Shown here in pieces: positions 1-64,000 of a stretch of DNA of 64,000 nt. Location of the stretch: positions 1-64,000 of the forward strand of contig JBDLIE010000001.1 in assembly GCA_039715015.1 (NCBI GenBank), read 5' to 3'. Source of the DNA: Thermodesulfobacteriota bacterium (GTDB lineage Bacteria > Desulfobacterota > Desulfobulbia > Desulfobulbales > SURF-16). A program made the translations under genes and the position numbers. Position 1 is the first letter of the stretch, and every line of letters starts with the position of its first letter. The notes beneath the pieces are model-generated. The model was given only the letters and a program-made list of their open reading frames with translations. It was not told the DNA's origin and did no database searches.

Positions 1-11
1 TAAACAAATAA

Positions 12-54
12 AAAAGGAGATACTTGGTTGCTAGTGAACCAAATATCTCCTTTT
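12..54 (-). terminator. Probable intrinsic terminator downstream of ettA
   Basis: Inverted repeat AAAAGGAGATAcTTGGTT...AACCAAaTATCTCCTTTT, followed on the minus strand by a T-rich run. Confidence 0.6.
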
Positions 55-113
55 CTTCAGCCTTCAGCCTTCAGCCTTCAGCCTTCAGCCTTCAGCCTTC
101 AGCCTTCAGCCTT
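55..113. repeat. Perfect heptamer tandem repeat (CTTCAGC)x8 plus CTT
   Basis: Directly visible; lies between the ettA stop codon and the terminator hairpin. Confidence 0.97.
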
Positions 114-119
114 TTAACC

Positions 120-1802
120 TTATCTCGTCAAATGACGGTACTTGATCCTGTGCGGCTGGCACGCCTCTTCGCCCAGTCGTTTCTTGCGATCCTCCTCATA
201 CTCGGTGTAGTTACCGTCAAAGAAGTTGACCTGGCTGTCGCCTTCAAAGGCCAGGATGTGGGTGGCGAGGCGATCTAAAAACCAGCGATCATGGCTGATG
301 ACCACGGCGCAGCCGCCGAAGTTTTCCAGGGCCTCTTCCAGGGCGCGCAGGGTATTGACATCAAGATCATTGGTGGGTTCATCAAGGAGGATGACATTGG
401 CGCCTTCCTTCAGGATGCGGGCCAGATGGACCCGGTTGCGCTGGCCGCCGGAGAGCAGGCCCACCTTTTTCTGTTGCTGGCTGCCGGAGAAGTTGAAACG
501 GCCCACATAGGCCCGGGAGTTGACTTCCTTGTCGCCCAGAGGCAGGACATCCATTCCGTCTGAGATCACCTCCCAGATGGTCTTTTCCGGGTCAAGGACA
601 TCGCGGGACTGGTCGACATAGGCCAGTTTGACGGTGTCGCCCAGGGTTATAGCGCCACTGTCCGGCTCTTCCTGGCCGGTGATCATCTTAAAGAGCGTTG
701 ATTTACCGGCGCCGTTGGGGCCGATGACACCGATAATGCCGCCTGGTGGCAGGGAAAAGCTCATGTCCTCCACCAGGATCTGGTCACCAAAGGCCTTGCT
801 GACATTTTTGGCCTCAATGGCAATATTGCCAAGACGAGGGCCGGGCGGGATGAAGATCTCCAGATCTTTGATGCGGGCCTCCTGGTCCTGGTTTATCAAC
901 TGGTCGTAGCTCTTGATTCTGGCCTTGGATTTGGCATGGCGGCCTTTGGGGCTCATGTTGATCCATTCCAGCTCGCGCTTCAAGGTCTTTTGACGGTCGG
1001 TTTCCTCCTTTTCCTGCTGGGCCAGTCGTTTTTGTTTCTGGTCGAGCCACGAGGAGTAATTGCCCTTCCAGGGAATGCCTTTGCCCCGGTCCAGTTCAAG
1101 AATCCAGCCTGCGACATTGTCGAGGAAATAACGATCATGGGTGACGGCAATGACTGTGCCCTCGTAACGCTGGAGATGTTGCTCCAGCCAACCCACGGTT
1201 TCAGCGTCAAGATGGTTGGTGGGCTCATCAAGCAGGAGGATGTCCGGTTTTTGAAGCAGGAGACGGCAGAGCGCCACCCGGCGCCGTTCACCGCCGGAGA
1301 GGACGTCACAAGCTGCATCAGCGGGCGGGCAGCGCAGGGCGTCCATGGCCATGTCGAGGCGGGCGTCAAGATCCCAGGCCCCCATGTGGTCAAGCTTCTC
1401 CTGAACCTCACCCTGGCGGCTGATGAGGGCGTCCATCTCGTCATCATCCATGGGTTCGGCAAATTTATTGTTGATCTCGTTAAACTCGGCCAGCAGATCA
1501 ACAATCTCCTGCACCCCTTCCTCAACCACCTCTTTAACGGTCTTGCCCTCGCCCAGATCAGGCTCCTGTTCCAGGAAGCCCACGGTAAGGCCAGGGGAAA
1601 TCGATGTCTTGCCCTGGAATTCTGTGTCTTGGCCGGCCAGAATGCGGAGCAGCGAACTTTTACCAGAACCATTCAGGCCCAGAACACCGATTTTGGCACC
1701 ATAGAAGTAGGAGAGGTTGATGTTCTCCAGAATGGGGGTTTTCTCATAATGCTTGGAAACATTGATCATGGAATAGATGATCTTATTGGGCTCGTCACTC
1801 AT
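120..1802 (-). CDS. ettA: Energy-dependent translational throttle protein EttA (ABC-F ATPase)
   Basis: 560 aa, two ABC domains (GLNGSGKS/LSGGE/LLDEPTNHLD and GPNGAGKS/LSGGQ/LLDEPTNDLD). N-terminal LSYFYGAKIGVLG and C-terminal PHRIKYRHL are typical of EttA; no membrane segments. Confidence 0.95.
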   Translation of the reverse strand: MSDEPNKIIYSMINVSKHYEKTPILENINLSYFYGAKIGVLGLNGSGKSSLLRILAGQDTEFQGKTSISPGLTVGFLEQEPDLGEGKTVKEVVEEGVQEIVDLLAEFNEINNKFAEPMDDDEMDALISRQGEVQEKLDHMGAWDLDARLDMAMDALRCPPADAACDVLSGGERRRVALCRLLLQKPDILLLDEPTNHLDAETVGWLEQHLQRYEGTVIAVTHDRYFLDNVAGWILELDRGKGIPWKGNYSSWLDQKQKRLAQQEKEETDRQKTLKRELEWINMSPKGRHAKSKARIKSYDQLINQDQEARIKDLEIFIPPGPRLGNIAIEAKNVSKAFGDQILVEDMSFSLPPGGIIGVIGPNGAGKSTLFKMITGQEEPDSGAITLGDTVKLAYVDQSRDVLDPEKTIWEVISDGMDVLPLGDKEVNSRAYVGRFNFSGSQQQKKVGLLSGGQRNRVHLARILKEGANVILLDEPTNDLDVNTLRALEEALENFGGCAVVISHDRWFLDRLATHILAFEGDSQVNFFDGNYTEYEEDRKKRLGEEACQPHRIKYRHLTR

Positions 1803-1966
1803 GGTCTTCTCCTCAAAGGTATATATCTGGATCGTGGGACCGCCTGTGGCAGGTCACGGAGGTTTTTAGAGGGCTATTCTAGCCGTGAATGAGCTGAAAA
1901 GGTATGATTTTTTGCAGCGTCGCATGGGAAAGGGGAGATGGTGTCTTTGAGGCAGAAAGAGGTGGG

Positions 1967-3712
1967 CTAGACGGGCCAGCAGTGCACTTGGTTCCGGCCC
2001 CCTTCTTTTGCCGCGTAGAGGGCCTGGTCTGCTTTGTCGATCAGGTTTGTTGGGTCAGCACTTTGACTGGGATAGATGGAGATGCCGATACTCATGGTAA
2101 TAGTCACAGGGGTGGTGCCGCAGGCCAGTCTCAGGGCCTCGATTCCGGCCCGGATCCTTTCAGCCAGGAGCAGGGCTCCTGCCTTGTCAGTGTTTTCGAG
2201 AATAACGGCGAACTCTTCACCGCCATAGCGTGCAGCAAGATCAATAGTGCGTACTGAGCCGTGTAATACCTTTGCCACTTCCCGCAGGACATCATCGCCA
2301 AAGGGGTGGCCGTAATTGTCATTGACCTTTTTAAAATAATCGATGTCACAGAGAAGCATAGCGACCTCTGTGCCCATGCGATGGCAGCGTTCCGTCATAT
2401 TTTTAAGGGCACTTTGAAAGGTGCGGTGGTTTGCCAGGCCAGTGAGGCCATCGGTGGACGCCAGTTGGAAGACCTTTTCATGGGCCCTTCCCAGATCGAT
2501 TTTGGTGGCAATCTGGGAGCCGATAACCTCAAGGATGTTTTGGCGGTCACTGCTAAAAAGGCCTGTTGCCCTGCCGGCCACGATCAGGGTGCCGAGGGGT
2601 TCTTCCTGTTTAAGGATCAGTGGCAGGATAAGCAGCGAGCCGAAACCGTCCATGGGTTTTTCTTGGGAGAAGATGGGGGCCGGACCATTATACTCGGGCC
2701 GGGGCGGCATAGTGCGCTGCATCGTCATGGCCTGATTGACCAGGCAGGTGTCCTCTGAGACCAGTGAACCTTCAAGGTCTTTGGAACCCGGTCCTTGGGC
2801 GAGGACAATGGTATGGTTTTCTTTGTCTCTCAGGGTAATGGCGACAAATTCAGCACCGGTGAGGTTACGGACAGCATTTTCGGTGGCCTTAAAGGCTGTT
2901 TCCAGACCCAGAACACCATTAAGCTCTTGGAGAGCCAGACAAACCTGATTTGTGGCCTTTTTATCACGATCAATGTCGGCAAGCTGCAGGGCCAGAAAGA
3001 TATCAAGGCTGATCTTCCGGCTCGCGGCCCGGAGCAGTTCTTTTTCCTTTTCACTCCAGGAGTCAGCTTTGGCCCGGTCCACGCAGAGGTAGCCGCTGGG
3101 GCAGGAATTATTTATCCTTTCCAAGGTGAGGGCGAAAAAACTTCCCACAGCATGGCCATTCGGATAATAAGGCAGCCCCTGGAAAAGCGGCGTTGATGGC
3201 AGGCCGGCTATCTCCTTTCTCCCCTGTCTGAGGCAGACAAAGATCCCTGACTCAGCCGGGAAGCTGTGGGCAAGCTCCAGCTCCTCCGAAGAATAGGCAG
3301 CCCTGACGTCCAAATTGGTGCCATTTTTGTTTGCCGTTACAAGGATGGCCGTTGTCAGGTTGAGGTTATGGCAAAGAAGCTGAAGTTGCAGGGTAAAAGA
3401 AGCAGCCAGGGCCTCGTTTGTCTGCGGCTGGCTGTAGGCGGAACTTTTTTCGTTGTCAAAGGGAAGATCAGCCGGAGAAGGCGGCGAGCTGGCAGGGGTG
3501 GGGGGAGACTCTAAGCCATTTTGTGGAGCAGGAATAAGTTGAGAAGATGTTTTTCGCCAGAAAAAAGGAGGTATGAGAAGGATAGTTAGGGCAATGAGGT
3601 GCAGGTAGGCAGGTGACTCGTAGCGGCTGATGAGAAAGCCGGCCAGCCACGCTGTCCCAACAAGAAGTCCACCCCAAAGATGAGGTGAGGATTCACTTTT
3701 TTTAACAGGCAT
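1967..3712 (-). CDS. Membrane-anchored GAF-GAF-GGDEF diguanylate cyclase
   Basis: Two N-terminal hydrophobic segments, two GAF-like regions, DGLTGLAN, DIDYFKKVND, RYGGEEF active site with an RxxD I-site (RTID). Confidence 0.9.
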   Translation of the reverse strand: MPVKKSESSPHLWGGLLVGTAWLAGFLISRYESPAYLHLIALTILLIPPFFWRKTSSQLIPAPQNGLESPPTPASSPPSPADLPFDNEKSSAYSQPQTNEALAASFTLQLQLLCHNLNLTTAILVTANKNGTNLDVRAAYSSEELELAHSFPAESGIFVCLRQGRKEIAGLPSTPLFQGLPYYPNGHAVGSFFALTLERINNSCPSGYLCVDRAKADSWSEKEKELLRAASRKISLDIFLALQLADIDRDKKATNQVCLALQELNGVLGLETAFKATENAVRNLTGAEFVAITLRDKENHTIVLAQGPGSKDLEGSLVSEDTCLVNQAMTMQRTMPPRPEYNGPAPIFSQEKPMDGFGSLLILPLILKQEEPLGTLIVAGRATGLFSSDRQNILEVIGSQIATKIDLGRAHEKVFQLASTDGLTGLANHRTFQSALKNMTERCHRMGTEVAMLLCDIDYFKKVNDNYGHPFGDDVLREVAKVLHGSVRTIDLAARYGGEEFAVILENTDKAGALLLAERIRAGIEALRLACGTTPVTITMSIGISIYPSQSADPTNLIDKADQALYAAKEGGRNQVHCWPV

Positions 3713-3842
3713 GGACGTTGTCCTTGTCCTTAAGCCCCTTCAGGCAGGCTGGTGAAAAAACAACAGCGCCTGGCAATTTTCACTCCTGCCGTTTGCGGTG
3801 TTTTTTGGCAGCCTGCTAAAGATCAGCATTTGATGACCGGGC

Positions 3843-5294
3843 TCATGCAATGCTGAGGCAGTTGTCGCAGGCGTTACAGGTGCCGGCATGATCCATCCCA
3901 AAATAGTCATGGATGAGACCCTTCCGGCAACCTTCTATCTTAATGTATTGTACCATGAGGTGCAGCTTTTTTTGTTCGGAAAGAATTTTGGCGGCGATCT
4001 TTTCTGGGTGAAGTTGGGGAGGAAGAGGGGCGCAGAGGCGGAGGTTACGCTTGGCAAGGGAGCCTTGGCTGACGCCGTAACGTTCAAAAAGGCTCAGGCA
4101 GGTTTCCAGCCGGAAGTCACCCTTATGTTTAAATAGCATTTTCTCCTTGATCCAATCTAGTCCCAGACTGTTTGCCTCGTCAATATCATCATTAAGAATC
4201 TGCCAGAGCCTGCTGTGAAAATCGGCCTCCGGATTATTCCACTTAATAAAATCCATCTGGATGAGGAGGTCAGACTGGTCATAGAGGAGAATGCATTCGG
4301 AGCGCTGGCCGTCGCGTCCTGCCCGGCCAATCTCCTGATAATAAGACTCCATGGAGCCGGGAATCTCAGCATGGATAACCAGGCGGATATTGTCCTTGTC
4401 CACCCCCATGCCAAAGGCGTTGGTGGCCAGAATAAGATTATTGTCTCCTGCCATGAAGGTGTGCTGGATGGCCCGGCGCTGCCCGGCCTCAAGCCTGCCG
4501 TGATAAACAAGATGGGGTATATGCACCTCGTCAAGCATATGGCTCATGGTTTCCAGGGATTTTATCAGGGAAAAGTAGACAATGGCGTTTCCAGGCTCCT
4601 GACCCCGCTTTTCCATAATGGCTGCACGTTTTTGGTCAACCCCAAAGACCTCCTGCACCTTGAGTTCCAGGTTAGGGCGCTCAATGCCCTGGTGAAAAAC
4701 AGCAACCTCGCCTGGTTCCAGGCCCAGCTGTGTGATGATATCTTGCTGAACCTCGGGGGTGGCCGTGGCCGTAAGGGCTATGGTGGTGGGATTGCCGGTT
4801 ATCTCCCTGATTTCAATGAGGCGGGTGTAGTCCGGCCGGAAATCATGGCCCCACTCGCTGATACAATGGGCCTCGTCAACCGCCAGTAGGCTGATGGAGC
4901 GCTGGGCCAGGATATCGAGAAACTCCTTTTTGCGAAAGCGTTCCGGTGTGACATAGAGGATCTTATAAAGGCCGTCCCCCACCTCTTGATATCGTTGGCG
5001 GCGCTGGGGGGTTGTCAGGGAAGAGTTGATGAAGGTGGCATCAATACCCTTGGCGCGCAGGGAGGTGACCTGGTCCTGCATCAGGGCAATAAGGGGCGAT
5101 ATTACCAGGGTGAGGCCATCGGCCAGCAGGGCGGGAATCTGATAGCAGATGGATTTTCCCATGCCGGTGGGCATCATGACCAGGCAGTGTTTGCCTGCGC
5201 ACAGGGTGTGGATGATCTCTTCCTGGCTTGCCCGGAAATCGGAATGACCAAAGAGGGCTTGCAGGAGGTCGCGTGCATTTTTCATGGCGGCCAT
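3843..5294 (-). CDS. recQ: RecQ-family ATP-dependent DNA helicase (short form, no HRDC domain seen)
   Basis: MPTGMGKS, VDEAHCISEWGHDFRPDY, ALTATA, ATNAFGMGVDK, YYQEIGRAGRDG and a C-terminal Zn-binding C...CNACDNC. Confidence 0.9.
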   Translation of the reverse strand: MAAMKNARDLLQALFGHSDFRASQEEIIHTLCAGKHCLVMMPTGMGKSICYQIPALLADGLTLVISPLIALMQDQVTSLRAKGIDATFINSSLTTPQRRQRYQEVGDGLYKILYVTPERFRKKEFLDILAQRSISLLAVDEAHCISEWGHDFRPDYTRLIEIREITGNPTTIALTATATPEVQQDIITQLGLEPGEVAVFHQGIERPNLELKVQEVFGVDQKRAAIMEKRGQEPGNAIVYFSLIKSLETMSHMLDEVHIPHLVYHGRLEAGQRRAIQHTFMAGDNNLILATNAFGMGVDKDNIRLVIHAEIPGSMESYYQEIGRAGRDGQRSECILLYDQSDLLIQMDFIKWNNPEADFHSRLWQILNDDIDEANSLGLDWIKEKMLFKHKGDFRLETCLSLFERYGVSQGSLAKRNLRLCAPLPPQLHPEKIAAKILSEQKKLHLMVQYIKIEGCRKGLIHDYFGMDHAGTCNACDNCLSIA

Positions 5295-5382
5295 TGTACC
5301 AGAGGTCTGCCTTTTGGCAGTAAATTGTTACGCGTTTTAAAAAAAGAGAAAAAGGCCTTGAAATAATAAAATATTTATCGTA

Positions 5383-5401
5383 GATAGTAATCATTACTAA
5401 T
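5383..5401. promoter_or_regulatory. Fur-family (PerR-like) operator
   Basis: Perfect 7-1-7 palindrome TAGTAAT-C-ATTACTA (5385-5399) in an AT-rich promoter region about 25 bp upstream of the wHTH-rubredoxin genes. Confidence 0.65.
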
Positions 5402-5425
5402 TAATTATCTCAACAGGAGGTTGTA

Positions 5426-5659
5426 ATGGCTAAGTGTGGATGCGGTTCTGAAAAGGGCTTAACGGACGAGCAGAAGAAAATTCTTGGTGCCATGGCTGGT
5501 ATGAGTGATCCTTCGGCCTGTAAAGAAATTGCCGCTGCCGTGGATATGGAGAGCAAGTCTGTGAGCTGTAAGCTGACCAGTCTTAAAAAGAAGGGCTATA
5601 TTGAGAGCCCTGTTCGCTGTAAATACACTATTACTGCAGACGGTAAAGCCGCTCTCTAG
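5426..5659 (+). CDS. Small Cys-rich winged helix-turn-helix protein
   Basis: 77 aa, strong AGGAGG RBS, wHTH pattern (LTDEQKKILGAM...KEIAAAV...VSCKLTSLKKKGYI...YTITADG), five Cys. Confidence 0.8.
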   Translation: MAKCGCGSEKGLTDEQKKILGAMAGMSDPSACKEIAAAVDMESKSVSCKLTSLKKKGYIESPVRCKYTITADGKAAL

Positions 5660-5694
5660 GTCTGTTGATCTCACATTATCATGGGGATAATGTG

Positions 5695-5853
5695 ATGGAG
5701 AAGTATCAGTGCCCCTGTGGTTATGTCTATGATCCCGCCACAGGTGATCTTGCAACTGATGTTGCTCCTGGCCCAGCTTTTAGCGGCCTTCCTCCAGAAT
5801 GGTGTTGTCCGCTCTGCGGGGTGGAAAAGGATTTCTTTAAGAAAAGTGACTGA
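5695..5853 (+). CDS. Rubredoxin
   Basis: 52 aa from ATG 5695: YQCPCGYVYDPATGD...GPAFSGLPPEWCCPLCG..KDFF. Confidence 0.85.
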   Translation: MEKYQCPCGYVYDPATGDLATDVAPGPAFSGLPPEWCCPLCGVEKDFFKKSD

Positions 5854-5889
5854 GTTTGGGAACCTTTATCTCAATTTCAGACTTCCCCT

Positions 5890-5939
5890 GTTTACATAAA
5901 AAAAGCCCCGGCATTTACCGGGGCTTTTTTTATGTAAAC
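5890..5939. terminator. Bidirectional-type intrinsic terminator
   Basis: Perfect 22-bp inverted repeat GTTTACATAAAAAAAGCCCCGG-cattta-CCGGGGCTTTTTTTATGTAAAC. Confidence 0.9.
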
Positions 5940-6020
5940 CCTGAGAATTATCAAGATAACTTGCTATAATGAGATTTTTTAAGACGGGTTTAAGATTGAA
6001 TTATCAAAGGGTGACAGGGT

Positions 6021-7391
6021 ATGGCAGCAAAAAAGCCTTCAGCTGAAGACTGTGCAGTAGATTCATCACGCTGGGAGAAAACTTTTCAGCGCATCAAGAT
6101 GCCCATTGATGAGTTTATCCACGATGATACCACCTCAGGGCTTCTCCTCATGGGCTGTACGGTGCTGGCTCTCTTTCTGGCCAACACAGAACTGGCGCCC
6201 TATTATGATCATATCCGTCACACCGAGATCAGTCTCCACTTTGGCGCCTTTGTTCTCCATCACTCCATTCACCATTGGATAAATGATGGTCTTATGGCGC
6301 TTTTCTTCTTCCTGGTCGGTCTGGAGATCAAGCGTGAAATCCTGGTGGGGGAACTTGCCGTTCTGCGTCAGGCCCTGTTGCCCATAGCTGCCGCTGTTGG
6401 TGGTATGGTAGTGCCGGCCCTTATTTATGCCACAATCAATAAGGGGGGGATGGGTATAAATGGCTGGGCCATACCCATGGCTACGGACATCGCCTTTGCC
6501 TTGGGAGCACTTGTCTTACTGAGGGAACGAGTCCCTAAAGCCCTTTTTGGTTTTTTGCTGGCCCTGGCCATAGTCGATGATCTGGGGGCTGTTATTGTTA
6601 TTGCCCTTTTTTATACCCAGACCATTGTCTGGCAGGCCCTCTTGCTGGCGGCGTTGTTTTTTGTCCTGCTCATTGTCAGTAATCTGGTGGGGCTCCGGGG
6701 GCCCCTACCTTATGCAGTCCTGGGCAGCTGCCTCTGGTTGGCCTTGCTCAAGTCAGGTGTCCATGCCACCCTGGCCGGGGTTCTTACAGCTTTGGCAGTT
6801 CCTGCTAATTCGCGTTGTGCACCGCTGAAGTTCAGTGAGTTGATGTTTGATTTGCTCTGGCGGTTCGAGAAGATTCATGATCCGGAACATTCGGTAATGA
6901 GCAACAGTGAGGTACATGGTGTGTTGCAGGGCCTTGAAAATGGCGTCCATAATATGGCCTCGCCTTTGCAGCGCTTAGAACATGGCCTCCACACCTGGAG
7001 TGCTTTTATAATTTTGCCCCTCTTTGCCCTGGTTAATGCCGGCATTCCCATTGAATTTTCCAACCTGGCAAACGATATTAAAGATCCTGTAACCCTGGGT
7101 GTGGTGATGGGGCTGGTGGCTGGCAAATGTCTCGGCATCTTTTTGAGCGTCTGGCTTCTTGTAAAGTTTGGGGCTTCTCCTCTGCCCAACGGAGTCGCCC
7201 TAAGCCACATCGTCGGAGTTTCCCTTCTTGCCGGTATCGGCTTTACCATGTCGATTTTCATCGGCGAGCTGGCCTTCATGGGGCAGCCGGAGCTCCTTCT
7301 TAATGCCAAAGTAGGCGTCCTCCTCTCTTCGGTCATTGCCGGGGCCAGCGGTTTTGTCTGGCTCTATCTGGTTGGGAACAAGGGCTCGTGA
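6021..7391 (+). CDS. nhaA: Na+/H+ antiporter NhaA
   Basis: WINDGLMALFFFLVGLEIKRE, GWAIPMATDIAFALG, LAIVDDLGA, SGVHATLAG, LAGIGFTMSIFI. Confidence 0.96.
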   Translation: MAAKKPSAEDCAVDSSRWEKTFQRIKMPIDEFIHDDTTSGLLLMGCTVLALFLANTELAPYYDHIRHTEISLHFGAFVLHHSIHHWINDGLMALFFFLVGLEIKREILVGELAVLRQALLPIAAAVGGMVVPALIYATINKGGMGINGWAIPMATDIAFALGALVLLRERVPKALFGFLLALAIVDDLGAVIVIALFYTQTIVWQALLLAALFFVLLIVSNLVGLRGPLPYAVLGSCLWLALLKSGVHATLAGVLTALAVPANSRCAPLKFSELMFDLLWRFEKIHDPEHSVMSNSEVHGVLQGLENGVHNMASPLQRLEHGLHTWSAFIILPLFALVNAGIPIEFSNLANDIKDPVTLGVVMGLVAGKCLGIFLSVWLLVKFGASPLPNGVALSHIVGVSLLAGIGFTMSIFIGELAFMGQPELLLNAKVGVLLSSVIAGASGFVWLYLVGNKGS

Positions 7392-7424
7392 CAGGTTTGC
7401 AGCCATCATTGGTTCTCCAGTAGC

Positions 7425-7620
7425 GCCTTGCCGGTAGGATTCCAGAATCTTCTGGTAATCCTCCGGCGTGTCCATATCCATCACTATCCGGGTCCTTGTT
7501 CCAGACGATGGTAACAGGAAGACTTTGGATAACCTCTTCAACGGCCTGGCCGGATGGACCCAAACCCACGATGACGTCTTTTAGTCCGGCCGGTGAGACG
7601 ATGCGCTGGATCGCCCCTGT
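7425..7620 (-). pseudogene. Internally deleted MocA/YgfJ-like nucleotidyltransferase remnant
   Basis: Minus-strand AGLKDVIVGLGPSGQAVEEVIQSLPVTIVWNKDPDSD (N-terminal part) abuts, out of frame, VMDMDTPEDYQKILE (the DxDTPEDY C-terminus of this family). Confidence 0.65.
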
Positions 7621-7649
7621 TGGGAAACCCTCCTCAAGGAGGACCTTCA

Positions 7650-7769
7650 TCAGGCCGCCCTCACTGGATTATCTGCAGGCAGGCCTTCAATGGTGGTGAT
7701 TTTTTTGGCCTGGGCAGCCTTGACCGGAAACTGACAGGAGCGCAGCGCTTCACCTTCAACTTGGAGGAC
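7650..7769 (-). pseudogene. Fragment of a CoxS/IorA-type (2Fe-2S) subunit of a molybdenum hydroxylase
   Basis: Manual translation VLQVEGEALRSCQFPVKAAQAKKITTIEGLPADNPVRAA-stop matches the GxxxRSC...ITTIEGL signature; no start and no C-terminal Cys motif. Confidence 0.7.
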
Positions 7770-8040
7770 AGGAGGAGATGCTTTGTGGTCATGATTGGTA
7801 AATGGCGTCACAACTCCGAGCTCCGCCTAAAAAATAATCTCAACGTCGGATATCTCCATAACCTTTGAGCCAGGCGATGACGGCTGGGCTGACTGGAAAG
7901 GGGCTTGCAGGGGAAATCATTTGAAATAAAAGAGGCGGCTAAGAACTCTTTTAGGATAACAGACCAAGAAACGACATCGGTTTTAAAAGCGAGGAAACGT
8001 GTCATGACAAAAAAATAGAGTCTGGCAGGGAGCGAAACCT

Positions 8041-9327
8041 ATGGAATCGACATTTGCAGATGCCCAAAAGCGACTCACTGAGGTGTTTAAACATTTCGAA
8101 CTCACCGACGATGTCAGAGAGAAACTTAAACGCCCGAAACTTTCGCTCACGGTCAGTATCCCGGTGCGGATGGATGATGGCAGTCTCAAGGTTTTTACCG
8201 GTTATAGGGTTCAATTTGATGACACACGCGGCCCCACCAAGGGGGGGATCCGTTATCATCCAGATGTTTCGCTTGATGAGGTGACTTCCCTAAGTTTCTG
8301 GATGACCATTAAATGCGCTGTGATGAATTTGCCCTTTGGCGGTGCCAAGGGTGGAGTTATCGTCAACCCCAAGGACCTCTCCCGCCTTGAGTTGGAACGT
8401 CTTTCCAGGGGGTATATTCGTGAAATTGCCGATATTATCGGGCCGCAAAGGGATATCCCTGCCCCTGATGTCTATACCAATGCAACAGTGATGGGGTGGA
8501 TGGCGGATGAGTATGCTCAGATCAAACGCCAGCAATTGCCTGGAGTCATTACCGGAAAACCGGTTCATCTGAACGGATCCCAGGGAAGAGAGGCGGCAAC
8601 CGGACGAGGCGCCTTACATGTTCTCCTGGAATGGATTAAACGTGAAAATCTCTCCCCCGAGGAGCTGAGTGTAGCTGTCCAGGGTTTTGGAAATGCAGGC
8701 TATAATTTTGCAAAACTTGCCCATCAGGCAGGTTTTAAAATAGTGGCAATTTCCGATTCAAAAGGCGCCATTGCCTATAAAGGAGGCTTGGATCCGGAAA
8801 AGGTTATGGCCCATAAGGAGGAGAAGAAGGACCTCAAGTCCATGATCTACTGTGACGGTTCTGTCTGTGACCTCCAGCGCTATGAAAAAATAAGCAGCGA
8901 GAAATTGCTGGAGTTACATGTTGATGTCTTGGTACTGGCTGCCCTGGAAAATCAGATTCATAAAGAAAATGTTAAGCGGATCAAGGCCAAACGGATCCTC
9001 GAAATTGCTAATGGCCCGGTGACCTCGGAGGCCGATATGATTTTGGAGGGGAAGGGGATTCCTGTCCTGCCCGATGTCTTGGTAAATGCCGGCGGCGTCA
9101 CAGTGAGCCATTTTGAATGGGTCCAGAATAGAGCTGGACTCTATTGGGACAAGCAGCAGGTAAACGCAAAGCTGAAGGACAAGATGACCTTTGAGGCCAA
9201 TGAAATCTTTGACCTTGCAAAGGAAAAAGAAATTTCTCTAAGGAGCGCCGCCTATCTCCAAGGGGTTAAGCGCATAGCTGGAGCTATTTCCGAAAGGGGT
9301 ACCCGGGAATATTTTCAGAACCATTGA
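8041..9327 (+). CDS. gdhA: Glu/Leu/Phe/Val dehydrogenase, probably glutamate dehydrogenase
   Basis: RGPTKGGIRYHP, LPFGGAKGG, DIPAPDVYT, ITGKP, VQGFGNAG, PDVLVNAGGVTVSHFEWVQN. Confidence 0.9.
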   Translation: MESTFADAQKRLTEVFKHFELTDDVREKLKRPKLSLTVSIPVRMDDGSLKVFTGYRVQFDDTRGPTKGGIRYHPDVSLDEVTSLSFWMTIKCAVMNLPFGGAKGGVIVNPKDLSRLELERLSRGYIREIADIIGPQRDIPAPDVYTNATVMGWMADEYAQIKRQQLPGVITGKPVHLNGSQGREAATGRGALHVLLEWIKRENLSPEELSVAVQGFGNAGYNFAKLAHQAGFKIVAISDSKGAIAYKGGLDPEKVMAHKEEKKDLKSMIYCDGSVCDLQRYEKISSEKLLELHVDVLVLAALENQIHKENVKRIKAKRILEIANGPVTSEADMILEGKGIPVLPDVLVNAGGVTVSHFEWVQNRAGLYWDKQQVNAKLKDKMTFEANEIFDLAKEKEISLRSAAYLQGVKRIAGAISERGTREYFQNH

Positions 9328-9729
9328 TGTCTATGTCTTCAGGGCTAGAATTTACCCATGTCAATCTGTTTGATGTCTCTGCCCCATCTAGAAGTACTAT
9401 GCCAACTTACTATAAGATAGCTACGGGCCGCACCTGACGGCTGAGATGTTTCAAAGAGCCCCGTGCAGAAGTGCAGGTGTTTTTGGCTGTCTTGAGACAG
9501 CAGAAATTTTAAATTTTCCTGTAATCTATAGCAAACAGCAGATGTTGAGCGTTGTTCGTGGGAAAATCATTGCAGGCGGGGTATACCGTTGTTAGGGGGT
9601 GGGCTGTTTCTAATTGCCCAAAAGTTTGTTGCGGCCTTTTTACCCGGTGTTTTCTTGATACTGGTCCGGTCCACAAGAAAAGCCATGATGTTGCAGTGAT
9701 CTACCTGGAAGTAAGCAAAAGAGGGAGAA

Positions 9730-12084
9730 ATGACTGATATTCGTGATCGTATGGAATCCTGGTTCGGCAGTTTTGGCCGCTTGCTTTTTAAGCGGGCCTG
9801 GTGGTTTCTGTTCCTGAGTGTACTTGCCACCGGTGCCATGGTTTCGCAACTGCCGACTATTCGTATGGATACTTCGGCCGAAGGACTCTTGCATAAAGAA
9901 GACCCGGCTCTGAAAACCTATCAGGATTTCAGGCAACAGTTCGGGCGGGACGAAACGGTTATTATTGGCTTACGGCCAGACACCATTTTCGATCTGAACT
10001 TTTTGGCGAAGCTTAAGGAGTTCCATTGGGCGCTTGAGAATGAAGTCCCAAATGTCAGCAAAGTCGATAGCCTTGCTAATGCTACTTATATCCAAGGACA
10101 AAGGGATGACCTGATTGTAGAAGACCTTCTGGCGCATCTGCCGGCCAATGGGGAAGAATTGCGCATATTCAGGCAACAGGTCATGGAGCACCCACTTTAC
10201 CCAGGAACAATTATTTCTGAGGATGGCCTGTTTACAATAATTGTACTGACCCCGGTTGTTTTTTCCACTTCAGCTAATGGCACAGATGGCGGCCAGCTCC
10301 TCAGCGAGGATGAGTTTGCAGAGCTGGTTGATGCAGTGACGGCTATTTCCCACCGTTTTAATGGCCCTGATTTTCCGGTGGTTCTTGGCGGGGAGGTGGC
10401 CACCGAGGTTGTTTTGAAAAGACTGGCCCTTGAGACCATGTCACGGTTCATGAAGCTTACCGGGCTGCTCATTGTTGTTATTACCGCCATTTTGTTTCGC
10501 CGTCTGTCAGGTGTTGTCTATCCCTTCCTGGTGGTTAATTGTGCCCTCTTGTCCACCCTTGGCCTGATGGCGTTTTTTGATGTCGCGATGACTTTAAATA
10601 CGACGATATTGCCCTCTTTCATCCTGGCGGTTGGGATCGGCGATTCGGTCCATATCCTGGCCATCTTCTATCGTCATTTTAATCAGCACCATGATAAAGA
10701 AGAGGCCATTTCCTATGCCTTGAGCCACTCCGGCCTGGCAGTGGTGATGACCAGTCTGACCACGGCTGGCGGTCTGCTCTCCTTTGTGTCAGCCGGCATA
10801 GCCCCGATTGCCGAGTTGGGTGTATTTGCTGCAGTGGGGGTAATGATGGCCCTGGGCTACTCTCTTGTTACCCTGCCTGCTTTGCTGGCTGCAATTCCAT
10901 TAACCAAAAAGAAGGTTAGAGGGCCGGCCAATTCATTATCCCGGTTGGATGGCTTGCTGATCAGAGTCGGTGATGTTAGCTCTGATCATCCCTGGCCGGT
11001 TGTCGCAGTCAGTGGCGTTGTTTTTGTTGTTGCTTTTGCTTTGGCAAGTCAACTTGGCTTTTCCCATAATTCACTGAAATACCTGCCCAAGGATATGGAG
11101 GCCCGCCAGGCCACGGAGATGATCGATAAACACATGAAGGGCTCTCTGAATGTAGAAATCCTGATTGACACAGGTCGGGAGAATGGCCTTTACGACCCGC
11201 TTGTCCTCAACAATATTGAAAAAGCGCAACGGCTGGGAGAAAAATTGAAGGTCGAGCAGAGCCCGGCCGGCAAATCAATTTCAGTGGCGGACACAATAAA
11301 GGACATGAACCGGGCCTTAAATGGCGGCAGTAAGGATTATTTCAAGATTCCAGAAGAGCCGGACCTAATAGCCCAAGAGCTTTTGCTGTATGAAATTGGC
11401 GGTGGCGATGATCTGCGCACCCTGGTTGACGGGGGATACCGCCAGGCCCGGCTTACTCTGAACCTGCCATGGGTTGATGCCATTGAGTATGATCGTGTTC
11501 TAACTGAGTACCAACAGCAGATAAAGGAAATTTTCGGGACCACGGCGACTCCCACGGTGACCGGCATTGTCGCTGTTATCTGCCGGACATTTTCGGTGAT
11601 CATCCAGACCATGGCCAGCAGTTATATGATTGCCGCAGCGATCATAACTGTTCTGATGATTTTGTTGATTGGCGATTTAAAGGTGGGATTGATCAGCATG
11701 GTTCCCAATTTTCTACCCATAGTTATGGGCCTGGGGTTCATGAAGCTTGCCGGTATTCCGCTTGATTATTCCAATATCATGGTCGGCGGCATTGCCATAG
11801 GGCTGGCAGTGGACGATACCGTCCATTTTATGCATAACTTCAGGCGCTATTTCGCCAGAACTGGTGACGCCAGGCAGGCCGTGCATCTCACTTTGACCAC
11901 TGCTGGCCGGGCCATGTTCTTCACCACTCTGATTCTGTGCGCCGGCTTTCTGGTGCTGTTATTTGCTGAGCTCAAGTCCACCGTGAATTTTGGGATGATC
12001 ACCGGCTTTACCATCAGTATGGCGCTGCTGGCAGATTTTTTATTGGCTCCGGCCTTGATGGTTCTTGTTTGCCGGAACAGGTAG
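9730..12084 (+). CDS. MMPL/RND-superfamily transporter
   Basis: 784 aa, duplicated 1+5 TM architecture with GIGDSVH and GLAVDDTVH motifs, TSLTTAGGLLS. Confidence 0.88.
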   Translation: MTDIRDRMESWFGSFGRLLFKRAWWFLFLSVLATGAMVSQLPTIRMDTSAEGLLHKEDPALKTYQDFRQQFGRDETVIIGLRPDTIFDLNFLAKLKEFHWALENEVPNVSKVDSLANATYIQGQRDDLIVEDLLAHLPANGEELRIFRQQVMEHPLYPGTIISEDGLFTIIVLTPVVFSTSANGTDGGQLLSEDEFAELVDAVTAISHRFNGPDFPVVLGGEVATEVVLKRLALETMSRFMKLTGLLIVVITAILFRRLSGVVYPFLVVNCALLSTLGLMAFFDVAMTLNTTILPSFILAVGIGDSVHILAIFYRHFNQHHDKEEAISYALSHSGLAVVMTSLTTAGGLLSFVSAGIAPIAELGVFAAVGVMMALGYSLVTLPALLAAIPLTKKKVRGPANSLSRLDGLLIRVGDVSSDHPWPVVAVSGVVFVVAFALASQLGFSHNSLKYLPKDMEARQATEMIDKHMKGSLNVEILIDTGRENGLYDPLVLNNIEKAQRLGEKLKVEQSPAGKSISVADTIKDMNRALNGGSKDYFKIPEEPDLIAQELLLYEIGGGDDLRTLVDGGYRQARLTLNLPWVDAIEYDRVLTEYQQQIKEIFGTTATPTVTGIVAVICRTFSVIIQTMASSYMIAAAIITVLMILLIGDLKVGLISMVPNFLPIVMGLGFMKLAGIPLDYSNIMVGGIAIGLAVDDTVHFMHNFRRYFARTGDARQAVHLTLTTAGRAMFFTTLILCAGFLVLLFAELKSTVNFGMITGFTISMALLADFLLAPALMVLVCRNR

Positions 12085-12140
12085 AAAAGATCAACCATGG
12101 CAACCTGATCACCGTCCCACTGCCCCCAAAGGACGTTGGC

Positions 12141-12213
12141 AATGATACGCAGGTAAACGGAGTTGGCACTGCTGCCGCCCTTGATATTGTCGAACATGGG
12201 CGAGTTGCCGAAG
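12141..12213 (-). repeat. Degenerate copy of the 3' end of the MipA-family gene (direct repeat of 14381-14454)
   Basis: 12150-12213 matches 14391-14454 at 55 of 64 positions by manual alignment; encodes MFDNIKGGSSANSVYL versus MFGNIKGGSNYNSVYL. Confidence 0.85.
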
Positions 12214-12262
12214 GTGGTGCTGGTTGGTGTCCGGGGGGGGGAGAGATACTCCGAGTGAAGAT

Positions 12263-13078
12263 CTATTCTCTTTTAAGGGCAGGATGGCAACGTTTACAGT
12301 TGTTCATTGGGAATGCCACCCTGAGATGACAAACTCCGCAGAATTTTTCCTCCAGGATATACTTCATCCTAAAATGTTCGGTGGCCTTCTTTTTTATATT
12401 GAAAATATCTGGATGACAGCTGCCGCAATCGAGCCATTTGGCATGAACCTCATGGGGGAAATAAGCAGGGGGAACATAAAGCCACTCAGCTTCAAGCACC
12501 AATTCTTTCCGGAACCCCAATGGTTTTTCCTGCGGCTTGAAAATACTGTAAAGGGGTCTTATCTGTTCTGTGTCAATGGCCTCTGCCCAATTAATCTCAT
12601 TACCAAATCTATCTCTCGGCAGGTTATCTTGAAGTTCGATGAATTTCTCAAAACTTGAAGCCCTCGTTCCTGTATGGCAACGTTGGCAATGACCTTGGCT
12701 ATGGCCAAAAGCCACCTTGCCATCATGACATTTGCCACAGAAGAGACCGTTACGATTGTCAGACTCCGTCATGTCCGTGCCCCCTGCCTTAAAGGCAAAA
12801 CCGAGCTCCCAATGGCAAACTCGACAGGTATACTTGCTGCGATGACTCCAGTGTGAGAAAAACACGGCCTTGACCCCGTTGGTGGCCGAGAGGCGATCAA
12901 TGAGGATATCGCCATACTCATGCGCTGGCGGCAGCGGCGGAAGGTTCCAATAGTTTTTGGCGTCTGCCTGGCGAGATGCCGCCAGCAACATCATAACCAG
13001 CAGCACCAACCTCGACCATTGATGGGGATTGGCGCCCCCTCCGCCCCCTTGAGAAGATATGCGCCCGGCCCTTTTCAT
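12263..13078 (-). CDS. Periplasmic hexaheme cytochrome c with two c7-type triheme domains
   Basis: Six CxxCH motifs (CRVCH, CGKCH, CQRCH, CGSCH, CGVCH, CKRCH), FSHWSH and FPHEVH axial-His motifs, signal peptide. Start placed at the ATG just after the upstream stop. Confidence 0.9.
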   Translation of the reverse strand: MKRAGRISSQGGGGGANPHQWSRLVLLVMMLLAASRQADAKNYWNLPPLPPAHEYGDILIDRLSATNGVKAVFFSHWSHRSKYTCRVCHWELGFAFKAGGTDMTESDNRNGLFCGKCHDGKVAFGHSQGHCQRCHTGTRASSFEKFIELQDNLPRDRFGNEINWAEAIDTEQIRPLYSIFKPQEKPLGFRKELVLEAEWLYVPPAYFPHEVHAKWLDCGSCHPDIFNIKKKATEHFRMKYILEEKFCGVCHLRVAFPMNNCKRCHPALKRE

Positions 13079-13079
13079 A

Positions 13080-13871
13080 TCAGTAAACCAGCTTGGTATG
13101 ACAGCGCTGACAATCAATATTGGGGAAAGCTACGGGGCCATGACAGACGCCGCAATACTTTCCGGCGAAGATCTCCTCCATACTATAAGGCTGGCTGCCC
13201 TGCTTAACGCCGAATAATTCAGGATGGCACAATTCACAGCCACTCCACTTGGTATGTTTGCCATGGGAAAAAATAATTTCCGGCATGTTCTTTTCCAAGG
13301 GTTTCAGGTCCAATAGGGCCGGATCTTTGATCTTCAACCCCTTTATGGATACCCCCTCCAGGAAATCCACAACATTAATTTTTTTAGTTTTCTCAGCCTT
13401 CTCCCAGTCGATCCCGTTGCCAAATCTCTCCCTGGGCATGTTTTTTTGGAATTCATAAAAATCGTACTTGAATTCAACCTTCTCACCATATGAATGGCAA
13501 CGCACACAATTATTGAGAGCGGTTTTCCCCTTTTTGGGAGCGTTTTTGTGGTCAAAGGCGATCTTGCCATTATGGCAGGAACCACAGAACAGCCCCCGTT
13601 GATTATCCTTCTCGGTAATATTGGTAGCACCGGCATTCATGGCAAAGCCGATATCAACATGACATAATCGGCAGGAGTACCTGGCTCTGTGCAGCCAGTG
13701 TTTGAAAACCACTGGCGCTTTATTGGCCTTGCTCGAATAATTATCAATAACAATAGTGCCAAACTCATGGGGTTTAGGCCTTTTCTTTTTAAGGCCAAAC
13801 TCCTGGGCCAAGGCAAAGCCACAAAACACGAACAGAACCAACGACAATAAGGCAATTAGCTGTTTCTTCAT
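13080..13871 (-). CDS. Periplasmic hexaheme cytochrome c with two c7-type triheme domains (paralog of the neighbour)
   Basis: Six CxxCH motifs (CRLCH, CGSCH, CVRCH, CELCH, CGVCH, CQRCH) and signal peptide MKKQLIALL...ALA. Confidence 0.92.
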   Translation of the reverse strand: MKKQLIALLSLVLFVFCGFALAQEFGLKKKRPKPHEFGTIVIDNYSSKANKAPVVFKHWLHRARYSCRLCHVDIGFAMNAGATNITEKDNQRGLFCGSCHNGKIAFDHKNAPKKGKTALNNCVRCHSYGEKVEFKYDFYEFQKNMPRERFGNGIDWEKAEKTKKINVVDFLEGVSIKGLKIKDPALLDLKPLEKNMPEIIFSHGKHTKWSGCELCHPELFGVKQGSQPYSMEEIFAGKYCGVCHGPVAFPNIDCQRCHTKLVY

Positions 13872-14176
13872 CGTAATCCCCGTTTATTTATTGTCTAAAT
13901 CAACCAGGCCACCTTTACAGATAAGGAAATCAAGTTTTAGCATAGCAATAAGTCCCGCGACAATAACAGCACAAAATAGGACAGACGGATAGGCAAGAGA
14001 GACAAGTTGGGCTGTTTTTGCGCCCACTTCACTGGTTGGGCAAGGAGCAGTGCAATGAATAAGTAGCAATAAGAGGGGTGGTGGTGCTGGCTAAGCTGAA
14101 ATAGAAAAGTGATTACCACTCATCTTCAGCCAATCATCGACCACCCTGGCACATGGGTGGCTGAACGGCTCGTTTG

Positions 14177-14259
14177 GCAGGAGCTCACCCCTGTGGGCGA
14201 CAAGAGGGAAGGTATGAGTAAATAATCGTCTTTTATCGCCCGGAGGGCCGGACTCCTAC
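14177..14259. repeat. Degenerate REP-like inverted doublet
   Basis: GCAGGAGCTCACCCCTGTGGGCGA ...35 nt... TCGCCCGGAGGGCCGGACTCCTAC resembles the GTAGGAGC...GCGA / TCGC...CTCCTAC layout of GTAG-family REP doublets. Confidence 0.5.
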
Positions 14260-14311
14260 ACCATTGCGCTTCAAAAAAGTCTTACTTACCAGGCTTGTAG
14301 CCGTGTAATAA

Positions 14312-14355
14312 ACCCCAAAAGGCCCGGACGAGATATCGTCCGGGCCTTTTGGGGT
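14312..14355. terminator. Strong hairpin downstream of the MipA-family gene (terminator or stabiliser)
   Basis: Perfect 20-bp stem ACCCCAAAAGGCCCGGACGA-gata-TCGTCCGGGCCTTTTGGGGT. Confidence 0.7.
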
Positions 14356-14375
14356 CAATGGAGCCAGCAGGCCGT

Positions 14376-15716
14376 TTAGAAATGGTACTGCAGGTAGACG
14401 GAGTTGTAATTGCTGCCGCCCTTGATGTTGCCGAACATGGATGAGCTGCCGAAGATACCGGAGCGGTGGTGGATGGAATAGCCGAGCCAGACATCGTCGA
14501 GGGCTGCCACCCCAAAGGTGTCACCGAGATCAAAATCCAGGGAGAAGTCGAGAAAGAGGAGCCATTTACTGGCCTCCAGCTCCTTGTCATCCATCTCCAC
14601 CTGTTCGATATAGCTGATCTCGGCGGCATAGGAAAGACCTTCGCCAATACCGAAGCGCCAGGTGAAGGGCCAGTCAAAGGTGGTGTAATGCTTGAAGGCC
14701 AGGACAAATTCCTGCCCTGATTTCTGGACCCCGGAATTCCAGTGCCAGACAAAACCAGGGGTCAGGTAGCTCTCAACCGCCATGCCCAGAAAATCATCGG
14801 CAAGGGGGTGACCGTAGAAGAATGAGGTGAGCTGGTTGTTGTCGTAATCCCGTTCCCGGTCAAAGACAACAATGTCAGCCAGGTCGGAGGGTGTTGCCCA
14901 GCCATGGGCAAGGCGGACGTATGGTTTGGCGTTGATGGCCGATTTACAGATGGTGCTGCTGCCGTTTTGGTAGCTCATGCCCAGGAAGATATTCTCCTGG
15001 AAATCATCCTCCACAAAAAAGGAGTCCCGGGCGTTACTGCCGAGCCAGGTGGCCTCCACAGAGCCAAGAAGAAAAACATCGTCAAAGAGGAGGTACCTGG
15101 CCTCAAGGCCAACACTGACATCCATGCCGGAGCCGATATCATCCACCCCCAGGCCATAGTAGTAATCGTTAAAGCGGCCATCCTTGAAACGCAGATTGAC
15201 GTAAGGATCCAGGCTTATTGGCCCACCGTCTATCTCCATGCCGGTGCGCCAGTTTGACGAGAGGCGCTGCCGTTCATCGGCCATGAAGTCCACCTCGAAA
15301 TAGAGGGGGTTCTGGGCCGGCTGATAGCGAAACTGCAGGCCCCAGTCGAGAACGTCGGTGTCGATGAGAGCGTCATAATCATCATCTGGGACATCAAAGA
15401 AACGCCAGCGGGCCAAGAGACGGAGCTGCCAATCTTCACGGCTCAGCAATTTAACACCACCCTCAAGGCCATCGAGAAACAGGTATTCATCCTCATAGTA
15501 GAACAGGGGGATTAAATCGTGGAGGGAGGAGTCGTCTCCTTTAAAAGGGATGGAGGCCATGCGAACTGCGAAGCCAATGCCCCATTTTTGCTCCTTGCAT
15601 TCAAGCACTGAAGGACTCTGCTCAGGCTTGCTAGCAACAGCCTCTTCAGCCTGAATAAAGGAGGGAAAGGCAAGCAGGACGGTCAGGAAGAAAAAACTTT
15701 TTATGGAAATTTTCAT
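14376..15716 (-). CDS. MipA/OmpV-family outer-membrane beta-barrel protein with a C-terminal extra barrel region
   Basis: Signal peptide, IPLFYYE...FLDGLEGG, FNDYYYG, alternating beta-strand pattern, HHRSG motif, terminal Phe (YLQYHF). Confidence 0.8.
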   Translation of the reverse strand: MKISIKSFFFLTVLLAFPSFIQAEEAVASKPEQSPSVLECKEQKWGIGFAVRMASIPFKGDDSSLHDLIPLFYYEDEYLFLDGLEGGVKLLSREDWQLRLLARWRFFDVPDDDYDALIDTDVLDWGLQFRYQPAQNPLYFEVDFMADERQRLSSNWRTGMEIDGGPISLDPYVNLRFKDGRFNDYYYGLGVDDIGSGMDVSVGLEARYLLFDDVFLLGSVEATWLGSNARDSFFVEDDFQENIFLGMSYQNGSSTICKSAINAKPYVRLAHGWATPSDLADIVVFDRERDYDNNQLTSFFYGHPLADDFLGMAVESYLTPGFVWHWNSGVQKSGQEFVLAFKHYTTFDWPFTWRFGIGEGLSYAAEISYIEQVEMDDKELEASKWLLFLDFSLDFDLGDTFGVAALDDVWLGYSIHHRSGIFGSSSMFGNIKGGSNYNSVYLQYHF

Positions 15717-16028
15717 AACATGAAACCTGTGAAGTGAAGGCGCGTACTGAACTGGTTTATTGGAAAATAATGTCAGGAGGGGTGATCTCGGGGAAGAGGT
15801 AGAATAAAAAGCGAGATAGGCGATTTTGACGTTTGTGCGGGACTATAACATATATTTTTTATTGGCAAAGTCCTTTTGCCGGGCAGCATATTCTTTGTGT
15901 GTGGAGAAATTGTTTAGGGCGCATTCAATATTTTATTGGTAGTTATTATCAGGAGAGCCAGAGCTGTCTTTGTGAATATGGCCCGCCACCTCAATTTCCC
16001 ATCTTAAAAGTTATTTTGTTTTGCTGGT

Positions 16029-17129
16029 ATGAAAGTTACCTTCCCCCATCTCGGTAGTATGTATATCTTCTGCAAGGCCATTGCTGAAGAGGCGGGGATT
16101 CCCTATGTCCTTCCCCCTCCCACCACCGACAAGACCCGGGAACTCGGCGAATTTCATACCAATGAGTCTGTCTGTCTGCCCTTGAAGATTATCTTGGGTA
16201 ATTTTATCGAGGCCTTAGATGCCGGGGCCGATACCATTGTCATGGTGGGCAGTGGCCCCCCGTGCCGTCTTGGTTTGTATGACCGGACCATTAAGGTGAT
16301 TTTAACGGACCTGGGCTACGAGTACCGCTGGCTTACCATCCCCGGCATTTTTAATTGGCAATCCTTTCTTCAGAACCATGACGAAACCAGGGAGCTTCGC
16401 AAGGAGTTGACCCTTGCCAATTTTCTGCGTTTCCCACGGGCCATTATGATTGGCTGGCGGAAGATGCGCTGGTGTGAACATCTGGAAGGGCTGGCGGCCA
16501 AGAAACGGGCTGTGGCCTCCTCTCCCCTGGTGGTGGAACGCTGGCTGAAAGATGCCCTGGCTGCCATTGACAAGGCCCGCAGCCTGTTGGCAATATCCCG
16601 GGCTGGCAAAAAGGCGACCTCTGCCCTGGCAGCTATCAAGGAGCATGGCCGCAGGCCCCTGAAGGTGATGATGGTGGGGGAGGTCTATACCGTGATGGAA
16701 CCTTCCATTAATATGAATATCGAACAGCGCCTTGGCCACCAGGGCGTCGAGGTTGGGCGTTCCTCCTATTTCAGCAGCCATATCAGGCGAGGATCCCGGC
16801 TGGATAGGGGCCTGCTCAAGGAACGGCAAGAGCTTTTGGAATTGGCTGTGCCCTATCTCAAGTATGATGTGGGTGCCGAGTGTAATTTTTCCGTGGCAGA
16901 GACGGTTTTGGCCAAAAACAGGGATTATGATGGCGTGGTCCATGTCTATCCCTTTTCCTGCATGCCGGAGACCAGCGCCGCCAGCGTGCTTTCCACTGCC
17001 GCCAGTGAGCTTGGAATTCCCATCCTGACCCTGCCTCTGGATAGAAAGGATATGGGCTTGCGCATTGACACCCAGATTGAGGCCTTTGTCGATATCATGC
17101 AGATGAAACGCTCTGGACAGCTGCTATAG
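16029..17129 (+). CDS. CoA protein activase / 2-hydroxyacyl-CoA dehydratase-related Fe-S protein
   Basis: MKVTFPHLG start, ESVCLPLKIILG, GPPCRLGLY, VGEVYTVMEP, PFSCMPE. Confidence 0.8.
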   Translation: MKVTFPHLGSMYIFCKAIAEEAGIPYVLPPPTTDKTRELGEFHTNESVCLPLKIILGNFIEALDAGADTIVMVGSGPPCRLGLYDRTIKVILTDLGYEYRWLTIPGIFNWQSFLQNHDETRELRKELTLANFLRFPRAIMIGWRKMRWCEHLEGLAAKKRAVASSPLVVERWLKDALAAIDKARSLLAISRAGKKATSALAAIKEHGRRPLKVMMVGEVYTVMEPSINMNIEQRLGHQGVEVGRSSYFSSHIRRGSRLDRGLLKERQELLELAVPYLKYDVGAECNFSVAETVLAKNRDYDGVVHVYPFSCMPETSAASVLSTAASELGIPILTLPLDRKDMGLRIDTQIEAFVDIMQMKRSGQLL

Positions 17130-17137
17130 GGGCCATT

Positions 17138-18079
17138 ATGAAAATAGGTCTCCCCATTGAACTGTTGAGCTTTGAGTGGATTCGGCGCCTCAGGGACGAT
17201 ATCAGCCAGGTCCTACCTGATGCCCAGTTTTTTCATGTGGCCGGGCAAGGCGGGAGTGGGCAACAGATAATTCCCCTGTCAGAGGGTGATGCCTGCTTCC
17301 CTTTCAAGAAGATGATTCGCACGGCCATGGCCCTGCTGCCCGAGGTGGATAAGCTTCTCATTCCCCGCCTGGTTCGCCTTGATGGTCATCTGCTTTGTCC
17401 CAATTTTCGGGCCTTCCCGGACCTGGTGGCCTTAAACCGCGACAGGCTGGCAGGCCCTGAGAAGAAGACGCCCATTGTTGATACAGTGGTGGAGATCAGC
17501 TCCCGGGATGACGAAGAAAAGGTCCGTGTCAAGTTGCTCCAGACGCTTTTGAGCAAGAACGAGATCAGTTTGAAAATGGATTTCCCCCTGGCGGAGAGGG
17601 CTGAGGATAAGGCCAGCACGCTGCGAACCAAGCTGGCGCCCTATGCAAAGAACATCGCCCTCATTGGCCGGGCCTATATGGTCCAAGACCCCCATCTTAA
17701 TATGGGTATTGCGGAAATTTTGAATGGCCAGGGCTATGGCGTTATCACCCCCCAGGATGTGGATTTTCAGAGCCTGGATCAGGTGGCAGCCAGAAATGAT
17801 TATTATGCCAAAACCATGTATTGGCGCGGCGCCCGTGAATGTTTGGGCGCCTTCATGCATTTCACCGAAGAGTTTGCGCCGGCCGGTATTATCTATCTTC
17901 TTTCCTTTAACTGCGGGGTGGATGCCCTGGTTCGCATTGAATTAATGAGTCTCCATAAAAAATTAGAAAAGAAAATTCCCATGATGGTCCTGGTGGGTGA
18001 CGAGCATAGCCAGCGCGAGCATGTGGTCACCCGTTTGGAAGCTTTTTTGGATGTTATTGATGGAATTACCACCAGTTAG
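17138..18079 (+). CDS. Acyl-CoA dehydratase activase-related protein (DUF2229-like)
   Basis: MKIGLP start, DACFPFK, CPNFRAFPD, IALIGRAY, FNCGVD, DEHS...TRLEAFLD. Confidence 0.75.
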   Translation: MKIGLPIELLSFEWIRRLRDDISQVLPDAQFFHVAGQGGSGQQIIPLSEGDACFPFKKMIRTAMALLPEVDKLLIPRLVRLDGHLLCPNFRAFPDLVALNRDRLAGPEKKTPIVDTVVEISSRDDEEKVRVKLLQTLLSKNEISLKMDFPLAERAEDKASTLRTKLAPYAKNIALIGRAYMVQDPHLNMGIAEILNGQGYGVITPQDVDFQSLDQVAARNDYYAKTMYWRGARECLGAFMHFTEEFAPAGIIYLLSFNCGVDALVRIELMSLHKKLEKKIPMMVLVGDEHSQREHVVTRLEAFLDVIDGITTS

Positions 18080-19046
18080 TTCCGAGGCCGTAGCTGTCTA
18101 TCTCGGCATTGATGTTGGTTCGGTAACCACCAAGATGGTGGTGCTTGATGCTGACAGCGGCGAGGTGCTCGACCATGTCTATCTGCGGACCAACGGCGAG
18201 CCGATCCGTTCCATCCGCCAGGTCATGGAACGCATTGAAACCGACTCCCGCAAGTTCCAGGTTCTGGCTGCCGCCACCACCGGCAGCGGCAGGATGCTGG
18301 CCGCCAAATTAATCGGGACGGATCTGGTCAAAAATGAGATCACCACCCATACCCTGGCTGCCCTGACCATTGCCCCGGATGCCCAGACCATCATCGAAAT
18401 CGGCGGTCAGGACTCAAAGATCATTATTGTCCGCGACCGCATGGCCATTGATTTTAATATGAACACGGTGTGTGCCGCCGGTACCGGCTCCTTTCTCGAC
18501 CAGCAGGCCGGCCGCCTGGGCATGAAGGTGGAGGACATGGGGGAGATGGCCCTGGCCTCTGAGAGTCCGGCCTCCATCTCCGGGCGCTGCACGGTCTTTG
18601 CCGAGACTGATATGGTCCACAAGCAGCAGATCGGCGTGGGCCGCAACGATATTGTTGCCGGTCTCTGTCAATCACTGGTCCGCAACTATCTGGCCACGGT
18701 GGGCCGCGGTAAACAGATTTTGGGGCCGGTGGTCTTTCAAGGCGGGGTGGCGGCCAATAAGGGCATCGTTAAAGAGTTTGCAAAGCAGACCGGTCACGAG
18801 ATTTCGGTCTTTCCCTATTACGGAGTGGCTGGGGCCTATGGCGCTGCTATCTATGCCTCCAAGGCCTCTGGTGAAAGGCCACCCTTCCAGGGTTTTGAAT
18901 TGCTGCAGAGGGATTTTTCGGTGGACAGCTTCACCTGCCGCAAATGCGAAGAAGAGTGCACGGTGCTCCGCCTCTATCGGGACGGTAAGGCTGTTTCTTT
19001 CTGGAATGATCGCTGTGGCCGTTACTCGGAAGGTAAAAAGGAGTAA
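18060..19046 (+). CDS. Acyl-CoA dehydratase activase (HgdC/BadG/BcrAD ASKHA ATPase)
   Basis: YLGIDVGSVTTK, TTGSGR, NEITTH, IEIGGQDSK, MNTVCAAGTGSFLDQQA, ISGRCTVFAETD, FQGGVAAN, plus a C-terminal Cys motif. Confidence 0.92.
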   Translation: MELPPVSSEAVAVYLGIDVGSVTTKMVVLDADSGEVLDHVYLRTNGEPIRSIRQVMERIETDSRKFQVLAAATTGSGRMLAAKLIGTDLVKNEITTHTLAALTIAPDAQTIIEIGGQDSKIIIVRDRMAIDFNMNTVCAAGTGSFLDQQAGRLGMKVEDMGEMALASESPASISGRCTVFAETDMVHKQQIGVGRNDIVAGLCQSLVRNYLATVGRGKQILGPVVFQGGVAANKGIVKEFAKQTGHEISVFPYYGVAGAYGAAIYASKASGERPPFQGFELLQRDFSVDSFTCRKCEEECTVLRLYRDGKAVSFWNDRCGRYSEGKKE

Positions 19047-19130
19047 GGGGTGAGGGAACAGTGGTCCTTTTCCGCCATCTTTCCTCAGCTGTTCTTGACA
19101 GGATTTCCATGGCCCCGATATAGTGGTGTG

Positions 19131-19991
19131 ATGTCTATGAAATGGAAGATACAACGGCTATTCATGGTGTTTTGCGCCATGTTTTTTCTGAGCGGCTGTA
19201 CCTCGCTGATGATTACTAGGGTGGTGAGCCCCACCGTCGAGAACCTGCAGAAACAGAAGGATGTTGATCTTGTCTGTGAGGGGGCCCCCTCTTTTCTGCT
19301 CATGATCGACAGTATGCTGACCTCAAATTCAGATGACACGGATTTACTTATTACCGCCACCCAGGCCTACGGCGCCTATATTGCCGCCCTTGATGTCTGC
19401 GGCCGTAAGGAGCGGGCCACCGTCCTCAGTGAAAAGTCCAGGGAGTATGGTCTTCGTCTCCTTGTCCAGGCTGGGGTCTGCAAGAGTTGTAAGGTGCCGG
19501 TGGATGCCATGCGCCAGAATCTCCAGAAGTTCGGTAAGTCCGATGTTCCCTCCCTTTTCTGGGGCGCCTATGGCTGGGCGGTCTGGCTCCAGTATCAATA
19601 TGGCTCCCCGGCAGCGCTCAGCGATTTTCTCCGGGTGGAGCAGATTATGTTACGGGTGGTGGAGCTTGATGAGGGATATTATCATGGTAGTGCCCATCTT
19701 TTTCTTGGTATGTATTACGGGGCACGATCAGCGATGTTGGGGGGCAAGCCGGAACAGGGAAAAGAGCATTTCAGGCGGGCTTTGGAGTTAAGTGAGCGTC
19801 AGCTCCTTGCCACCCATGTAGCCTACGCCCAGAGTTATGCCCGGACCGTTTTTGACCTTGATTTGTATAGGGATCTTTTGCATGAGGTGCTGGAATTCAA
19901 ACTGGAAGACAGGCCTGATCTCTATCTGGCCAATCAGGTGGCAAAAAGACAGGCCCGTCAACTTTTACAAGAGATGGAACTCTATTTCTAA
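19131..19991 (+). CDS. TRAP transporter TatT-component lipoprotein (TPAT system)
   Basis: Lipobox LSGC, TPR-like helical body, YYHGSAHLFLG...LGGKPEQGKEHFRRALEL; directly precedes a dctP-like gene. Start codon uncertain. Confidence 0.82.
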   Translation: MSMKWKIQRLFMVFCAMFFLSGCTSLMITRVVSPTVENLQKQKDVDLVCEGAPSFLLMIDSMLTSNSDDTDLLITATQAYGAYIAALDVCGRKERATVLSEKSREYGLRLLVQAGVCKSCKVPVDAMRQNLQKFGKSDVPSLFWGAYGWAVWLQYQYGSPAALSDFLRVEQIMLRVVELDEGYYHGSAHLFLGMYYGARSAMLGGKPEQGKEHFRRALELSERQLLATHVAYAQSYARTVFDLDLYRDLLHEVLEFKLEDRPDLYLANQVAKRQARQLLQEMELYF

Positions 19992-20001
19992 GGAGATTTT
20001 T

Positions 20002-21009
20002 ATGAGCCTCAGGGTGCGCGGGGTACAGCTTTTCATTATGCTTATGGTCCTGGCTTATGGGCAGGTCTGCTGTGCTGCGCCCAAATACCTCTTCAAGGTG
20101 GCCTCAGTGGCTCCGGATGGCAGTGTCTGGGCCCAGCATTTTCGAGATTTTGTCAAAGAGGTGGCGACAAAGAGCAACGGCGACATCGGTTTTCGGGTCT
20201 ACCTCGGCGGTGCTATGGGCGATGATCGGGCCATGTACCGGAAGATGCAGGTGGGCCAGCTCCATGGCGGCGGTTTTACCATGACCGGTATAGGCCCTGT
20301 GGTCCAAGATTTTAGGGTTATGGGTATTCCTTTTCTTTTTAACTCCTATGATGAGGTTGATCAGGTCCGTAAGGGGCTGAACGGTTCTTTTAAAAAGGCC
20401 TTTGCAGAAAAAGGTCTGGAGTTTCTCGCCTTCACTGAGGTCGGCTTTGTCTACGCCATGTCAACCTCCCCCATCACTACATTGCCGCAACTCCAGGCTG
20501 CTAAATGTTGGTTGCCTGAGGGAGACCCGGTGAGTGCCGAATTTTTTTCCTCCATTGGAGTTTCTCCCATCCCCCTCACCATTCCTGATGTCCTTACTTC
20601 TCTGCAGACCGGCATGATTAATACGGTTTTTAACGGGCTCTATGGCTCCATTGTTCTGCAGTGGTTTACTAAGGCAACATTTGTAACAGACATACCCTTT
20701 GGCTACGCCTACGGCGCCTTCCTCCTAGATCGCCGCAAGTTTGCCAGCATGCCTCCCCATTATGCGGAGATTGTCAGGGCTGCAGCCACCAGACATTTTC
20801 AGGCCTTGTTGGAAGATACCAGAAAGAGTAATTTTGAGTCACGGGATGTGCTCAAAGAAAATGGGGTGGCCTTTGTTAAACCTACCCCCGACTCCCTTGC
20901 TGAATTGATTGTCGGGCGAGATGACGCTGTTACCCGCATGCGCGGCAAGGCCTTTTCAAAAGAGATTTATGATGAGACCATCCGCCTTCTAAAAGAAAAC
21001 CGCCAGTAA
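20002..21009 (+). CDS. dctP: TRAP transporter substrate-binding protein (DctP/TatP)
   Basis: AGGAGA RBS, signal peptide, KVASVAPDGSVW, YLGGAMGDD, GQLHGG, DVLTSLQTGMI. Confidence 0.9.
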   Translation: MSLRVRGVQLFIMLMVLAYGQVCCAAPKYLFKVASVAPDGSVWAQHFRDFVKEVATKSNGDIGFRVYLGGAMGDDRAMYRKMQVGQLHGGGFTMTGIGPVVQDFRVMGIPFLFNSYDEVDQVRKGLNGSFKKAFAEKGLEFLAFTEVGFVYAMSTSPITTLPQLQAAKCWLPEGDPVSAEFFSSIGVSPIPLTIPDVLTSLQTGMINTVFNGLYGSIVLQWFTKATFVTDIPFGYAYGAFLLDRRKFASMPPHYAEIVRAAATRHFQALLEDTRKSNFESRDVLKENGVAFVKPTPDSLAELIVGRDDAVTRMRGKAFSKEIYDETIRLLKENRQ

Positions 21010-21073
21010 TCCGGCCTTGCCTGAAAAGCTATGGCCGTTGTTTTGATTGGCATGGACTTTTCTGTGGTGTGTC

Positions 21074-21604
21074 ATGACCTTCAATGTCTTTGTCAAGAAA
21101 ACAGGAACTCTCCTCCAGAGGTTTGAAGAGGGCTTTCTCTGTCTGCTGTTGTTGACCATGATTATCCTGGCCGTTGTCCAGATCATTCTGCGAAGTTTCT
21201 TTTCAGGAGGTTTTCTCTGGGCCGATCCTTTCTTACGTTATCTTGTTCTTTGGAGCGGCATGTTTGGCGCGGCGCTGGCCACCAAAAAAGGCAAGCATAT
21301 TGCCCTGGATGTTGTTTCCTATCTGGTTCCGGAACAGGTGCAGCCATGGCTGAAATGCCTCCTTGATTTCTTTTCCTTCCTGGTTGCTCTGCTACTTTTC
21401 TATGCAGCCATCATTTTTGTCAGAAATGAGGCGGAGTTTGGCGCCTCAGCTTTGCTTTCAATGCCGTCCTGGTGTTGGAATCTGGTTTTTCCCCTGGCCT
21501 TTGCTCTCATTGCCCTTCGCTTTTTGACTACCAGTCTGACCGATTTTCTCAGGCTGCTTGGCAAAAAAGAAAAGCTGATTACTCGAACAGGGCTGGGATC
21601 GTGA
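21074..21604 (+). CDS. dctQ: TRAP transporter small permease
   Basis: Four TM segments, QIILR...WADPFLRYLVLW...GAALAT...HIALD. Confidence 0.88.
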   Translation: MTFNVFVKKTGTLLQRFEEGFLCLLLLTMIILAVVQIILRSFFSGGFLWADPFLRYLVLWSGMFGAALATKKGKHIALDVVSYLVPEQVQPWLKCLLDFFSFLVALLLFYAAIIFVRNEAEFGASALLSMPSWCWNLVFPLAFALIALRFLTTSLTDFLRLLGKKEKLITRTGLGS

Positions 21605-22866
21605 CCTTTCTTAAGTTTAGTATTTTAGTGCTGGCCCTGCTCGGCACGCCGCTTTTTATCATCATCTCCGCCCTTGCCCTGTTCTCATTTTATAACGAGG
21701 GGATAGATATCTCTGTGGTGATTATTGAGATGTCGCGCCTGGCCGACACCCCGCTGCTTTTGTCGCTGCCACTCTTTATTTTTGCCGGAACCCTGCTCTC
21801 CGAAAGCGGTGCCCCGCAGCGCATGTTGCGCCTTTCGCAACTGCTGTTGGGCTGGATGCCAGGGGGGCTGGCTGTGGTTTCATTGGTGGTCTGCGCTATT
21901 TTTACGGCCTTTACCGGAGCCTCGGGGGTGACGATTTTTGCCTTGGGGGGGCTACTTGTGCCGGCCCTTCTCCAGGACAGATATTCTGAAAAATTTTCCC
22001 TGGGGCTCATCACCTCGTCAGGCAGCCTTGGGCTTCTCTTCCCGCCCAGCCTGCCCCTTATCTTGTATGGCGTCATCTCTGAATCCAGGATTGATCAGCT
22101 TTTTCTGGCCGGCATCCTGCCGGGGCTGCTCATGCTCGGCCTGCTGGTGGGTTACAGCATCAAGAAAAGCCCAAAACACAAAGGGAAATACCAGGCCCCT
22201 GCACAAAAGGAGATACTGGCAGGAATCCGTGACGCCGCCTGGGAGCTTCCCCTGCCTGTCATTGTCCTTGGTGGTATTTATGGAGGTTTTTTCGTGGCTG
22301 GCGAGGCAGCAGCGGTAACCGCCCTCTATGTTATCGTGGTCGAGGTCTTTATCAAACGCGATGTGCCCTTTGTTCGACTGCCAACAAGCATGATCCAGAG
22401 CATGATGCTCTTTGGCGGCATCCTGGTGATCCTGGCCGCCTCTATGGCATCAACCAATTATCTGGTTGATTTGCAGATCCCCTCCCGGATTTTTGAGTTT
22501 ATCAAGCAGTATATTGACAGCAAATACACCTTTCTTCTGCTCCTTAATATATTTTTGCTTATTGTCGGCTCCATGCTTGATATTTTTTCCGCCTTGGTTC
22601 TGGTGGTGCCGTTGATTGTTCCCATTGCCGAAGGTTATGGAGTCAATCTTATCCACCTGGGCATCATATTCTTGACCAATTTGCAGATCGGATATTGCAC
22701 GCCGCCGGTGGGTCTAAATCTCTTTTTAGCCTCATACAGGTTCGACAAACCGGTGGTTCAGCTTTATGCCGCCACCTTACCCTTCCTTCTGCTCTTATTG
22801 GTAACTCTGCTGCTTATTACCTACTTCCCCTTTTTCAGCCTCTTTCTTGTTGGATTGTGGGGTTGA
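21601..22866 (+). CDS. dctM: TRAP transporter large permease
   Basis: GTG start overlapping the dctQ stop; LPLFIFAG, FTGASGVT, SGSLGLLFPPSLP, LFLAGILPG, TPPVGLNLF. Confidence 0.92.
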   Translation: MTFLKFSILVLALLGTPLFIIISALALFSFYNEGIDISVVIIEMSRLADTPLLLSLPLFIFAGTLLSESGAPQRMLRLSQLLLGWMPGGLAVVSLVVCAIFTAFTGASGVTIFALGGLLVPALLQDRYSEKFSLGLITSSGSLGLLFPPSLPLILYGVISESRIDQLFLAGILPGLLMLGLLVGYSIKKSPKHKGKYQAPAQKEILAGIRDAAWELPLPVIVLGGIYGGFFVAGEAAAVTALYVIVVEVFIKRDVPFVRLPTSMIQSMMLFGGILVILAASMASTNYLVDLQIPSRIFEFIKQYIDSKYTFLLLLNIFLLIVGSMLDIFSALVLVVPLIVPIAEGYGVNLIHLGIIFLTNLQIGYCTPPVGLNLFLASYRFDKPVVQLYAATLPFLLLLLVTLLLITYFPFFSLFLVGLWG

Positions 22867-23002
22867 AATGGCTGGGGATGCTTGTTGCGCGCCGGATTTT
22901 TGTGTTGGAGATGGAAGATAAGGGCTGAAATAGCTCTTGTGTCTTAATGGCCTTGGAAAGAAGAGGGGAGAGGGGGAATACGGGAAAGAAGCAGATGAAA
23001 GG

Positions 23003-23058
23003 CAAAAAAAAAGGGCAAGACTGTCGGTAAAGATTTGCACGGGGTGACAGTCCCGCCC
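23003..23058 (-). terminator. Probable terminator of the PilZ gene
   Basis: Minus strand GGGCGGGACTGTC...GACAGTCTTGCCC followed by a T9 run; the loop is long (about 20 nt). Confidence 0.55.
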
Positions 23059-23088
23059 TGGGGGCACAAGTTATGTGGTGTTGATCAG

Positions 23089-23523
23089 TTAGTGAATGGC
23101 GTCTTGCTCCATGGAGAACCTGTCAAGCAGGTCGTCGAGTTGCTCTTGCTGATCAGTGGAAAGATTCATGAATTGCAGACCAATTTTGCGGATAACAGTC
23201 TGGCAGTACTGCCCTGCCGGTGTGGTATCGTTAACATAGGCTATGCGGCAGTTGATCTGTCCCAGCAGGAAACCTTCAATGTTGCTGAGAAGGCTGATTT
23301 CGCTCATCTCGTCACATGGAGAATCTTGGTGGGCCAGATATTGGAGGCCAATGCCGTTTTTACTGATATCACGTATTTCGCAAAAATTGGTGGCACTGAA
23401 GGCAACAAATCCCTGCTTGAGATGAAAACGCTCCGATGCTCTGGCCCTTACTTGGCCGGGAGCAGGATGAGAAGCTGACGGCTTAGCATGATCTGTTATT
23501 GCTGTCTGCTCCATGTGGTTCAT
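23089..23523 (-). CDS. PilZ-domain (c-di-GMP-binding) protein
   Basis: RASER (RxxxR) and DISKNG (DxSxxG) motifs, GLQFMNLS. Confidence 0.85.
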   Translation of the reverse strand: MNHMEQTAITDHAKPSASHPAPGQVRARASERFHLKQGFVAFSATNFCEIRDISKNGIGLQYLAHQDSPCDEMSEISLLSNIEGFLLGQINCRIAYVNDTTPAGQYCQTVIRKIGLQFMNLSTDQQEQLDDLLDRFSMEQDAIH

Positions 23524-23934
23524 CTCCTTGGTTAGTACTTAGTTGCCAAATTGTCTCTCAGTGTTGAGGCATAATCTACGACAACTTCTTGATCAGGACA
23601 ATTGGCACAGTGTTTAAAAAGCATCTAGGCGTTACGTTTAGGGGCTTTTTTTTAAAGAAGAGGGATTGTTAAGGGGGGGGAGGAGGAGTTTGCTGATGGC
23701 CAGGTGTGCTTTCTAGCTTATTGCGGCAACTGACGGAGGGCGTGAAAGCCCCGGTTGGGCAGAGGCTGCGATGCCCTTTGAGAAAGATGCAAGGTGTGGT
23801 TGTGGAAGATGTTTTTTGGGCAATGACCTAAATTTTAGCCATGATCTTCAAGCCACTCCTGCGCTTTATTTTGAACTCTAAAGGCGGCGACTTTATTGGA
23901 AACCATCACTTCCAGCATAATTTGATACATGCTG

Positions 23935-26607
23935 TTAGATGGCAAGCAGCCAGCGAATTTCTTTAATGAGAAGTTTAGCGTCAATGGGCTTACTAATGTA
24001 ACCATCTATTCCTTGGTCTAGGAATTTTTGACGATCTTCACGCATTGCATGGGCTGTGAGGGCAATAATGGGGGTGTGCTTGCCATGGTCCTTTTCAAAT
24101 TCTCGAATAAGGGCTGTGGCCTCAAGGCCATCCATGACAGGCATCTGAATGTCCATTAAGACAAGGTCAAAGGGTTGATCTTTAAAAGCTTCGATGGCTT
24201 GTTTGCCATTTTCCACAGTAACCACCTGGAATCCTTTGCTCTCAAGAAGGGTGGTGGTGAAAATCCGGTTGATTTCGTCATCATCAACGACCAGGACATC
24301 TGCAAAGTTGAAATCAAAATTGTCAGGTGAGGTGTTGGTGGGGGCCTCGCTGGCGCCGCCGCGGGCAGAGAGTGCAGTGTATATTTCTTCCTCACTTACA
24401 GGTTTGGTAAGAATTTCAGAAACGTTATGGTGGGGAAGGTCGTGGATGTTGATTTTGTCCAGCCTGCGGACCATGGGTATAATCCGGCAATTTTGATTTG
24501 CGGCCAGGGAAATGAGATCGCTTGTCTCCTTGTCAAGCTCCTCCGGGATTGCCAGGATGAGCGCGTCAAAATGTTTTTCGTTCATCTTTTTTACAGCATA
24601 GGCTGATGACGCCGCCGAATCAACCAGGACAGCGGTATTCTCAAGCATTTTGGCCAGGGCATCGAGACTTTGTTGGTTGGGTTCGACAACAAAGACCTGC
24701 AGGGGGGCAAGTTCTCTTGGGCAAGGTGTGGTGAAGAAACTATCGTCCTGCTTGTCTGGCTGCAGGACAACATGAAATTCAGAGCCAAGGCCTGGATTGC
24801 TCTCAACCCAAATTTCACCCTTCATAAGAGAGATGAGCTTGGCAGAAATACTTAAGCCAAGACCGGTACCGCCATATCGTCTGGTGGTGGCTCCTTCCCC
24901 TTGGTGGAAGGAGTCAAAAATTATGCGCTGTTTTTCTTTAGGGATTCCAATTCCAGTGTCGCGCACCACAAAGTGGAGAGGATATTGCCTCTCGTCTTTT
25001 TTGGTGGAAAGATTGGAAGACCAGGCTGTACCGATAGTTAATGATACAGAACCTTTTTTTGTAAATTTAATGGCATTGCCAATAAGGTTGATAAGGACCT
25101 GACGAATACGCAGCGGGTCACCCGCAAAGAGATCCGGCACCTCTTTGTCAATGCGGCATATCATTTCAAGGCCTTTTTCATGGCCTTCCAGGGCCAAAAG
25201 TTTCATGGTTTCATAGGCCATTTCCCGCAGCCTGAAATCAACATAGTCAAGCTCCAGCTTGCCGGCCTCGACTTTAGAGAAGTCGAGAATGTCATTAATA
25301 ACATTGAGTAAACGGGCGGCGCTTTTTTTCACCATGGTCAGCATCTTGCGCGGCTCTTTCTGAAGATCCATCTCCAGGACAAGGTCTGCGAGACCCAGAA
25401 TACCATTCATGGGGGTGCGTATCTCGTGACTCATATTAGCAAGAAAATCACTCTTCGCCGCATTGGCAGCTTCGGCCTCTTGGCGGGCAATGATCATCTG
25501 TTGATAAGTTTCTTCCAGGCGATCCATCATCCGGTTGAAGTCAAGACACATCTGCTCAACATCATCATAGTGGCCGTTTGCTGACTTTTTATAAACAGGG
25601 ATACGCAGGTGAAGGTTGGCATCGCTTTCAGTCACTTTACGAAGAATGTCTATGAGTCTGTTGATCTGGTTGAAAATACGGCGCTTGAGTGAGATGTAAA
25701 GAAAGATGGAAATAACGGTGAAGCCCAAAAAAGGCCAGAAATTACTGGCAATAAGCCGCCTGCGTGCCGTGATGAACCAGGTGTCTTCAACAGCGACAAA
25801 AAGATTTGCCACAGTCATTCCTGCACTATCGTTAAGAGAAGATGGCCGGGCAAAATAGTTTTTTCCTTGAACGGTAACTTTTTGGCCTTCGATCCAGGGC
25901 ACTGCATTGTCGGGAAAGCTGGAGAGAATACAATGGTTATGCTCATCAAAAATGGCAAAATCCACATCAAGCATGGCAGCCATTTTTTGGGCAAGGGGCT
26001 GATTGTTGTTGATGATGGAAATAAGAACAACAAAACCCATGGGGTCACCTATGTCATCAGTGAGGGTGACCAGCGATTGAAGACCTATAAATGAAGATTC
26101 ATCAGCGGCGGCGGGGCCAGAGGAGACAAAATCGCCCATGATTGCAGCTGAAATTTTAGTCGCTGTCAGTTTTGGAGAGGGTGTAAAGGCCTTGGCTAAG
26201 AGTTCGGAATAAGAGCTGTGCAGAGCGCGGTGCCGAAGTTGAAAACTATTTGAGGTAAGGAGGTTGAAATTCTCATCGTAGAGAAGAACCATATCAAGAT
26301 TATGGCGCGAAGAGATCTCTTGCAGCATAACCTTGAGAGGGGCGATGTCGTCATAAGTTAGAAATTTAACAATTTTTTTATTTTGTTCACGAACAATACC
26401 TGTGACAATTTTAAGTTTTTCCAGCTCGTTGACAAGAATGGCATGGGCTGTTTCTGACTTGCCTTCAAGTTGCTGGCCAACTGCCTCTCGAACTCTATTT
26501 TGCTCTTTAATGGTGGTATAGAAAACATTGACGGCAATAACCGCCACCAGCAAGGTAAAGGCCAGGGCAATGTTCCAGTTGAGGCTTTTTGAGTTAAGGG
26601 AGAACAT
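23935..26607 (-). CDS. Hybrid sensor histidine kinase (periplasmic sensor, HAMP, HisKA, HATPase, degenerate REC, REC)
   Basis: Two TM segments around a periplasmic region, FLANMSHEIRTPMNG, NLIGNAIKFT, DTGIGI, GGTGLGLSIS, C-terminal VLMDIQMPVMDG...SKP. Confidence 0.95.
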   Translation of the reverse strand: MFSLNSKSLNWNIALAFTLLVAVIAVNVFYTTIKEQNRVREAVGQQLEGKSETAHAILVNELEKLKIVTGIVREQNKKIVKFLTYDDIAPLKVMLQEISSRHNLDMVLLYDENFNLLTSNSFQLRHRALHSSYSELLAKAFTPSPKLTATKISAAIMGDFVSSGPAAADESSFIGLQSLVTLTDDIGDPMGFVVLISIINNNQPLAQKMAAMLDVDFAIFDEHNHCILSSFPDNAVPWIEGQKVTVQGKNYFARPSSLNDSAGMTVANLFVAVEDTWFITARRRLIASNFWPFLGFTVISIFLYISLKRRIFNQINRLIDILRKVTESDANLHLRIPVYKKSANGHYDDVEQMCLDFNRMMDRLEETYQQMIIARQEAEAANAAKSDFLANMSHEIRTPMNGILGLADLVLEMDLQKEPRKMLTMVKKSAARLLNVINDILDFSKVEAGKLELDYVDFRLREMAYETMKLLALEGHEKGLEMICRIDKEVPDLFAGDPLRIRQVLINLIGNAIKFTKKGSVSLTIGTAWSSNLSTKKDERQYPLHFVVRDTGIGIPKEKQRIIFDSFHQGEGATTRRYGGTGLGLSISAKLISLMKGEIWVESNPGLGSEFHVVLQPDKQDDSFFTTPCPRELAPLQVFVVEPNQQSLDALAKMLENTAVLVDSAASSAYAVKKMNEKHFDALILAIPEELDKETSDLISLAANQNCRIIPMVRRLDKINIHDLPHHNVSEILTKPVSEEEIYTALSARGGASEAPTNTSPDNFDFNFADVLVVDDDEINRIFTTTLLESKGFQVVTVENGKQAIEAFKDQPFDLVLMDIQMPVMDGLEATALIREFEKDHGKHTPIIALTAHAMREDRQKFLDQGIDGYISKPIDAKLLIKEIRWLLAI

Positions 26608-27383
26608 TATTTGAAGTCGCGGTTACCGGTGCCAGCAAATGATCTGGGTTCTTTCTGGGCCACTGGACGATTTTCTTGTTTCCAGCGCTCAATACCCCCT
26701 TTGAGAACACCCTCCACCTCATACCCTTTGGTGATAAGAAATTTGGCGGCAATGGTCGATTGTTTCATTGCCCAGTCGGTAATGAGAATAGGGGTTTTTT
26801 TTGGTAATTGTGCCACCATCTCTTCAAGGTAGAGTAAGGGAATGTGTCTGCTGTTTTTCAGGAAATGATTGTTCCGGGAGAAGTTGTTGGGGCGAACATC
26901 AAGAACCGAGATTTTTGAAGATGCAATGAGAGTAGCCACCTTGGCCGGGGAAAGGCGAGAGATCTTGATCGCCGCATATTTCTTGCTGGTGGTGGTGGGG
27001 TAATTGAAGCTACGCCATTCAGGAATGCCGCCGGTAAAGCGATAGACGTTTTTATATCCTTTTGTCGCTGCGAAAACTGCAGCTCGTTTCGAATAGAGTC
27101 AGCGAAAACCCATGCAGTGAAAGATGAGAGAGGTCGAAAGGTCTGCAGGTAATTTGTCCGATGTTTTCAATTTGTTAAGTGGAATATTTATGGAGCCCGT
27201 GATGTGATGGAGGTCATACTCCACCCTGCTTAAAACATTAATGACCAGGACATTCTCTTTTTCGAGCATATTTTTGACAACAGGAGCGGATATCTCCTTA
27301 TAGGGATTTGCCCAGCCCTTGTCTGGAGAAAGAAGCAGGGCAATGGCAAAAAGGGTCATGGCAAAAAAAATGTTTCTCCCCAT
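26607..27383 (-). CDS. Exported tandem-rhodanese selenoprotein (258 aa, Sec at residue 95)
   Basis: ORFs 27099-27383 and 26607-26939 are one frame broken only by TGA at 27101-27099. Read-through gives IFHCMGFR-U-LYSKRAAVFAATKGYKNVYRFTGGIPEW, completing a rhodanese domain. Signal peptide present; SECIS-like hairpin 15 nt downstream. Confidence 0.85.
27067..27083 (-). promoter_or_regulatory. Candidate bacterial SECIS hairpin of the rhodanese gene
   Basis: GCUGC-AGUUUUC-GCAGC begins 15 nt after the in-frame UGA; G near the 5' side of the loop. Confidence 0.6.
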
Positions 27384-27554
27384 ATGTTCTCCTTGTTTTT
27401 TTATTAAGGGGGTGATTTCAGAAGGTTACACCCCAGACGTATGATACGCATTTTGCTCCCTTGAAAACAAGTAAAGAAAAGAAGGGCAAGATATCGGCAA
27501 GAAGCGAAACAGTTTGGGGTGAAAATGCCGGCTTTGCAAAGGGATGGCGTAGGG

Positions 27555-28232
27555 CTAAATGCCGCTCTGGGAATGGAGCTGGTCGCGGAGACGAACGATT
27601 AATTCACTTGTTGATTCGCAGGAGAGTTTTTTCATGATATTGGCCCGGTGGACCCGGACAGTCTTGGGACTGATAAAAAGAACCTGGCCGATCTTGGCAG
27701 TGTCAAAGCCTTGGGCGATGAGGTGGCTTATTTCCTGTTCCCGCGGGGTAAGGGTCTTGCTTTCATCCTCGGTTGCAGCTGGGTCCTTGCCGGTGATGAT
27801 ACAGTCAATGATCTTCGAAGATGCTGTGGGGCTTAGGTGGGTTTGGCCGCTGTGAACTTGCCTAATGGCAGTTTCAAGCTCCGTGGCCGGATCAAATTTA
27901 AGCACAAATCCTTTTGCTCCGGCCTGCATGGCCTGCTGGATGAAGTCTGGATTCTCATGCATGGTGTACATGACAATCTTGGTACGAGGGGAGATTGATT
28001 TGATCCGCGGAATCATCTCGATACCGCTTAAACCCTTCATGGTGATATCAAGCACAGCGACGTCAGGCTTGGTTTTGTCAATGACACGAAGGCCTTCAAT
28101 TCCGTCTCCGGCCTCGCCAACCACCTTGATGTCCCTTAGTTCCGAGAGGGTGCTGATAATGCCCTGCCGGAGAAGATGATGATCATCTACAAGGACAGTA
28201 GTAATAGGGCTTTCTGGAGGGGATTCAGTCAT
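27555..28232 (-). CDS. NarL/LuxR-family response regulator
   Basis: VLVDDHHLLRQG, VLDITM, GAKGFVLK, LTPREQEI...ISPKTVRVHRANIMKKL. Start placed at MTESPP. Confidence 0.93.
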   Translation of the reverse strand: MTESPPESPITTVLVDDHHLLRQGIISTLSELRDIKVVGEAGDGIEGLRVIDKTKPDVAVLDITMKGLSGIEMIPRIKSISPRTKIVMYTMHENPDFIQQAMQAGAKGFVLKFDPATELETAIRQVHSGQTHLSPTASSKIIDCIITGKDPAATEDESKTLTPREQEISHLIAQGFDTAKIGQVLFISPKTVRVHRANIMKKLSCESTSELIVRLRDQLHSQSGI

Positions 28233-28414
28233 CTTTTCTTGTTGATTGTATTGTCCAGGCCCTGAGCCTGTTCGTTTTTCTTGACAACTTTGCCGATGCC
28301 CCCTCATTTGCTGACTTCTGAAGAGCTAATAATAGTCTAAGTGTCAACAGTCTGCGAGAGAAAGATAGGTTAAAAAAAACCATTGCCACTGTTAATTCAT
28401 ACTGTGATGCCGCT

Positions 28415-30031
28415 TCACATAGCTTTCATGGCCCGAACATCCATTGCCTCTCCGGAGTAAATAGGCAGGCGGATGGACATGGTGGTTCCCCGGCCTTCTC
28501 TGCTGACGACATCGATTCTGCCATTATGCCGTTTTATAATACCATAGATGACGGAAAGACCCAGACCAGTTCCTTCCACCTCATCCTTTGTGGAAAAAAA
28601 GGGCTGGAAGATGGCATCGCGATGTTCCTTCTTGATTCCTTTTCCGGTGTCCTTAAAATCAATTTGGACCATGTCACCAACCTGTTGGGTGGTCAGGGTG
28701 ATTGATCCGCCAGCCATGCCCATGGCCTGGGTGGCGTTGTTGAAAAGGTTGAGTACCACCTGTTTAATCTGATCAGAGACCCCGATAATGTCGGGCAGCA
28801 TCGGGGCATAGTTGCAGTGAATTGTAATGTTGTGTTGGGCAAAGTTTTTGTTGCACAGGAGGATCATGCTGTCGAGAACCTCGTGAAGATTGACGGCCCC
28901 GGGTTTACCGGTGGTGGGACGGTTAAAATCTTGGAGGTTTTGGATCAGCCCCTTGATACGGTCGCATTCGTCAATGGCCATGGCTGCCATTTCACCCTCG
29001 CCTTTGGCAAGGCGGCCACGCATGAGCATGTTGACGATGAACAGGCGGATGGCAACAATGGGGCTGCCGAACTCATGGGCAATGCTGGCCGCCAATTTAC
29101 CAATGGCGCTTAATTTCTCCGCGTGGAGGAGCTGGTCATATGTTTTTTTGAGCTCGTCGGTTTTCTCCTTAACTCTGCCCTCCAACTGGGCATGGGCCTT
29201 TTGGAGGGCAACACCCACCCGTTGTTTCTCAGCTATCTCCTCCTGCAGTTGGGTGTTTGCATCTTCCAGGTCCTGGGTCCGCTCCAGGACCTCTGTCGCA
29301 AGAATAGTACGATGGTTGGCCAGCTCCAGGTTCATTTTTTCCATATCTTTCTGCTGGGTCTGATCGTCAAAAAGCAGGACGCCAAAGATAGTGATGAGAA
29401 AGACGGTATAGAGAAACTCGCCGATGAAGATGTTGTGGATGACCTCCTGGTGGACGGCATAATCGTGGATGCCGCCCAGGAAGGTGCAGAGCAGGGCCAA
29501 GCGTGAGAAAAGGCCGTGGGCCCCCTTGGTCTCAACAGTGAGAAGACGAAAAAGCGTATAGCCGCAGAAGAGAATGATAATAGCGGCATAGAGACTGAAG
29601 ACAGGCCCGGGCGTGCCAAAACGGTAGTCAAAGTCAATGCCGTAGAAAGTAACGGTTTTTAGGGTGACCGGGCCCTTTAAAAAAAGATCTGTGGTGACAG
29701 TGACAGCAATAAGACCGGTGATGATCAGAAAGAGACGGGGGATGCTGCTCGACTCAAAATTGATATCATAGAGGATAGAGAGCCAGGCCGTAAAGCCAAG
29801 CATGAGGACAAAAATTCTAGCTCTATGCAGAAAGAGGGCGCGTGCCTCGTCAATGGGAAAGGAAAGGAGAAGACCTAAAAAAACGTAGAGACAACCGCCA
29901 AAGGTTGCGATGCAAAAGTAGGTATAGTTATTGAGCTTCTTATGAACAATAAACACTTTACCGAGATGATAGAGCGAAAAGCAAAAGAGGACGGCGGTGA
30001 TGTGTGATAGTATGAGCTGGTAGGTGTTCAT
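28415..30031 (-). CDS. Sensor histidine kinase with a 7-TM N-terminal domain
   Basis: About seven hydrophobic helices, coiled coil, EKLSAIGKLAASIAHE, QVVLNLFNNA, DTGKGI, PFFSTK, GTGLGLS. Confidence 0.92.
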   Translation of the reverse strand: MNTYQLILSHITAVLFCFSLYHLGKVFIVHKKLNNYTYFCIATFGGCLYVFLGLLLSFPIDEARALFLHRARIFVLMLGFTAWLSILYDINFESSSIPRLFLIITGLIAVTVTTDLFLKGPVTLKTVTFYGIDFDYRFGTPGPVFSLYAAIIILFCGYTLFRLLTVETKGAHGLFSRLALLCTFLGGIHDYAVHQEVIHNIFIGEFLYTVFLITIFGVLLFDDQTQQKDMEKMNLELANHRTILATEVLERTQDLEDANTQLQEEIAEKQRVGVALQKAHAQLEGRVKEKTDELKKTYDQLLHAEKLSAIGKLAASIAHEFGSPIVAIRLFIVNMLMRGRLAKGEGEMAAMAIDECDRIKGLIQNLQDFNRPTTGKPGAVNLHEVLDSMILLCNKNFAQHNITIHCNYAPMLPDIIGVSDQIKQVVLNLFNNATQAMGMAGGSITLTTQQVGDMVQIDFKDTGKGIKKEHRDAIFQPFFSTKDEVEGTGLGLSVIYGIIKRHNGRIDVVSREGRGTTMSIRLPIYSGEAMDVRAMKAM

Positions 30032-30078
30032 TCCGTTTTCAAGAGTAAACAGTGGTAAGCTGGAAGTCAACAGGAGAC

Positions 30079-31650
30079 ATGGGTAGAGTGACTGATTTTG
30101 CATGGAAGAACAGGGGATTGCTGCCTGTTCTCCTCTGTGTCCTCATGGGGGTGACAGGGTGTGGCACCAAGGTTGTTTCATTTAAGACAACCTATGCCAC
30201 TGGTGAGTGCCAAGAAATGTGGATGGCCCTCGAAAAGATCATCCATAATAACAAGGTGGCCGATAATACAGCGGTGCGCGTTCAGGGGTATCCATATCTG
30301 CGGAGCAGCAGATATCTGCAGGCCCTTGCAGAGCGTGTTGAAAGCAGGGAGGAAGAGTTCTTTGTCCTTGAAGAAATGCGGCTGCTGGATCTCGAAAAAA
30401 GAGCCCTGGAACTGAGCAGAATTCCTGAGGCGGCTCTCGAAAATTCTCTTGGCAAATGGCCTGGGCTGAACCATCCCTCTCTCCCTCAAAAAATAGCCAG
30501 CTGTTCGCAGAACTTTTTGAGCGATGATAGGCAGAGTGAAGAATTTTTTGGCCATGTCAAAAACGGCATAGATTTGGATAGGGACTACTCCCTGTGGCTA
30601 AGAAGTGTGGGACTTTATCCAATTACCTCCCTGGTGGTGGAGTATGTCGCGGAAAATGCACGGGAGGAAATGGTTGCCCAACTCAGCACTCCAATGAGTG
30701 GAGAAGAGTTGCTCACCTTCAGGCCCGCGCCAACAGCCACCACCTCCCATCGTAACCTGAAGGAGATTGTACGCAACAGTCGCAAGAATTCACTGCTTTC
30801 ATTGAACCTTCATGACGTGGATTTGCAGAGCCTGGCCCAGGAATTTGCGCCTTTGCTGACAATTGTCAAGGGCGCCGACCAAGACAGGTTTGGTAAGATT
30901 ATTAACAATAATGGCAGGTTTGCAGTTGATGGTAGCGAGCCGGTTGTCTATTATTATTTCAGTCAAACCTTTGTCCAGGGGATTCCTGCCCCACAGATAA
31001 ACTATGTTGTTTGGTTTTCTGAACGTACGGATCCTGCCCCCTGGTTTGAACGAGGCAGAATTGACGGCCTCACCTTTCGGGTTACCCTGAATTGGGCTGG
31101 CCAGCCTGTTTTTGTAGATGTTATCCAGAACTGTGGCTGCTATCATTTTGTCATGACCAATAATGAATATGTGGCTGGGCAGCAGGACCCTGTTGCCGGT
31201 TTCAAGCCTTTTGTGAACGGCGAGTTCTCACAATTTTCAGGCAATAAACGACTGCAACTTAAAATAAACAGCGGCAGACATCAGCTAGGTCATGTTTCTG
31301 CGGCCCTTCCTGGGAAATCACAGCCGAGCTATAGACTTTTGCCTTACACTAATTTGGAGTACTTTGGGGAAGAGGGTCAGGTAACAAGCTTTTTTGATCA
31401 GCAAGGCCTGGTGGCTGGCACAGAGCGCTTTGAAAGGTTTTTCCTCTTTCCCATGGGGATCCCGAAAGTCGGGGCAATGCGCCAGCGAGGCCGCCAGCCA
31501 ATTACCCTTGTCGGCAGGGCCTATTTTGATGACCCACATCTTTTTGATAATGTTTTTTCCTACCGCTCACCTCTCCCGGCCTTAAAGGTGTTGCTGCCGC
31601 CTAAGACGGGAAAACAGGACAAGATCACCGGTGGTGGCGACAAGGACTAA
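30079..31650 (+). CDS. Hypothetical lipoprotein
   Basis: AGGAGA RBS, lipobox-like VTGC, long open frame with an NCGCYH motif; no function recognised. Confidence 0.75.
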   Translation: MGRVTDFAWKNRGLLPVLLCVLMGVTGCGTKVVSFKTTYATGECQEMWMALEKIIHNNKVADNTAVRVQGYPYLRSSRYLQALAERVESREEEFFVLEEMRLLDLEKRALELSRIPEAALENSLGKWPGLNHPSLPQKIASCSQNFLSDDRQSEEFFGHVKNGIDLDRDYSLWLRSVGLYPITSLVVEYVAENAREEMVAQLSTPMSGEELLTFRPAPTATTSHRNLKEIVRNSRKNSLLSLNLHDVDLQSLAQEFAPLLTIVKGADQDRFGKIINNNGRFAVDGSEPVVYYYFSQTFVQGIPAPQINYVVWFSERTDPAPWFERGRIDGLTFRVTLNWAGQPVFVDVIQNCGCYHFVMTNNEYVAGQQDPVAGFKPFVNGEFSQFSGNKRLQLKINSGRHQLGHVSAALPGKSQPSYRLLPYTNLEYFGEEGQVTSFFDQQGLVAGTERFERFFLFPMGIPKVGAMRQRGRQPITLVGRAYFDDPHLFDNVFSYRSPLPALKVLLPPKTGKQDKITGGGDKD

Positions 31651-31693
31651 GGCGGCTAATAAATTCCCTTCTACTTATAAAAAAGGAAAAGAG

Positions 31694-32041
31694 ATGCCTT
31701 TTAAGAAATGTACCGCATGTGGCGAGAAATGGCTGAGCCAGGATGAATTTCTCGCAGATCAGAATGTCTCACTCCTTGGCCTCCAGGTCTGTTTCGATGA
31801 CCTGCTTGAGGGCCTCATTCTCTTTAACCACTCCTGCAAGACCACCTTTTCGGTGGAGGTGAGCAAATTTGAGAATCTCTACAAAGGCCCCAGGTATTTG
31901 GAGCCTGCCACCGGTACGGAGGAATGCCCGGGTTATTGTCTTAACGAAAGGGAACTGAAACCCTGCCCGACCAAATGCTCCTGTTCATTTGTCCGGGAAA
32001 TCCTCCAGAAAATAAAATATTTTCCCAAAAAGGAGGAGTAG
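31694..32041 (+). CDS. Small Cys-rich hypothetical protein (putative metal-binding)
   Basis: 115 aa with CTAC, HSC, CPGYC and CPTKCSC; AAGGA RBS. Confidence 0.75.
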   Translation: MPFKKCTACGEKWLSQDEFLADQNVSLLGLQVCFDDLLEGLILFNHSCKTTFSVEVSKFENLYKGPRYLEPATGTEECPGYCLNERELKPCPTKCSCSFVREILQKIKYFPKKEE

Positions 32042-32060
32042 GGCCGGCAGTACAATGGTT

Positions 32061-32864
32061 CTAAATTGTATTTTTTTTAACAAGCTCGGCGCTCCGCGCT
32101 GGGATCCAACATTGACGGCCATCAGCAAGTTCAATCTGAAACCAATACCCCTGTTTTTTTAGAAGAACAAACTCGGTGCCACTATGGAGAGGTGTGGCAA
32201 AGGCGGGCTGGTAGTTGCGACCATCACCCTGCCGGGCCATGATCTCAGAGGCGACAATGACCCCCTCTCGGGCAGGCGGCTTGACCTTGTCCATACCCAC
32301 GGAAGTGGAGGCCACTAAGGTGGCAAGAAGAAGGGTGGCCGGGATCCAGCTCGGCATGGTGATTTTTTTGAGATAGAAGAGGGACGCTGCCAGCCAGAAA
32401 GCAACGTAGAGGCCGAGGAAAATCTGAGTACGCAGGGTAAGTGGTAGACTGCGATGCAGATTTAAACTGGCCAGGGACGTTTCATTGTCTGCCCTGACAA
32501 ACTGATCCTGGCGTTCGGAGCGGACAAAGGCCAGGTTATGCTGGATGTTGGTGTCGCTTGCCAGCTCTTTTTCAGCTCTGCGGTAATTGACCATGGCCCG
32601 GCCTAGATCTCCCAGGCGATAGTAGGTGTTGCCAATATTATAGGCCAAGCGGGCATTTGGCTGGCTACGCTGAACCTGCTCGTAGCGCAGCAAAGCCTGG
32701 CGGTAAAGGTTTTGAGCCGTTTCTGCGGCTTTTTCGTCACTGGCCTGATGGAAAAGGGCATGGGCCTCGGCGACAATCTCTTGATCCGTCTGAGCCTGGG
32801 CCACGGCGGCTGGGCTGAAGATAAATATGCAAAGGGTGACAACAAAGGAGAGTGATTTCATCAC
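32061..32864 (-). CDS. batE: BatE-like TPR/SH3 protein
   Basis: AYNIGNTYYRLGDLGRAMVNYRRA, two TM segments, C-terminal LHSGTEF...WFQIELADGRQCWIP. Confidence 0.82.
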   Translation of the reverse strand: MMKSLSFVVTLCIFIFSPAAVAQAQTDQEIVAEAHALFHQASDEKAAETAQNLYRQALLRYEQVQRSQPNARLAYNIGNTYYRLGDLGRAMVNYRRAEKELASDTNIQHNLAFVRSERQDQFVRADNETSLASLNLHRSLPLTLRTQIFLGLYVAFWLAASLFYLKKITMPSWIPATLLLATLVASTSVGMDKVKPPAREGVIVASEIMARQGDGRNYQPAFATPLHSGTEFVLLKKQGYWFQIELADGRQCWIPARSAELVKKNTI

Positions 32865-34690
32865 AGCACCTCGCTCATTTTTTGGGCAACCCGCAGCAGG
32901 TTTTTTTTGTCGAGAACATGGCCTAAGCCACCATAGAGGGCAGCTTCACCCTGATTGAAAATATCTTCAACATCCCTGGTAATATCCTGGGCTTCCCTGT
33001 GCCTGGCAAGAAGACAAAGGACATCGCCCCTGGTGATGGAACGGGCTGGCCGTCCTAGTTTGTCGCCAAGAAAATCAAGCCAGGCCTCAAATACTTCTTC
33101 ATCCTCACAGCCTCGTAGTTTCTTGCGAAGCCGTCTGTAGGCCAGCCTGCGGCGATGTCTCAGTTCTCTGGTGTCGTCATGTTGATAGTGGTCAATAGAG
33201 AACAGCAGGCCAAAGAGCAGGGGGGGCAGCAAAAGGATGGCGAGGTGGAGCAGGGTGCCGTTTCCTGCCGGTGCGGCAACATCAATTTTTTCATAGTTAG
33301 GACGGATATCCTGTTGGGCCTCACTGACAATGGCGGCATTCAAAGAGGCGGCAATGTCTTCTTTGCCAGCGCCAAGGGCATCTTGGGCCGTGATTATTCT
33401 GGTGGGATGGACAGTGAGGCCGATCTCCTTGCTGCGGGCCACCTCGTAGCGCTTTGTCTCAGGGTTGAAGAAAGGCAGACTGAGACCGGGGATCTTTGTC
33501 ACCTGATCATGGCTGGCCCGGATGGTGGTGGTGAAAGTCTTGATACCGGCTGAGAGGTTGCTTTGCGGTTTCTCTGAGGCGGGCTTAAAATCTTGGCTGG
33601 CCAGGGTGGCCTCCAGGGGTGGCAGGCTGAGGTTATCGACAAAGGTGCCACCAATAGTCACCGTCAAATTAATGGGGTCTCCAACGTTAACGGCAGTGGG
33701 GTTGGCCTCGGTAGTCATGGTGTAGTGCCCCACCAAGCCGCTGAAATGGGGAGGCCTGTCCTGACTGGGAAGTTCAAGGACTTCAAGGTTGAGAGCATTT
33801 GCCGGGATGACCACGGTACGATAGATCTTGCGGCGCCCTGAGCCGAACATATCAAAGGGGTCCCTGCCGAACTGGCCACGTCGTGACTGGCTGTAGCCGT
33901 CAAAGGCGTTAATGGCCAGAGTTCCCTGGGGAAGGCTGATTTTGCCCGGGCTTCTCGGGATAAGGGTATGACGAAAGTTGAGAGCAACATAGTCCCGGCC
34001 ATCATGTTTTACTGCCTTTTTTTGAGCGGTAACACTCTGTCCTGCCACCTCGATCTCCACGAGCTCTATCCGTCCTCGGGGTTTGCTTGGCTGGAGGCCA
34101 AAGAGCTCAAAACGGCTGTCGCTGAATATGGGAAGGTTGAATTCAAAACCCTTAAGATCCTGACCTATGAGCCAGGTGGTGGTCATGATGATGGGCTCAC
34201 CCACATAACAGCGTTCTTTAGAAAGCCTCACCAGCAGCTTGAAGTCGTCGCTCTCCTCCGGTTCTTTTACCATCATGGTGATAGGCGCGGTACTATAGGT
34301 GGCGCCGTCAATGGTCACCGGAATGGCCGGAATGGTTAGCACCCCTGTCTTGCTGGCGGTGAGCAGGTATTGATAGACGTAGCTTAAGGTCTTGGTGGTC
34401 TGCACCTTGCCGTTTAGGGAAATCTGGTAGCTCTGGCTGCGGTTGGTGCCGCCCTGGGGTTCCACCTGAAAATCTTTGAGTGTGATGGAAGGCTGCCCTG
34501 TGGCCTCAGCACCCCTAATCTCAAGCTGCAGAGTGAAGGGCTGCCCCACATAAATTTCGTTACTTGCCACCTGGGCCTGGACCGAGATGGCGTCAGCAGC
34601 CTTGACCAGGGAAGGGAGAAGAAGGGGCAACAGGGCCACTGTCAAGATGTGGAAAAGATGTTTTGCCATGGTTTTTCTATACGATGACAT
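32861..34690 (-). CDS. batD: BatD-family protein
   Basis: Signal peptide, repeated YVGQP/YVGEP/VGDPI beta-sandwich units, PFFNPETKRY, C-terminal TM. Confidence 0.85.
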   Translation of the reverse strand: MSSYRKTMAKHLFHILTVALLPLLLPSLVKAADAISVQAQVASNEIYVGQPFTLQLEIRGAEATGQPSITLKDFQVEPQGGTNRSQSYQISLNGKVQTTKTLSYVYQYLLTASKTGVLTIPAIPVTIDGATYSTAPITMMVKEPEESDDFKLLVRLSKERCYVGEPIIMTTTWLIGQDLKGFEFNLPIFSDSRFELFGLQPSKPRGRIELVEIEVAGQSVTAQKKAVKHDGRDYVALNFRHTLIPRSPGKISLPQGTLAINAFDGYSQSRRGQFGRDPFDMFGSGRRKIYRTVVIPANALNLEVLELPSQDRPPHFSGLVGHYTMTTEANPTAVNVGDPINLTVTIGGTFVDNLSLPPLEATLASQDFKPASEKPQSNLSAGIKTFTTTIRASHDQVTKIPGLSLPFFNPETKRYEVARSKEIGLTVHPTRIITAQDALGAGKEDIAASLNAAIVSEAQQDIRPNYEKIDVAAPAGNGTLLHLAILLLPPLLFGLLFSIDHYQHDDTRELRHRRRLAYRRLRKKLRGCEDEEVFEAWLDFLGDKLGRPARSITRGDVLCLLARHREAQDITRDVEDIFNQGEAALYGGLGHVLDKKNLLRVAQKMSEVL

Positions 34691-34693
34691 GGG

Positions 34694-35890
34694 TTACCAG
34701 TCCTTGCCGCTGGTGGGGCGCTGTTGTCGCATGCGCAGACGGCGCATTTCGTGGAGGGCTTTTTCGCCATCAAGAATGTCGGCCAGAGTGGCGGCGGTTT
34801 TGTCGGCCTGCTGGTCCTGCTCGTCATCTGCTTGCTGGCCACTGGCAGGGGCGTTCTCTTCATGCCCTTTAGGGGTGTCACTGTTGACAGCCGGGGCTGG
34901 GGATTGTTCCGCTCCAGCCTCTTTTTCCGTATCCAGATTGGCTGCCATCTTGCTCAGGCTGTCAGCCGCCTGCTGCTGGTGTTCCTGGGCCTGGTTAAGG
35001 TCTCCTTGGTTAAGAGACTCTTCCGCTTTTTTCTGGGCGTCGATGGCCTCCTCCAGCTGCTTGCTGAGATTATCTTGGTCTTGCCCCTCTTTGTTCAAGT
35101 CCTCTTTGATTTTTTCCAGGGCCTGGCGTACGTTCTGTTGCTGGGCTGCCATATCTTGCATTTGCTCGTTGCTGGGACCGTTTTGGTTGCCGCCCGAGCT
35201 GTTCTCCTTACTCTGGTCAGCCATATCCTGCTGCTGTTGTCCAGCTTCGTTAAGTTGCTCCTGAAGGTCCTGCTGGTCATTTTTGGGGCCAGACTGGTTT
35301 TGCTGTTGCTGGCCTTGACCCTGTTGGCCTGCCGGCGGCTGCTGGTTAAGCTTGGCAAATTCCTTACGGAAATCCTCAATGCCCTTGCGGGCGGCTTTGA
35401 GGCCGGGGTCGTTACGCAGGGCCTGCTGGAAAGCCTGGTTGGCGGCCAGCAGCTGTTCTCTTTTTGGGGCCAGCTTTTGATTTTTCCCGGCCTGGGTCAG
35501 CAGAGTACGGCCTTTATTGTATTCCGTCCTGGCCCTGGTTTTTGGATTTTTGTCTGCGGCGGCACTGGCTGTAAAGGCCTGGGACGCCTCGCTAAAACTC
35601 TTTAGTTTGTAAAAAGCTGTACCCTGATTGTAGAGGGCCTTGGCGTCTTCCGGTTTTTTGGCCACCGCCTGGCTGAAAAGATCCAGGGCCTGCTCATAAT
35701 TGCCCTTTCCATAGGCTTTAACACCTTGGCGGTGCAGAGAGTCGATACTTGCTGCCAGGCCCAAGGCAGGGAAAAAAGCCATGGCAAGCGTCCCAGAGAG
35801 ACACAGAGATATAAGGTTTAAGAATGGTAAGCTTCGGCTCTCTGGGTGGGAACTAAAAACAGCTTGTCTGGCAGCAAATTTAACAATCAT
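34694..35890 (-). CDS. batC: BatC-like TPR protein with Gln-rich tail
   Basis: TPR motifs (ALYNQGTAFYK), Q-rich low-complexity region, terminal KDW. Confidence 0.8.
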   Translation of the reverse strand: MIVKFAARQAVFSSHPESRSLPFLNLISLCLSGTLAMAFFPALGLAASIDSLHRQGVKAYGKGNYEQALDLFSQAVAKKPEDAKALYNQGTAFYKLKSFSEASQAFTASAAADKNPKTRARTEYNKGRTLLTQAGKNQKLAPKREQLLAANQAFQQALRNDPGLKAARKGIEDFRKEFAKLNQQPPAGQQGQGQQQQNQSGPKNDQQDLQEQLNEAGQQQQDMADQSKENSSGGNQNGPSNEQMQDMAAQQQNVRQALEKIKEDLNKEGQDQDNLSKQLEEAIDAQKKAEESLNQGDLNQAQEHQQQAADSLSKMAANLDTEKEAGAEQSPAPAVNSDTPKGHEENAPASGQQADDEQDQQADKTAATLADILDGEKALHEMRRLRMRQQRPTSGKDW

Positions 35891-36906
35891 TTTCGGGCAA
35901 CTCCCTTGGCTTGCGCTCCCAGAAACATCATTTCCATAATGAGCAGGAGCAGGGCGGCAGCCAGGAAATATTGGAATTTCTCATCAAAATTTTCAATGGT
36001 TTCTTCGGCAAGTTCTCGTTTGGCATCTCCGGCAATGAGGTCAAGGTATACCTGGCCCAGGTCAATGGTGCCGGTGGCCACCGGCAGATAGCGACCGCCT
36101 GGGGTGGCCAGGGCTATCTTGCGCAGGGTACCGGCATCGAGTTTGGTAGAGACCTCTTTGCCTTCATAGGTGAGATGCTGGCGTCTGCCCTGCTCGTCGA
36201 TAAGGGGAATGGGCTGGCCCTGACGTTCGTCACCGAGGCCAATGACAATGAGACGGATACCCTCATCGCCCACCGCCTCGGCAGCATTAACCGGAAAGGA
36301 GTCATGGTCCTCGCCATCCGTAATCAGGATGATATCCTTATAGGCCTTGACTTGGTTATCAAAAACATCACGTTGGACAAGGCGCAGGGTGTCCCCGATA
36401 TTGGTGCCGCCTTTCACCTCCATGTCGGTGTTGATCTGGTCCAGCATCTGCCGAAAGAAACCATAGTCCAGGGTCAGGGGGCAGCGCACCTTGGCAGAAC
36501 CGGCAAATGCCACCAGGCTCACCCGGTCACCCTGCAGTCGTTCCACACAATCCATTATGGCCAGCTTGGCCCGTTCCAGTCGGTTGGGGGAAAGGTCCTC
36601 AGCCAGCATGGAGCGGGAGACATCAAGGAGAAAAACCACATCGCGGCCCTGCCTTTTTACCGTGGTTGGCTTTTGCTGCCAGGCTGGCCGGGCCAGGGCA
36701 ATAATAATCAAGGTCAAGGCCAGAAAGAGAATGCTGCGCTGGACAAGAACGATAAAGAGGCGGGAGAAAGTTGTTGTTTGCCCTTTACTTGCAAAGGTAC
36801 GCAGCTTTCTAGCTGATCTCTTGGCGTGGATGATCAAAACAAAGGCCAGCAGGGGCAGGGCCCAGAGCAGCAAAAGATGGTTGCCGGCCAGAAACTGAAA
36901 TTTCAT
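35887..36906 (-). CDS. batB: BatB-like VWA-domain protein
   Basis: ALARPAW, DVSRSMLAED..PNRLERAK, CPLTLDY, ILITDGED. Confidence 0.88.
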   Translation of the reverse strand: MKFQFLAGNHLLLLWALPLLAFVLIIHAKRSARKLRTFASKGQTTTFSRLFIVLVQRSILFLALTLIIIALARPAWQQKPTTVKRQGRDVVFLLDVSRSMLAEDLSPNRLERAKLAIMDCVERLQGDRVSLVAFAGSAKVRCPLTLDYGFFRQMLDQINTDMEVKGGTNIGDTLRLVQRDVFDNQVKAYKDIILITDGEDHDSFPVNAAEAVGDEGIRLIVIGLGDERQGQPIPLIDEQGRRQHLTYEGKEVSTKLDAGTLRKIALATPGGRYLPVATGTIDLGQVYLDLIAGDAKRELAEETIENFDEKFQYFLAAALLLLIMEMMFLGAQAKGVARK

Positions 36907-37934
36907 GGCAACACCCCCAAGACACTCCACTCCAGACTGAGGCCCAGAGCCAGGAGAGCAAAGGCGGCCAGGACAAATTTGCTGAAATGCTCCTTGTAAT
37001 CCATATAGCGGATTGATTCGATCTCACTCTTTTCCAGACTGTCGATGGTCTCGTAGATCCCCTGTAAGGCCGTGCCATCGCCAGCCAGCCAGAATTGTCC
37101 TCCTGTTTCCCGGGCCAGGGCGGTGAGGGTTTTGACATCCACATTGACACTCCGGCCCAAGGAGAAAAAGGAGCGTTTTTTTGACTCGCCAATGCCGATG
37201 GTGTAGATCTTGATGCCCCAGTCCTTGGCCAAGGAGGCGGCCTGCATGGGTGTATGCTGGCCGGCATTATGAACGCCGTCCGTTAGCAGGATAATGATCT
37301 TGCTTTTGATTTCGTAGCCGTCCTCATCCCTGGTTTTTTCACCGGCAGCCTTAAGACGGGCGGCGGCCAGAGCCAGTCCGTCGCCAATGGCTGTGCCGTC
37401 CTCGTGACGCTCGTCTGGGGCCACCAACCGAACCTGTTTAACAAAGCCTTCAACTGCGCCATGGGCCAGGGTCAGAGGGCAGACGGTCTCGGCAAAACGG
37501 GCAAAGGCCACCATGCCGATCAAGTCGTTGGGGCGACCGCTTAATTCCTTGCCGTTGCCCAGGACAAAGTCATGAAAGGCAAGCTTCACCGCCTCCAGAC
37601 GGTTCATCTTCCGGCCTTGATAGACAAAGGACTCCGCCATGCTGGAAGAGCGATCAACAACGATTTCGATGGCAATGCCATGGCTGATCTGCTCGATCTT
37701 TTCGATGCCTTGCTGGGGCCGGGCCAAGCCGGTGATCAGCAGGGTCAGGGCCAGAAGGCGCAGGATAAAGGGCAGGTGGATAAGGCGCTGGCGTAAGGAA
37801 CGCCCGGCCCCAGCTGCTTCGCTCAGATCGGAAAAGGCCATTCCTGGCATGCTGCGTCTTTTGCTAAAGCGACGGAACACGAGGAGGGGCAGGATGAGCA
37901 GAGCCCAGAAGGCCCAGGGAGTGGCAAAGGTCAT
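36903..37934 (-). CDS. batA: BatA-like VWA-domain protein
   Basis: MTFATPW, LARPQ, DRSSSM (MIDAS), CPLTL, GTAIGDGL, ILLTDG..NAG, IKIYTIGIG. Confidence 0.88.
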   Translation of the reverse strand: MTFATPWAFWALLILPLLVFRRFSKRRSMPGMAFSDLSEAAGAGRSLRQRLIHLPFILRLLALTLLITGLARPQQGIEKIEQISHGIAIEIVVDRSSSMAESFVYQGRKMNRLEAVKLAFHDFVLGNGKELSGRPNDLIGMVAFARFAETVCPLTLAHGAVEGFVKQVRLVAPDERHEDGTAIGDGLALAAARLKAAGEKTRDEDGYEIKSKIIILLTDGVHNAGQHTPMQAASLAKDWGIKIYTIGIGESKKRSFFSLGRSVNVDVKTLTALARETGGQFWLAGDGTALQGIYETIDSLEKSEIESIRYMDYKEHFSKFVLAAFALLALGLSLEWSVLGVLP

Positions 37935-37983
37935 AGTCGGTCGGTCATCTTAGGGGCCATCCTCCGGATGGCGGCAGTTATTT

Positions 37984-38946
37984 TCACCAGCGGCCACATG
38001 TCTTGTCGTCTGGTTTGGCTAAGGGGCAGGGCTCCAGGCCTTTTTCGATTTGGGCCGCGATTTCCTCTGTCTTGCCCGGCGCAGGCTCAATGTTGCTGAA
38101 TTTTATCAGGTCGCAGTGCTCAAGCACGGCGAGGAAGATATCGCGGCTCTCCCTGGGGATCTCCTCACAGGCGGCAATGGTTGGCCCATACTCGTTGTAA
38201 GTCTGCTCCAGGCAGCGGAGTTCGAAGCGGCTGTCAAGATAGCAGCGCAGGATAAAGGCCAGCCCCTCCACCTGGTCACGGGGCGCGAGATCGGTAAGGA
38301 GCGCCATTTCAGCAAGGGCCCGCTCCTTGGGGGGCAGGCATTTGGGGCCTTTGTTTTTTAAGCGCATAAAGATCCAGATGGCCAGGGCGAGGATGACGAG
38401 GGCCCCAGCGGCCAGGGCCATGATTCTGGCCACAGGCTTGCCTGGGCCGGCAGGGGGGAGAATGTCGTCCAGGTCTTCATCTCCAGCCTGGATTTCCTGG
38501 GCGACCAGCTCCGGGCGAGGCAGGATCAATTCGGTGGTCATGTCACCTCGACGGGCAGTAATCAGCAACTCCGGAAGCTGGTAAGGGCCGGGATTGTAAG
38601 GCTCGATAAGCCACTGGCGCTCACTTTCAAGGCCAATCGCCGTTCTCCTGGTCTTGGCCTCTCCTTGATCCAGGAGGGTAAAGTCGCCAAAATTTGGTCC
38701 GGAAAAGGTGGGCAGGGCAACGGCCATATTTTCGGGGGAGGATACGGTGAGGGTGCAGAGGAGCTGGTCGGCAGCCGTCAGCAAGGGTTGGCCTTGGTCA
38801 TCGTTAAGCAGGGTGTCGCCGCTGATTGTAAGCCGGGCCTGCAGCTCTCCCTCGCTGCTTTGCAGATCAACAAGCATGGCGGCCTCTGTCTGAAACGGTA
38901 CGAACAGCAGCAGGCTGAAAAAACAGATGAGAAGCCGGGCCATCAA
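37984..38946 (-). CDS. Membrane-anchored Bat-operon accessory protein
   Basis: Signal peptide, one TM segment, LRCYLDSRF..LEQT and CDLIKFS patterns; sits between DUF58 and batA. Confidence 0.75.
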   Translation of the reverse strand: MMARLLICFFSLLLFVPFQTEAAMLVDLQSSEGELQARLTISGDTLLNDDQGQPLLTAADQLLCTLTVSSPENMAVALPTFSGPNFGDFTLLDQGEAKTRRTAIGLESERQWLIEPYNPGPYQLPELLITARRGDMTTELILPRPELVAQEIQAGDEDLDDILPPAGPGKPVARIMALAAGALVILALAIWIFMRLKNKGPKCLPPKERALAEMALLTDLAPRDQVEGLAFILRCYLDSRFELRCLEQTYNEYGPTIAACEEIPRESRDIFLAVLEHCDLIKFSNIEPAPGKTEEIAAQIEKGLEPCPLAKPDDKTCGRW

Positions 38947-39824
38947 TGCACCCTCCGTCTCTCCCTGGCCCGGAAGAAGCGGACCAGGTCAACCACGTAA
39001 TCGTCATCAGTGACAAGGGGGATATGGTCAATGGCCTGCTTCTTAAAGAGCTGGGCCAGGGCCTGGCGTCTTCCCTCTCCCAGGGCCTGAAATTGGCGAC
39101 GGACCTTTTTGTTTGAGGTGTCAATAACCTCCATCTGGCCGCTCTCATTGTCGATCAGGCGCAAAAGACCGGCCTTGGGCAGCTCAAGTTCAGCAGGGTC
39201 AGTGATGGAGATAGCAATGACGTCATGGCGTTTTGCTGTGGCGCGCAGGGCCTTGCTGAAATCAGGGGCCCGGAAGTCGGAGACAAGAAAGACCACGGCC
39301 CGCTTATTCTGGACCTTGGCCAGGTAATTAAGCACAGTATTGATCTCTGTTTTCCGGCCCTTGGGCTGAAGATGGAGGATGTCGCGGACCAGGCGCAGGG
39401 CGTGGCTCGTCCCTTTTCTGGGCGGGATGAACAGTTCAATCTCATCACTGAAGGCGATGAGGCCAGCCTTATCGTTATTACGGATGGCTGAAAAGGCAAG
39501 GAGGCCGCAAAGCTCAGCGGCCACGTCGTTTTTTAGTCGGCCAGTGGAGCCAAAGACGCCGGAGGCGGAAAGATCAACAAGAAAGAGGATGGTGAGTTCC
39601 CTCTCCTCCACATAACGTTTGATGTGTGGCTCCCCGGTACGGGCCGTAACATTCCAGTCAATGGTGCGGACATCATCGCCGGGCTGATAGGGGCGCACCT
39701 CGTCAAACTCCATACCTCGGCCTTTGAATACAGAGTGGTATTCACCGGCCAGGATGTCGCTCACCGCCTTACTGGCTGTAATCTGGATATGGCGGATCTT
39801 TTGCCGTAACTCATTATCGATCAT
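38943..39824 (-). CDS. DUF58-domain protein
   Basis: GEYHSVFKGRGMEFDEVRPYQPGDDVRTIDWNVTAR, EEREL, VSDF. Confidence 0.93.
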   Translation of the reverse strand: MIDNELRQKIRHIQITASKAVSDILAGEYHSVFKGRGMEFDEVRPYQPGDDVRTIDWNVTARTGEPHIKRYVEERELTILFLVDLSASGVFGSTGRLKNDVAAELCGLLAFSAIRNNDKAGLIAFSDEIELFIPPRKGTSHALRLVRDILHLQPKGRKTEINTVLNYLAKVQNKRAVVFLVSDFRAPDFSKALRATAKRHDVIAISITDPAELELPKAGLLRLIDNESGQMEVIDTSNKKVRRQFQALGEGRRQALAQLFKKQAIDHIPLVTDDDYVVDLVRFFRARERRRVH

Positions 39825-40807
39825 GGGACCTCGATGGTTGCCAGAAGACGGCCAATGAGCTCATCACTATTGATCTCCTCAGCCTCGGCCTCATAGGTAA
39901 GGAGCAGGCGGTGGCGTAAGGCGTCCATGGCAATGGTCTTCACATCCTGGGGGGTGACATAGCCGCGGCCATCCAAAAGGGCGGTGGCCCGGGCCGCCTG
40001 GGCCAGGAAGATGGTGGCCCGTGGCGAGGCGCCGAACTGGATATAGGGGCCGATGTCGAGTTTGTATTGTTTCGGGTTCCTGGTGGCGTCCACCAGATTG
40101 ACGATATACTCCTCAATGGCCGGATCAATATAGATGGTGGTGGCCAAAGTGCGGAGGCTCAGGATGTCTGCCGGGGTCATGGCCGGTTTTGCATGGTTTT
40201 CCGGGTTAGCGGCCTGGGCCCGCATAATGAGAAGCTCCTCATCTTTGGAGGGATAGCTGACCTTAAGTTTGAACATGAAGCGGTCCACCTGGGCCTCGGG
40301 CAGGGGGTAGGTGCCCTCCTGTTCCACCGGGTTCTGGGTGGCCAGGACCATGAAGGGTTCTTCGAGGTTAAAGCTTGTGTCGCCGATGGTAATTTGCCGC
40401 TCCTGCATGGCTTCAAGCAGGGCACTCTGCACCTTGGCAGGGGCGCGGTTAATCTCGTCTGCCAGGATGATGTTGGCAAAGAGCGGCCCCTTTTTGACGG
40501 TGAAATCACCGTTTTTAGGGTTGTAAATCAGGGTGCCGAGCAGGTCGCCGGGCAATAGGTCCGGCGTGAACTGGATCCGTTGAAAATGAGTGCCGGTGGT
40601 CTGGGCCAAGGTGGTGACCGCCAAGGTCTTGGCCAGGCCGGGCAGACCCTCAATGAGCACATGGTTGTTGCAAAATAGGGCAGTCAGCAGCCTGTCTAAA
40701 AGTTGCTCTTGGCCAATGATGACTTGGGCAAGTTCCTGCCTGGTCTGTTGGATGAGAGGGGCTTGGGCTTGGACCTGTTCGGTGATTTCTGGCGTTTGCA
40801 TTGGCAT
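39821..40807 (-). CDS. moxR: MoxR-family AAA+ ATPase
   Basis: IEGLPGLAKT, RIQFTPDLLP, LADEINRAPAKVQSALLEAMQE, ATQNPVEQEGTYPLPEAQVDRF, GASPRA. Confidence 0.96.
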   Translation of the reverse strand: MPMQTPEITEQVQAQAPLIQQTRQELAQVIIGQEQLLDRLLTALFCNNHVLIEGLPGLAKTLAVTTLAQTTGTHFQRIQFTPDLLPGDLLGTLIYNPKNGDFTVKKGPLFANIILADEINRAPAKVQSALLEAMQERQITIGDTSFNLEEPFMVLATQNPVEQEGTYPLPEAQVDRFMFKLKVSYPSKDEELLIMRAQAANPENHAKPAMTPADILSLRTLATTIYIDPAIEEYIVNLVDATRNPKQYKLDIGPYIQFGASPRATIFLAQAARATALLDGRGYVTPQDVKTIAMDALRHRLLLTYEAEAEEINSDELIGRLLATIEVP

Positions 40808-41005
40808 ACTGAAAAGTTATAGGATGATGAAAACTGTAAGTTTCAGAAGAATAAAGAAGGGGAGGGGAGTTGTCAAGGAGGGGAAGCAGGGACTAAAAAA
40901 GGAGGGTGATTTTTATCCTCTCTAGGCAAAGCAGTGATAAAAAAGTTTCTCGATGGCAAGGTCTGCTAGACTACTTGTAGTCAACCCTAACTATGAGGTG
41001 AAAGT

Positions 41006-41527
41006 ATGAGAGTTGTACCCCTAGTAATGCTGATTTTCTTGTTGTTGCTGCCTGGATGCATACAGAGCTATCGCCTTTCTGTGGAAGGGGGAACGACTGT
41101 TGATATCTTTGCCAGCCAGAATCGAAACTCATCCTACGGTTTAGCCGGGAGTGATGGTATGGTTAGTCTGGCAGCCACTGATGTAGGCGCGGTAGAGGGG
41201 CTTGATGTAGGGATTGGTGCTGTGCGCTGGAGCGGTCCCTATTCAGATAATACCTTGGTCGGGACCAATGTTGGTTATCGTTTAGCAAACGACAATGGCT
41301 ATTTTGTCAGGGCGAGCATCGGCCCCTATTATGGCGATGAGACAGTGAGGACGTCAACTCACTGGACCTTTGGCTTCAACGCCGTGATAGGGATGGCCTT
41401 TAACGAGGGCAAGAATGAAATCTATACTGGTTTTTGGCATTTTTCCAACGGCAGCTCTTTAGGTCTCGCCGATAAGCCAAATATGAGCGAGGAGTTTTTG
41501 AACTGCGGAATTTCTTTCCTGTTCTGA
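41006..41527 (+). CDS. PagL-like acyloxyacyl hydrolase (lipid A deacylase family)
   Basis: Lipobox-like LPGC, small beta-barrel pattern, C-terminal WHFSNG...PN motif and terminal Phe. Confidence 0.7.
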   Translation: MRVVPLVMLIFLLLLPGCIQSYRLSVEGGTTVDIFASQNRNSSYGLAGSDGMVSLAATDVGAVEGLDVGIGAVRWSGPYSDNTLVGTNVGYRLANDNGYFVRASIGPYYGDETVRTSTHWTFGFNAVIGMAFNEGKNEIYTGFWHFSNGSSLGLADKPNMSEEFLNCGISFLF

Positions 41528-41568
41528 TTAAAAAAATAGGAATCATTTCGTGCCGTTCTGGTTGTGTT

Positions 41569-41976
41569 ATGGAGAAAAAATTGTTCGTTGCTGGCATAAT
41601 TGTCGCCATGATATCTTTTGGAGTTTTTAAAACGCATGCCAGGCCGGACCAGCGCTATGATGCAGGGAATCAAACAACAAGGGATCTGCTATTAAAGAAC
41701 AGGAGAGCTGGGTATAAAATTTTCAGGAATTTTTGTAAAAGTTGCCACTATCGAGAAAACGAACAAGCTCCTTTCCTCCATACCGAATCAAAAACCATGC
41801 GCGGCTGGAATACTGTTTTTCATAAAAAACATCCCAAGTGTGCCCAACAGGGTCTTTGGAATAAATTGTCCTCTGATGATTTATTGAACCTTAACGACTA
41901 TCTCTACTATAATGCTCTTGATGCCTATGATCCCAATGATCCTTGGGACAACGATGGCATCTGGTTTTATAACTAG
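41569..41976 (+). CDS. Exported monoheme cytochrome c
   Basis: Signal peptide, G.KIFRNFCKSCH (CxxCH), LNDYLY C-terminal helix. Confidence 0.8.
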   Translation: MEKKLFVAGIIVAMISFGVFKTHARPDQRYDAGNQTTRDLLLKNRRAGYKIFRNFCKSCHYRENEQAPFLHTESKTMRGWNTVFHKKHPKCAQQGLWNKLSSDDLLNLNDYLYYNALDAYDPNDPWDNDGIWFYN

Positions 41977-42135
41977 TTGACTTATGCAGAATTCATTTAT
42001 TCTATAAAAGAGAGAAATCAATCGGGCCCAGACCCAATTTTTTTGCTGTCGTGGTTGCACAATTTGAACAGTGCCTTCGATGCTTAAGAGCTGTTTTAAA
42101 AGCGCTTTTGTTTCCATACTCAAAAGGAGAGCAGC

Positions 42136-42780
42136 ATGAGCCTACAAGAACAACTTGACCAGATGCACGCAAAAGTTCTGTCAGATATGCCCGACCAGGC
42201 AGCACTATTCGATGCTGACACAGAAGAACTCGTAAAACAGAGGATAGGGAGTGACGTTCCTGCTGTGGGAGGTAAATCTCCTGATTTTGAACTTCCTGAC
42301 CAACTGGGACGCCGGGTGCGCTCGGTTGATTTGAGATCAAAGGGGCCTCTCGTGGTCAGTTTCTATCGCGGCAACTGGTGACCATACTGTAATCTTGAGC
42401 TGCGGTCATTGCAGCAACACTTGCCCCAGATAACTGAACAGGGGGCCTCGCTGGTTGCTATCAGCCCCCAGATCCCTGCCGAATCATTGAGGATAGCCGA
42501 AAAAGACCATCTTTCATTTCTCGTGCTCAGTGATGTAGGGAGTGGGGTTGCCAGAAGCTTCGGTTTGGTGTTCACCCTTTCAGAGCATCTGCGGCCTCTT
42601 TTTGAAGGGCTTGGCATCGATCTAGTGAAATCCAACGGAACCGACACCTTTGAATTGCCGGTACCTGCTACGTTTGTCATCGACCCCAATGGCATAGTGC
42701 GAGCTTCCTATGTGAACGCCGATTATAAGCAGCGAATGGAGCCATCGCAAATTATTAAAGCCCTCAAAGAGGTGAACTAA
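42136..42780 (+). CDS. AhpC/TSA peroxiredoxin-like selenoprotein (214 aa, Sec at residue 82, UxxC)
   Basis: ORFs 42136-42381 and 42409-42780 are one frame. TGA 42379-42381 sits at the Cys of the family motif FYRGxWCPYC (here FYRGNW-U-PYCNLEL). SECIS-like hairpin 17 nt downstream. Confidence 0.9.
42399..42415 (+). promoter_or_regulatory. Candidate bacterial SECIS hairpin of the peroxiredoxin-like gene
   Basis: GCUGC-GGUCAUU-GCAGC begins 17 nt after the UGA. Confidence 0.65.
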
Positions 42781-43200
42781 TATTCGCGATGCAGATAAAT
42801 AATAGAGACATAAGTGTTTGAAGGCTACAGTGACCACCAAAAAATTCCTTTATCTAAGTGCGATACGCCAGGCAACCATACGCAGATGTGCCTCACCCGC
42901 ACCATGGATATCTCGACCTTGATGTTTTGGTGTCACTTCATCCTTGTCCACATCCCTCCTCGTTCAGGGCTGGATGGGGAGAAGCATTGGCAGGGCCAGG
43001 CTTTTTAATGATTGTCCTTGCCAACGAAACAACTCAGGAATGTTGAATGTTGGCATGGGCTGCATGCTCAATATTCAATATGCGGCAGGACTTAAATATA
43101 GATTTACAAGGCGTCTAACTTATACACGTCGGCCAAAATGAAAAATGATTCAAACTCCATCAACCAAACAGTATGACAGACCATCCCCAAGAGGAAGCTC

Positions 43201-43485
43201 ATGAAAGCAAAAACCATAATCTTTACTCTCTCTGCTCTCCTAACAACATCAACTTCCGTATTCGGCAAAGCTGAATACGTGAAACAATATCAATGCCCAA
43301 TAGAAGGTTGCAGTATTACCTGCATTACAAAATCAGAAGGCACCCTCCAAATTAAAGAAGCTAAGAGACTAACCATGTATATTTATCCAAGTGGTACAAC
43401 TGTTTACGAAGCAAAAATTTCCTTTGGAGAGAAAAAAACAATTGTTACCGGGGAAAGTGGAGTTTGCAAAATTGACCACAAATAA
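43201..43485 (+). CDS. Small secreted Cys-containing hypothetical protein (integron cassette 1)
   Basis: 94 aa, signal peptide, four Cys, AT-rich; stop lies 10 bp before an attC-like site. Confidence 0.75.
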   Translation: MKAKTIIFTLSALLTTSTSVFGKAEYVKQYQCPIEGCSITCITKSEGTLQIKEAKRLTMYIYPSGTTVYEAKISFGEKKTIVTGESGVCKIDHK

Positions 43486-43495
43486 TAAAGAAATT

Positions 43496-43613
43496 GCCCA
43501 ACAATAGGCTCAAGCACGACGCGCGAGCAAGCCAGCTTCATAGGCTTCGCCAACTCAATACAACCCGAACTTATCAACCTCCGCTAGGCGCGCGTCTTCG
43601 CTTTGCGTTAAAC
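43496..43613 (+). mobile_element. Integron attC site (118 bp, slightly degenerate)
   Basis: Begins GCCCAAC (RYYYAAC), has GCTCAAGCACGACGCGCG ... CGCGCGTCTTCGC inner arms, ends GTTAAAC (GTTRRRY); lies between two co-oriented AT-rich ORFs. Confidence 0.75.
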
Positions 43614-43632
43614 AGTATAAAAGGATTATCAC

Positions 43633-44325
43633 ATGAAAGAAAAAGATAAATGGGACAAGTTCTCTATTATTTCAGGATTTTTGTCAGGTATTGTAATTGC
43701 GACAATAGGTATTGTATTTACAGTAAGTTTTTCGAGTAAACAGACTGAAATCGCTCAAAAGCAAACCGAATTAACAAGACAACAAATTCAAGTCTCTCAA
43801 ATTCAAACATTAGAAGCATTTATTCCTTATCTTGAGGACGATAATGCTGAAATGAGAAAATTTGCAGCACAGCGTATTGCTGATGCCGCCGGAGCAGACT
43901 ATGCAACTGAGCTAGAAAATATAGTGCAGAGCAACGAATTGAAAACAATAGCTGAAGACGCTCGAGCTAAAGGTCTTGGTGTAGGTCAACATCAACTGCC
44001 AGAGGCCAGGACGGTTAAGAGTGCAAATTCCAAATCAACAAAAGAAGGTTGGGTATACCTAGGTAATTTCGAGAATGGAGTATGGAAAACTCAATATCTT
44101 GATTTTGACATCAATGTTAATCCATCAACCCTTGATATGACAATTCAAACTGTCAAAAAGGAAACTGGATCACTTAATGTTAGAAAAGGTATACCGAATG
44201 TCATAGGACAATTCCCAAAAGTTATTGATGTGCTAAAGGTAGGTAGTGAGGTTGAAATATTAGACCATAAAGAATGGCTTACTAGCGGCTACATGTGGGC
44301 CCGTGTCAAGTATAGTGACAAATAA
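43633..44325 (+). CDS. Membrane-anchored hypothetical protein with a C-terminal SH3b-like domain (integron cassette 2)
   Basis: N-terminal TM, coiled/helical middle, LNVRKG...VIDVLKVGSEVEIL...WARVKY; AT-rich; starts 19 bp after GTTAAAC. Confidence 0.78.
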   Translation: MKEKDKWDKFSIISGFLSGIVIATIGIVFTVSFSSKQTEIAQKQTELTRQQIQVSQIQTLEAFIPYLEDDNAEMRKFAAQRIADAAGADYATELENIVQSNELKTIAEDARAKGLGVGQHQLPEARTVKSANSKSTKEGWVYLGNFENGVWKTQYLDFDINVNPSTLDMTIQTVKKETGSLNVRKGIPNVIGQFPKVIDVLKVGSEVEILDHKEWLTSGYMWARVKYSDK

Positions 44326-44364
44326 TATCACTAACTAAAACTGAATAAACAAGCTAAAATACCT

Positions 44365-44423
44365 GTCCAACAATTCGCTCAAGAACGACGTGTGACAAGC
44401 CAGTTTTAACGGCTCCGGCCAAC
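44365..44423 (+). mobile_element. Truncated second attC site (left arm only)
   Basis: GTCCAACAATTCGCTCAAGAACGACGTGTGACAAGCCAG...CCAAC closely parallels the first ~60 nt of the attC at 43496; no matching right arm seen. Confidence 0.65.
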
Positions 44424-44506
44424 ATAGTTTCATCTCGGAAGTTATGGGGAGATGATACAGAATTTCAAGCCCGGTTATCTTTTGTTGGCAGGGCAAAGGG
44501 CTCCTG

Positions 44507-45700
44507 TCAAGCCGTCTTGACAGGGTTTTTACGATATGTGAGGCTGGGTACGCCGTCAACGTAGATGCCTTCTAGGTAGGAGAGTTTTCTTGGCAGCTGT
44601 TTCACCGTGCCCCTGGTGATCAGGAATATTGCTTGCCGTCCGACAGTAAGCGTTCCCAGTTTCTCCATGCCGAAGAACCTGGCCCCATTTTCCGATGCGC
44701 ACCGGATGGTCTCCTCCAGTGAATAGCCAGCCTTGGTGAACAATTTCATCTCCTCGACCATCGACTCGCCATGGAGTAAGCCAACACTGCCGGCACCGGT
44801 TCCCACAGCCGTTGTCACCCCCAATTTTCTGGCAAAACGCAGTCGGGTTAGTTGTTCGGCGAGTATCTTTTTCCAAAAAGCCTCTGCGCCGGGGACCGGC
44901 TTTCCAGGAGCCACATAGCGCTGGGAGAAACGGCAACACACACTCCCGCCGGAGGCCGAACTGTCCAGGGCATTCTTGGCCCGCAGGACGCTAGGAATCC
45001 ACAACACATCCCTGTCCGCCATTTTCCTGAGATTGTCCTCGCCCATGGCGTAGCCCTGTTCGATGGCATCACACCCTGCCTCAAGCGCCTCCTCCACCTG
45101 CTGCCGGCCATTGGCCACCACCACCGCCTTTTTTTCGCCTCTGTGCTGCAGAATGCGGCACAGGTCTGCATGGTTAAGCCTAGGCTTTGGGGCTTCTTCG
45201 TCTTCGATATTGCCGGAATAAGCGATCTTGAGGAAATCACCGCCTGCCGAGCTGCCAGCTGCACTGTGCCTGCTCCGGCGAAGACGGCCGGATGTTCGAA
45301 TGTCAATCATGCTCCCCCTATCCATCCTGTGTTGATAGCGTTCCACCAGGTCGCTATCGCCGCTGTCGGCAACTCCCAGCACTCCGTGGGCATGGCAGTA
45401 GCTAATATGCTGCTCAAGCATGGCTGCCTTTTCCGCAAAGCCGGCCTCTTCAGCGGATAACCGCACCCCCCTGTCCAAGGAGGGCGATCGCGACAGGGAG
45501 ACGCTGCAGTCAACCAGCGCCGGCAAAATGGTGCAGTGCGAGAAGTCATCTATTGCAGGCCCGCCACTTTGGGGAAGGTCTGCTGCGGAGCCAATGGCGG
45601 TGATAATGGTGTCCTTCACTGCCAGAAAGACATTCCTGCGCACATCGGCGCCGCTGCCGTCGATCAGGCTTCCCGCCACAATAAATCGTGTTCCGTCCAT
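44507..45700 (-). CDS. Amidohydrolase-fold protein lacking the canonical metal ligands
   Basis: AGSLIDGSG, ITAIG, TILPALVD, AVGTGAG, GTLTVGRQA give the fold, but HxH reads SVS, and the other His/Asp ligand positions are substituted. Confidence 0.82.
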   Translation of the reverse strand: MDGTRFIVAGSLIDGSGADVRRNVFLAVKDTIITAIGSAADLPQSGGPAIDDFSHCTILPALVDCSVSLSRSPSLDRGVRLSAEEAGFAEKAAMLEQHISYCHAHGVLGVADSGDSDLVERYQHRMDRGSMIDIRTSGRLRRSRHSAAGSSAGGDFLKIAYSGNIEDEEAPKPRLNHADLCRILQHRGEKKAVVVANGRQQVEEALEAGCDAIEQGYAMGEDNLRKMADRDVLWIPSVLRAKNALDSSASGGSVCCRFSQRYVAPGKPVPGAEAFWKKILAEQLTRLRFARKLGVTTAVGTGAGSVGLLHGESMVEEMKLFTKAGYSLEETIRCASENGARFFGMEKLGTLTVGRQAIFLITRGTVKQLPRKLSYLEGIYVDGVPSLTYRKNPVKTA

Positions 45701-45951
45701 GGTTATTTTGTTTCCTTATGTATGCGGCCGTGTTTTTGATGGGGTTTGATAAAGTAAAGAGACTCCTCTCTTGCCTCAAAGGTGACCATGAATTATTCAA
45801 AATAAAGACATTTCTCAACGTATCACAGCTCGTTGTCACGATGGAAGGAATCCTCTGTTGTGTTTGATAAACAACCTTTCCCTCCCGGACTTCAACGAAG
45901 AACCTTATTTTTTCGTTGCTCCATTCTTTATCTTTGCCCTACCATACAAGC

Positions 45952-47223
45952 ATGAAACATGTCCTTATAGTCGGCGGTGGATTTGCCGGGTTGAAGGCGG
46001 CAAAAACGCTGGGCAATAAAAAAGGCGTACGGGTCACCCTCATCGACCGTACGAACCATCATCTCTTTCAGCCCCTCTTGTATCAGGTGGCCATGGCCGC
46101 CCTGAGCCCGGCTGATATTGCCGGACCGATCCGTCATATTCTGGCCCGCTATAAAAACATCACAGTGCTCCAGGACGAGGTCACGGACGTGCATATGGCC
46201 GAAAGGCGAATCGTTACGCAAAGGGGCAGTCTTGATTACGACTATCTCATCCTGGCCTGCGGATCGCGGCACTCCTATTTTGGCAATGAGGAGTGGGAAG
46301 AGTTTGCCCCTGGGCTCAAAACAATCGAACAGGCCACTGAGATCAGACGCCGGGTGCTGACCGGTTATGAAGCGGCAGAAAGGGAGCAGGATCCCTATAA
46401 GCAACGCAGGCATCTCACCTTTGCCATTGTCGGCGGCGGCCCCACCGGTGTCGAACTGGCCGGGGCCATTGGCGAAATGAGCCGCTTTACCCTGGCCAGG
46501 GATTTTCGTAATATCGATCCCAAGCTGACCCGCATCGTCCTGATTGAGGCAGGTCCACGCATCCTGCCCTCTTTCCCGGAAAAGCTCGCCAGCAAGGCCA
46601 CCCGCGATCTTGAAAAACTTGGGGTCCAGGTCTGGCCTAATAGTCTTGTGACCACCATTGATGCCAATGGTGTGCAAATCGGCAAAGAACGGGTCGAGTG
46701 CGCAACCGTCCTTTGGGCCGCAGGGGTCCGGCCCTCAACACTAAATGAACTCCTTGAAGTGGACCTAGACAGACAGGGCAGGGTTATTGTTGAGCCGGAC
46801 CTCAGTGTTGCCGGCCACCCAGAGGTCTTTGTGGCTGGGGATCAGGTCCATTTTGCCCATGGCCTGGCAAATCCCCTTCCCGGTATTGCTCCGGTCGCCC
46901 TGCAGCAGGGACATTGGATAGCCCGCAACATCTTGCAGAGCATAAAGGGGGCAGCGTCCCGGCCATTTCAGTATCTCGACAAGGGCCAGCTGGCAACCAT
47001 TGGCCGAAGCCGGGCCATTCTCGAATTGGGCAAACTGCAACTCTCAGGATTTTTTGCCTGGCTTGCCTGGCTCCTCATCCATATCTACTACCTGATCGGC
47101 TTTCAAAATCGTGTCTTTGTCACCATGAACTGGGCCTGGTCTTTTTTAAACTTCCGCCGCGGGGCGCGATTGATCATCGGTAAGGAGTGGCGCTTTTATA
47201 AATCTCCAAAGCGCAAGCCATAA
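45952..47223 (+). CDS. ndh: Type II NADH dehydrogenase (NAD(P)/FAD-dependent oxidoreductase)
   Basis: VLIVGGGFAGL, NHHLFQPLLYQVA, IVGGGPTGVELAG, WAAGV, VFVAGD, DKGQLATIGR. Confidence 0.93.
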   Translation: MKHVLIVGGGFAGLKAAKTLGNKKGVRVTLIDRTNHHLFQPLLYQVAMAALSPADIAGPIRHILARYKNITVLQDEVTDVHMAERRIVTQRGSLDYDYLILACGSRHSYFGNEEWEEFAPGLKTIEQATEIRRRVLTGYEAAEREQDPYKQRRHLTFAIVGGGPTGVELAGAIGEMSRFTLARDFRNIDPKLTRIVLIEAGPRILPSFPEKLASKATRDLEKLGVQVWPNSLVTTIDANGVQIGKERVECATVLWAAGVRPSTLNELLEVDLDRQGRVIVEPDLSVAGHPEVFVAGDQVHFAHGLANPLPGIAPVALQQGHWIARNILQSIKGAASRPFQYLDKGQLATIGRSRAILELGKLQLSGFFAWLAWLLIHIYYLIGFQNRVFVTMNWAWSFLNFRRGARLIIGKEWRFYKSPKRKP

Positions 47224-47414
47224 CAAGCATATTTAGTTGTCCGATGAGGGAAACTCTCGTTTCTAATTGATATTACTTGTCATGGATGGCCGCCTTTTTT
47301 TGACTCTTTACTCCTGGTCTATAGCCTCATTCTAGACAGCCGTGTTCGAAATAGGGGGAAGACCACGGTTTTCGACTCTACTTATCTTGCTGGACAACAA
47401 AATTTATTCCATTG

Positions 47415-48072
47415 TAGAAAACCACGTCCTGTGGGCGTGGTCAGAGTTCAGCGGCTCTGCCAGTTGAACGCTCAGATGTTACACCTATGCAAAGTTGTCC
47501 CCACAACTAAAAGCATAGGAGTAACAAATGAGTCGATTTAGAAAATTATCACATACCATTTGGCATTGCCAGTATCACATCGTTTTTGTGCCGAAGTACC
47601 GATTTAGGGTACTTGAAGGCGCAATAGCTACCGAGATTGAAAATTGTATAAAGTTGTTCAGCTCACAAAAAGAATGTGAGATTGTGGAGTTCAATGTCCA
47701 AATCGATCATGTTCATTTGCTAGTTTTTGTCCCGCCAAAGTTGTCAGTATCTGATTATGTGGGAATTATCAAAGGTCGAACAGCAATAAGAGTGTTCAAT
47801 AAGTTCAAGAGTTTGAAAACAAAGCCATATTTTGGCAATCATTTTTGGGCTCGCGGTTATTGTGTTGATACGGTTGGCTTGGATGCTGAAATGATACGTA
47901 AGTATGTAAAACATCAAGAGGAACAAGAGCGGAAAACTGAGCTAGACCAACCGAACTTGTTTTAACCCAATAAAGGGACAACTACTCCCCGGCCCCCTCA
48001 GGGGGCCAGGGCATACTCATCCCCTTACAGGGGTTAACTCAATACCTCCACCTCTGGTGGCGGTTATTTATT
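47415..48072 (+). mobile_element. IS200-like element 1 (IS200/IS605 family, tnpA only); ends approximate
   Basis: Subterminal hairpins ACCACGTCC-tgt-GGGCGTGGT (47421-47441) and ACCTCCACC-tct-GGTGGCGGT (48044-48064) flank tnpA; no tnpB. Confidence 0.85.
47528..47965 (+). CDS. tnpA: IS200/IS605-family Y1 (HUH) transposase
   Basis: CQYHIVFVPKYR, DHVHL (HUH), IKGRTA, FWARGYCVDTVG, IRKYV. Confidence 0.96.
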   Translation: MSRFRKLSHTIWHCQYHIVFVPKYRFRVLEGAIATEIENCIKLFSSQKECEIVEFNVQIDHVHLLVFVPPKLSVSDYVGIIKGRTAIRVFNKFKSLKTKPYFGNHFWARGYCVDTVGLDAEMIRKYVKHQEEQERKTELDQPNLF

Positions 48073-48174
48073 GATCAACTATGAGACAGCACTGGTTACC
48101 GATGATGATTTTAAAATCGAAGGTGAAGATTGACTCGGACAATCGGCGGAGCCGATGTAGCCGGCTTTAGTTAT

Positions 48175-48810
48175 CCATAAACCCTCCACTTCTAGTGGAG
48201 GACCCGGATAGGTTCTACCGATCCGGGGTGAAAATAAAGTAGGTTCCGCCTCCAAAGAGAGCCTCACTACAGACTGAAATTGGAGAAAGAACCTATGCAT
48301 GAATGGGAAAGCTTATCCCACGTAAGGTGGGATTGCAAATATCATATAGTCATAGCGCCGAAGTGTCGGCAGAAAGTGCTATATGGCAAATTAAAACGAG
48401 ATCTTGGCGAGATACTGCGTGACTTGTGTCGGCAAAGGGGCGTTGGTCTGCTTGAAGGGCACCTAATGGCGGATCATGTCCATATGTGTTTGCGAGTACC
48501 TCCCAAGCATAGCATTGCCTTTGTTATTGGTTTTTTGAAAGGAAAGAGCGCAGTTCGTGTCCATCGTAAAGCAGGCAACAAGCGAGTAACTGGGTTGCAC
48601 TTTTGGGCAAGAGGTTATTGCGTGAGTACAGTTGGCCTTGACGAAGATACTGTTCGCAAATATATCCGCGAACAGGAAAAGGTCGATAAGCAGCAACTTG
48701 AATTGTTTGGTTAATTAACTAACAGCCCCCACGGGGGTCTCCATTATGTTAAACGCCCCCTTCAAGGGGGCTTCCTGAGGCCTCCCGCTCTGTGGGAGGC
48801 CTCACTTTGT
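48175..48810 (+). mobile_element. IS200-like element 2 (distinct sequence, tnpA only); ends approximate
   Basis: Hairpins CCTCCACT-tct-AGTGGAGG (48183-48201) and GAGGCCTCCC...GGGAGGCCTC (48777-48803). Confidence 0.85.
48295..48714 (+). CDS. tnpA: IS200/IS605-family Y1 (HUH) transposase
   Basis: MHEWESLSHVRWDCKYHIV, DHVHM, LKGKSA, FWARGYCVSTVG, VRKYIREQE. Confidence 0.96.
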   Translation: MHEWESLSHVRWDCKYHIVIAPKCRQKVLYGKLKRDLGEILRDLCRQRGVGLLEGHLMADHVHMCLRVPPKHSIAFVIGFLKGKSAVRVHRKAGNKRVTGLHFWARGYCVSTVGLDEDTVRKYIREQEKVDKQQLELFG

Positions 48811-48819
48811 TTTTTCAAA

Positions 48820-48977
48820 CTTTGGTAAGATCCGCTTCAGTCCGAAGGTCAGCTGTGAACAAAACAGCATTTTTCTTGAAATCTTGACCATGTTTTCTTC
48901 TTTGAGCAGCCATTGCTTCCTCCTGCCGGTTTCATAACAACGAATTAACTGAATTTTCACTCTTGGGGGGAGGAGCA
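48820..48977 (-). pseudogene. IS3-family left end and orfA 5' fragment
   Basis: Minus strand starts TGCTCC..., then CAGGAGG RBS and MAAQRRKHGQDFKKNAVLF; about 120 bp closely similar to 51089-51206. Confidence 0.75.
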
Positions 48978-48984
48978 ATCCTTT

Positions 48985-49448
48985 ATTTCAGATGGTCGAA
49001 GTTCTCGTTGTCTTAATGTGATTGATGAATTTGACCACGAAGGGTTGTGTCGAGGTGGACTTTTCTTTGCCTGCAGAGTGAGTAATTCGAGTCCTTGAGC
49101 AGGTGATAGAATGGCGAGTCAAACTCCATGTGTTCCGTTGTGACAATGTCCCTGGGTATATCAGCCGCCGGACAATGGTCTGGGCAGAAAGACAACAAAT
49201 TCGTTTGGAGTTTATTCAGCCAGGGCAACCCCAACAAAATACGTATGTTAACCGGTGCAACCAGAACACTCCGTTGCCGCTGACTAGCTTGTATCTGTAC
49301 GATTCGATAAGGGAAGTCGATGAGTGTGCTACACGTTAGCTGTGGACCTTATAATGATAAACGAACCAACATGCACAGGGGGGGGGCTCCCATGCAAAAA
49401 AAACAGGAGTTTGCGGGGTGAAGCTCTACTGTTTTTCGGGTAAATTAC
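48985..49448 (+). pseudogene. IS3-family (IS407-group-like) orfB integrase-core remnant
   Basis: SDGRS..LNVIDEF, VDFSLPAE*VIRVLEQVIEWR, RCDN, IQPGQPQQNTYV, with frameshifts and stops. Confidence 0.85.
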
Positions 49449-49609
49449 TCTGGAATCTCTCTTGCTCTTATTGCCTTCTTTATCCTCCTTCACAACCAAA
49501 ATCCTCACTTGCAACATTGACGCTTAAGTGATACATGGTGTCAGGCAGTCAATAGAGTTGACTTTTTTTCGCTGTTTTAACGACCAAAACACATTCCAAA
49601 GGAGATTTC

Positions 49610-50629
49610 ATGAATCACTCCCATCTTAGCAGAATTATCTTTTTGTTTATTGCCTTTCAGCTGACAGGTCTTGTCTCTGTGCATGCTGACAACGATAAGT
49701 ATAAGTTGGTTGTTTTTGGAGACAGCCTGGTTGACATCGGCAATTCTCTATCTTTATCCTATTTGCAAACAAACCTGGATGGTTCTGTCGAGTCCAGACT
49801 GGTTATCCCGCCAACTACCCGTTATGACCGAGGTCATTATTCTAATGGTCCCGTGGTTTCTGATTATCTTGCCCGTAAATTTAAAGTGGATTTGAAACTC
49901 TCAAGCCAAGGTGCCGACCTCGACACAGACAGCGTCTGCTATGGATATGGAGGGTCGGAAACCGGCATATCAAATTCCAACGAAGCTCCTGATCCGCGTT
50001 TCCTTCGAGTACCTGGTCTGCGTGCTCAGGTTGACCAGTATATCTATGACGTGGAAGAACAAGGCGTAACCTTGGATGGGGCTGTTTTTTTTATGAATTC
50101 TGGTTCCAACGATTATCATGCTAATCTCGTTTTCGGCAAGATACCACCCCCCTCAATGGTTGTGGACAATATAATTCAAGCCGCAACAGCCTTAACAGAC
50201 AATGGTGCTGAACTGGTGGTAGTTGCGAATGTGCCGGATCTTGGCCAAACGCCATTCTGCAACATGGCTGGCCTATGCGATGTTTTAGGCCAACTTGCTC
50301 TTGTTCATAATCAACTCCTCGCTCAGGGCATTGCGGAACTGAACAGTATGACAGATAGCAAAGTAATTGTTTTCGATACCTATTCGCTCTTTCGCGAGAT
50401 CCTGGCCGACCCGATTAGTTTCGACCTGCCTGATGATATAGGAGCAGGCGCGGCCGGCGGTTGTATTTTTCAGCCACCGTTCGCTTTTCAGTTAAGCAAC
50501 TGCGCATCAGTACCTTTCAAGTCAACAAGCTTATTCTGGGACGAAATGCATCCCGTAACAGAGATCCATAAAATCTTCGCCAAAGAAGTTTGGAAACAAT
50601 CAATCAAAAACAACCTACCGGAAGACTGA
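49610..50629 (+). CDS. Secreted SGNH/GDSL-family lipase/esterase
   Basis: Signal peptide, VFGDSLVDIGN, YSNGPV, GSNDY, NVPDLGQTP, FWDEMHP; AGGAGA RBS. Confidence 0.92.
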   Translation: MNHSHLSRIIFLFIAFQLTGLVSVHADNDKYKLVVFGDSLVDIGNSLSLSYLQTNLDGSVESRLVIPPTTRYDRGHYSNGPVVSDYLARKFKVDLKLSSQGADLDTDSVCYGYGGSETGISNSNEAPDPRFLRVPGLRAQVDQYIYDVEEQGVTLDGAVFFMNSGSNDYHANLVFGKIPPPSMVVDNIIQAATALTDNGAELVVVANVPDLGQTPFCNMAGLCDVLGQLALVHNQLLAQGIAELNSMTDSKVIVFDTYSLFREILADPISFDLPDDIGAGAAGGCIFQPPFAFQLSNCASVPFKSTSLFWDEMHPVTEIHKIFAKEVWKQSIKNNLPED

Positions 50630-50708
50630 GGATTGATTAGCTCCTGGCTGCCTTAATCCAGGCTTCGCGTGCCCAGCTGTTTGATGTGTCCTGAAGCCAT
50701 CGTAACCC

Positions 50709-50741
50709 GAGATTGCCGAGCTGACTTGGCTCGGCAATCTC
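50709..50741. terminator. 13-bp-stem hairpin downstream of the GDSL gene
   Basis: GAGATTGCCGAGC-tgacttg-GCTCGGCAATCTC; no clear U tract. Confidence 0.45.
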
Positions 50742-50751
50742 ACTATGAATC

Positions 50752-51216
50752 TGATCCCCCCTCCCTCCGAAAAAGTGGACACCTGGTTAAGCCACTTTTT
50801 TTCATTTGTAACCATCCTGATTCAAACATTGCAGGTGATTGCAGCCATCCGATGAATGACGTCGTCTTCGGTTGTGATAGGGTCAATGTAGTTGAAGATG
50901 ACCATGGTTTTTTTTAATATCAAGCTTCATGGCGGATTCTTTCAATTTGCTCTTCTGCTCATTCCCCCTCTTCGTTACCATGGAAAGCGTATCGTCCCTG
51001 TCTTTGCTGACATTTCCAGTGCCACCGGTAGAGTATGCCTGGATCTATGAAGATTTATTAACTGTCGACCACACAGAGCGGCCAGACTCAGCTGTGAACA
51101 ACACTGCATTTCGTTTGCAATCTTGACCATGTTTTCTTCTTTGAGCACCCATTGCTTCCTCCTGTCGGTTTCATAACAACGATTAAGCTGAGTGTTCCCT
51201 CTTGGGTAAAGGATCA
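50752..51216 (-). mobile_element. Internally deleted IS3-family element (465 bp, both ends retained)
   Basis: TGATCC...ACAC inverted ends at 50752 and 51216. Degenerate orfA (MGAQRRKHGQD.KRNAVLF...LDILKKTMVIF) is fused to the orfB C-terminus (IFNYI..YHNRRRRHSS...SPAMFE). Confidence 0.8.
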
Positions 51217-51974
51217 AAGTATAGAATCCATTGCAAACGGTACTTGTGTTTATGTTTTTTGTTGGCGCTTGAACCTTAAAATCATTTCATCGCTTTTTTT
51301 ATTTTTCCCTTCTCTTGGATGTTGACTCAAAGAAGTCTTATGGTTGCTTGGTGAAATCTAACTTGACAACAAATGGAGCAGTCCGTAAAAAGCCTGTGTT
51401 TGCAGGTGTTGGCGCGATTGTGACGGGGCTTGAAATGCGCCCAGTTTGATCTGTTTCTTGTAAATGATTGAGGCAAAATGATTTGTTCTAGGATTAAATA
51501 ATTGACAGTTGTAAACAAATGTTGCTAATAGTTGTGAGGAAACAATTCAAGATTGATCAAAGTGGCGCCAAGTTCGCCAAACGAAGGCGCAGTCAGCGTC
51601 CGCCAATGTGAAAGGTCAGGTTCGGGGTGACCGATTGGTTTGCTGGCAAGAGGCGTCTGTTAAGCATGGTTAACAACTTGTTGCTTTGTAGCGTTTGTGT
51701 ACTGTCAAAAGGGATCATCTTCAGGGTGGCTTGAGGTGTCTCAAGTTTGTCTTGGAGAGTTCTGGCTGAAAGAGGCGGCGATGGTCAGACAGACCCGGCA
51801 AGCATTTTTGAGTAAAGACGATTTGCACTGAAGAGCACATAAGGTCAGGCGAATTTTCATGTGCGAATATGCGAATACGCAAAGAGTAGTAAGAAAATAG
51901 AATTTGAAAAAGTTTCCGGTTGTTTTCAGAGAGCACTGTGTTGATTTCTGCGATAAGCGTGCCTAGGTGGGTTT

Positions 51975-54900
51975 ATGAATAATGACTGTTTTGATCTGAC
52001 AAAAGAGCAAGAGGGCCTGTGGTTTGAATATAAACTGCGACCACAGGATACTTCATATAATGCTTACGTGATAACAAAGATAGAAGGCTTATTGGACCTG
52101 GAAAGGTTTCTTGAGGCAGAGTATGAATCTATAAATCACTTGTATACCCCGAGAACAAAATTACAAGAAAATGATAAAGGACATGTACAGCAGTATATTC
52201 TGCCAAAGGTGGAACAAAGGGCCTTGTACTTTGATCTGAGTGAATCAACATCTGAAGAAAGTTCGGATGCTCAGGCTAAAAAAATCATAAAAGAGATTGC
52301 TGATAAACCATTTGATCTTGAAAATGATAGGCTGCTAAGAACGGTCTTGGTCTGTGTGTCAGAAAAAAAGTTTTATTATATGACATGTCAGCACCATATT
52401 ATTTGTGATTCTTGGTCAGCTGGTATCTATCATAATGTTTTAGCGTATATTTATAATAATGGAACTGATGGCGTTCATTCCGTCTATCCTCAGAAGACTG
52501 TGAAGGAGTATTCGCAGGCGAGAGCTGAAATTGATGGCGGTGAAAGGGCTAAGGTAGACGCTGAAAAGTACTGGAGTGGCAGGCTGGATGGTGCGAAATT
52601 ACATTTTGATTTAGGTGTAAACTATGACCATCTTTTAAGTATCATGCGAAAGGAATTAAAATTTGTTTTAGGAGAAAAAATTAATGAGCAGCTGAAAGTT
52701 CTTGCACGTAAAAATAGAACAACACTGTTTTTAGTGCTGATGGCTATGATTAATGTTTTGCTCCATAGATATTGGTCAAAAAAAGATATCTGCATTGGGT
52801 ATGACGTTAACAGTAGGCCAAAGGGATTTAAAGAAGTTGCTGGCTACTTTATCAAAGTATTCCCCATGCGGATACTTGTTGAAGATGATGATACCTTTAC
52901 TAGTTTGGTCAAGAAAATAACTGAGGAGAGAAAGTCTGACTCAAAATATCAAAATATCTCCTTTCCTGAAATTGTAGAAAGCTATCGCAAAAAAGAGAAA
53001 TCAACAGGACATAATCTCAATATATTTTTGGGTCAGACTTCTTTTGAGCTAGATGGGATGAACTTGAATGAATTAGACTGTCAAACCGTAGACGTGTTTG
53101 CCGGTAGTATGAATTTGGATTTAGAGTTTACCTATGATCCAATATTAAATGAACTCCCATTTCTCTTGAGATATAACGGGAATAAGTTCTCTGATGATTT
53201 TATGTCCTGTTTAATCAAGAACTTTCAAGTATTAATTAACAGTGTCATTGATTGTCCTGATGCAAAACTTGCAAACCTTGATCTCATTGATTCAGAAGAG
53301 AAAAAAATACTTTTGGATGACTGGAATAACAATTCTGTTTATTCCCCTAGCGGTATCTCAGTTAATAAACTTTTTGAAGATCAAGTTGGTAAATCTCCCG
53401 ATAAGGTCGCGGTCATCTGTGGTGATGATGAAATTACATATGACGAGTTGAATAAAAGGTCGAATCGATTGGCGCGATATTTGTTGAGCCTGGGGGGGGG
53501 GCACACTGGTTTGGTGGGTGTCTATCTGTCGCGCTCAGTGGATATGGTAGTAGCACTCTTGGCAGTAATGAAAAGTGGAGCTGCATTTGTCCCATTAGAT
53601 CCGATATATCCACAGGATAGATTGAAGTTTGTGATCGAAAATAGTGCCCCTGAGCTGATTTTGACAGAGAGCAGTCTTGCGAAATCATTACCAGAAATTG
53701 GGCCTAATGTTGTTGTGCTGGATAATATTGCAGAAGATGCATTGTCTGGTGCCAGCTCTATAGATCTCCTTCCCGTTGCTCCTAGCGACAGGATGTATGT
53801 GATCTACACCTCCGGTTCAACCGGAGTTCCTAAAGGTGTGCAAATAAGCCATCGTAATGTTGTTAATTTCTTAAAATCCATGGAGAAGAGACCCGGGTTC
53901 ACTGGAGAAGATTCTCTTCTTGCTGTGACCACCATATCCTTTGATATTTCTGTCTTGGAGTTGTTTCTGCCCCTCATTGCCGGGGGGAGGGTGGTTGTCC
54001 TGTCGAGCGTAGATTCTATAAATGCTGAGTCAATCCAGTCAGCAATTAGTTGCCATAATATCACAGTCATGCAGGCCACTCCCTCCACGTGGCAGATGTT
54101 GGAAAATATCGGCTGGCAGGGTGATAAAGGTTTGAAGGTGTTGTGCGGGGGGGAGCCACTTCCATCGCTGTTGGCTTCTCGTTTGCTCGGGAAGGTCGGT
54201 TCGTTGTGGAATATGTATGGTCCAACGGAGACAACTATTTGGTCTACTCTGTCAGAGGTAAATGATCCTGAGCAAATATCTATTGGTAAGCCCATCGATA
54301 ACACAGAGATATATGTCCTCGACAGTAATTTGTCTTTATGTCCTGTTGGGGTGCCTGGATCCCTATACATTGGCGGTCAGGGGGTGTCTGAAGGGTATTT
54401 TAATCGTGATGAGCTAACAAGCGAGAGGTTTGTTGTTAATCCCTTCCTGGATGATCTTGGAGATATTATCTATAATACTGGCGATTTATGTCGTTATTTG
54501 CCGGATGGTAATATCGTCCATTTGGGGAGGATTGATAATCAAATAAAGCTTAGGGGGTACCGGATTGAGCTCGGCGAGATTGAGGCCGTGCTCTGTCAAC
54601 ATGAAGATGTGGAGCAAGCAGTCGTTGTTGTGTCTGGCGATACTCTCAGTGGCAGATATCTAGTCGCATACATTGTCCTTAGTCAAGATGGCCAAGGTGG
54701 TTTTCAACTTGACAGGTTGAAGGAGTTTGTTAGGGGGCGATTGCCGGAGTATATGATTCCTTTGGCATTTGTAGAATTGTTGGACTTGCCTTTGTTGCCA
54801 AACGGCAAGGTCGATAACAAAGCGTTGCCTGAACCGGACAACAAGACCGTTGCTGCTGAGACAAGCTACGTGCCACCCAAAAATGAAAATGAGAAAGTCA

Positions 54901-55199
54901 TATCCCAGATTTGGTCAGAAGTCCTCGGTAGAGATAAGATCGGCATGCATGATAATTTTTTCGACATGGGTGGGAACTCAATACTGTTAACGAAAATTTA
55001 TAGCAGGTTGCGGGGTGTATTGGATAGTCAGTTTGATCTTATTGATATGTTTAAGTATCCAACCGTTTATTCCTTTTTAAATAGTTTGAATGGTGCCGAG
55101 GCTGTTGTTCCTCTGCCAAGAAAGATGAGTGTTGGTGGCCGTAAGGCACGAATGTCTTCTATGAATCAAAAGCGTCGATCTAGAAAAAAATCCCATTAA
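51975..55199 (+). CDS. Nonribosomal peptide synthetase, C-A-T, A domain predicted to activate glycine
   Basis: HHIICDS (C), YVIYTSGSTGVPKG, SFDISVLELF, MQATPS, NMYGPTETTIW, YNTGD, LPNGKVD, FFDMGGNS (T). Manually read pocket resembles the Gly code DILQLGxIWK. Confidence 0.95.
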   Translation: MNNDCFDLTKEQEGLWFEYKLRPQDTSYNAYVITKIEGLLDLERFLEAEYESINHLYTPRTKLQENDKGHVQQYILPKVEQRALYFDLSESTSEESSDAQAKKIIKEIADKPFDLENDRLLRTVLVCVSEKKFYYMTCQHHIICDSWSAGIYHNVLAYIYNNGTDGVHSVYPQKTVKEYSQARAEIDGGERAKVDAEKYWSGRLDGAKLHFDLGVNYDHLLSIMRKELKFVLGEKINEQLKVLARKNRTTLFLVLMAMINVLLHRYWSKKDICIGYDVNSRPKGFKEVAGYFIKVFPMRILVEDDDTFTSLVKKITEERKSDSKYQNISFPEIVESYRKKEKSTGHNLNIFLGQTSFELDGMNLNELDCQTVDVFAGSMNLDLEFTYDPILNELPFLLRYNGNKFSDDFMSCLIKNFQVLINSVIDCPDAKLANLDLIDSEEKKILLDDWNNNSVYSPSGISVNKLFEDQVGKSPDKVAVICGDDEITYDELNKRSNRLARYLLSLGGGHTGLVGVYLSRSVDMVVALLAVMKSGAAFVPLDPIYPQDRLKFVIENSAPELILTESSLAKSLPEIGPNVVVLDNIAEDALSGASSIDLLPVAPSDRMYVIYTSGSTGVPKGVQISHRNVVNFLKSMEKRPGFTGEDSLLAVTTISFDISVLELFLPLIAGGRVVVLSSVDSINAESIQSAISCHNITVMQATPSTWQMLENIGWQGDKGLKVLCGGEPLPSLLASRLLGKVGSLWNMYGPTETTIWSTLSEVNDPEQISIGKPIDNTEIYVLDSNLSLCPVGVPGSLYIGGQGVSEGYFNRDELTSERFVVNPFLDDLGDIIYNTGDLCRYLPDGNIVHLGRIDNQIKLRGYRIELGEIEAVLCQHEDVEQAVVVVSGDTLSGRYLVAYIVLSQDGQGGFQLDRLKEFVRGRLPEYMIPLAFVELLDLPLLPNGKVDNKALPEPDNKTVAAETSYVPPKNENEKVISQIWSEVLGRDKIGMHDNFFDMGGNSILLTKIYSRLRGVLDSQFDLIDMFKYPTVYSFLNSLNGAEAVVPLPRKMSVGGRKARMSSMNQKRRSRKKSH

Positions 55200-55262
55200 T
55201 TGTCTTCATTAGTAATTTTTGCCAATCAGTCAGTCTGTCCACTGTGGTTATAGGTATTGTAT

Positions 55263-58200
55263 ATGGAAGTAGAAGAAAATTCTAAAGAAGGGCATGTCGC
55301 AATAGTTGGCATGTCTTGTCGTTTTCCTGGTGCCTCTGATCTTGAATCTTTCTGGCAAAACTTGAAAAATGGCAAAGAGTCTATCGTGTCTTTTTCAGAT
55401 GACGAGCTAGAGGCAGCTGGGGTGCCTCCAGAGCTCATAGGTGATCCAGCGTATATTAAGGTCGGCTCAATATTGGATGATGTTGAAAAGTTTGATGCCG
55501 ATTTTTTTAATTTTAGCCCTAGAGAGGCAGAGATTCTAGATCCGCAGCAGCGAATATTTCTAGAATGCTCTTGGGAGGCCCTTGAAAATGCAGGTTGTTG
55601 CAGTGATTATTACGATGGGGTGATCAGTGTCTTTGCCGGTCAGGGAATTAATACCTATATGCTTGGTAACCTATCGAATTTAGATAGAACCACTAATGAT
55701 AAATTCGATTTTTTCACGGCAAATGATAAGGATTTTCTGGCAACACGCGTTTCCTATAAGTTGAACTTAAAGGGACCCAGTCTGACAGTGCAATCGGCGT
55801 GCTCTACTTCCATGGTAGCCGTTCATTTAGCATGCCAAAGTTTGCAAATTGGTGAAAGCGATATGGCGTTAGCTGGTGGGGTGTCTGTCCGAGTTCCGCA
55901 GGTTGAAGGGTATCTTCATACTGGCGGCTATCCGCTGTCTGCAGACGGTCATTGTTGTACGTTTGATGAGAGTGCAAATGGTACGGTCTTTGGTAATGGT
56001 GCCGGTGTTATCGTCTTAAAACGTCTTGAAGATGCAATTGAGGAAAACGATCATGTCTATGCCGTTGTGCGGTCCATTGCGATTAATAACGACGGGTCGT
56101 CTAAAATTGGTTTTACCGCCCCCAGTGTTCAAGGTCAGGCTTCCGTCATTATTGAAGCCCATGAGTTGGCAGAGGTTAATCCTGGGTCAATAACGTATGT
56201 GGAGGCTCACGGCACAGGTACTGAGATGGGTGATCCCATAGAGGTCTCAGCCCTCACAGAGGCCTTTCGGGCAAATACATCTGGAAAAGGCTTTTGTGCC
56301 ATTGGCTCACTGAAGACCAATGTGGGACATATGGATACTGCGGCCGGGGTGGGTGCAATAATCAAAACTGCCCTGTCCTTGCAAAACAAGATGATCCCGC
56401 CAAGTTTAAATTTTAAAAAACCTAACCCCAATATTGATTTTGAAAACAGCCCGTTTTATGTTAATGCCGAGCTACAGGACTGGAAGGTTCCAGGCGGCAT
56501 GCCTCGGAGAGCCGGTGTAAGTGCTTTTGGGATAGGGGGGACCAACTCACACCTCATCTTGGAGGAATCTCCTCCTGCTGGTTCTTCAGGGAAGAGTCGG
56601 CCATGGCAGATAGTTACCCTGTCGGCGCGTAGCGAAGCGGCTCTGGATAAAATGACCTCAAATCTGGCTTCATTTCTTGAGGGTAATGGTGCCATCAATC
56701 TTTCAGACATTGCATATACCTTAAATACAGGCAGGAAAACATTTAACTATAAACGAGTGTGTGTTGTTGATGATGTTGATAATGCCATTACGAGTTTGGA
56801 AACCCTTGATCGAAAGAGTGTTTTTACTACGTATAGCGACTCAAGTAATTCAAGAATAGTTTTTATGTTCCCCGGCCAAGATTCAATATATCTGAATATG
56901 GGGTCTGATCTATATGCCAATGAGCCGGTGTTTAAGTATCATGTCGATTATTGTGCTGACAAGTTAATGGCTCATCTCGGTGTTGATATTCGCGATATCC
57001 TCTTTTGCTCCGATAGTTCTCTTGATGACGAAGATGGTGGCAGGTTTGGCAATATTCGCTTTATGCAGCCAATTGTATTTGTTTTTGAATATGCCTTGGC
57101 AAGGTTGTGGATGGCGTGTGGTGTTAAACCTGATGCTATGGTTGGTCATAGCATAGGGGAATATGTTGCGGCATGTTTGTCTGAAGTTATGTCCCTTGAT
57201 GATGCCCTGGATATAGTGGCGTATAGGGGAGATTTGCTAGAAAAACTCCCTGATGGCAAAAATATAGCAGTTTCTCTTTCAGAGAAGGACACCCAAAAAT
57301 ATCTAACAGAAAAACTGTCAATAGCAGTTATTACAACATCATCTCTCTGTGTGGTTTCTGGCCGAGATGATGACGTCAACGCACTGGAGCAAAGGTTGCA
57401 AGGGGATGGTGTTGACTATAAGTCGTTAAACATTCCCAAGGCCGCCCATTCCATATTGATGGAGCCCATTATTGAGCCTCTTCGCGACAAATTTAAGAAT
57501 ATTGAGTTGAATCCCCCTAAGGTACCCTTTGTTTCATGCATAACAGGTGAATGGATACAACCTGAACAGGCAGTTGATCCTAATTATTGGGCTATGCACG
57601 TGAGGAACACGGTGCGTTTTGCTGACGCCATAAGGACAATAGCGGACCAGGAAGAGCAAATTTTTGTTGAGGTCGGTCCTGGCAGGGCGTTGAGCTCCTT
57701 GGTCAAATTGCATGTAGGGCGAAGATCTAAACACGTCGTCCTCACCTCAAGCCGTAACCCCCAGAGCGATGAATGTGACGACGAGTTTTTTTTGAAGAAT
57801 CTCGGTAAGGTTTGGCTGACCGGCATCAGTGTTGACTGGCGGCAGTATTATGAGGATGAAAAACGTCACCGTATCCCATTGCCAACCTATCCCTTTGAGC
57901 GCAAGCGTTTTTGGGTAGAGTCTTCTGGTTATTCTCCTGCCCCTAAATCCAAAGAAAAAAAAGCGAGTGTCGATGAATGTCTGTTTGCGCCCTCGTGGAA
58001 AAGATCTGGTCCCCTTACGCTACGAACTGACTTTGAAGGGGATGAGGGGTGGTTGGTGTTTAGTGATGGTGCTGGTTTATCTCGGCAGGTATCTGAGCGG
58101 TTGTTGGCTGGTAAGCATCATGTGATGGATGTGCGACAGGGGATTGGGTTGGCTGAAGAGCCCGTTAATGATGCATATCACTGCGATAGCAGGGATGAAG

Positions 58201-59924
58201 AAGCTTGTTGCTCGTTAATACGTGCGATTGGTGAATCGGGTAAGAAAATTGACAAGGTCCTGTTCTTCTTGAGTCCCTCAATGGGTGATGGAGGGCTGGC
58301 TGCATTATCTGGAGACAATATTAATCACTACCTTGAGCACTCTTTTTTTAGTTTACTAAATATTGTTCGCGCCCTTGAGATTTATCAAGAGAACGAAGTT
58401 CAGGTCAATGTGGTGTCACGGTGTGCATCTGTTGTTACGGGTGATGAGGATGTGGATCCATTTCATGCGGTTGTGGCATCCATGGTCAGAGTTGTTCATA
58501 ACGAATCCTTGAAAATTAAATGCCGAAATATTGACTTTAACATTGATCAAGGCCGTACTTTCTTCAGTGATCGTGAGTTGGAGCAGTTACTGCGCGAGCT
58601 GCCCTGTGAAATTGATGCACGATTGGTCGCATATCGAGGGCAATATAGGTGGACGCAGTGTTTTGAGAAGCTGACACCTCTTGGAGATGATCTGGGTACA
58701 ACTTCTGTCAAAGATGGCGGAGTGTATCTGATTACCGGAGGGTTGGCTGGGATTGGCTATATTCTCGCAAAACATGTTGCGAAGCAAGGTCGTGTGACTC
58801 TGGTTCTTGCTGAGGAGGCATGTTTGCCAAACCAGGAGGAATGGCAAGGATGGATTGACAGCCATGGAGATGACCATAAGACAAGCGTGAAAATTAAAAG
58901 AATCATAGAGCTCCAGAATCAGGGCAGTCATATTGTTGTGCATCCGGTTGATATATCAAGTTTTAAGGAAATGACAGAGGTGGTAACTCAAATAAAAGAT
59001 GAATTCGGTGCTGTGGATGGAGTTATCCATGCTGCGGGTAAACCATGTTTGTCAGGCTTTATCGGCCAGACACGAGAGGTTGCCGACAACATTTTTAATG
59101 ACAAGATCAAGGGAGCAATTGTTTTGGGGAAAGCCATTGATGGTGAATCTCTTGATTTCTTCATTCTATGTTCATCCATTTCTTCTGTGGATGGATCCAT
59201 AGGTAAAATTGTAAATAGCTCAGCTGATGCCTTTCTGGATTCCTTTGCTCATATGGGACTCTTGGGGGCTGAAAATGTCACGACGAGTGTTAACTTCGAT
59301 ACGGTTGAAGGCTGCATGCATGAGTATCAAAGCCTAAATGGATTATCTGGTGATGCAGATGCTGGAGAGTCTCAAGGGCCTGTTTCCCTAAATAGGTATT
59401 CGGAATACCTTAATCATCATATGGATATGGCTTTGAAGGAAGAAGAGGTTGGAAATATTTTCGACCAGATTGTTGGTGCCTCTTTGCCTCAAATTGTAGT
59501 CTCAACCAGAGATGTAGATCGTCGCAAGGAAGAGAACGGTAATTTTAGTAAAATTACCTCAGGTGCGGTGGAGGCGTTAGGTGACGGAAGTAGGTACGAT
59601 CGACCTCAATTGGATAATTCGTACGAGGCTCCTGAAAGTCCAACAGAGGTGCTTCTTGCCGGGATTTGGGAGGAAGTTCTGGGTATCGATAAGATTGGTG
59701 TGTACGACAGTTTCTTTGATTTGGGAGGGAATTCGTTGTTGGCGACAAGAGTAATATCCAGAATAAGAGAAACATTTGGTGTGACTGTTCCTGTGAAAAG
59801 CTTGTTTAATTATCTCTATATTCGGGATTTGTCCAAATTGATCGTAGATCAAAGGAGCCAGGGTAATGAAGAAGTTTCTGTTAGCTCTGGTATCGTGAAA
59901 CAAAAAAAGAAAATAACTGTATAG
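55263..59924 (+). CDS. Type I cis-AT polyketide synthase, KS-AT-KR(probably inactive)-ACP
   Basis: KS SACSTS/EAHGTGT/NVGH; AT GHSIGE and KAAHS; KR LITGGLAGIG without the catalytic Tyr; ACP FFDLGGNSLL. Confidence 0.95.
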   Translation: MEVEENSKEGHVAIVGMSCRFPGASDLESFWQNLKNGKESIVSFSDDELEAAGVPPELIGDPAYIKVGSILDDVEKFDADFFNFSPREAEILDPQQRIFLECSWEALENAGCCSDYYDGVISVFAGQGINTYMLGNLSNLDRTTNDKFDFFTANDKDFLATRVSYKLNLKGPSLTVQSACSTSMVAVHLACQSLQIGESDMALAGGVSVRVPQVEGYLHTGGYPLSADGHCCTFDESANGTVFGNGAGVIVLKRLEDAIEENDHVYAVVRSIAINNDGSSKIGFTAPSVQGQASVIIEAHELAEVNPGSITYVEAHGTGTEMGDPIEVSALTEAFRANTSGKGFCAIGSLKTNVGHMDTAAGVGAIIKTALSLQNKMIPPSLNFKKPNPNIDFENSPFYVNAELQDWKVPGGMPRRAGVSAFGIGGTNSHLILEESPPAGSSGKSRPWQIVTLSARSEAALDKMTSNLASFLEGNGAINLSDIAYTLNTGRKTFNYKRVCVVDDVDNAITSLETLDRKSVFTTYSDSSNSRIVFMFPGQDSIYLNMGSDLYANEPVFKYHVDYCADKLMAHLGVDIRDILFCSDSSLDDEDGGRFGNIRFMQPIVFVFEYALARLWMACGVKPDAMVGHSIGEYVAACLSEVMSLDDALDIVAYRGDLLEKLPDGKNIAVSLSEKDTQKYLTEKLSIAVITTSSLCVVSGRDDDVNALEQRLQGDGVDYKSLNIPKAAHSILMEPIIEPLRDKFKNIELNPPKVPFVSCITGEWIQPEQAVDPNYWAMHVRNTVRFADAIRTIADQEEQIFVEVGPGRALSSLVKLHVGRRSKHVVLTSSRNPQSDECDDEFFLKNLGKVWLTGISVDWRQYYEDEKRHRIPLPTYPFERKRFWVESSGYSPAPKSKEKKASVDECLFAPSWKRSGPLTLRTDFEGDEGWLVFSDGAGLSRQVSERLLAGKHHVMDVRQGIGLAEEPVNDAYHCDSRDEEACCSLIRAIGESGKKIDKVLFFLSPSMGDGGLAALSGDNINHYLEHSFFSLLNIVRALEIYQENEVQVNVVSRCASVVTGDEDVDPFHAVVASMVRVVHNESLKIKCRNIDFNIDQGRTFFSDRELEQLLRELPCEIDARLVAYRGQYRWTQCFEKLTPLGDDLGTTSVKDGGVYLITGGLAGIGYILAKHVAKQGRVTLVLAEEACLPNQEEWQGWIDSHGDDHKTSVKIKRIIELQNQGSHIVVHPVDISSFKEMTEVVTQIKDEFGAVDGVIHAAGKPCLSGFIGQTREVADNIFNDKIKGAIVLGKAIDGESLDFFILCSSISSVDGSIGKIVNSSADAFLDSFAHMGLLGAENVTTSVNFDTVEGCMHEYQSLNGLSGDADAGESQGPVSLNRYSEYLNHHMDMALKEEEVGNIFDQIVGASLPQIVVSTRDVDRRKEENGNFSKITSGAVEALGDGSRYDRPQLDNSYEAPESPTEVLLAGIWEEVLGIDKIGVYDSFFDLGGNSLLATRVISRIRETFGVTVPVKSLFNYLYIRDLSKLIVDQRSQGNEEVSVSSGIVKQKKKITV

Positions 59925-60156
59925 GAGTGTTTGTATAAATTTCAGGGTGTGTAGTTATGTAAGTTGTCCTGGTAAATTATAATTGGTCTCTTGTTCTTGA
60001 TCAATTTTCTTTGGTTCGCATGTGGTATGTGTATTGATAGTTTAAGTCTGGTGCATATGTAATACATTAAAAAGTGATGGTTGTTTGTCGTTGTTACGTT
60101 AGTAGGTAAGAAGTTCTTGCCTGTTCTGAAATATCAAATCTTATGGAGATGCGGCG

Positions 60157-63100
60157 ATGCAGCAGTTTTTGTCAGGATTATTGAAGAAGGGAGTGGTCGT
60201 ATCATCTGTAAATCAGCAATTAGAGATTGATAGCTTTGGGGCGGAAATTGATGATGCTGATATTGCATTACTGAAAAAATATAAAAAACAAATTGTTGAT
60301 TTCTTAAGTAATAAAAAGGTGTCCATTGCTACCTATAATCAGGAAAGACTCTGGTTCTTGGATCAACTTGATGATGTAGCACGATATAATATCCCCGTTG
60401 CATATAGCATAAATGGAAGCTTTGATCTCTCCGTTTTGGAAAGATCGCTGCAGGCAATAGTAGACCGGCATGAAAGTTTTAGGGTTGGATTCCGAGCAAT
60501 AGATGGATATCCGGTTCAGTTAATTGATCCTTCGCTAACTTTCAGCGTTACGCATCATGATATTTCTTCAAAAAGTAAGGGGCAGCAGAGCCTTTTGTTG
60601 GAGAATATTGCCACGGCTGAGATTCATTCTCCGTTCAACTTGGAAAAACCGCCATTGCTGAGGGTAACGGTGGTCAAGGCGGGGACGGATGAGTATGTCC
60701 TGATTATTAATATGCATCATATCATTTCTGACGGTTGGTCTGTTGGGGTGTTTGTTAATGAGTTGGCTGCCTCGTATAATGCGGCTATTAGCGGCAAGGC
60801 AGTGAATCTGCCGGAATTGCAGCTTCAGGTTTCAGATTATGCATCTTGGGAGAGGCATAATGTGTCTGAGAAAAGCCTGGAAGAGCAATTGAGCTATTGG
60901 GTTGAAAATTTAAAAGGATATTCTGGTGTGTTGGACATGCCCACAGACTATCCGCGACCAGAGCGTCAAAGTGGGCAAGGGAAACGTGCAGTTTTTGATG
61001 TTCCTGGTGAGCTGGTTTCGAAGTTGAAAACTGTGGCTGTAGAAAATTCTGCAAGTATGTATATGGTTGTTTTTTCAGCTATATATGTGGTCCTGAGGCG
61101 GTATAGCCAGCAAAACGATATCTGCATAGGCACACCTGTTGCCAAGCGCGACAAGGTGGAGCTGGAAAATTTGATAGGTTTCTTTTCAAACACCCTTCCC
61201 GTTCGAGTCAATACACCTGATAACTGTACATTCAATAGTCTCCTTGCCTCAGTCAAAGATTCTGTCCTTGATGCCTATGGGAATCAGGAAGTGCCCTTTG
61301 ATCAAATAGTGAACAAGGTCTTGTCTTCAAGGGATTTTAGTCGAAATCCTATTTTTCAAGTAATGATAGCGTACCAAAACATTTCTAGTTCTGATTTTGA
61401 TTTAGTCGCTAATGAAACAGAATCATTGAGTGGTAAAGACTACTATAAATCTGCGAAGTTTGATCTGCTCTTCAATGTAGAAGATGATGGCGACAGCTTG
61501 GAGGTGGCTATTGAATATAGCACCGACCTGTATGCCGCTGATACCGTTAATCTTTACCAGAAAGCATTAATCTCAATACTTGAGGGATTTTGTTCGGACA
61601 TAGGTGTTGAGGTTGACAGGGTGCCTCTGGGGAGTACCTGGGGGCAGAATGAGATTTCGAGCTGTTGGTGTGGTTCAGGTGATGCTGAAGATCACGCACC
61701 TAGCTCTCAAGCATTGGCTGATTTTTTAGATATAAGAGGTGATGGGGCGGCAATTAGTGGTGGTGATGCTGACATTTCATATGCGGAATTAGATCAAAAA
61801 TGTGATGCCGTCTGTTCCGGCTTATTAAGTATGTCTGGTGTTACGGATACTACTGTCGGTATTTATGGAGAGCATGGCGTTGATGAAATAATTGCCATGC
61901 TTGGGGTTTTGAAGTCCGGCCTTTCATATGTGAAACTCAGAAAGGACATGCCCGATGCCCTTTTGCAAAAAATCATTGAGGATTCATCCGTACAAATAAT
62001 TCTGAAATCAGGTCACGATTCTGATGAAGGTCTCTTGGACGCTTTTCCTGGACTCAGCTGTTATATGATAGAAGACCTCTATGCAGGAGACATTTCTGGC
62101 AAGGTTGAGGTTCAGGCTGACACCACGTCCTCGGCCGCCGTGTATTATGGTTTTTCCGACCATGGAGAAGCTCAAGGTGTTCGATATACATATGACAATA
62201 TGTTGGAAATGATCAGTTCATATGATCATGAGATGGCAGTGGGAATGGCGGATGAGATATTTTTGGTTGATATCCATGTCTTATCATGCCTCCAAAATAA
62301 AAAAAAATATGTTATCCCCTCTAAAAATGTTGATTTCTATAAGGATAAATATGGCTCATTGATATATCACAGCCAAGATGTAGTTGAGTCATTTTCTGTT
62401 AAGCAGACTCCCGAGGAACTGCTTGAGTGTGCATCCTCCATGGGGCCGCAGGATGCAGGTGTTGACCTTGCGAATATGCCTGTCGCTTATAGCAATGGTG
62501 GAGAGCAAATAATTCCGCCGGACGCGCCGAAAACACTTATTGAGGCCTTAATCAGTGCCTCTATGAGTGATAACATGCACGGGATTTTGGCCATAGATGA
62601 GCGAGGCAATGAAAAATTCCAGAGTTATTCGAATTTGTTTCTTGAGGCTAAGAAGGTAGCAAGTGGACTGCGCAAGCATGGCATAGCGCCACGAACAGCG
62701 GCTATCTTGCAGGTGGAAAGCTTGGAACAGCATTTCTCTGCCTTTTGGGGATGTGTGCTTTGTGGTGTTATTCCCGTGACCATTGCCATCGCACCTATTT
62801 ATGAGAAGAATCAAACTGTAGTTCAAAAACTCATTAATATTTGGAAGTTGTTGGATAATCCCTGTCTTATTTCCAGCGCCACTAATCGCGATGACATTGT
62901 CAATGTGATACGGGACTCTGAGAGTAAAGAGTGCCAGGTTGTGAAGATAGATGATCTATTAAACAATGAGGAGATAGACGATATTTATCAGGCTAAACCT
63001 GATGATGTTATTTTCTATCAACTGACATCAGGGAGTACTGGTACGCCTAAATGTATCCAGGAGACCCATAGGGCGATTATCAGTCATATCTTGGCTGCTG

Positions 63101-64000
63101 CTGAATTTAACGGCTACTCTGAGGATGATGTAAACCTTAGCTGGCTTCCCATGGATCATGTGGTGCCGACACTCACGGTGCATCTAAAAGATGTATTCAT
63201 GCAGAATCTTTCGATCCAGGTGAAAACTAACTACATCCTGCAGGATCCTCTTAACTGGCTGCGGTTAATGGAAAAACATAAGGTGAATCTCACCTGGGCT
63301 CCCAATTTTGCCTATAAATTGATCACTGAAAGTCTGGAGCGAGATCCTGATTTCAGTGTTGATTTGTCAAAGGTGAGATTTTTCATGAATGCAGGAGAGC
63401 AGGTGACTCGACCTGTAATTGATGCATTCATAGAAGTAGTAAGTAAGTTTGGCATAGTTCCTTCAGTACTGCAGCCAAGCTTTGGTATGGCAGAAGCCTG
63501 TACATGCATGACATTTAATAATAATTATAACAATGTCTCCTCTGTGTTTAGGGCGAAGAAGTCTTCTCTACAAGAAACTTTTTTGAAAGAAACTGATGGT
63601 GAAGATCAGCTGTATACTGAATTTATTAATTTGGGATTACCTGTTCCGGGCATCGAAATTCGGATTACGGATGAACAAAACAATGTCGTTCCTGAACGGG
63701 TAATTGGACGATTTCAGATTCGCGGCGATGTTATTACTCCTGGATATTATAAGAGGCCTGAGGCAAATAAAGAGGCCTTTGTCGGAGATGAGTGGTTCAA
63801 CTCCGGAGATATAGGTTTTATTCATAATTCAAGCCTGTATCTCACCGGTCGCGAGAAAGAGACTATTGTTGTCCGTGGGGCAAATATATACTGTTATGAA
63901 GTAGAGGATATCGTCAATTCAGTTGAAGGAGTGTTGCCAACCTTTACTGCTGCATGCAGTATGAATGATCCGGTTACGGGTACGGAGTCTCTAGCCGTAT
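60157..64000 (+). CDS. Nonribosomal peptide synthetase, partial (runs off the window): docking domain, C, degenerate A, keto/hydroxy-acid-type A
   Basis: Not in the ORF track because it has no stop. Manual translation from ATG 60157 is open to 64000: QERLWFLDQL, MHHIISDGWS, decayed A (ISYAEL, VLKSG, no P-loop), intact A (LTSGSTGTPK, WLPMDHVVP, TWAPNFAY, FGMAE, WFNSGD, GREKE). Confidence 0.93.
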   Translation, partial: MQQFLSGLLKKGVVVSSVNQQLEIDSFGAEIDDADIALLKKYKKQIVDFLSNKKVSIATYNQERLWFLDQLDDVARYNIPVAYSINGSFDLSVLERSLQAIVDRHESFRVGFRAIDGYPVQLIDPSLTFSVTHHDISSKSKGQQSLLLENIATAEIHSPFNLEKPPLLRVTVVKAGTDEYVLIINMHHIISDGWSVGVFVNELAASYNAAISGKAVNLPELQLQVSDYASWERHNVSEKSLEEQLSYWVENLKGYSGVLDMPTDYPRPERQSGQGKRAVFDVPGELVSKLKTVAVENSASMYMVVFSAIYVVLRRYSQQNDICIGTPVAKRDKVELENLIGFFSNTLPVRVNTPDNCTFNSLLASVKDSVLDAYGNQEVPFDQIVNKVLSSRDFSRNPIFQVMIAYQNISSSDFDLVANETESLSGKDYYKSAKFDLLFNVEDDGDSLEVAIEYSTDLYAADTVNLYQKALISILEGFCSDIGVEVDRVPLGSTWGQNEISSCWCGSGDAEDHAPSSQALADFLDIRGDGAAISGGDADISYAELDQKCDAVCSGLLSMSGVTDTTVGIYGEHGVDEIIAMLGVLKSGLSYVKLRKDMPDALLQKIIEDSSVQIILKSGHDSDEGLLDAFPGLSCYMIEDLYAGDISGKVEVQADTTSSAAVYYGFSDHGEAQGVRYTYDNMLEMISSYDHEMAVGMADEIFLVDIHVLSCLQNKKKYVIPSKNVDFYKDKYGSLIYHSQDVVESFSVKQTPEELLECASSMGPQDAGVDLANMPVAYSNGGEQIIPPDAPKTLIEALISASMSDNMHGILAIDERGNEKFQSYSNLFLEAKKVASGLRKHGIAPRTAAILQVESLEQHFSAFWGCVLCGVIPVTIAIAPIYEKNQTVVQKLINIWKLLDNPCLISSATNRDDIVNVIRDSESKECQVVKIDDLLNNEEIDDIYQAKPDDVIFYQLTSGSTGTPKCIQETHRAIISHILAAAEFNGYSEDDVNLSWLPMDHVVPTLTVHLKDVFMQNLSIQVKTNYILQDPLNWLRLMEKHKVNLTWAPNFAYKLITESLERDPDFSVDLSKVRFFMNAGEQVTRPVIDAFIEVVSKFGIVPSVLQPSFGMAEACTCMTFNNNYNNVSSVFRAKKSSLQETFLKETDGEDQLYTEFINLGLPVPGIEIRITDEQNNVVPERVIGRFQIRGDVITPGYYKRPEANKEAFVGDEWFNSGDIGFIHNSSLYLTGREKETIVVRGANIYCYEVEDIVNSVEGVLPTFTAACSMNDPVTGTESLAV

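Follow-up and report, generated by a model that had tools for sequence, protein, structure and literature searches.

In bacteria, a membrane sensor can be triggered by a separate exported protein. The gene luxP, encoding such an exported partner, lies directly before the hybrid kinase gene luxQ, and the maltose-binding protein triggers Tar. Sud is a periplasmic polysulfide carrier. The sulfane-sulfur sensors SqrR, CstR and BigR are cytoplasmic repressors, the periplasmic sensors ThsS and TtrS read oxyanions, and the extracytoplasmic sensing of polysulfide or elemental sulfur by bacteria is, to our knowledge, an open question. Selenocysteine (Sec) rhodaneses are already known as a class.

Here we report the analysis of a locus in a window of 64,000 nt from a Thermodesulfobacteriota bacterium, in which the gene of a predicted exported tandem-rhodanese selenoprotein directly precedes that of a hybrid sensor kinase. 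No publication on this rhodanese-sensor pairing was found in our literature search. LuxP-LuxQ, the Vibrio autoinducer-2 receptor (PDB 1ZHH, 2HJ9), likewise has a tandem PAS/double-Cache (dCache) domain, and the LuxP-LuxQ complex has been solved; here the partner is a tandem rhodanese selenoprotein instead of a periplasmic binding protein, and the input would probably be covalent chemistry on that partner. TorT-TorS is likewise a membrane sensor triggered by a separate periplasmic protein, and the maltose-binding protein with Tar parallels an MCP-linked sister clade of the rhodanese; both systems differ in their binding-protein folds, non-covalent ligands and helical sensor domains. ThsSR and TtrSR are also two-component systems for periplasmic sulfur compounds (thiosulfate/tetrathionate), in which a PhnD-like domain is fused to the kinase; the paper describing them does not mention rhodanese (PMC5408782). 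Sud (PDB 1QXN) and Geobacter ExtH are also exported rhodanese-fold proteins of sulfur respirers and adjoin reductases or cytochromes, whereas the rhodanese described here, which matched 1QXN with an E value of 4.7e-8, adjoins a receptor. A 2026 review tabulates Sec-containing rhodanese-like forms such as form 1 (UxxS) and form 5 (TsoB, UxxxxU); it does not mention sensors, two-component systems or the periplasm, and a role in signal reception is absent from the passages searched (PMC13188914).

The rhodanese gene and its in-frame UGA

The features of the rhodanese gene are as follows:

26607..27383, minus strand: tandem-rhodanese selenoprotein of 258 aa, predicted to be exported (TGA=U reading, Pfam, homologues)
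27389..27393, minus strand: AGGAG ribosome-binding site ahead of the rhodanese ATG (read from the sequence)
27309..27383, minus strand: predicted cleavable signal peptide, residues 1-25, ending in GWA, without lipobox Cys
27114..27116, minus strand: Cys90, the canonical catalytic rhodanese position (aligned with FYC of solved rhodaneses)
27099..27101, minus strand: in-frame UGA, putatively Sec95 (homologue codons, Sec machinery)
27067..27083, minus strand: SECIS-type hairpin at +19 to +35 relative to the UGA (family covariation)

Under translation table 11 the gene appears as two separate ORFs, of 94 and 110 aa. Read with TGA as U, the frame from 27383 to 26607 contains a single TGA, codon 95 in FHCMGFR-U-LYS, which confirms the claim of a preliminary description of this DNA that the two ORFs are one gene of 258 codons. 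The export proposed there is supported by a hydrophobic N-terminus (best 10-residue hydropathy 2.73), a stretch that recurs in 34/34 Sec homologues scored; the signal peptide is predicted from hydropathy and the GWA end.

Two stretches of the protein matched Pfam Rhodanese (PF00581; 86 bits against a cut-off of 22), bearing out the two proposed domains; its fold matches are rhodaneses and its model has a pLDDT of 91. The UGA had been placed in the active-site loop of domain 1, and it does fall within that loop, but the catalytic Cys position is residue 90 and the UGA lies five residues later, giving a CxxxxU pair (C90-x4-U95). Among 92 distinct genes, residue 90 is Cys in 89 and Gly in three, and these three still keep Sec95. 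In domain 2, Asp replaces the catalytic Cys as had been noted (ILITDW, D203), and from its sequence this domain is predicted to be catalytically dead. The protein departs from tandem sulfurtransferases of the bovine rhodanese/SseA type, whose inactive domain is N-terminal and whose catalytic Cys sits in the C-terminal one: it has C90/U95 in domain 1 and D203 in domain 2, the reversed order, and a whole-chain rmsd to that type of about 16 Å. NCBIfam scores all fell under the curated cut-offs: 64.4/115 for rhodanese_LYCAU (form 3), 58.8/805 for TsoB (form 5) and 32.8/128 for PQQ_CXXCW. ULYS within the PF00581 domain corresponds to the UxxS motif of Sec rhodanese form 1, as given in the table of the review (PMC13188914). 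Form 1, like this protein, has a rhodanese domain in which Sec is followed by xxS, and the two redox residues of TsoB have the same spacing as C90 and U95; the present gene differs from both forms in its two domains, dead domain 2 and plain signal peptide. Genome G000 also encodes a multi-domain CGGPTU lipoprotein and a LYCAU protein.

Several lines of evidence indicate that UGA95 is a Sec codon. In the 92 distinct homologous genes from the loci, codon 95 is TGA in 85 and a Cys codon in seven, the TGA being kept across homologues at 39-100% identity, so that every locus gene has Sec or Cys at the residue where the preliminary description had suggested looking. The search for Sec genes that it had also suggested found selA, selB, selC and selD in the genome, all with scores over the cut-off. 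The SECIS-like hairpin it had noticed stands as a family feature, but the copy in the window taken alone is no better than chance: it has 5 bp and a 7-nt loop starting with AG, its energy z was negative in three folds out of four (-0.6 to -1.8) and +0.4 in the other, and 427 of 1000 synonymous recodings folded as well. The 7-bp consensus stem of the family is 97.3% paired over 84 rows, with 32 two-sided changes; none of 500 shuffles reached this value, slid controls gave at most 51%, and mean hairpin energy was -9.9 in Sec genes versus -4.4 in the seven Cys genes. Support for the SECIS element thus comes from family covariation rather than the window copy. Sec read-through is supported by the sel genes, the TGA and Cys codons in homologues and this covarying stem; these same observations make a pseudogene, whether its stop is a true nonsense codon or an artefact of assembly, a practically negligible explanation, even granting the indistinct window hairpin. 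Sequencing error was rejected, as the TGA is kept in homologues and is unchanged in the one DNA run compared, which covers the region and may itself be the source of the assembly.

Thirteen full-length database homologues carry C (8), L (2), F (2) or W (1) at residue 95, and three of the five with W, L or F also have Gly at 90, indicating that the redox residues have been lost in some strains. A search for L/F variants in 81 genomes around G700 gave seven matches, every one with TGA. Most database matches to the gene are deposited fragments of 130-170 aa.

The adjoining sensor and conservation of the pair

Downstream and upstream of the rhodanese gene, the following features were located:

23935..26607, minus strand: hybrid sensor kinase, 890 aa (profiles, hydropathy scan)
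25753..26520, minus strand: periplasmic dCache (LuxQ-like) domain, the part of the sensor conserved together with the rhodanese (fold and profile matches)
26605..26609, minus strand: TAATG stop/start overlap of rhodanese and kinase, local and not family-wide
27555..28307, minus strand: NarL-type regulator, local neighbour only (profile, locus comparison)
28415..30103, minus strand: multi-TM histidine kinase, 562 aa, local neighbour only (profile, hydropathy)

Profiles and two TM segments (13-31 and 285-303 by hydropathy scan) confirmed the 890-aa product as the hybrid kinase with a periplasmic sensor region that had been described. Its order is TM1, periplasmic domain, TM2, HAMP-like linker, HisKA, HATPase_c, a pseudo-receiver without phospho-Asp, and a receiver, two receiver-like domains in all; a profile search of the protein found no HPt domain. 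The periplasmic domain, for which alone the language-model atlas was consulted, has the tandem PAS/dCache arrangement of a LuxQ-type sensor. Its best Foldseek matches are LuxQ periplasmic domains, two of them complexed with LuxP (TM 0.51-0.64, identity 11-16%); their lead over the remaining ligand-binding dCache domains is narrow (E 3e-9 versus 2e-8), so the Cache pocket may itself bind a small molecule. The LuxQ_Vibrio profile scored 331 of 1200 bits on the kinase, all from the kinase core. A semi-conserved Cys on a Cache strand occurs in 43/62 sensors, the window sensor having Gly there, and 5/62 sensor domains lack Cys entirely. An obligatory relay from Sec to a sensor Cys is unsupported, since no Cys position of this domain is invariant.

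The adjacency of rhodanese and kinase proved to be conserved. The sensor is next on the same strand at 69 of the 74 loci having at least 450 nt downstream, and at three of a further four loci, the fourth being a contig end. Within a class sample of 301 genomes, rhodanese and sensor domain occur in the same 26; all 29 sensor matches adjoin a rhodanese gene and none lacks such a neighbour, although the 26 carriers are clumped in few genera and so are not independent, and the sensor profile derives from these same loci. Phylum-wide, the sensor was found in 3/401 genomes, one weak match (G360, E 1.8e-9) having no adjoining rhodanese. No rhodanese-sensor fusion appeared among 66 longer matches in a weak search that scored 8000 candidates.

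Behind the same periplasmic domain, the loci carry kinases of five H-box types as well as a SpoIIE phosphatase, and 72 long representatives (sequences without gene context) include two SpoIIE and two GGDEF outputs; the other neighbours of the pair vary. Over 46 loci, pairwise identity of the rhodanese correlates with that of the periplasmic domain (Spearman 0.58; distant pairs 0.34) better than with that of the kinase core (0.32; distant pairs -0.04). Judged from these comparisons, the conserved partner is the periplasmic dCache domain and the cytoplasmic output is interchangeable. An ordinary sulfurtransferase whose only tie to the kinase is co-transcription or regulation by it would fit the five Sec copies of one nested clade in one metagenome (L144, L146, L150, L151, L153) that have no sensor downstream, and neighbours can be inherited together; we consider this quite improbable, since the rhodanese stays with the periplasmic domain while transmitter and surrounding regulators change, and the sensor is never without it in the class sample. 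At L148, where there is also no sensor, the broken gene continues into the end of a kinase receiver and is apparently a deletion remnant or misassembly. Rhodanese and adjoining sensor are very probably functional partners.

The further claims about the immediate surroundings fared less well. The TAATG overlap is present in the window, where the rhodanese stop (TAA, 26609-26607) shares a base with the kinase start (ATG, 26607-26605), but translational coupling as a conserved feature of the system was rejected: the nearest ATG lies within 10 nt of the rhodanese stop in only 14/55 scorable loci, the median gap being 34 nt. Selenium sensing, whether by selenium chemistry at the loop or by read-through-dependent kinase translation through TAATG, could draw on this overlap and on the lack of a clear ribosome-binding site ahead of the kinase ATG in the window; the Cys orthologues (L103-L106, L134, L140) nevertheless retain the same sensor, which argues against the proposed selenium signal and, with the rarity of near-contact, leaves this reading very improbable. 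Dependence of kinase synthesis on selenium may be an incidental consequence at this locus. The NarL regulator and the upstream kinase, for which the hydropathy scan counts six TM segments and not the seven reported, were dropped as module members, the pair being upstream in one other genome only (L001/L018, identical matches counted once). A promoter and terminator scan gave no minus-strand site between NarL regulator and rhodanese. Variable residues at position 95, missing Sec genes and an unconserved adjacency together with no detected interaction had been named beforehand as observations that would speak against the original proposal; none of the three was encountered.

Predicted complex and candidate signals

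The suggested structure prediction of the rhodanese with the periplasmic domain gave a weak pass, for a Cys homologue pair only: the score belongs to the natural Cys pair of L103 (46% identical), not to the window's own pair. That pair reached 0.53 against 0.00 for the best of three controls, with at least 96% of contacts agreeing between runs and a partner pLDDT of at least 88. Of solved pairs, 116/157 reached the mark, as did 2/215 mismatched pairs; 0.53 favours docking weakly, because few solved pairs (18/157) and both mismatches lie at or above the mark with scores of 0.60 or under. We consider direct docking of the rhodanese on the Cache domain fairly probable.

Taken together, the family and its related rhodaneses are paired with sensors of unrelated fold: double-Cache, helical MCP and 4HB kinase. 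In sister clades, 20/30 loci lie directly before an MCP and 8/30 directly after an NtrC-type regulator, and one subclade sits in a cytochrome c/b operon without an adjoining receptor gene, a context that fits an enzyme role. The sister version on chemoreceptors occurs in the same genomes.

We tentatively propose, at somewhat less than an even chance, that the exported selenoprotein is a dedicated, LuxP-like periplasmic input subunit of the adjoining sensor, reporting sulfane sulfur by Cys/Sec chemistry. The rhodanese would serve the sensor as LuxP serves LuxQ: sulfane sulfur (polysulfide, S0-derived persulfide, perhaps thiosulfate) would react with Sec95/Cys90, the loop would move among free, sulfur-loaded and Cys-Sec-bridged states, and its state would shift the two-lobed rhodanese on the Cache domain and change kinase activity with no covalent link, domain 2 probably being structural or a docking surface. 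If docking holds, sulfane sulfur is the likely signal; the host genome contains dsrA.

A docked subunit might instead report how oxidised the periplasm is (by O2, peroxide, metal or quinone-linked oxidants), with Cys90-Sec95 acting as a redox switch. The CxxxxU/C pair is kept through the rhodanese family and sister clades, Sec95 outlasts Cys90 in the three genes mentioned, MauE-family membrane proteins follow the MCP at several sister loci, and CLGRKU copies are located after Tll0287-HAMP proteins; we regard this as unlikely, however, as the fold is that of a rhodanese, not a thioredoxin, and a rhodanese loop is not required for a thiol switch. Rather unlikely, too, is an enzyme of the periplasm that produces or eliminates a Cache-bound small molecule (e.g. 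sulfide, sulfite or thiosulfate from polysulfide) without stable docking. Its diffusible product would explain the unrelated sensor folds, and the cytochrome operon and Cache-strand Cys agree with it, but one-to-one retention, the matched divergence of rhodanese and sensor and the weakly positive complex prediction do not, and there are binding proteins that dock on Cache receptors (LuxP) as well as on helical ones (maltose-binding protein/Tar). A folding, modifying or structural subunit of a sensor for a molecule unrelated to sulfur would account equally well for the strict pairing and for strains with L/F95 and Gly90 that retain the full-length gene; yet Sec or Cys at 95 in all 92 locus genes makes it improbable, and sensors without Cys, with Gly at the semi-conserved column in the window, leave no universal thiol target.

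Implications for sulfur-cycling bacteria

Beyond this preferred reading of a sulfane-sulfur input subunit, it is conceivable, if on balance doubtful, that exported CxxxxU/C tandem rhodaneses form an unrecognised class of receptor subunits converting sulfane sulfur, through covalent chemistry, into a conformational signal and plugged into unrelated sensors (LuxQ-like Cache domains with kinase, phosphatase and probably diguanylate cyclase outputs; helical chemoreceptors; 4HB kinases). Because the gene is mostly deposited as a fragment, the pairing is hidden from annotation-based screens. As a two-gene, soluble-domain system, it is open to direct testing. If the proposal is true, a selenoprotein would act as a signal receptor in bacteria, and sulfur-disproportionating and sulfur-oxidising bacteria would possess a sense for polysulfide or elemental sulfur, chemotaxis included, probably an outside 'nose' for reactive sulfur in bacteria of the sulfur cycle.

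Codon 95 of the rhodanese gene

Read with TGA as selenocysteine (U), the rhodanese gene is one continuous frame, which translation table 11 breaks into two ORFs (94 aa and 110 aa):

Window 27383-26607, minus strand: rhodanese gene, 258 residues

The frame holds a single TGA, at codon 95 (FHCMGFR-U-LYS), and its product carries two rhodanese stretches by Pfam, an export signal shown by hydropathy prediction and a confidently modelled fold (pLDDT 91). Cys90 occupies the canonical catalytic position, with Sec five residues further on (CxxxxU loop), and domain 2 has Asp203. The stop codon overlaps the ATG (TAATG) of an 890-aa hybrid kinase in which two TM segments flank a 255-residue periplasmic domain, followed by HisKA, HATPase_c and two receivers, one without its Asp and one normal. 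The split gene with its single UGA, two domains and second-domain Asp, and its overlap with a kinase bearing a periplasmic region, are as the preliminary description had stated them.

The genome encodes tRNA-Sec, and selA, selB and selD all exceed their cut-offs, so the machinery for the proposed selenocysteine is present. Two further loci of this genome (G000) are:

G000 C2, 56851-57273, minus strand: LYCAU-type Sec rhodanese
G000 C51, 11990-12904, plus strand: selD with its own in-frame TGA

A survey from 100 loci of all genes of at least 39% identity spanning codon 95 gave 111 matches, 92 of them distinct, with TGA in 85 and a Cys codon in 7, the UGA-or-Cys pattern for which the preliminary description had looked. 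A SECIS-type stem of 7 bp (17 nt, +19 to +35) shows 97.3% pairing in 84 distinct rows. Two-sided changes number 32, of which 25 fall on a single pair of third, synonymous codon positions; none of 500 shuffles equalled this, a count that is no probability since the rows are related, and slid positions were at most 51% paired. Mean folding energy of this stretch is -9.9 kcal/mol in Sec genes versus -4.4 in the 7 Cys genes. The hairpin first described behind the codon, the window's own, is a weak copy of this covarying family stem.

Among 13 full-length database homologues, residue 95 is Cys in 8, Leu in 2, Phe in 2 and Trp in 1, and residue 90 is Gly in 4. The Leu-95 form sits in a 90% cluster of 12 members, of which one has Cys and 7 are fragments of 132-133 aa; judged from these sequences, the Leu form looks like a strain-level loss. 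A pseudogene, the reading invited by the two broken ORFs, is virtually out of the question beside the codon-95 survey, and on comparative grounds the rhodanese is a real selenoprotein whose UGA encodes selenocysteine. Sec95 is kept in 3 genes in which Cys90 has become Gly, which suggests that Sec is the reactive residue.

Sec rhodaneses have been catalogued in five forms (PMC13188914; PMC1976440), and in the portions of these sources consulted form 1 has a UxxS motif in common with the window rhodanese. The latter falls below three NCBIfam cut-offs; members may already stand as form 1 in databases such as BSepDB (PMC13326102).

Pairing with the periplasmic sensor domain

In a class sample of 301 genomes, the rhodanese (E <= 1e-45) occurs in 26 and the sensor domain (E <= 1e-6 with profile A3) in exactly those 26. 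The carriers are concentrated in 10 of the 71 genera, and the profile was derived from these same loci. A rhodanese gene immediately precedes each of the 29 sensor matches, one of which is at a contig end, and no profile score falls between E 1e-63 and 1e-6. Of 83 distinct loci, 69 have the sensor next, 5 do not (L148, a broken remnant, and L144, L146, L150 and L151), 6 leave too little room (<450 nt) and 3 are cut within the gene. Sec copies from one metagenome (L144, L146, L150, L151, L153) are dispersed, form one nested clade and adjoin no sensor, L153 having 437 nt of downstream room and an unrelated gene next. The Cys orthologues L103-L106, L134 and L140 retain the sensor, and the surroundings of the compared loci hold no other constant neighbour. 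With the dispersed copies on one side and this pairing on the other, a merely co-regulated enzyme is very unlikely. The adjacency initially noted is conserved, and rhodanese and sensor are a real, strict two-gene sensing module.

Two other proposed features proved local. An ATG lies within 10 nt of the rhodanese stop in 14 of 55 scorable loci (14 of the 69 sensor loci have no scorable ATG; median gap 34 nt), so translational coupling does not characterize the module. The window's NarL regulator and multi-TM kinase, once considered possible partners, are found again in L001/L018 alone, a pair counted as one.

Behind the same periplasmic domain, kinase H-boxes at 46 loci read SHEIRTP (25), SHELRTP (14), AHDLNN (3), AHDFNN (3) and SHDLK (1), and L004 has a SpoIIE phosphatase as output. 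There are 86 sensor-domain cluster representatives at E <= 1e-10; by domain content only, the 72 long ones include 2 with SpoIIE and 2 with GGDEF. Genes downstream of the module include HPt, REC-GGDEF, REC-kinase and OmpR-type regulators. Pairwise identities at 46 loci, the pairs not being independent, correlate at 0.58 for rhodanese and periplasmic domain, 0.47 for periplasmic domain and its own kinase core and 0.32 for rhodanese and core (0.34, 0.19 and -0.04 over 890 distant pairs). Since the rhodanese tracks the periplasmic domain more than the core, and outputs vary, the inherited unit is rhodanese plus periplasmic domain.

The named module loci come from Desulfobacterota MAGs, of which the closest (68%) bears the title Desulfurivibrionaceae; one distant sensor cluster includes a member named Gammaproteobacteria. 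With 3 of 401 in a phylum-wide sample, the module is patchy. In several genera (L065-L067, L071-L076, L089-L092) two diverged tandem Sec rhodaneses (CMGxxU, then CLSxRU) precede one sensor, behind which lies a convergent HAMP-GGDEF gene.

Other window genes are:

14376-15716, minus strand: MipA-domain outer-membrane protein
19050-22866, plus strand: TRAP transporter with T component
30052-31650, plus strand: 532-aa predicted lipoprotein, no Pfam/NCBIfam match, oriented divergently to the upstream kinase and found in L001 too
32061-37934, minus strand: cluster with vWA- and TPR-like genes, presumably Bat-type, found beside the module in several relatives as well

Sister clades

In the tree, one clade (support 100/99) unites the sensor-linked rhodaneses and includes the Cys subclade. 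Sister to this clade are a CLGRKU Sec pair and the CKGxxC clade, the latter with 36 matches in 33 of 301 genomes. Of the 30 CKGxxC loci shown, 20 have an MCP as the next gene, 8 (the G000 copy among them) follow immediately on an NtrC-type regulator and 2 lie elsewhere; these 2 and three TGA-bearing relatives are preceded by genes for multiheme cytochrome c and cytochrome b.

L156, 94-2017; L158, 3-1505 (two metagenome contigs): CLGRK-U rhodanese gene immediately following that of a Tll0287-HAMP membrane protein
L220-L237, L239, L241; L095, 8472-11211 (20 loci): CKGPKC/CLGPKC rhodanese directly before a helical-domain chemoreceptor
L242, 1580-5645; L243-L246: CKGPG-U or CKGVIC rhodanese ending a multiheme cytochrome c/cytochrome b operon
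L047, 5225-6550 (G000 C19), minus strand: rhodanese lipoprotein of several domains, its TGA in frame (FYCGGPT-U-GMS), pointing away from a run of PAS kinase and NtrC-type regulator that ends in a CKGIRC Cys paralogue
L048, 5159-9639 (G000 C1, outside the window), plus strand: third exported tandem-rhodanese paralogue of this genome (FYCNADTC), its end overlapping the beginning of a hybrid kinase (4HB-HAMP type, 1218 aa, with HPt)

The CKGPKC/CLGPKC rhodanese and chemoreceptor form a candidate sulfur chemotaxis receptor; a MauE-family membrane protein often comes next. In Desulfocapsa sulfexigens, a comparison of locus tags puts three of the nine rhodaneses no more than five tags away from an MCP (PMC3739170, as consulted in part), a proximity with a simulated chance of ~0.002; the part consulted makes no remark on it.

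Sensor fold and proposed mechanism

The window's periplasmic domain reached no Pfam cut-off; other members and atlas neighbours match Cache families weakly, and its structure model is a double Cache (pLDDT 87). LuxQ periplasmic domains fill the first six Foldseek rows, with a lead over ligand-binding dCache domains of less than tenfold in E-value. No Cys is invariant across 62 sensor rows: 5 rows lack any, and in the column richest in Cys (43 rows) the window has Gly.

Prediction of the rhodanese with the periplasmic domain, as earlier proposed, gave for the natural Cys pair of L103 a score of 0.53 versus 0.00 for the best of 3 controls, with contact agreement between runs of at least 96%, partner pLDDT of at least 88 and no interface given. 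Solved pairs attain the score mark in 116 of 157 cases and mismatched pairs in 2 of 215; 18 of the 157 and both mismatches do so at scores <=0.60, a range that includes L103, so that docking of the rhodanese on the Cache domain is weakly supported by the model. We know of no solved rhodanese-Cache complex that the prediction could be recalling.

From rhodanese chemistry and a host genome in which dsrA is present, we infer that sulfane sulfur would load Sec95/Cys90, that the state of this loop would move the two rhodanese lobes, and that the docked Cache domain would relay the movement via TM2 and HAMP. This mechanism as a whole is quite possible and is put forward tentatively. Of the alternatives, a redox switch is fairly unlikely, a rhodanese that makes a ligand for the Cache domain is unlikely, and a structural or maturation subunit is decidedly unlikely; selenium as the sensed element, also proposed in the preliminary description, is highly improbable.

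A literature search, covering few subscription papers, found no description of a rhodanese paired with a sensor, nor do the consulted portions of PMC3543383, PMC5877670 and PMC13510729 contain one. ThsS and TtrS have a fused PhnD-like domain as sensor part (PMC5408782, in the portion consulted). A working mode similar to that of LuxP-LuxQ and TorT-TorS is proposed for the module, which is a member of neither system and would represent a new form of accessory-protein sensing.
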